DNA from: Pseudomonadota bacterium
GTDB lineage: Bacteria; Pseudomonadota; Gammaproteobacteria; Xanthomonadales; Ahniellaceae
Assembly (NCBI GenBank): GCA_036723735.1
Contig: DAIMGT010000003.1
Span: forward strand, 72,243 to 96,242
Direction of reading: 5' to 3'
Length of the DNA: 24,000 nt
Every line of letters begins with the position of its first letter. The first letter of the stretch is position 1. The position numbers and the translations under genes were made by a program. Positions 1 to 24,000 of the stretch are shown here, in pieces. Below the pieces are notes generated by a model. That model had not been told where the DNA came from. It ran no database searches and was given only the letters and a program-made list of their open reading frames with translations.

Positions 1-150
1 GACCGGTGGCAGGCAAAGGGCATGCCGGAAGTCCGCCACCGCGCGCGTCGGAACGCCGCCGTCCGGCGCGACGGCGCCGGTCGCGCCGGGCTGGCAGGCC
101 GTGCCTCGCTTGCGTAGGCTTGCCGGCCCACCGCCCCCACAGGCCGGTCC

Positions 151-387
151 ATGGCCCTGCACCTCTATCGACGCGAGTCCTGTTCGCTGTGCGACCTCGC
201 GGAGGCCGCCCTGCAAGGCGCCGGCGTGGCGGACTACGTCGCGGTGGAGATCGGCTGGACCGGCGAGCTCGCCGAGCGCTACGGCTGGCGGGTGCCCGTG
301 CTGCGCGAGCCGGCCAGCGGGCGCGAACTCGACTGGCCGTTCGATGCCTGGGGCGTGCGCGCGTTCCTGGCAGGTCCCCGGGGCTGA
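151..387 (+). CDS. Glutaredoxin-like small thioredoxin-fold protein (DUF836-type)
   Basis: 78-aa ATG ORF (atg gcc ctg cac). It has a CSLC (CxxC) redox motif at residues 11-14 after a short beta-strand (LHLYRRE), and a later WRVPVL segment resembling the cis-Pro loop of thioredoxin folds. Codon third positions are G/C-rich. Confidence 0.7.
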   Translation: MALHLYRRESCSLCDLAEAALQGAGVADYVAVEIGWTGELAERYGWRVPVLREPASGRELDWPFDAWGVRAFLAGPRG

Positions 388-520
388 GGCGGGGCGGGGG
401 AATCGCGGCGCGCGCGCCGCTGCCACCAGGCCGCGGCAAGGTCGCGGGACCGCGGCGGCGCGACGCCGCGGGCAAGGTGGGACCGCCGCGTGCGGCGCGA
501 TCCGCCTGCCCGGCGCCGGC

Positions 521-1075
521 CTATCTGCGCGCCAGCACCAGGTCCACGGTCACGTCGACGAACTGCGGGATCAGGTCGGTGTCGGCCCAATCGCCGCTGC
601 CGACCTCGAAGGCGATCCGGTCGACCTTCGCGGCGGCCTTGAGCGTGGCGCGGTCGCCGGCGGCCTCGAAGCGCAGGTTGAACGGCATCGCGACGGTGCG
701 GTCGCGGAGCGTCAGCGAGGCCTCGCAGTCGATCGCGCCCGGCGCCGCGCCCGCCTTGCAGGCGGTGGTGCGGAAGGTGGCCGACGGGAACTTGCCGGTC
801 CAGAAGAACTCCGGCGTGGCCAGGGTGCCGTCGCGCTCCTCGTTGTCGGTGGCCACGCTGGCGATGTCGATCGACACTTCGATCCGGGTCGCCTCCGGCT
901 TCGCGGGGTCGAGCGTGATCGCGGGCGTGAAGCGCTGGAAGCGGCCGCTGAAGGCCTCGCCGTCGTAGCTGCTGGAAAAGCCCAGCGTGCTTCCGGCCGC
1001 GACCAGGGACCACTCGGCGGCCGGGGCCGCGGCGGAAACGGACAGCAGCAGCGCGCAGGCGATGGGTCGGATCAT
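521..1075 (-). CDS. yceI: YceI family periplasmic (polyisoprenoid-binding-like) protein
   Basis: This is the C-terminal 184 aa of the 756-aa track ORF, starting at ATG 1075-1073. Signal peptide MIRPIACALLLSVSAAAPAA. The body (STLGFSSSYDGEAFSGRFQRF ... SIDIASVATDNEERDGTL ... FFWTGKFPSATF) matches the YceI lipocalin-like pattern. Its ATG overlaps the upstream gene's TGA as ATGA at 1072-1075. Confidence 0.85.
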   Translation of the reverse strand: MIRPIACALLLSVSAAAPAAEWSLVAAGSTLGFSSSYDGEAFSGRFQRFTPAITLDPAKPEATRIEVSIDIASVATDNEERDGTLATPEFFWTGKFPSATFRTTACKAGAAPGAIDCEASLTLRDRTVAMPFNLRFEAAGDRATLKAAAKVDRIAFEVGSGDWADTDLIPQFVDVTVDLVLARR

Positions 1076-1671
1076 GGGTCTTGCTCCTTCGTCGGTTCGG
1101 CGGCCGCGCGCGGCGCCGGGCGGGCGGACGCGAACGGCAGCATCGCGCGCAGCACGCCGTCGCGGTCCCCGAAGTGGTGCTTGAGCGCCGCGGCGACGTG
1201 CAGCGCGACGATGGCGGCCAGCGCGATCGCGGCGTACTCGTGCACCGCGCCGCTGATCGCCTTCAGGGTCTCGTCGCGCCCGGACAGCGCCGGCACGCGG
1301 AACAGCTCGAACCACTTCAGCGGGAAGTTGGACGCCGAGTTGTACAGCCAGCCCGACAGCGGCATCGCCAGCAGCAGCAGGTACATCAATCCGTGGCTTG
1401 CACGTGCGGCGCGCCGCTGCCACGCCGGCATCGCGGGTGCCGCCGGCCGGCGGCGGTCGACCAGGCGCAGCGCGATGCGCAGGCTCATCAGCGCCAGCAC
1501 GGTCAGGCCGATCGACTTGTGCAGCTTGTAGATGTCGATCTTCCGCGGCCCGTTGGGCAGGTCCTGCATCCACCAGCCGACCGCCAGCAGGCCGATCACG
1601 CCCCGCGCGATCGCCCAGTGCAGCACGCGCATCGGCGTACCCCAGACCCGTTCGTCGTTGCGCCACGCCAT
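1072..1671 (-). CDS. Cytochrome b561 family membrane protein (YceJ/CybB-like)
   Basis: 199 aa with four hydrophobic helices. Conserved heme-ligand histidines sit in the expected contexts (VLHWAIA, YKLHKSIG, AVHEYAA, LKHHF). It lies between two yceI genes, the classic yceJ-yceI arrangement. Confidence 0.85.
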   Translation of the reverse strand: MAWRNDERVWGTPMRVLHWAIARGVIGLLAVGWWMQDLPNGPRKIDIYKLHKSIGLTVLALMSLRIALRLVDRRRPAAPAMPAWQRRAARASHGLMYLLLLAMPLSGWLYNSASNFPLKWFELFRVPALSGRDETLKAISGAVHEYAAIALAAIVALHVAAALKHHFGDRDGVLRAMLPFASARPAPRAAAEPTKEQDP

Positions 1672-1677
1672 GCGCGC

Positions 1678-2256
1678 CTACTCCCGTATGGCCTCGATCT
1701 CGAGCACGATCTCGACGTCGTCGGCGATCGCCGCCGGCAGGCGCGAGATGCCGAACGCGCGGCGGCTGAGCGTGGTGCGCGCCGAGAACCCCGCGGTCTG
1801 CTTCAGGTTGAAGGTGTTGCGCCCGACGCGATTGCGCGTCACCTCCAGGACCACCGGCCGCGCGACCCCGCGCAGTTCGAGCAGGCCGTGCACGCGGGCG
1901 GTGGATTCGCTTGTCGGCTCGATGCGCTGGCTGGTGAACCGAGCCGCGGGGAAGCGCCCGGCGTCGAAGAAGTCGTCGGAGCGCATCTTCTTCTCCCATG
2001 CGGCATCGCCCAGCCACAGTGAGTCGACGTCGATCGTGGCCTCGACCCGGCCGGCGGTCCAGTCGTCCGGGTCGAAGTCGATGCTGCCCGTCACGCCGGT
2101 GAAGCGGCCCATCTGGCGCGAAAAGCCCAGATGGTCGGCGAAGAACAGCACCTGGCAATGCACCGGATCGAAGCGCCATCGCACCGGCGCGTCCTGGGCG
2201 CCGGCAGCGCGGGCGAGACCCAGGACAAGGGCGAGCAGGGCGATGGACCGGCGCAT
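1678..2256 (-). CDS. yceI: YceI family periplasmic protein (second copy)
   Basis: The track ORF 1678..2310 begins at a TTG. The internal ATG at 2256 gives a canonical signal peptide, [22 protein letters not shown]. The body ([25 protein letters not shown] ... [10 protein letters not shown] ... [13 protein letters not shown]) is YceI-like. The start could instead be 2310. Confidence 0.82.
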
Positions 2257-2376
2257 GGAAGCCAGTGTGCCCGCAAAGACGTGCAGATGGCGCGTGCGCC
2301 GTGGCGCCAAGCACCTGCGCGGCCGACGGACCGGCTATTCTTCGCGGCGGCGCACGCGGGGCGGGTGGGACGACAG

Positions 2377-5300
2377 ATGCACAGGGCAAGGCGCTGGATG
2401 CTGCTGCTCGGTGGCCTGCTGGCGATCGACGCCGGCGCCCTGCCGCCGACGCCCCTGTTCGAGACGCTGGGCGTGGAACAGGGTCTGCCCAGCACTTCGA
2501 TCTACGAGGTCGTGGAAGACCGCAACGGGTTCCTCTGGGTCGCCACGGCCAATGGCCTGGCCCGCTACGACGGCGTGGCGTTCCGGGTCTGGCAGCGCGA
2601 TCCCGGCCGCCCCGGGTCGCTGCCGGCCAACGACGTGCAGACGGTGTTCGTGGACCGCGAGGACCGGATCTGGGCCGGGACTGTGGACGGCGGGCTGTCG
2701 ATGCTGGATGCGCGTGACGGCCCGGTGCGCACCTGGCGCGGCGGCATGGGCGGCGACGGGTTGACGGGCACCGACGTGTGGGCGATCGCACAGGCCCCGG
2801 ACGGAACCATCTGGGTCGGCACCTATGGGGGCGGGCTGAACCGGCTCGACCCTGCGCGGGGCGTGATCGGGTCGGTGCGCCACCGACCGGGCGATGCAGG
2901 CTCGATCGCCGCCGACGCGGTGACCGACCTGCAGGTGGACGCGCGTGGCCGTTTGTGGGTCGGCACCTTCAGCGGGCTGAGTGTGCTCGACCTGGCTGCT
3001 GCCCCCGCGGGCGACGGTCCGGCGACGCAGTACTTCGATGGCCGGATGGTGATCTCGCTGCGCGCGGGTGCGGAGGGCGCGATGTGGGTCGGTTTCGGCA
3101 ACGGGGCGGTACGCATCGCCGCCGACGGCACCGTGGAGCCGGTCGCCCTGCCCGAGTCGCTGCCGATCGAAGCGGTGATCGAGGACGGCACGGATCGCCG
3201 TTGGTACGCCGGGCGCCGCGGTCTCGTGCTGGAGCACCCGCCCGGCAGATTCGCCGTGTTTCGCCGCGAGGCCGGTCGCCCCTACGTCCTGCCGTCGAAC
3301 ATCCTTCTCGCCGGGCTGCGAGACCGCGAGGGCGGCCTGTGGTTTCCCGCGCGGGAGGGCGGCCTGGTCCATGTCAAACCCCAGTGGGACAACTTCAGCC
3401 TGCTGCGCCCCGACGCGCGCGGTGCCGGCGTGGTCGACGACGCGCGCGTGCGCACGGTGGCGCGATGCGCCGATGGCGACGTGCTGTCCGACGGCCCGCA
3501 AGCCAGCCTGCTGCGTTTCGACCCGCGTTCGGGCGCCGACGTGCGCATCGACCCGCCGTGGCCGGATCGCGCCGAGTCGCGCGTCCTGACGGGGGTGCTG
3601 TGCGCGAGCGATGGCAGGTACTGGCTGGCGTATCGTCGTGGTCTTGCGCGCTTCGACCCGCGCAGCGGGACGATGGAAACGTTCCGCGGCGGGGCGCCCG
3701 ATGGCATCGCTTCCGGCGTCGTCGGCCTGCTGGTGGAGGACGCCGACGGCGCGGTCTGGGTCTCGGTGCTTGGGATCGCCCTCTACCGCTTCGGTCCCGG
3801 CAGTGCCGCGCCGCAGCGCTTCGACGCCTGGCGCGAGGACCAGCAGGGCCGCGAGATCGAACAGCTCGGCCCGGGTCCCGATGGCGCGCTGTGGGCCACA
3901 GGCACCCTGGGCGTGGCGCGCTTCGATCGCGCGGCGTTGCGCTGGACAGCACTGTCCGGCGCGCCGGCGGGCCGCATCGAGTCGTTCGCCTTCGATGCCG
4001 ACGCGGGCCTGTGGCTGCACGCCGCAGACGGCCTGCTGCGATTCGCCGTCGAAGGCGACACGCTGCGCGAGACCGCGCGCATCGGCCACGCCGATGGCCT
4101 GCCGGCACTGCGCGGCGCGGGACTGTCCGTGGACGCCGCCGGAAGGCTGTGGCTGATCGCTCCGTCCGGTATCTGGCGCGTCGATCCGGCGCCCCGCGCG
4201 GTGCGCCGCTTCGGCCGTGCCGACGGCCTGATGGCGCCCGAGTTCGGCGAACACCCGCCGGTGCGCGCGCCTGACGGATCGATGTTCATCGCCAGTTCGC
4301 TCGGCGTGGTGGCCTTCGATCCGCAGCGCGTCCGCGACAACGAGATCGCGCCGCGCGTCGTGGTCGCGGGCGCCTCGGTCCTGCGCGACGGCACGCGCGT
4401 GGCGCTCGATCCGGCCCAGCCGATCGCGCTGGGCCACCTCGACCGCGACCTGCGGGTCAGCGTGCGCGCGCTGTCGCTGGCCGACCCGTCAGCCAACCGC
4501 TACCGCTTCCTGCTGCAGGGGTTCGACACCGACTGGGTGGACCTCGGCAATGTCGGGGAGCGTGCGTTCTCGCAACTGCCTCGCGGGCGCTACCGGTTGC
4601 GGATGCAGGCCGCCAATCCCAGCGGCGTATGGGCGGCGGCACCGATGGAACTGGCGATCGACGTGCGACCGGCGCCGTGGTTCACCAGCTGGGCCTTCAT
4701 GCTCTACGCGCTGGTGCTGGCGCTGGTCGGCTGGCTGGCGTCGCGGGCCTGGCGCGCGCGCGCCGACCGCGCGCATGCGCTGGCGCTGGCCGAGGAGCGC
4801 CGGCTCGCCGCCGAGCGCCAGAACCAGGCCAAGACCGAGTTCCTCGCCGACGTCGGGCACGAGATCCGCACGCCGATGACCGGCCTGCTGGGCATGACGG
4901 AACTGCTGCTGCGCTCGAGCCTCGACTCGCGCCAGCGCGAGCAGGCGCTCACCGTACGGCGCTCCGGCGAGCACCTGATGAAACTGGTCGACGATCTGCT
5001 TGACCTCTCGCGCATCGAGGCTGGCCGGCTGGAACTGGAGCCGGTGCCGACCGACCTGTGGGCGCTGGTCGACGATGCGGTGGCGCTGCAGGCGCCGCTG
5101 GCGGCCGAACGTGGTCTGGCCCTCGATGCGCGCATCGATCCGGTGGCGCCGCGTCACGTCCGGGTCGATGCGACGCGGTTGCGAGAGGTGCTGCTCAACC
5201 TGCTCAGCAATGCACTCAAGTTCACCGCGCGCGGCCGCATCGACGTCGGGCTGGCGCCGGATCCGGAGGTCGGGGGCGGGTTGCTGCTGTCGGTATGCGA

Positions 5301-5954
5301 CACCGGCCCGGGCATGGACGCCGACGCGGTGGCGAGGCTGTTCGGCCGCTGGGAGCAGGGCCGCGGGCCACGCCGCCGCGGCAGCAGCGGGCTGGGACTG
5401 TCGATCAGCCGCCGGCTGGTCGAACTGATGGGCGGGCGGATTGCGGTCGACACCGCGCCCGGCGCCGGCGCCACCTTCCGTGTCCATCTCGTCCTGCCGG
5501 CCTGCGACCCGCCGGCCGCGCCGTCGCCGCGCGGCGAGCCGGTGGCGGCGGCCAGCGGCGGGTTGTCGCTGCTGCTGGTGGAGGACGACGCCGTGGTGCG
5601 CGAGGCGCTGGTCGGGCTGCTGGGCGCCGCCGGGCACCGCGTGGAGGCGGGCGCGAACGGGCTGGATGCGCTGCGCCTGCTGGGCGAGCATCGCTTCGAC
5701 GCCGCGCTGTTCGACCTCGACCTGCCGGGCGTGGACGGGCTGCGCCTTGCCCGCATGGTGCGCAAGCGCCCCGGCGCGGAGGCCGCGCTCCCGCTGCTGG
5801 CGATCACCGCCAACGCCGCACCGGGGATCGAACTGCAGTGCCGCGAGGCGGGCTTCGACGCCTTCGTGCGCAAGCCGGCCAGCCTGCAGGTGCTTGGCGC
5901 CGCCCTGCTCATGGCGGTCGCGCATCGACGCGTGACGACCGTCGGGGACGGTGC

Positions 5955-5958
<4 letters not shown>
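2377..5958 (+). CDS. Hybrid sensor histidine kinase with periplasmic beta-propeller / Y_Y_Y sensor and C-terminal receiver domain
   Basis: 1193 aa from ATG 2377 (alternative ATG 2398). N-terminal signal/TM segment [17 protein letters not shown]. Many ~40-aa blades ending WVAT/WAGT/WVGT (two-component-regulator propeller type). Y_Y_Y-like segment [18 protein letters not shown]...[12 protein letters not shown] helix [18 protein letters not shown]-box [16 protein letters not shown]-box [13 protein letters not shown]-boxes DTGPGMD and GSSGLGLSI. Receiver: [12 protein letters not shown] ... [11 protein letters not shown] ... LLAITAN ... VRKP. Confidence 0.9.
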
Positions 5959-7877
<1,919 letters not shown>

Positions 7878-8091
7878 GGGGCTGTGAGTAACGCGATCGA
7901 TTCGCGCGCGCGGCATCCCTGCCGTGCACCAGCCGGATGTTTCTCAACACCCTGCTAGGGATCCTCGCAATACTCTGCGGGCACCGGCTGCCGGGCCCGT
8001 GCCCGCAACCGGCCATATCGGCGGCCGCTGCGCGCCACGGCGGTGCCCGCATCGGGCCCGACGCTGGTCGCTCCGCCATCCGGAGCCACCC

Positions 8092-9417
8092 ATGACCGCC
8101 TTCGTCCAGTCCACCACCCTGAAGCTGCTGGGCATCGCCCTGCTGTGCCTGCTGTTCACCATCCCACTGGCCCTGGTCGGCGACCTGGTGCGCGAACGCG
8201 CGTCGCGGCTGGCCGAGGCCGAGGACGGCATCGCGCGCAGCCAGGGCCGCGCGCAAGTGCTGGTCCCGCCGCTGCTGGAATGGCGCCAGCGCCGCACCTT
8301 GCAGCGCGAAAAGGAAGCGGTCGAGGTGATCGACCTCCTTGGACTGGCGCCGGCGCGGACCGCCATCGATGCCGAGCTCGGCGTGGAACGGCGCGCGCGC
8401 GGAATCTTCGGCGTCCCGGTGTACACCGCCGACCTGGTGCTGCGCGGCGAGTTCGAGATGCCGGCTGAGGATCGGGCGCGCGCAGCGGCGCCCGGCGGCG
8501 TCGAGCGACCGCGGCTGGTCCTGCCGGTCGCCGATCTGCGCGGCGTGCGCAGCGTACCGCGCGTGCGCATCGACGGTCGCGCCTTCCCCCTGCGCAGCCT
8601 CGGCGCCCCTGCGCTGGGCATCGAGGCGCTGGGAGTCGATCTGCCGCCGGAACTGCTGGCCCGAGAGCGGGTCGCTTTCGAACTCGAATTCTCGCTGTCG
8701 GGAACGCGCGAACTGGTCGTCTGGCCGCTGGCCGACGTGACCGAGGTGGCGGTGCGCGGCGCCTGGGCGTCGCCCAGCTTCGCCGGCGCCTTCCTGCCGC
8801 GCCGGCGCGAGGTCGGGCCGGAGGGATTCTCCGCCGACGGGACGGTGCTGGCGGTCAACCGCGACCTGCCGCAGCGTTGGGTCGGCGACGGGCCGCTGGC
8901 CGGGGCCCTGGAGTCGGCGCGCTTCGGCGTCGAACTGTACGAGTCGCTCGGGGTCTACCGGCTCAACGAGCGCAGCCTGAAGTACGGACTGCTGTTCGTG
9001 GCGCTCACCTTCGGCGTGTTCCTGCTGGCTGAACTCACCGGCCGGCTGCGCGTACATCCGGTCCAGTACCTGCTGGTGGGTCTTGCGCTGGCGGTGTTCT
9101 ACGTGCTGCTGCTGGCGTTGTCCGAGCACCTCGGCTTCGCGCCGGCTTACGCGCTGGCGGCGCTGGCACTGACCGTGATCCTCGGCGCATGGGGCAGCGC
9201 GGCGCTCGGTTCGCGCCGGCGCGGGGTGGCGCTCGGGGCCTGGTTCGCGGCGCTGTACGGGTTCCTGTTCCTGATGGTGCGCAGCGAGGACTACGCCCTG
9301 CTGATCGGCGCGCTCGGCCTGCTGGCGATGGTCGCCGCGAGCCTGTGGTTGACCCGCCGCATCGACTGGTACCTGCCGCGCAACGCGCCGCCGCCGCCGA
9401 CATCGGCATCGGCGTGA
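8092..9417 (+). CDS. creD: Cell envelope integrity inner-membrane protein CreD
   Basis: 441 aa from ATG 8092, with GGAG 6 nt upstream. It has an N-terminal TM helix (LKLLGIALLCLLFTIPLALV), a ~300-aa periplasmic region, and a C-terminal block of about five hydrophobic helices starting LKYGLLFVALTFGVFLLAE. This is the CreD family layout. Confidence 0.82.
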   Translation: MTAFVQSTTLKLLGIALLCLLFTIPLALVGDLVRERASRLAEAEDGIARSQGRAQVLVPPLLEWRQRRTLQREKEAVEVIDLLGLAPARTAIDAELGVERRARGIFGVPVYTADLVLRGEFEMPAEDRARAAAPGGVERPRLVLPVADLRGVRSVPRVRIDGRAFPLRSLGAPALGIEALGVDLPPELLARERVAFELEFSLSGTRELVVWPLADVTEVAVRGAWASPSFAGAFLPRRREVGPEGFSADGTVLAVNRDLPQRWVGDGPLAGALESARFGVELYESLGVYRLNERSLKYGLLFVALTFGVFLLAELTGRLRVHPVQYLLVGLALAVFYVLLLALSEHLGFAPAYALAALALTVILGAWGSAALGSRRRGVALGAWFAALYGFLFLMVRSEDYALLIGALGLLAMVAASLWLTRRIDWYLPRNAPPPPTSASA

Positions 9418-9443
9418 ACGGCGCGGAATGCGACAATCGTCCG

Positions 9444-10139
9444 ATGCGCCTGCTCGCGATCGAGACCGCCACCGAAGCCTGCTCCGTCGCCCTTTGGGTG
9501 GACGGGGATGTGCGCGAGCGTTTCGATCTCGCGCCGCGGCGGCACGCCACCGTGGTGCTGCCGATGGCCGGCGCCCTGCTGGCCGAAGCGGGGAGCAGCC
9601 GGCGCCAGCTGGATGCGATCGCGGTCGGCCGCGGACCTGGTGCGTTCACCGGCGTCAGGCTCGGGGTCGCGATCGCGCAGGGCATCGCGCTGGCGCTGGA
9701 CCGACCGGTGCTGCCGGTATCCACGCTGGCCGTCCTCGCGCAGGGCGCGGCGGCGGTCGGTCTGCCGGTGCTGGCGTTGATCGACGCGCGGATGGGCGAG
9801 GTCTACGCCGGCGCCTTCGACCTCGGTGCGGACGGACTGGTGCTGCCGCGTGGCGCCGAGACGGTGCTTCCGCCGCAGCAGGTGATGGCGCCCGCAGACC
9901 GCTTTGCCGGGGTGGGCACCGGCTTCGGCGCGTACGATGACGCGCTGCGCACGCGCTTCGGCGACGCGCTGGTGCCGGTCGGGCCGCAGACCCTGCCGCG
10001 TGCCGCCGACCTCGCGCGCCTGGCCGCGCGCGATTTCGCGGCCGGCCACGCCGTCGACCCGCTGCACGCGCAGCCGGTCTACCTGCGCGACAAGGTGGCG
10101 CTCACGCTGGCCGAACAGGGCAAGCCGTCGCCGGCCTGA
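9444..10139 (+). CDS. tsaB: tRNA threonylcarbamoyladenosine (t6A) biosynthesis protein TsaB (YeaZ)
   Basis: 231 aa from ATG 9444. N-terminus MRLLAIETATEACSVAL. GPGAFTGVRLGV motif of the ASKHA/glycoprotease fold. Size and order are typical of TsaB. Confidence 0.88.
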   Translation: MRLLAIETATEACSVALWVDGDVRERFDLAPRRHATVVLPMAGALLAEAGSSRRQLDAIAVGRGPGAFTGVRLGVAIAQGIALALDRPVLPVSTLAVLAQGAAAVGLPVLALIDARMGEVYAGAFDLGADGLVLPRGAETVLPPQQVMAPADRFAGVGTGFGAYDDALRTRFGDALVPVGPQTLPRAADLARLAARDFAAGHAVDPLHAQPVYLRDKVALTLAEQGKPSPA

Positions 10140-10191
10140 GCGCGACCAGCCGACCGGCGCCGGTCAGCAATGCGCTCGACCCCCAAGCCGG

Positions 10192-10309
10192 ATGTCGGAG
10201 CGGGCAACACTCGCGCGTCGAATGTGGGAGCGAGCAACGCTCGCGACCGCAGCAGCCGGACGCGCGGCGGGGATGGCGGTGACGGTCGCGAGCGTTGCTC
10301 GCTCCCACA
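10192..10309. repeat. REP / REPIN-like cluster: three copies of a ~27-bp GTGGGAGCG-type palindromic unit
   Basis: tgtgggagcgagcaacgctcgcgaccg (10223-10249) is the perfect reverse complement of cggtcgcgagcgttgctcgctcccaca (10283-10309), with a 33-bp spacer. A degenerate direct copy, atgtcggagcgggcaacactcgcg, starts at 10192. Each unit holds its own hairpin, gcgagc-aac-gctcgc. The cluster sits in the convergent intergenic gap between tsaB and the glucan synthase. Confidence 0.75.
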
Positions 10310-10392
10310 GGCCTCACGCCACAGGCTTCGGGTCTAGGGCCCCAGACCTCGGGCCTCGGGCCTCAGGTCATGGACCACCGGCCAGGTCACGC

Positions 10393-13047
10393 TCAGGCCG
10401 CGCGCGCGGTGGGCTCGGCGCTGCCCCTTGCCGCGAGCGACGGTGCGGGCACCGGATCGCCCTTCGCCCCCGAGCGCTCGCCCGCGAAAGCCGACACCGT
10501 GCTGCAGGCCACGGCGCACAGGTAGGGCAGCGACTGCGCGGCGAGGATCGCCATCCACAGGTTGCCTTCGAACCATTGGGTGCCGATGTGCTGCACCAGG
10601 CCCGCGATCAGCAGCATGAGGGCGATGAACATCAGGCCTTCCTCGCGCACCGCGGTGAAGGCGCCCGGCCGGCCGCGCAGGCGGCGACTCTTGGCGGTGC
10701 GGGTGAAGGGATGCTCCTTCGCCACCAGGCCCTTGAGCACGCCGCGCGCGATGGCATGCGACAGCGCCATGCTGGCCACCGCAGCGCCCAGCGTGTCGCG
10801 CCACGAGCACGGCACGCGCACGCGATACAGGATGATCCCGAACGCCGCCTTGCAGACGAAGAAGCCCAGCACCGGGATCAGGAACAGGTTCAGCGGCAGG
10901 CTGAACACGTCCGGGTTGTAGAGCATGCCGATCGTCCAGCCGATCGCCAGCAGGGTGAACACCAGGTGCAGTGCGTCGGCGAACCACGAGAACCAGCCGG
11001 TCAGGAAGTGGAAGCGCTGGCCCGCGTCGAGCTGGCCCGGACCCCACAGCCACTCGCGGTGCGCGCGCAGGATCTGCATCGCACCGAAGGCCCAGCGGAA
11101 GCGCTGCGACTTGTACGCGGTGAAGTCGGCCGGCGTCAGGCCGCGGCCGATCGGCTCGTCGACGTAGAGCGCCGAGTAGCCCGCGTTGAACAGGCGCAGG
11201 CCGAGTTCGGCGTCCTCGGTGATGCACCATTCGGCCCAGCGCCCGGTCGCCACCAGCGGCTCGCGCCGGATCAGGGTCATGGTGCCGTGCTGGATGATCG
11301 CATTGCGCTCGTTGCGGTGGTGCATGCCGATCCGGAAGAACCCTTCGTACTCCCAGTTGGTCATGCGCCGGAACGCGTTGTCCTCGAAGTCGCGGTGCGC
11401 CTGCGGGCACTGCACGATGGCGACTTTCGGGTCGTCGAAGTGGCCGACCAGGGCGCGCAGCCAGTTCGGCTGCACCACGTAGTCGGCGTCGACCACGCCC
11501 ACCACCTTGGCGCGCGGGTCGGTCTTCTCCAGGCCGAAGTTGAGTGCGCCGGCCTTGAAGCCGGGCCACGGGCGCAGGTGGAAGAAGCGGAAGCGCGGCC
11601 CCAGTTCGCGGCAGCGCGCCTCGACCGGCTTCCAGATCTCGTCCTTTTCGGTGTTGTTGTCGATCACCAGCACCTCGAAGTGCTCGTAGTCGAGCGCGGC
11701 CAGCGACTCGAGGGTGGCGATCACCATCTCTGGCGGCTCGTTGTGACAGGCGAGATGGATCGACACGAAGGGCCAGTCGGTGCGGTTCGGCTCATGGCGC
11801 AGGCCGGCCTGGCGGCGCCACTTCGGAGTCCAGATCGCCTCCACGAATTCGAAACCGTTGCACAGCAGGATGCCCAGGATCGCGAGCTGCGCTGGCAGCA
11901 GCACGACCAGCATCGCCCAGTCGATCGGATCGAGGTAGAAATCGAACGGCACGCCGATCGACCACACCAGCAAGGCCGCGGCGGCCTGCAGAAGCACGCA
12001 GAAGAACAGCTTGCCCGGCATCCGGAAGCGATCGAAGCGCAGGCAGAACCCCAGCATCGGCATCAGCGCCAGCGCGATCGCCAGCAGCGCCTTGGCCAGC
12101 CACAGCGGGTCCTCCGGCACCGGGCCGGTCAATTGGAACTTCAGTTCGCGGTCGGCGCTGAACATGCCCCAGTAGGCGCCGACCCGGCCTTCGCCGGCTT
12201 CCTTCCACGGCTGGTCGAAGGCTTCCATCACGTAGTAGTCGAGGTTTTCCTTCTCGGCCAGCGCGAAGAACCGACGCAGGAACTGCGCTTCATCCTGCAC
12301 CGAGGGCGTCGCGAACCTGAAGCGGTCGCCGTTGGACGGCCAGCCCACTTCGCCGATCACGATCGGCTTGTCGGGAAAGGCTTCCTGCAGCTCGCGGTAG
12401 CGCTTCATCACGTCGTCGATCGCCACCCGTCGCGGGATGCCTTCCCAGTACGGCAGCAGGTGCACGGCGATGTAGTCGACATGGTCGGCGAGTTCGGGGT
12501 ACTTCAGCCACACGTGCCAGGGCTCGGCGGTGGACACCGGCACGTCCAGCGCCGCGCGCGCACGGTCGAGGTAGGGGATCAACTGCTCGGCCGTGAGGTC
12601 GGAACGCAGGATCGCCTCGTTGCCGACCACCACGCGCTCGATGCTCGGGAAGGCGCGCACCAGCCCGATCAGGGCCATCACTTCCTCGTCGTTGTGCTCC
12701 AGCCGTCGGTCCAGCCAGGCGCCCTGGGTGACGCTGAGGCCGTATTGCATCGCCAGCCGCGGGATCGCCACCGACTCCGTCGACGCATAGGTGCGCACGC
12801 TGCGCCCGTGGCGGGCGAGGATGGCGATGTCGCGCTCGAGCTCCTCGACGCTGGGATAGACGTCCTCCAGCGGGCTCTGGTAGCGCTGAAACGCGGAGAA
12901 CGCGAATCCGTCCACGCGGCCGACGAAGTCCGGCACCTTCGCCGGGCGATGGGTGTAGGACCACAGCGCGAGGTTGGCGAGCGCGACCAGCGCGGCGATG
13001 GCGAGCGCGCGCGCCCACGCGGCGGCGTTTGGACGGGGAGCGGCCAT
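10393..13047 (-). CDS. ndvB: Bifunctional membrane beta-glucan synthase, N-terminal GH17 glucanase/transglycosylase domain fused to processive GT2 glycosyltransferase (NdvB-like)
   Basis: 884 aa from ATG 13047 (AAGGA upstream); it is the real part of the 1146-aa track ORF. GH17 signatures: VVVGNEAIL (acid/base Glu) and PIVIGEVGWPSNG (nucleophile signature E-x-G-W-P-S). Then come TM helices, followed by GT2 processive-synthase motifs VLVIDNNT, VDADYV, ITEDAELGLRL and QRFRWAFG (D,D,D,QxxRW), and more TM helices. Length and domain order match what I recall for P. aeruginosa NdvB. The symbol is by analogy only. Confidence 0.88.
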   Translation of the reverse strand: MAAPRPNAAAWARALAIAALVALANLALWSYTHRPAKVPDFVGRVDGFAFSAFQRYQSPLEDVYPSVEELERDIAILARHGRSVRTYASTESVAIPRLAMQYGLSVTQGAWLDRRLEHNDEEVMALIGLVRAFPSIERVVVGNEAILRSDLTAEQLIPYLDRARAALDVPVSTAEPWHVWLKYPELADHVDYIAVHLLPYWEGIPRRVAIDDVMKRYRELQEAFPDKPIVIGEVGWPSNGDRFRFATPSVQDEAQFLRRFFALAEKENLDYYVMEAFDQPWKEAGEGRVGAYWGMFSADRELKFQLTGPVPEDPLWLAKALLAIALALMPMLGFCLRFDRFRMPGKLFFCVLLQAAAALLVWSIGVPFDFYLDPIDWAMLVVLLPAQLAILGILLCNGFEFVEAIWTPKWRRQAGLRHEPNRTDWPFVSIHLACHNEPPEMVIATLESLAALDYEHFEVLVIDNNTEKDEIWKPVEARCRELGPRFRFFHLRPWPGFKAGALNFGLEKTDPRAKVVGVVDADYVVQPNWLRALVGHFDDPKVAIVQCPQAHRDFEDNAFRRMTNWEYEGFFRIGMHHRNERNAIIQHGTMTLIRREPLVATGRWAEWCITEDAELGLRLFNAGYSALYVDEPIGRGLTPADFTAYKSQRFRWAFGAMQILRAHREWLWGPGQLDAGQRFHFLTGWFSWFADALHLVFTLLAIGWTIGMLYNPDVFSLPLNLFLIPVLGFFVCKAAFGIILYRVRVPCSWRDTLGAAVASMALSHAIARGVLKGLVAKEHPFTRTAKSRRLRGRPGAFTAVREEGLMFIALMLLIAGLVQHIGTQWFEGNLWMAILAAQSLPYLCAVACSTVSAFAGERSGAKGDPVPAPSLAARGSAEPTARAA

Positions 13048-13189
13048 GGGGGTCCTTCGGAAGTGGCGCCCGTCCCGACCTGGGCGCGGGCCAAGCCTAC
13101 CGCAACGCAGCAGAGCGCGGCAGTCCGCCATTCGGGCCCGCTGGGCATGCCGTGGCAGCCTGTCGTGTGCGGGGCTCGGCGACCGCGAA

Positions 13190-13209
13190 TCATGCACTCG
13201 CATGCATGA
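13190..13209. promoter_or_regulatory. Candidate operator: 7-bp inverted repeat TCATGCA-N6-TGCATGA upstream of the glucan synthase
   Basis: tcatgca ctcgca tgcatga is a perfect dyad in a locally AT-richer patch, about 145 bp upstream of ATG 13047. Another GCATGC lies at 13146-13151. No regulator is identified. Confidence 0.25.
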
Positions 13210-13262
13210 CCAGCGCGCGGGCCATTCATGGCCTGCTTGAGACGCTGTTCTTTCGCACCCTC

Positions 13263-14090
13263 TCAGCGCCCGCGGCGCCGCAGCCCCGCCAGGGCCGGCA
13301 CCAGGGCCAGCGCGGCGAACAAAAACAGCGGCAGCATCAGACGCGGCTCGGACAGCAGGCCGATGTCGATCCGCTCGCGGCTGGCGATCACATGCGCCAG
13401 CCCGGCGCCCACAGAGGCGTTCACCGTGCCGGTGAACCAGGCGCCGATCGCGGTGGCGGCCAGAAACAGTGGCCAGCGACAGCCGAGCCAGGCCAGCGCC
13501 ACGCTGAACGGGCCCAGCGGGAACATCGGCAGCAGGCGCATGAAGAAGGTGTAGCTCGCCGGATTGCGCAGGTAGCCGTCGCGCACGCGGGCCAGCAGCG
13601 CGGGCGGCTGGCCGCCCGCGAACCAGTGGCGGGATGCGCCGAACAGCAGACTCGAGCCCAGCAGCCCGCCGGCCATCCCGATCGCCCCGCCGATCCAGGT
13701 GCCGAACAGCACCCCCGACAACACCACGATGGCCAGTGCCCCAGGCAGTCCCGTTGCGATCACCCCGCCGGCGGCCAGCGCGAGGCCCGCCATCGTCGTC
13801 CAGGGATGCGCGCGAGCCTGCGCCTGCAGCCACTGCTGCTGGTCTGCAAGCCGGTCCAGCGCCAGTTCGCGAAACAGGCCGCTGGCCAGCAGGAATGCGC
13901 CGCCGCCGAGCAGGACCAGCAGCGGCAGCGCGCGCGCCAGCCGTGCGCGCCGGCCGCGCTGGAACTGCACCGCCGCATCGACCAGCGGTGCGAGTTTGCG
14001 CGCCTCGGCGACGTCGCGGGCGATGGCGTCGCGGGCGCGCGCGACCGGGTCGGCTTCGCCTTCACCCGCGGGGCGCTGCGTCGGGTCCAT
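13263..14090 (-). CDS. DedA superfamily / TVP38-TMEM64 (VTT domain) membrane protein
   Basis: 275-aa ATG ORF. A charged N-terminal cytoplasmic region is followed by 5-6 hydrophobic helices. It has the glycine-rich re-entrant-type motif FGTWIGGAIGMAGGLLGSSLLFGASR, and MRLLPMFPLGPFSVALAW. Codon third positions are G/C-rich. Confidence 0.78.
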   Translation of the reverse strand: MDPTQRPAGEGEADPVARARDAIARDVAEARKLAPLVDAAVQFQRGRRARLARALPLLVLLGGGAFLLASGLFRELALDRLADQQQWLQAQARAHPWTTMAGLALAAGGVIATGLPGALAIVVLSGVLFGTWIGGAIGMAGGLLGSSLLFGASRHWFAGGQPPALLARVRDGYLRNPASYTFFMRLLPMFPLGPFSVALAWLGCRWPLFLAATAIGAWFTGTVNASVGAGLAHVIASRERIDIGLLSEPRLMLPLFLFAALALVPALAGLRRRGR

Positions 14091-14116
14091 GCGGCTCCAG
14101 CGGCAGACGGAACAAT

Positions 14117-14139
14117 GGCCCGGGCACGCCGCCCGGGCC
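14117..14139 (-). terminator. Possible intrinsic terminator hairpin after the nuclease gene
   Basis: ggcccggg (14117-14124) / cacgccg loop / cccgggcc (14132-14139) gives a perfect 8-bp GC stem. It begins 27 nt downstream of the nuclease stop on the minus strand. It is followed by ATTGTT, which is only a weak U-tract. It also lies just upstream of the DedA start, so read-through is possible. Confidence 0.35.
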
Positions 14140-14165
14140 GGGGAATCGCGTGGCGCCGCGACCGT

Positions 14166-17078
14166 TCAGTCCGCCGCGGTGGCGGGCTCGAAGCCGGCAG
14201 CGAAGATCGAATCCTGCGGCCCGAAACCGGGCAGCGCAATGTAGGCCACGAGCGGATCGTGATCGGACAGACGAACCGGAATCGCCGGGTCGGCGCGGTT
14301 GTCCTCGCCGAAATCGGCATTGATGCGCGCATGTTCGAGCCGGATTCCGGTCGCCGCCTTCGCCAGCGCCCCACTGACCAGGACATGGTCGAGCGACTGC
14401 GCATTGCCACTGAACAGGAAGCTGTAGCGCTCGGTGATCGGCGTGTCCGGAGACAACGCGAGGTTGAGGAAGTCCGGCGTGACCAGATCCACGCCATCGC
14501 CCGGCACCAGGGTTTCGTTGTCCGGCGCGGGAGCGCCGGTGACGACGCCCATCATGTCCACGAAACCGTCGTTGAACTCGAAAGCGTTGAAGTCCCCGAC
14601 CAGCACGATGTTCTGGTTCGGGTTGCCGGTCTGGCGCGCCTGGATGGCGTTGGCCACGAAGCTGGCCTGCTGCAGCCGCTTGAGCCGGACACGATTTCCG
14701 GTGGTGCCGAAACACGCTGCGTCGCCGGTGGCGGCTACGGTACTGTTGATATCGCTGAGCGAGCGGAAGTGATTGACGATCACCGTGATCGGGGCGGTGG
14801 CGCCGTTCCCGGCCGCCACGGTGCCGTTCAGCAACAGCGAAGGACGGTCGTTCAGCAGTTCGGTCGCGACCGGGGTGCCATCGGGGCAACGCAGCAGTTC
14901 CGATGCGCCGAGCTGCTCTACCGCGCCGGTGATCGTCACCCGCGGCGTACTGCCCGTGACCGGCGCCGTCCGCACGAGGAAGCCGACATCGATGCCGCCG
15001 ACGTCGTTGCCCTCCACCAGTCGCGGCACGTACAGCGGGTTGGGCTGGCCTGCGGCCACCGCGTCCACGTTGATCCGGGTCGCGAGCGCCTGCAGCGTGG
15101 CCAGGTTCTCGACCTCCACCACGCCGAGGATGTCCGGTGTGCGCAGGAAGTCTCGGATGCCGATCGAGGCCTTCGCGAGGCGGTTCTGGAACGCCTGCGG
15201 CGTGAGGACCGGCTCGCCGATCGCCGGGTCGTTCTGATCGTCGAAGAACCGCTCCAGGTTGTAGGCGGCGACCGTGATCTCGGCGGCCGTAGGCGCGGAC
15301 GCCGCGGCCGGGGCGCGGCCTCCGGCGATCGCCGGCGCGGCGTCGAAGTCGACCGTAATGCGGTGGTTGCGGAACCCGTAGTCGAGCACGCCCACCACGT
15401 TCGACAGGGTGGCGCCGACGTCGACGTCGATCGAGGCGCGCAGCGTGCCGGCGGCGTTGCGGGCGCGCACGGTCTCGATGTTGAGTTTTTCCGGATTGTT
15501 GTCCCAGCGCGGGATGGTCGCAGGCTGCCCGCCGGCGTCTTCTACCTCGAGGCCTGATTCGCGGAAGGGGCGCGGGACGCCGGAGACCACGCCGTGGAAG
15601 CGCCCGTTGGTGGCGGCGGTGGCGTTGACTTCGCTGACGGTGCCGTCGGTCGGCGCGACCACTTCCAGCACCGGCACGCGTACCCGCATGTTCTCCAGCC
15701 GCTCCAGTTGCTCGACGCCGCCAGTGACCGACGGCGAGGCCGGCGTGAGGTCGACGGGTGCGGGCAACGGATTGCCGGTGGAAATCTGCACGATCGTCGG
15801 CGTCGTCACCTGGGTCAGCGGCTGCTGGTTGGGGTCGGTCGGCGGGATGAACTCCGCCACGGTGCCGGTGACCTGCAGCAGGTTGCCAACCGTAGCCGCC
15901 GCCGAAGGCGCCGAACTGGTGAACACGAACAGGCCTTCCGAGGTGTTCGGGTTCGCGTCCTCGTCGCTGGCTTGCGACTGCAGGTAGAAGCCGTTGTTGA
16001 TGCGGCTGGTGACCACGCCGCGTACCGAGACCGATTGTCCGAGCAGCGGCGACGCGGCACCGGTGCCCTGCAACGTGCCGATCGGGGTCAGGACGACGTC
16101 ATCGTTGCTGATCGTGCCCTGGCCTTGGCCGTCGCTGACGGTGGCGCCGGTCACGTTGGTGACGTTGACGAAGAAAGTCTCGTTGGGCTCGATCGTGGTG
16201 TCGCCGTTGACCGAGACCGCGAAGGTGAATGTGCCGGCCCCCTGTGCGATGGTCTGGCCGGTCAGCGAGGCAGCGACGTAGTCGTTGTCGGCCACCGTCG
16301 CGGTGTTGTCGGCGGTGGCGATGTCGAAGGTCACGCCGCCTGCGCCGGCAGGTTGCGACAGCGAGACGGTGAGCGTTGCGGTCGTGGTTCCGCTGTTGCC
16401 TTCGACCACCGACACGTCGTTGATCGACAGCGCCGGCGTGCCGCCGCCGCCGCAGGGCGCGGCCGCCGTGGCGCTGTTGCGCGGCGCCGGAGCTGCGACC
16501 GTGAAGTCGGTGCCGTTCTGGTTGTTGTCGGTGCAACCGCCACCGCCGCGCAGCGCGGCGGTGGTGTTGGAAAGCACACCGACCGCAGCGGAGCCCTCGA
16601 AGCAGTTGGCCGATCCGTAGCCCACGAAGTCGACGATCTGTGCGCCGGTCGGACAGGCGCCCGTCTGCACGGTCGTTGTGTTGGCGAGCAGCACCTTTCC
16701 GTTGGTGCCCGAAAGGTTGATCGGCGTGCCGCTCATGATGAAGTCGGGCGTCGGGAGGGCCACGCCGTTGCCCGTTCCCGGTGCGAGCTGGATCAGCAGA
16801 TAACGGCCCGGCGCGAGAACGGTGCCGGCGGGGATGTCGAACTTGTTGGTCCAGGACGTGCCGGTCGACGATGAGTACTGGATCGAATGGCCGCTCAGGT
16901 CGACGCTGGAGCCGCCCCGGTTGAAGATCTCGACGAAGTCGTGGGTGAAGGGCGCCCCGACATTGCCACCGCCGCCGTAGGCCTGGCTGATGACCGCCTG
17001 CGCATGCACCGCAGGCACTGCGACACATCCGACGACAAACAGGAACGCGGCACACCCCGCAGACTCGCGCTGCAACAT
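14166..17078 (-). CDS. Secreted ExeM/NucH-type extracellular nuclease: LTD domain + Calx-beta domain + endonuclease/exonuclease/phosphatase (EEP) domain
   Basis: 970 aa from ATG 17078. Signal peptide MLQRESAGCAAFLFVVGCVAVPAVHAQA; a VVGC lipobox-like motif is also present. LTD-like N-terminus: ISQAYGGGGNVGAPFTHDFVEIFNRGGSSVDLSGHSIQYSS...GRYLLIQL. Calx-beta: LSINDVSVVEGNSGTTTATLTVSLS...DYVAASLTGQTI...EPNETFFVNVTNVTGATVSDGQGQGTISNDD. EEP domain: ITVAAYNLERFFD, LGVVEVEN, VIVNHFRS, VLVGDFNAFE, SLDHVLVS, LSDHDPLVAY. Confidence 0.88.
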   Translation of the reverse strand: MLQRESAGCAAFLFVVGCVAVPAVHAQAVISQAYGGGGNVGAPFTHDFVEIFNRGGSSVDLSGHSIQYSSSTGTSWTNKFDIPAGTVLAPGRYLLIQLAPGTGNGVALPTPDFIMSGTPINLSGTNGKVLLANTTTVQTGACPTGAQIVDFVGYGSANCFEGSAAVGVLSNTTAALRGGGGCTDNNQNGTDFTVAAPAPRNSATAAAPCGGGGTPALSINDVSVVEGNSGTTTATLTVSLSQPAGAGGVTFDIATADNTATVADNDYVAASLTGQTIAQGAGTFTFAVSVNGDTTIEPNETFFVNVTNVTGATVSDGQGQGTISNDDVVLTPIGTLQGTGAASPLLGQSVSVRGVVTSRINNGFYLQSQASDEDANPNTSEGLFVFTSSAPSAAATVGNLLQVTGTVAEFIPPTDPNQQPLTQVTTPTIVQISTGNPLPAPVDLTPASPSVTGGVEQLERLENMRVRVPVLEVVAPTDGTVSEVNATAATNGRFHGVVSGVPRPFRESGLEVEDAGGQPATIPRWDNNPEKLNIETVRARNAAGTLRASIDVDVGATLSNVVGVLDYGFRNHRITVDFDAAPAIAGGRAPAAASAPTAAEITVAAYNLERFFDDQNDPAIGEPVLTPQAFQNRLAKASIGIRDFLRTPDILGVVEVENLATLQALATRINVDAVAAGQPNPLYVPRLVEGNDVGGIDVGFLVRTAPVTGSTPRVTITGAVEQLGASELLRCPDGTPVATELLNDRPSLLLNGTVAAGNGATAPITVIVNHFRSLSDINSTVAATGDAACFGTTGNRVRLKRLQQASFVANAIQARQTGNPNQNIVLVGDFNAFEFNDGFVDMMGVVTGAPAPDNETLVPGDGVDLVTPDFLNLALSPDTPITERYSFLFSGNAQSLDHVLVSGALAKAATGIRLEHARINADFGEDNRADPAIPVRLSDHDPLVAYIALPGFGPQDSIFAAGFEPATAAD

Positions 17079-17616
17079 TTGACCCCCGGTGAGGAACGAC
17101 CTGATTGACAGGGCGGCGGAGGCTACCAGCAGTCGCTGACGCTTTCATGTCCGAACCGGTGTGCGGGTCCTGCCTGTGCCGCCCGTGTGAAGGCCGCGTA
17201 GGAGGCGCGAGGTCCACAGACATGCGGGTGCCCGGCAAAGTCGCCAGGTAGCCTACAGCCGATTCCTGCACTCCGTGCCGCGGGACGTGTTCAGAGGCGT
17301 TCCAGGTCGCAGTTCTTGTTCATCCTCGGGCGCGCTTGTGCAAGGCGGGGCGAAGCGATGGGCGGCGCCGACTGCATCCTGCGCGATCGGCGAGGCAGGC
17401 AGCGTTGCAGAAGACGCCACGGAATGCGCCGTGCGCGACGGTGCTTGTGCAGCCTGGGCCGGCCGGCAGGGCGCGAAGCGGCCCGCCGTGAGAAACCGGT
17501 CGAATGCCCTGCGTCCCGCTTTCTGGTTTCGGGCGGGAAGGGCGACGACGATGTTCGGACAGCGCGTGGTTCAAGGCAGTGCGGCAGCGGAGGCCGCTGA
17601 ATCGGATGGGGCGCCG

Positions 17617-19533
17617 ATGCAGGCTGGCGGGCGCATCGCGCGCCGGTACGCTGGCGGGACGAGGGGGGCTGCGCAGTTGCGCATCGGCACGCGGGCGTCG
17701 GCGTTGGCTGCGCTGCTGCTCGCCTCGATCGCGAGCTCGCCGCTGCGCGCGCAGAGCCAGACCGTGACCGTCGGGCCCGCGCTGGGCTGCACCTCGACGA
17801 CGCTGGCCGGCGCGCTTGCCGGCCTGCCGCGGCTCGGGCCCGGGGTCGTCCATCGGGTGCGGGTGATGAGCGCAAGCCCGATCACCGGCGGGGCGACCCT
17901 CGATCGCATGTCGGTGCGCATCGAGGGCGGCCATACGAGTTGCACATCCGCGGTACCGCAGCCGGGCGTGCTCTCGCGCATCAGCGGCACGGCGGCGGTG
18001 CCGCTGCTGCGCCTGCGCAACGTCACGGAGCCGGGCGCCGAGTACCGGGTCGAACTGCGCCAGCTCGAATTCCGCGACGGCCCGGCCGGCGCGATCGAGG
18101 TGGACGGACGCGTGGCGTTGAGCCTCGACGCGGTGGAACTCACCAACAACCGCGCACCGATCGGCGGTGGCCTGCGCGTGATCGGGCGGCCCGCGGGCTG
18201 GACGAACGGCGCGCTGGTGTCGTTCGGCGATGGCGTGGTGATCAACGCCAACGAGGCGGTCGCCGGCGATGGCGGTGGCATCCACTGCACGGCGGGCGGC
18301 GGGCTGGGGCCCGCGGGCGGCGGCCTGCTGCTGGTGATCAACAACGTCGCCAGCGGTCGCGGCGGCGGGCTGTACCTCGCCGGCTGCGACTTCGGCGCAC
18401 CGCCGATCGGGGCCGCGCCCGGTGTTCGCATCGCCAACAATCGCGCGGCGGGTGGTGGCGGCGCGGCGCTGGTCGACAGCACCGCGCAGGTCGCCGGCGC
18501 GGGTTTCGACATCGAGTCCAACAGCGCCGTCGGTGCCGGCGATGGCGGCGGCCTGCTCCTGCAGCGCGCGGTGCTGCGCGCCACCGCGTCGCTGCGCCTG
18601 GCGGGCAATCGCGCGGGCGGCAGCGGCGGCGGCGCGTGGATCGATTCGGGGCAGCTCGAACTGCAGGCAGCGACCTGGGACGTGCGAGGCAACACGGCGC
18701 TGGTCGGCGGTGGCGGACTGCACGTGCAGGGGGACTCGCTGCTGGAGACCTCGGGCAGCGGCGCCTGCCGCGAGGCCTGCGTGCGGATCGAGGATAACGA
18801 GGTCACCGGCACCGGCATCAACCAGGGCGCGGGAGGCGCGCTGGTCGCGCTCGACAACAGCGTGGTCGCCTGGGACCGGGTACGGGTGCGCGGCAACCGG
18901 TCCGACTCGGCGGCGGTGCTGTTCGCGCGTGGCGCAGCGCCGTTCGGCGTGGCGGTCGAATGGTCCAACGTGCTGGCGTCCGCCAACTCCGGCGCCTACC
19001 AGTTCGGCTTCGAGGGTGCGCCGTTCGTGGTCGGCTCCGGCGGCGTGGCGCTGCGCCTGCGCCTGGCGACCCTCGCCGCCAACGAGGCGCGCGCCGCGGG
19101 ATCCGCGGTGCCGCAGGCATTCCGCTTGTTCGATGGCGCCTCGCTGGCGCTGCGCGGGGTGGTGGTCGACCAGCCGGGCTGGCAGACGCTGGGGACCCCC
19201 GTCGGTGCGCAGGTCGCCCTGTCCGGCGCCTGCGTGATCAGTCGCGAGGCGACCAGCCTGGCCACGCGCGGCGTGCCCGCGCTGGCGGCCGATCCGCGCC
19301 TCGATGCCGCGGTGCGTCTGCGCGCCGACAGTCCCGCGATCGACGCCTGCCCCATCGCCGCGCTGGACGATCCCGCGGCCCTGCTCGGCGCCGCACCGTT
19401 GCAGCAGGATCTCGACGGCGCGCGGCGCCCGGTGCGCGTGCGCGCGGCGGTCGGCGGCAGCGAGTACGACGCGGGCGCGCAGGAGTACGCCGAGCGCGTG
19501 TTCGGGTCGGGCTTCGAGAGCGGTGCGGACTGA
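17617..19533 (+). CDS. Secreted right-handed parallel beta-helix protein with polymorphic-outer-membrane-protein-type GGG repeats (choice-of-anchor-Q-like)
   Basis: Real part of track ORF 17275..19533. Signal peptide RIGTRASALAALLLASIASSPLRAQS. There are at least 8 coil repeats of the form N-x-A-x-x-GGG(I/L): NNRAPIGGGLRV, NEAVAGDGGGIHC, NNVASGRGGGLYL, NNRAAGGGGAALV, SNSAVGAGDGGGLLL, GNRAGGSGGGAWI, GNTALVGGGGLHV, QGAGGALVA. C-terminal DLDGARRPV...EYDAGAQEY resembles the D-x-D-G-x-x-R ... D-x-G-A-x-E ending of this family. Start candidates are ATG 17551, ATG 17617 and TTG 17677. TTG 17677 has GAGGGGGG upstream and gives the most canonical signal peptide. The stop is firm. Confidence 0.78.
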   Translation: MQAGGRIARRYAGGTRGAAQLRIGTRASALAALLLASIASSPLRAQSQTVTVGPALGCTSTTLAGALAGLPRLGPGVVHRVRVMSASPITGGATLDRMSVRIEGGHTSCTSAVPQPGVLSRISGTAAVPLLRLRNVTEPGAEYRVELRQLEFRDGPAGAIEVDGRVALSLDAVELTNNRAPIGGGLRVIGRPAGWTNGALVSFGDGVVINANEAVAGDGGGIHCTAGGGLGPAGGGLLLVINNVASGRGGGLYLAGCDFGAPPIGAAPGVRIANNRAAGGGGAALVDSTAQVAGAGFDIESNSAVGAGDGGGLLLQRAVLRATASLRLAGNRAGGSGGGAWIDSGQLELQAATWDVRGNTALVGGGGLHVQGDSLLETSGSGACREACVRIEDNEVTGTGINQGAGGALVALDNSVVAWDRVRVRGNRSDSAAVLFARGAAPFGVAVEWSNVLASANSGAYQFGFEGAPFVVGSGGVALRLRLATLAANEARAAGSAVPQAFRLFDGASLALRGVVVDQPGWQTLGTPVGAQVALSGACVISREATSLATRGVPALAADPRLDAAVRLRADSPAIDACPIAALDDPAALLGAAPLQQDLDGARRPVRVRAAVGGSEYDAGAQEYAERVFGSGFESGAD

Positions 19534-19549
19534 GGCGAGCGCGCCGCGC

Positions 19550-19792
19550 TCAGCCGCCCGGCCGCGTCGGCAGCACGGCCACCGTGACCTCCTCACGATC
19601 GTGGTAGAGCTGCTTGGCGCGCACCGTCCACGCATCGCCCAGCGAATCGCGCAGCAGCGCGATGCAGCGTTGCGTCTCCAGCCAGCGCTTCTTCATCGGC
19701 AGCTTGAGGATGAACACCGACGCGCAGCTGGTCGTGACCTGAGCGAGCCCGCTCAGACCGACTGCCGCGGCGGCGGACAGGTTGCGAATCAT
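19550..19792 (-). CDS. Hypothetical small protein (80 aa), no family recognised
   Basis: ATG ORF. By my count 70 of the 79 codons after the ATG end in G or C, which is the coding signature of this genome. The sequence is not Arg/Pro-rich junk: MIRNLSAAAAVGLSGLAQV...MKKRWLETQRCIALLRDSLGDAWTVRAKQLYHDREEVTVAVLP. The true start could be the internal MKKRW. Confidence 0.5.
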   Translation of the reverse strand: MIRNLSAAAAVGLSGLAQVTTSCASVFILKLPMKKRWLETQRCIALLRDSLGDAWTVRAKQLYHDREEVTVAVLPTRPGG

Positions 19793-20115
19793 CGGCCCCG
19801 GAAAGGTGGCTGCCTCATCGACCGGTTCCCGCAGTCCGCCCGTTCGGCCTGGAGGCTCAACGGCAGCCCCGACGAGATGACGCCTGGAGGCCTGGAGCCA
19901 TTGCGGAAGGGCGCGCCGGGTCGCCGCCGGCCACCTCCGGGAACCGTGACGCGCCCGACCCGGGCGCGGGACTGCCGCGACCCACCGGTGTGCCCGTCCC
20001 GCAACGGGGCGTGATCAGGAAATCCGCCGGGTTGCGCGTCATGACCACGAGCCGGTGCATCCGGCTGCCGGCGCGGCACGTCCGGCCCGATCCTCTAGCC
20101 ACTGTGGAGCAACGC

Positions 20116-20181
20116 ATGCGTCGTTCATCTCGGATCGTATTGCTCGGGTTCCTGTTTCTGTTGGTGGGTGCTGCATCCGCA
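20116..20181 (+). other. Sec-type signal peptide of the giant protein
   Basis: MRRSSRIVLLGFLFLLVGAASA has a positively charged n-region, a hydrophobic core and an A-S-A cleavage motif. Confidence 0.75.
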
Positions 20182-23100
20182 TGGGTAAGCACCGGATCCG
20201 AAGGCATCGGCGGACCGACCGTCGTGGGCGACGCCCCCCGCGTGATCACGGACGCGCGCAAAGGCGGGGTAACCTTGCCTCCAAGCCCCTGTGACTGCCC
20301 GCCCGATACGATCTGCCTGCCGCAGCCACGAGTGGGCTTCGTCACTCCGGAGAGCGGCGCGACGTTCCAGCGTGGAACACCGGTCGATGTTGAAGTCTTC
20401 GGCTGTGATCTCGGGGGAAATGGCAACGAAACCATTTCGACCTTTGTGGCCTGCCCGGGTTACTCAGCCGGCTACTCTGTCCGCTCGTTCAGATTCACCC
20501 CGGCGGCGGCCGGTACCTGCACGCTCACCGCCTATGGCGACGGCTCGCCGATGTCCGCCGATAAGGCGGCCAAGGTCGCGCCAGCCACGCTGACGATCTC
20601 GATCCTCGACAGCAACGCACCGCCGACGCTGGAGATCTTCAGCCCGGCTCCGCAGACGAACTACATTGCCCCGGCGAACGTCGAGATCGGTGCGCTCGCG
20701 ACCGACCCGAACGGCACCGTGTCGATCGTCGAGTTCAGGGTCACCAACCGGGACACGGGCGCGATCATCTCCACCGGGTCCGATACGACATCGCCGTACA
20801 ACGCGACGGCCAACGGTGTCGGCGTCGGCAACTACCGAATTCTCGCGCGGGCGATCGACAACGAGGGCGCGGCCACGGAGGCCATCCGCGACTTCGGCGT
20901 GTCGCGCGAGAATCGGGCGCCGGTCGTGACTTGGGTGGCGCCGGCCGCCGGCAACATCCTCGTGCCCTCGGTGATCCGCCTGCAGGCGAATGCATCGGAC
21001 CCCGATCCGACGGATGTGGTCACGGTACAGTTCTTCGCCGACGGCCAAGCAATCAGTAGCCAGCTGAACGCGCCGTATCGATTCGACTGGTCGCCGCCAA
21101 TCCCCTCGCAACCGCGCACGTATCAGCTCACGGCGCGCGCCTCGGATGGGCGAAGCACGACGATCTCTGCGCCGGCCGTGTCGATCACGGTCACGGAGAA
21201 CCGGGCGCCGACGGTGGCCTTGGCCGTCGACAACACCTGGCCAGTACTGTCGCCCGGACAGGCCATCCTGAACGCGACCGTGACCGAGCCCGATGGTCAA
21301 GCCATCAGTCGCGTGGAGTTCTACCGCGTGGTAGGCGGCACCGAGCAGCTCATCGGCACGGCCACCGCGCCGGCACAATCGAATCCCCCGCTGCAGCCTA
21401 GCCCGGTTCGCTACAGCGTGACTTGGGCGAATCCACCGGTCGGCCCGCATTCCCTGATCGCCCGCGCGTTCGACAGCGCGCCTACGCCGCGATCGGGAAC
21501 CTCGCCGTCGGTGCCGTTGACCGTCGCGGCGAACCGCAGTCCGTCGGGCATCGCCGTCAAGAGGCCGTTCCCGGGTCAGAATTGCCCGAGCTCGGGCAGC
21601 TTCGAGTACTCGGGCAACATCCGCGTCGGTCCCGCGGCAGGACCGCTCACGGTGGAGGCCAACGTGGCCGATCCGGACGGCGACATCCGACGGGTGGAGT
21701 TCTTCCAGTTCTCGCCGAACATCATCACGCCATCGACCTCCGGCAACGAAGCCCAGCAGTTCGCGGCGATGATCTTCGGCGCTCACGGCGCTACGTCCAC
21801 GAGCCGGATCGCGACGGTTCATGCCTCCGCGCCGGGACAGACGGTCTTCACGACCGACATCAATCTTCCGGCGCTGCGCGTCACGCCGTTCATGACCGGC
21901 ATCTATGCGGTCGGCTACGACAGCGGTGATCAGGTCGTCAACGCAGCGCTCGCGACCACGCCGGACCCGCCGATCGCCTTCATCGGCGGGTGCGCGACGA
22001 ACTGGACTTATTGGCGCTGGGCGCCGATTGCCTACAACCCGTCCAACGTGCCGCCGGGCATGGGCAACCCCTGTGGCTCCGATCCGGCGAATCCGGGCCA
22101 GTGCGCCAGCCGCCCGCATTCGGTGCCCGGTCGCATCGAGGCCGAGCGCTACAACCAAGGTGGTCAGGGCATCGGCTATTTCGAGATCGATCCCTACACG
22201 TTCGAGATCGATCCCTACACGCGCGTCGGTGCGACGACGCCGATCCGCCCGCGCACGGACGACGTGGATCTGCGCAACTGTGAGCGCAGTGATCTTGACC
22301 CGAGCTGCACCGTCGGCCGACTGAGGCCCGGTGAATGGCTGAAGTACACGCTGAACTTCACGCAAGGTGGTCAGTACCGTCTCATCGCCTGCCTGAGCCC
22401 GTCCAACGGCCTCGGCCAGGCCACCCGTTCGCCCGACGGCGAGACGCGCCTGAAGCTCGATGTGGAGACCATCGGCGAGAGTGGGTGGGTCTACTCGTCG
22501 CGTTCTCTCGAGCTGCAGCCGCTTTCCCAGGCAGCGCCCACGGAGCGTGCGCAGATGGAGCGCGCCGCGACGTCATCGCCCTGCGCCGGCAATCCCGAGA
22601 TCCAGTACGGGATCCTGGGTGTGTTTCCAAGCGGATTCCGCGCCGACATGCGGGTCCGATTCAACAACACGGTCGTGGAGGCGAACAACAACCTCGACTG
22701 GTTCCAGCTCGACCTCGCCGGCCCGGAGTCGCTGGCAGTCCGCTTCGAAACCCCCAGCAACGGCGACTCGGTGGCAGTGGGAACCACCGCTCGGCTGCCG
22801 CTGGTGGCGAACGTGACCTCGAACAACGGCAGCACGGCGGGCATTGCGGTCGACTTCCAGGTCCAGCGCCCGGGTTCGTCGGGCTTCGTGACCTTCCAGA
22901 CCGCGGCGAGTGCGCCGTTCGTGGCGGACTTCCCACCGGTCGGCGGGTCCGTGCCTGGCTTCACGGTGCCCGGAAACTACGTGTTCAGGGCGGTCGCGCG
23001 CGCCGGCGTGCTGTCTGCTGAAACGCTGGTCACCGTGACCGCCACGGCGAACCCGGCCAATCAGGCACCGGTGGTGACTCTGGTGCCCCCGGCCAACGGC

Positions 23101-24000
23101 GGCATCGTGAACATCGGCAGCACCACGACGTTCGCCGTCGACGCGCGCGATCCGGATGGCACGGTGACGGAGGTCGAGTTTCTGCGCAATGGCATTTCGT
23201 TCTCGCCGCGCCTGGTGGCGACTCCACAGGGCTTGACCGACCGGTACACGGCGAACTGGACGGCCGGCACGACGCCCGAGACGTTCCGCCTGTCGGCGCG
23301 TGCGCTGGACAACCGCGATCCGCCCGGTGTTGGTGTTGCCGTGACGGGCGCGGACATCATCGTCGCGGTTCCCGGCAGCGTGCTGGCCCAAGAGACGCCC
23401 GACGCGATTCCATCCACCATCGCACCGGAATCGGACGGTGTGGGCGCTACGGCCGGCACGTTCCGGGTCGACGAGACCGGTGCGGCTACCTATACCATCC
23501 CGCTGGCCACTGTGCCCGGGCGTGGTGGCGTCGTACCGGAGCTGGCTGTGTCCTACTCCTCGCAGGGCGGGCTGGGCGTGCTCGGTCGCGGTTGGTCGGT
23601 GTCCGGTGCGTCGGCGATCATGCGTTGCCGGCAGACCCGTGAGAACGGCGATGCGGCTGCGGCGCTGTCGGGCAGCCCGCCGCTGTCGTTCGATCAGCGC
23701 GACCGCTACTGCCTCGATGGGCAGCGTTTGCTGCTGGTGTCCGGCAGCTACGCCGGGCCGACGGCGGAGTTCCGCACCGAGCTCGATCAGTTCGCGCGCA
23801 TCCGCGCCTACGACGTCGACGCGACCAATGGCTTCGACTACTTCGTGGTGCAGCGCAAGGACGGCACCACGGCATGGTACGGCGACCGCATCGCGGTGAA
23901 CGGCCTGCCGTTCCTGCCGTCGGCCACGCAGACCATCCAGCGTCCGGATGCCGCACTTCGACGCAACGCCGGTAACGGCGTGCTGCCGCCCAACAACGCA
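20116..24000 (+). CDS. Giant secreted multidomain protein, 5' partial (at least 1295 aa, runs off window): signal peptide + Ig-like domain array + CBM6-like module + SpvB/TcB-type N-terminal domain; candidate Rhs/YD-repeat or Tc-like polymorphic toxin
   Basis: This ORF is not in the supplied track, presumably because it has no stop in the window. I translated frame 1 codon by codon from ATG 20116 (GGAG at 20106-20109) to 24000 and found no stop. N-terminus MRRSSRIVLLGFLFLLVGAASA|WVS. Domain evidence is listed in the sub-features below. Confidence 0.9.
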   Translation, partial: MRRSSRIVLLGFLFLLVGAASAWVSTGSEGIGGPTVVGDAPRVITDARKGGVTLPPSPCDCPPDTICLPQPRVGFVTPESGATFQRGTPVDVEVFGCDLGGNGNETISTFVACPGYSAGYSVRSFRFTPAAAGTCTLTAYGDGSPMSADKAAKVAPATLTISILDSNAPPTLEIFSPAPQTNYIAPANVEIGALATDPNGTVSIVEFRVTNRDTGAIISTGSDTTSPYNATANGVGVGNYRILARAIDNEGAATEAIRDFGVSRENRAPVVTWVAPAAGNILVPSVIRLQANASDPDPTDVVTVQFFADGQAISSQLNAPYRFDWSPPIPSQPRTYQLTARASDGRSTTISAPAVSITVTENRAPTVALAVDNTWPVLSPGQAILNATVTEPDGQAISRVEFYRVVGGTEQLIGTATAPAQSNPPLQPSPVRYSVTWANPPVGPHSLIARAFDSAPTPRSGTSPSVPLTVAANRSPSGIAVKRPFPGQNCPSSGSFEYSGNIRVGPAAGPLTVEANVADPDGDIRRVEFFQFSPNIITPSTSGNEAQQFAAMIFGAHGATSTSRIATVHASAPGQTVFTTDINLPALRVTPFMTGIYAVGYDSGDQVVNAALATTPDPPIAFIGGCATNWTYWRWAPIAYNPSNVPPGMGNPCGSDPANPGQCASRPHSVPGRIEAERYNQGGQGIGYFEIDPYTFEIDPYTRVGATTPIRPRTDDVDLRNCERSDLDPSCTVGRLRPGEWLKYTLNFTQGGQYRLIACLSPSNGLGQATRSPDGETRLKLDVETIGESGWVYSSRSLELQPLSQAAPTERAQMERAATSSPCAGNPEIQYGILGVFPSGFRADMRVRFNNTVVEANNNLDWFQLDLAGPESLAVRFETPSNGDSVAVGTTARLPLVANVTSNNGSTAGIAVDFQVQRPGSSGFVTFQTAASAPFVADFPPVGGSVPGFTVPGNYVFRAVARAGVLSAETLVTVTATANPANQAPVVTLVPPANGGIVNIGSTTTFAVDARDPDGTVTEVEFLRNGISFSPRLVATPQGLTDRYTANWTAGTTPETFRLSARALDNRDPPGVGVAVTGADIIVAVPGSVLAQETPDAIPSTIAPESDGVGATAGTFRVDETGAATYTIPLATVPGRGGVVPELAVSYSSQGGLGVLGRGWSVSGASAIMRCRQTRENGDAAAALSGSPPLSFDQRDRYCLDGQRLLLVSGSYAGPTAEFRTELDQFARIRAYDVDATNGFDYFVVQRKDGTTAWYGDRIAVNGLPFLPSATQTIQRPDAALRRNAGNGVLPPNNA
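20614..21990 (+). other. Array of four bacterial Ig-like domains (units start about 20614, 20911, 21199, 21532), preceded by a Cys-containing Ig-like N-terminal unit (~20290-20610)
   Basis: Recurrent unit pattern: N-(R/A)-(A/S)-P ... (A/T)-(S/T/x)-D-P-(D/N)-G ... V-(E/Q)-F(F/Y/R) ... Y ... (L/I)-x-A-R-A-x-D ... (I/L)-(T/S)-V. Examples: NAPPTLEIFSP..ATDPNGTVSIVEFRV..YRILARAIDNEG; NRAPVVTWVAP..ASDPDPTDVVTVQFFADG..YQLTARASDG; NRAPTVALAV..VTEPDGQAISRVEFYRV..HSLIARAFDS; NRSPSGIAV..VADPDGDIRRVEFFQF. The fourth unit is long and divergent. Confidence 0.7.
22117..22716 (+). other. CBM6/CBM35-like carbohydrate-binding module inside the giant protein
   Basis: HSVPGRIEAERYNQGGQGIGY matches the I-E-A-E-x-Y opening typical of CBM6-type modules. 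LRPGEWLKYTLNFTQGGQYRLIACLS matches the G-(D/E)-W-l-x-Y-x-v-x-v-x-x-x-G-x-Y-x-l motif. The module ends near NNNLDWFQLDL. It contains an unusually long, partly low-complexity insert. Confidence 0.55.
22180..22221 (+). repeat. Perfect 21-bp tandem duplication, in frame (FEIDPYT FEIDPYT)
   Basis: ttcgagatcgatccctacacg at 22180-22200 is repeated exactly at 22201-22221. 22180 is a codon start in the 20116 frame. Confidence 0.97.
22717..23370 (+). other. Two further Ig-like domains of the giant protein
   Basis: SLAVRFETPSNGDSVAVGTTARLPLVANVTS...YVFRAVARAG...VTVTA, then NQAPVVTLVPPANGGIVNIGSTTTFAVDARDPDGTVTEVEFLRNG...FRLSARALDNRD...IIVAV. This is the same unit pattern as the upstream array. Confidence 0.65.
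23455..24000 (+). other. SpvB / TcB (TcaC-TcdB) N-terminal-type domain, truncated by window end
   Basis: GTFRVDETGAATYTIPLATVPGRGGVVPELAVSYSSQGGLGVLGRGWSVSGASAIMRCRQT. This follows the hallmark G-x-A-x-Y-x-I-P-(I/L)-x-x-P-P/x-G-R-x-G-x-x-P-x-L-x-L-x-Y-(N/S)-S ... G-x-G-W-x-(L/V)-x-G-x-x-x-I-x-R-x-T pattern. That pattern occurs at the start of Tc-toxin B subunits and many Rhs/YD-repeat proteins. It is followed by YCLDGQRLLLV and EFRTELDQFARIRAY. Confidence 0.75.

What the first reader, a model, noticed from the sequence alone, without database searches (positions are those of the whole stretch)
20116..24000. Giant secreted ORF absent from the ORF track: Ig-array + CBM6-like + SpvB-type domain, a possible self-targeting Rhs/Tc-like toxin with no TcA partner in view
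Seen directly: frame 1 is open from ATG 20116 to the window edge (1295 codons). It has a good RBS and a Sec signal peptide. The only long ORF listed here (20464..22365, minus) is an Arg-rich antisense shadow. Established knowledge: the SpvB-type motif at 23455-24000 is the N-terminal hallmark of Tc-toxin B subunits and of many Rhs/YD-repeat polymorphic toxins. In those proteins it is followed by FG-GAP/beta-propeller and RHS-repeat shell regions enclosing a variable C-terminal toxin. Inference: about 1100 aa of Ig-like domains plus a sugar-binding module precede the SpvB-type domain, behind a Sec signal. That is not the canonical TcB or T6SS-Rhs layout. No TcA-like, PAAR or VgrG gene lies upstream in this window. 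The Ig/CBM region may therefore act as a built-in glycan-directed receptor-binding arm, functionally like TcA receptor-binding domains or the wall-binding region of Bacillus WapA.
Basis: partly seen in the sequence, partly recalled or inferred. Interest (0 to 1): 0.85.

Follow-up and report, generated by a model that had tools for sequence, protein, structure and literature searches.

The report
Giant Rhs toxin with sugar-binding arm
The window ends inside a real, intact gene for a roughly 3,600-residue exported bacterial toxin: a protein shell that encloses a swappable poison, carried on a long arm of antibody-like domains plus a probable sugar-binding module. This is a recognised class of bacterial weapon, but nobody has worked out how this Sec-exported, partner-less type reaches its target.

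Summary
Frame 1 is open from ATG 20116 to the window edge (1,295 codons). It shows coding-type GC3 (0.83), a GGAG ribosome-binding site and a Sec-type signal peptide. The antisense ORF is a 24%-Arg shadow.

Domains found:
- six Big_7-type Ig domains;
- a CBM6/35-like module, supported by three weak but concordant lines of evidence;
- a genuine SpvB/TcB-type N-terminal domain.

The window's own continuation could not be retrieved. A sister allele (P0080 on contig L159; 94% protein and 94.8% DNA identity right up to the window's last base) runs to 3,584 aa. It continues through an FG-GAP propeller, TcdB_midN, RHS/YD repeats and an Rhs core ending in DPSGL. A Gly-rich pre-toxin segment and a variable tail follow, then an abutting small ORF. 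Alleles at least 90% identical to each other carry three unrelated tails. dN/dS is 0.27.

Novelty is limited, however. Zhang et al. (2012) already defined the class "signal peptide + SpvB + propeller + RHS" and noted accreted sugar-binding or adhesion modules. Long N-terminal arms are also common among this protein's relatives.

The arm's role (target binding versus producer-surface retention) and the route across the outer membrane remain untested.

The parts
20106..20109 (+). Ribosome-binding site GGAG, six nucleotides upstream of the start codon
   Evidence: Read directly from the sequence. The identical upstream sequence and start are present in sister locus L159.
20116..20181 (+). Start codon and Sec-type signal peptide (residues 1-22, MRRSSRIVLLGFLFLLVGAASA|W)
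   Evidence: The sister allele P0080 has the same N-terminus. Related family members also carry a hydrophobic N-terminal segment before SpvB. No predictor was run.
20284..20610 (+). N-terminal tip domain with six Cys (residues 57-165, PCDCPPDTICLPQP...); fold unassigned, possibly Ig-like
   Evidence: Conserved in the orthologues L001 and L081 and in P0081. No Pfam hit, no homologues found, and only a non-significant PDB hint to a bacterial Ig domain at E 0.26.
20614..21498 (+). Three tandem Big_7-type Ig domains (residues 167-256, 266-352, 362-461)
   Evidence: Pfam Big_7 at E 7e-34. Self-built HMM domains at E 1e-22 to 4e-27.
21529..21975 (+). Fourth Ig-like domain with a large insertion (residues ~472-620)
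   Evidence: Partial self-HMM match at residues 499-566, E 5e-10. The unit is collinear in L001 and L081.
22078..22725 (+). CBM6/CBM35-like beta-sandwich module with Cys-rich loops (residues ~655-870)
   Evidence: Sub-threshold Pfam CBM_6 and CBM_35_2. PDB CtXyl5A CBM6 at E 0.0038 for the single sequence and 6.5e-5 for the orthologue profile. Homologues P0078 and P0079 carry CBM_6/CBM_35. Foldseek top hits are CBM6 and CBM35, on a model with pLDDT 58.
22180..22221 (+). Perfect 21-bp in-frame tandem duplication (FEIDPYT twice) in a loop of the CBM-like module
   Evidence: TRF reports two copies at 100% match. The duplication is absent from the 94%-identical alleles P0080 and P0243.
22735..23328 (+). 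Two further Ig-like domains (residues 874-967, weak; residues 982-1071, strong)
   Evidence: Self-HMM E 0.0057 and 5e-23. The same pair precedes SpvB in L001, L081 and P0081-83, P0088, P0128 and P0182.
23431..24000 (+). SpvB/TcB-type N-terminal domain (residues ~1106-1295), cut by the window edge; it marks the start of the cocoon part of the protein
   Evidence: Pfam SpvB at 36.2 bits, above the cut-off of 22. YenB (PDB 4igl) at E 1e-5 and SpvB (PDB 6p0x). In a library of 1.84 billion proteins, 7,868 cluster representatives match at E <= 1e-10.
20116..24000 (+). The N-terminal 1,295 codons of a gene expected to run about 6.9 kb beyond the window (~3,590 codons in all)
   Evidence: Sister alleles P0080 (3,584 aa) and P0243 (3,597 aa) are 94% identical over all 1,295 residues. 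L159 aligns to window 19696-23999 at 94.8% nucleotide identity.

Best explanation
Window 20116-24000 encodes the first third of a ~3,600-residue, Sec-exported polymorphic Rhs toxin of the SpvB/TcB type, the 'TcdB/TcaC class' of Zhang et al. 2012.

Shown:
- The window part has a signal peptide and then a ~1,070-residue arm: a Cys-containing tip domain, four Ig domains, a CBM6/35-like module and two more Ig domains. The SpvB domain that begins the cocoon follows.
- In 94%-identical alleles the chain continues through an FG-GAP beta-propeller, TcdB_midN, RHS/YD repeats and an Rhs core ending ...YTDPSGL. A ~180-residue Gly-rich hydrophobic pre-toxin segment and a ~150-residue variable tail come next. 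A different small ORF abuts the stop codon in each lineage.

Inferred from established knowledge of TcB-TcC and Rhs structures:
- The RHS shell, closed by the SpvB and propeller end, encapsulates the C-terminal cargo.
- The cargo is cut free inside the shell by the aspartyl-protease activity of the Rhs core.
- The abutting ORF is the cognate immunity protein.

Inferred, not tested:
- The arm is an accessory adhesion device. Its Ig domains act as spacers, and the CBM-like module (perhaps also the tip domain) binds a surface polysaccharide.
- My committed reading (about 0.45) is that it concentrates the cocoon on a competitor or prey cell surface or matrix, doing in cis what TcA receptor-binding domains do in trans.
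- Retention on the producer's own surface is the main alternative (about 0.3).
- The conserved Gly-rich segment may help the payload cross the target envelope.
- The route across the producer's outer membrane is unknown. Candidates are the T2SS, vesicles or lysis.
For: The gene is real and intact:
- Open frame with GC3 of 0.83.
- dN/dS against sister locus L159 is 0.27 overall, 0.26-0.41 in every arm segment and 0.16 in SpvB.

Window domains:
- Big_7 and SpvB above the curated cut-offs.
- A YenB match.
- An Ig map of six units.
- CBM6/35 evidence from four sources.

Continuation of the gene:
- P0080 is 94% identical over 1,295 residues and 3,584 aa long. It has FG-GAP, TcdB_toxin_midN, RHS_repeat, YD_repeat_2x and Rhs_assc_core at residues 3178-3246.
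- L159 matches the window's DNA at 94.8% right up to base 23999.
- The more distant orthologues L001 (3,672 aa) and L081 (~3,900-4,034 aa) are collinear and have the same architecture.

Polymorphic-toxin signature:
- The core ends in DPSGL.
- Within one cluster of sequences at least 90% identical, the sequence is ~96% identical up to ...GGKFANGA-TAAFARAFN. Beyond that point there are three unrelated tails.
- A different ORF abuts the stop codon in each lineage: a 407-aa Sel1-repeat ORF in L159, a 169-aa multi-TM ORF in L001 and a 189-aa ORF in L081.
- One clade member ends in Peptidase_M23, E 6e-21.

The gene stands alone:
- No TcA-sized ORF lies within 10 kb of any fused family member.
- No neighbour gene is conserved.
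- Nothing TcA-, PAAR- or VgrG-like lies in the window.

The arm is a swappable module:
- Relatives carry Big_7 arrays, fn3, discoidin, PQQ-propeller, He_PIG or Golvesin_C arms, or no arm at all.

Literature:
- The class definition and the accreted adhesion modules (PMC3482391).
Against: - The RHS part is not in the window, and the window's own downstream sequence could not be obtained. The continuation rests on sister alleles and orthologues.
- The window allele's payload is unknowable from these data, because there are three different tails within one cluster of sequences at least 90% identical.
- The CBM assignment is below Pfam's curated threshold and rests on a modest model. No sugar-binding residues were verified.
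- Most family members in genomes (125 of 150 loci) have no arm. The arm is therefore not required for export or for cocoon function.
- No outer-membrane secretion route is evident, and a folded cocoon may be too large for known secretins (inference).
- A TcA encoded elsewhere in the genome cannot be excluded.
- The signal peptide was judged by eye only.
Confidence: 0.78

Rival explanations
1. Same protein, but the arm serves the producer. The CBM-like and Ig array binds the producer's own LPS or exopolysaccharide and holds the cocoon on a stalk at the cell surface. This would make it a contact-dependent weapon, comparable to the wall-binding region of WapA or the S-layer and cell-wall anchors of bacterial teneurin-like proteins.
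For: Zhang et al. 2012 propose exactly this for N-terminal sugar- or peptidoglycan-binding modules of Sec-exported polymorphic toxins. The bacterial teneurin-like protein preprint reads N-terminal adhesion modules as governing surface display. Ig arrays are typical stalks (established knowledge). An NdvB-like glucan synthase gene lies 6 kb upstream in the window, though this is only circumstantial.
Against: After signal-peptide cleavage there is no lipobox or other anchor. The arm is highly variable in kind across relatives, including discoidin and PQQ propellers. 83% of the loci lack an arm altogether. Nothing distinguishes self glycans from target glycans in silico.
Confidence: 0.3
2. It is a conventional fused TcB-TcC subunit that docks onto a TcA pentamer encoded elsewhere in the genome. 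On this reading the arm is an add-on.
For: SpvB, the FG-GAP propeller and TcdB_toxin_midN are the TcB hallmarks, and the N-terminus aligns to YenB. Only 20 kb upstream and, in the sister locus, 1.4 kb downstream are visible.
Against: A Sec signal peptide is present, whereas a canonical Tc toxin (that of Yersinia entomophaga) is released by T10SS-dependent lysis of specialised cells (PMC10847048, title and abstract as listed). That canonical Tc subunits lack a Sec signal is from my own knowledge; the paper's body was not read. No TcA-sized ORF lies within 10 kb of any of the dozens of fused family members examined, and no neighbour is conserved. Zhang et al. 2012 treat this architecture as a separate polymorphic-toxin class.
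Confidence: 0.08
3. It is a non-toxic giant surface adhesin or matrix protein, teneurin-like, that has kept the shell only as a scaffold.
For: There are large Ig arrays and a lectin-like module, and no known toxin domain was found in the sister allele's tail. Metazoan teneurins show that such repurposing can happen.
Against: The Rhs core with its DPSGL cleavage motif is conserved. Tails are swapped between near-identical alleles. Lineage-specific abutting ORFs are present. One clade member carries an M23 peptidase tail.
Confidence: 0.05
4. It is a pseudogene or an assembly artefact, for example a chimeric join of an Ig-array gene to an Rhs gene.
For: The gene is repetitive and was fragmented in several short-read assemblies.
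Against: The same collinear architecture appears in independent assemblies and in distant orthologues. dN/dS is 0.27. There are no stops in 1,295 codons.
Confidence: 0.02

Closest known systems
'TcdB/TcaC-type' polymorphic toxins (Zhang, de Souza, Anantharaman, Iyer & Aravind 2012, Biol Direct 7:18)
   Same: The architecture matches the published definition: signal peptide, SpvB domain, integrin-like (FG-GAP) beta-propeller, RHS repeats, variable C-terminal toxin and an adjacent immunity gene. The same paper notes that some polymorphic toxins have accreted carbohydrate-binding or adhesion modules.
   Different: Here ~1,070 residues (tip domain, six Ig domains and a CBM6/35-like module) are inserted between the signal peptide and SpvB. 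CBM6/35 is not among the adhesion modules that paper lists. The toxin-swap junction lies ~180 residues after the Rhs DPxGL motif, at the end of a conserved Gly-rich segment. No paper found in these searches reports experiments on this class.
Tc toxin B-C subunits (YenB/YenC of Yersinia entomophaga, PDB 4igl; TcdB2-TccC3 of Photorhabdus)
   Same: It has a SpvB-type N-terminal domain, a propeller gate, TcdB_mid, an RHS cocoon, the Rhs-core aspartyl autoprotease and an encapsulated variable toxin. The window's residues 1107-1173 align to YenB residues 23-86.
   Different: B and C are fused into one chain. It has a Sec signal peptide and a huge N-terminal arm. No TcA gene is in view or near any relative. 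A canonical Tc toxin is released by T10SS-dependent lysis (PMC10847048, title and abstract only).
Bacterial teneurin-like proteins (e.g. Bacillus inaquosorum BiTLP; bioRxiv 10.1101/2025.11.11.687626)
   Same: These are Sec-exported YD-shell toxins with an invariant shell, variable N-terminal adhesion modules (including bacterial Ig domains), polymorphic encapsulated C-terminal toxins and immunity genes.
   Different: Their shell is closed by an FN-plug and an NHL propeller with a TIP domain. Here the closure is SpvB plus an FG-GAP propeller plus TcdB_mid, and no NHL, FN-plug or TIP was detected. This is a different branch of the Rhs/YD superfamily.
Mosquito SGS1 (PDB 8FJP; PMC9935623)
   Same: It is a Tc/Rhs-like cocoon decorated with a CBM and a lectin domain as putative receptor modules. 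Hydrophobic C-terminal helices are stored inside the shell. This resembles the Gly-rich hydrophobic pre-toxin segment here.
   Different: SGS1 is eukaryotic and was acquired by horizontal transfer. Its CBM and lectin domains are inserted within the RHS repeats on the shell wall, not carried on an N-terminal Ig stalk.
T6SS Rhs effectors (e.g. Photorhabdus Rhs1, PMC8636562; Acinetobacter Tse15, PMC11461821)
   Same: They share the RHS cocoon, the DPxGL autocleavage and the polymorphic tail with an immunity gene.
   Different: Those carry PAAR, prePAAR or clade domains, are loaded on VgrG and have no signal peptide. Here there is a Sec signal and SpvB, with no PAAR or VgrG.
CdiA contact-dependent inhibition effectors
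   Same: The logic is modular: a receptor-binding region, a conserved pre-toxin region and then a swappable toxin. The post-cleavage Gly-rich segment weakly resembles DUF637, which precedes PT-VENN in CdiA.
   Different: CdiA is a TpsA filament exported by CdiB and has no Rhs shell. The DUF637 similarity is below Pfam's cut-off (19 bits against 26.6).

Membership tests
Rhs/YD-repeat polymorphic toxin | RHS/YD repeats forming the shell, in the same polypeptide | tested here: met
   Met by proxy only, because this part lies beyond the window. It is present in P0080, the 94%-identical sister allele (RHS_repeat; YD_repeat_2x at E 3.7e-15), and in the orthologues L001 and L081. The window sequence itself ends before this region.
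Rhs/YD-repeat polymorphic toxin | Rhs-associated core ending in the PxxxxDPxGL autoproteolysis motif | tested here: met
   Met by proxy. Rhs_assc_core matches at E 5e-16 in P0080 and 6e-17 in L001. The motif ...NNPLSYTDPSGL|SF is present in P0080, L001 and L081. Cleavage itself was not tested.
Rhs/YD-repeat polymorphic toxin | Variable C-terminal toxin displaced between close alleles, with an adjacent cognate immunity gene | tested here: met
   Met by proxy. Three unrelated tails occur among alleles at least 90% identical. Different ORFs abut the stop codon in L159, L001 and L081. Toxicity and immunity are not testable in silico.
Tc toxin B subunit (TcB) | SpvB-type N-terminal domain | tested here: met
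   Within the window: Pfam SpvB at 36.2 bits, above the cut-off of 22; YenB at E 1e-5.
Tc toxin B subunit (TcB) | FG-GAP-like beta-propeller and TcdB middle region after SpvB | tested here: met
   Met by proxy in P0080 (FG-GAP_3 at E 9e-19, TcdB_toxin_midN at E 3e-10), and in L001 and L081.
Tc toxin B subunit (TcB) | Partner TcA gene in the same locus | tested here: not met
   None in the 20 kb upstream in the window or the 1.4 kb downstream in L159. No ORF of 2,000 aa or more lies within 10 kb of any fused relative. The rest of the genome was not seen.
Tc toxin B subunit (TcB) | Cytoplasmic synthesis without a Sec signal, with release by lysis | tested here: not met
   A Sec-type signal peptide is present and conserved. 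The contrast is with PMC10847048, of which only the title and abstract were seen; that canonical Tc subunits lack a Sec signal is from my own knowledge.
T6SS Rhs effector | PAAR or prePAAR N-terminus, or vgrG linkage | tested here: not met
   No PAAR hit and no vgrG in the window.
Bacterial teneurin-like protein (TLP) | FN-plug + NHL propeller + YD shell superfold with a TIP domain | tested here: not met
   Pfam finds SpvB, FG-GAP and TcdB_midN instead. There is no NHL hit, and only a weak precomputed TEN_YD-shell hit. FN-plug and TIP were not specifically modelled.
CBM6/CBM35 carbohydrate-binding module | Family-level sequence match and beta-jelly-roll fold | tested here: inconclusive
   Pfam CBM_6 scores 16.6 bits, below the 28.9 cut-off. 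The orthologue profile hits a CBM6 in PDB at E 6.5e-5. Homologues carry CBM_6/CBM_35. Foldseek top hits are CBM6 or CBM35 at probability ~1.0, but the TM-score is at most 0.53 on a model with pLDDT 58.
CBM6/CBM35 carbohydrate-binding module | Actual sugar binding and its specificity | not testable with these tools
   This needs glycan arrays or ITC with the purified module.
Big_7 bacterial Ig domain | Pfam PF17957 match above the gathering score | tested here: met
   116.7 bits against a cut-off of 24.1, in three stretches. Six units were found by the self-built HMM.
Sec-exported protein | Cleavable type I signal peptide | tested here: inconclusive
   The n-, h- and c-regions and ASA|W were read by eye. 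There is no lipobox Cys. The segment is conserved in the sister allele. No SignalP-type predictor was available and there are no experimental data.

The most novel reading that the evidence does not exclude
The arm-bearing clade is a single-polypeptide, TcA-independent equivalent of an ABC toxin. The Ig/CBM arm supplies glycan-directed target recognition. After release from the cocoon, the conserved ~180-residue Gly-rich hydrophobic (DUF637-like) segment stored inside the shell forms the conduit that carries the variable toxin across the target envelope. That would be a new, self-contained protein-delivery mechanism that needs no T6SS, TcA or CdiB.
Probability: 0.15. Interest if true: 0.8.

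Novelty: new variant of a known kind. Interest (0 to 1): 0.42.

Why it matters
Sec-signal SpvB-Rhs proteins are very numerous: 7,868 cluster representatives match this SpvB segment at E <= 1e-10. Yet my literature searches here found no experimental study of how such partner-less cocoons leave a diderm cell or deliver their cargo.

The arm-bearing subclade gives a concrete handle on that question. It has a separable, probably glycan-binding module whose ligand would reveal the target. It also has a conserved hydrophobic pre-toxin segment that can be tested for membrane translocation. Modular cocoons with built-in targeting are also of interest as protein-delivery scaffolds.

The finding also shows that a real ~11-kb gene was missing from an ORF track and was hidden behind an antisense shadow ORF.

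Tried and rejected
Attempts to obtain the window's own sequence beyond base 24000 all failed:
- The genome-contig scan found only a 71%-identical orthologue.
- The metagenome-contig scan found only a 68%-identical orthologue.
- Contigs carrying an exact copy of a neighbouring window gene stop at about window position 18180.
- The continuation is therefore inferred from the 94% sister alleles.

Searches and models that gave nothing usable:
- The word-index protein search on the whole ORF was swamped by Big_7 arrays. It missed the 94%-identical P0080, which is in that collection, so negatives from that tool are weak.
- The first AF2 model of the CBM region (a three-sequence alignment) had pLDDT 45 and was discarded.
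- The N-terminal tip domain has no homologues and no significant PDB match.
- The promoter and terminator scan of the upstream gap found nothing.
- Pfam found nothing in the tails of P0080, L001 or L081 apart from a sub-threshold DUF637 match.
- A literature search for SpvB + RHS + Lysobacter returned nothing.
- A search for an accessory or export gene conserved next to fused family members found none.

Readings considered and rejected:
- T6SS effector: no PAAR or VgrG.
- Glycoside hydrolase with CBM and Ig domains: no catalytic domain.
- Tat export: an RR pair is present, but the h-region is strongly hydrophobic and the protein is enormous.
- The antisense ORF as a real gene: 24% Arg and the wrong GC phase.

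Full report
**1. The observation**

Frame 1 is open from ATG 20116 to the last base of the window, 1,295 codons. The window is 71% GC. Across the ORF, GC by codon position is 0.63/0.56/0.83, and this holds in every 600-bp slice. The neighbouring genes show the same signature.

The listed antisense ORF 20464..22365 is 23.8% Arg and has its GC peak at codon position 1.

GGAG sits six nucleotides before the ATG. The N-terminus MRRSSRIVLLGFLFLLVGAASA|W has the shape of a type I Sec signal. This was read by eye, because no predictor was available. The upstream 580 bp looks non-coding. No sigma-70-like promoter or terminator was found there.

**2. Domains within the window**

- Pfam gives Big_7 (E 7e-34, three stretches) and SpvB at residues 1120-1172 (36.2 bits against a cut-off of 22).
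- The SpvB segment aligns to the extreme N-terminus of YenB, a structurally solved TcB (E 1e-5). It also aligns to the SpvB N-domain.
- An HMM grown from the protein's own repeats maps Ig units at residues 167-256, 266-352, 362-461, ~472-620 (with an insertion), 874-967 (weak) and 982-1071.
- Residues 57-165 form a conserved tip domain with six Cys. No fold could be assigned to it.

Residues ~655-870 are the 'CBM6-like' module. The evidence for it is as follows:

- Pfam CBM_6 and CBM_35_2 are sub-threshold.
- The single sequence hits the CBM6 of CtXyl5A at E 0.0038. A profile built only from three orthologues improves this to 6.5e-5, with CBM35 entries trailing.
- The only two homologues found in 5.8 billion proteins carry CBM_6/CBM_35 domains, one of them at E 1.4e-11.
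- An AF2 model from a nine-sequence alignment (pLDDT 58, core 70-82) returns CBM6 and CBM35 modules as its top Foldseek hits. TM-scores are only ~0.5.

I accept a CBM6/35-type fold as likely. Sugar binding is unproven.

**3. What lies beyond the window**

The window's own continuation could not be retrieved. An exhaustive HMMER search with the last 205 residues found P0080. P0080 is 94% identical over all 1,295 residues, starts at the same Met and is 3,584 aa long.

Its contig, L159, matches window 19696-23999 at 94.8% nucleotide identity, right up to the window edge. It is therefore the same locus in a sister strain.

P0080 continues with:

- FG-GAP and FG-GAP_3 repeats, then TcdB_toxin_midN;
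- RHS_repeat and YD_repeat_2x;
- Rhs_assc_core at residues 3178-3246, ending ...NNPLSYTDPSGL|SF.

A second allele, P0243 (3,597 aa), agrees. More distant orthologues are collinear with the window protein over the whole arm and have the same downstream architecture. These are L001 (an Aquimonas MAG, 3,672 aa) and L081 (~3,900-4,034 aa).

dN/dS between the window and L159 is 0.27 overall and 0.26-0.41 in each arm segment. The arm is therefore functional, not decaying.

**4. Polymorphic-toxin signature**

After the DPSGL motif, all family members share a ~180-residue Gly-rich hydrophobic segment (GGKFGHGF...GGKFANGA). It weakly resembles DUF637, the region that precedes PT-VENN in CdiA. The match is below Pfam's cut-off, so this is only a lead.

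Within a single cluster of sequences at least 90% identical, the sequences stay ~96% identical up to ...TAAFARAFN. They then carry three unrelated tails.

A different small ORF abuts the stop codon in each lineage:

- a 407-aa Sel1-repeat ORF in L159;
- a 169-aa multi-TM ORF that overlaps the stop codon by 4 bp in L001;
- a 189-aa ORF in L081.

One clade member ends in a clear Peptidase_M23 domain, E 6e-21. This is a peptidoglycan hydrolase, which points to bacterial targets for at least that member. Other tails show weak metallopeptidase or lipase signals, or nothing. The window allele's own payload cannot be inferred.

**5. Family context**

The SpvB segment has 11,314 cluster representatives at E <= 1e-3 and 7,868 at E <= 1e-10. 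The arm-length figures below come from the relatives nearest to this window's SpvB segment, not from the family as a whole.

- Of the 150 related genome and metagenome loci (the best matches kept from the two scans) whose N-terminus could be determined, 125 have at most 150 residues, a hydrophobic signal-like segment, before SpvB. These genes total ~2,400 aa. Seventeen loci have arms longer than 300 aa.
- Among the 82 full-length representatives within the 150 best matches (clusters at 50% identity), 32 have arms longer than 700 aa.
- Arms are built from different modules: Big_7 arrays, fn3, F5/8-type-C discoidin, PQQ propellers, He_PIG with Big_6, and Golvesin_C.
- The specific layout Ig(n) - CBM-like - Ig(2) - SpvB recurs in at least nine representatives.
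- No TcA-sized ORF lies within 10 kb of any fused member, and no accessory gene is conserved beside them.
- The window's upstream genes are unrelated. They encode cytochrome b561, YceI, a hybrid histidine kinase, a DinG-like helicase, CreD, a GH17-GT2 fusion, an LTD/Calx-beta/EEP nuclease and a 752-aa ORF.

**6. Mechanism**

*Shown:* the architecture described above.

*Inferred from established Tc and Rhs structural biology:*

- The RHS shell, closed at one end by the SpvB and propeller region and plugged by the Rhs core, encloses the C-terminal cargo.
- The core's aspartyl protease cuts that cargo free.
- The abutting ORF is the immunity protein.

*Inferred, not tested:*

- The arm is an accessory adhesion module, with Ig spacers and a lectin-like CBM.
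- I commit to target or matrix glycan binding as its most likely role (~0.45).
- Retention on the producer's surface is the main rival (~0.3).
- Both roles were proposed for such modules by Zhang et al..
- The Gly-rich segment may act in membrane translocation.
- How a ~380-kDa periplasmic protein crosses the producer's outer membrane is unknown.

**7. Comparison with what is known**

- *TcdB/TcaC class.* The base layout is that of Zhang et al. [quoted passage not shown] This protein meets those features. It differs by the ~1,070-residue insertion between the signal peptide and SpvB.
- *Canonical Tc B-C.* It is not one, because it has a Sec signal and no TcA nearby.
- *T6SS Rhs.* It is not one, because it has no PAAR or VgrG.
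- *Teneurin-like proteins.* It is not one, because it has no NHL or FN-plug. Those proteins do show the same design principle of variable N-terminal adhesion modules.
- *SGS1.* This protein shows CBM and lectin receptor modules on an Rhs shell, with hydrophobic helices stored inside.

**8. Verdict**

Novelty is modest. This is a new architectural variant of a computationally defined class, and my searches found no experimental study of that class. The kind of variation, accreted sugar-binding or adhesion modules, had been anticipated in the literature. Long arms are also common among the protein's relatives.

Interest is 0.42. The most novel reading still open is a self-sufficient, TcA-independent single-chain delivery system, with probability ~0.15.

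Noticed in passing
window 22180-22221: A perfect 21-bp in-frame tandem duplication (FEIDPYT twice) sits in a loop of the CBM-like module. It is absent from the 94%-identical alleles P0080 and P0243, so it is a very recent, strain-specific event.
   Followed up: yes
window 20116-24000 compared with L159 423-4288: Synonymous divergence is very uneven along the gene. dS is 0.02 in Ig5-6 (residues 871-1085), against 0.17 in the CBM-like module and 0.20 in SpvB. This suggests recent gene conversion or mosaic recombination within the arm.
   Followed up: partly
P0080, P0242, P0244 (sister alleles); L159 ~10,640: The toxin-swap junction is not at the Rhs DPxGL motif. It lies ~180 residues later, at ...GGKFANGA-TAAF-RAFN(D), the end of a Gly-rich hydrophobic segment that is conserved across the family and weakly DUF637-like.
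   Followed up: partly
window 10393-13833 (-): A large GH17 + GT2 fusion protein (1,146 aa), resembling an NdvB-type beta-glucan synthase.
   Followed up: no
window 14166-17078 (-): A 970-aa secreted-looking protein with a lamin-tail domain, Calx-beta and an endonuclease/exonuclease/phosphatase domain. Exact copies occur in two Logan assemblies, and cluster-mates are named 'predicted extracellular nuclease'.
   Followed up: partly
window 17275-19533 (+): A 752-aa ORF directly upstream of the giant gene has only a sub-threshold Chlam_PMP repeat hit. It is not conserved next to any relative of the giant gene.
   Followed up: partly
window 2131-5958 (+): A hybrid histidine kinase with a Reg_prop/Y_Y_Y periplasmic beta-propeller sensor and a receiver domain.
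   Followed up: no
L031, L032, L055, L060 and similar loci (Polaromonas, Thiobacillus): A split version of the family has a ~900-1,000-aa SpvB protein followed by a ~1,100-1,200-aa second ORF, sometimes in tandem arrays. These loci have their own conserved neighbours of about 170, 410 and 690-770 aa, unlike the stand-alone fused type.
   Followed up: no
L001 13986-14825; L081 19126-20553: Mobile-element genes lie just downstream of the orthologous toxin loci. L081 has an IS66 transposase (Pfam). L001 has an ORF that I judged by eye to resemble a Y1/REP-type transposase; this was not confirmed by any profile search. Synteny around the toxin gene is not conserved.
   Followed up: partly
tool behaviour (against 57, 83): The word-index homology search did not return P0080, although that 94%-identical protein is in its collection. 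Negative results from that tool should be read cautiously.
   Followed up: partly
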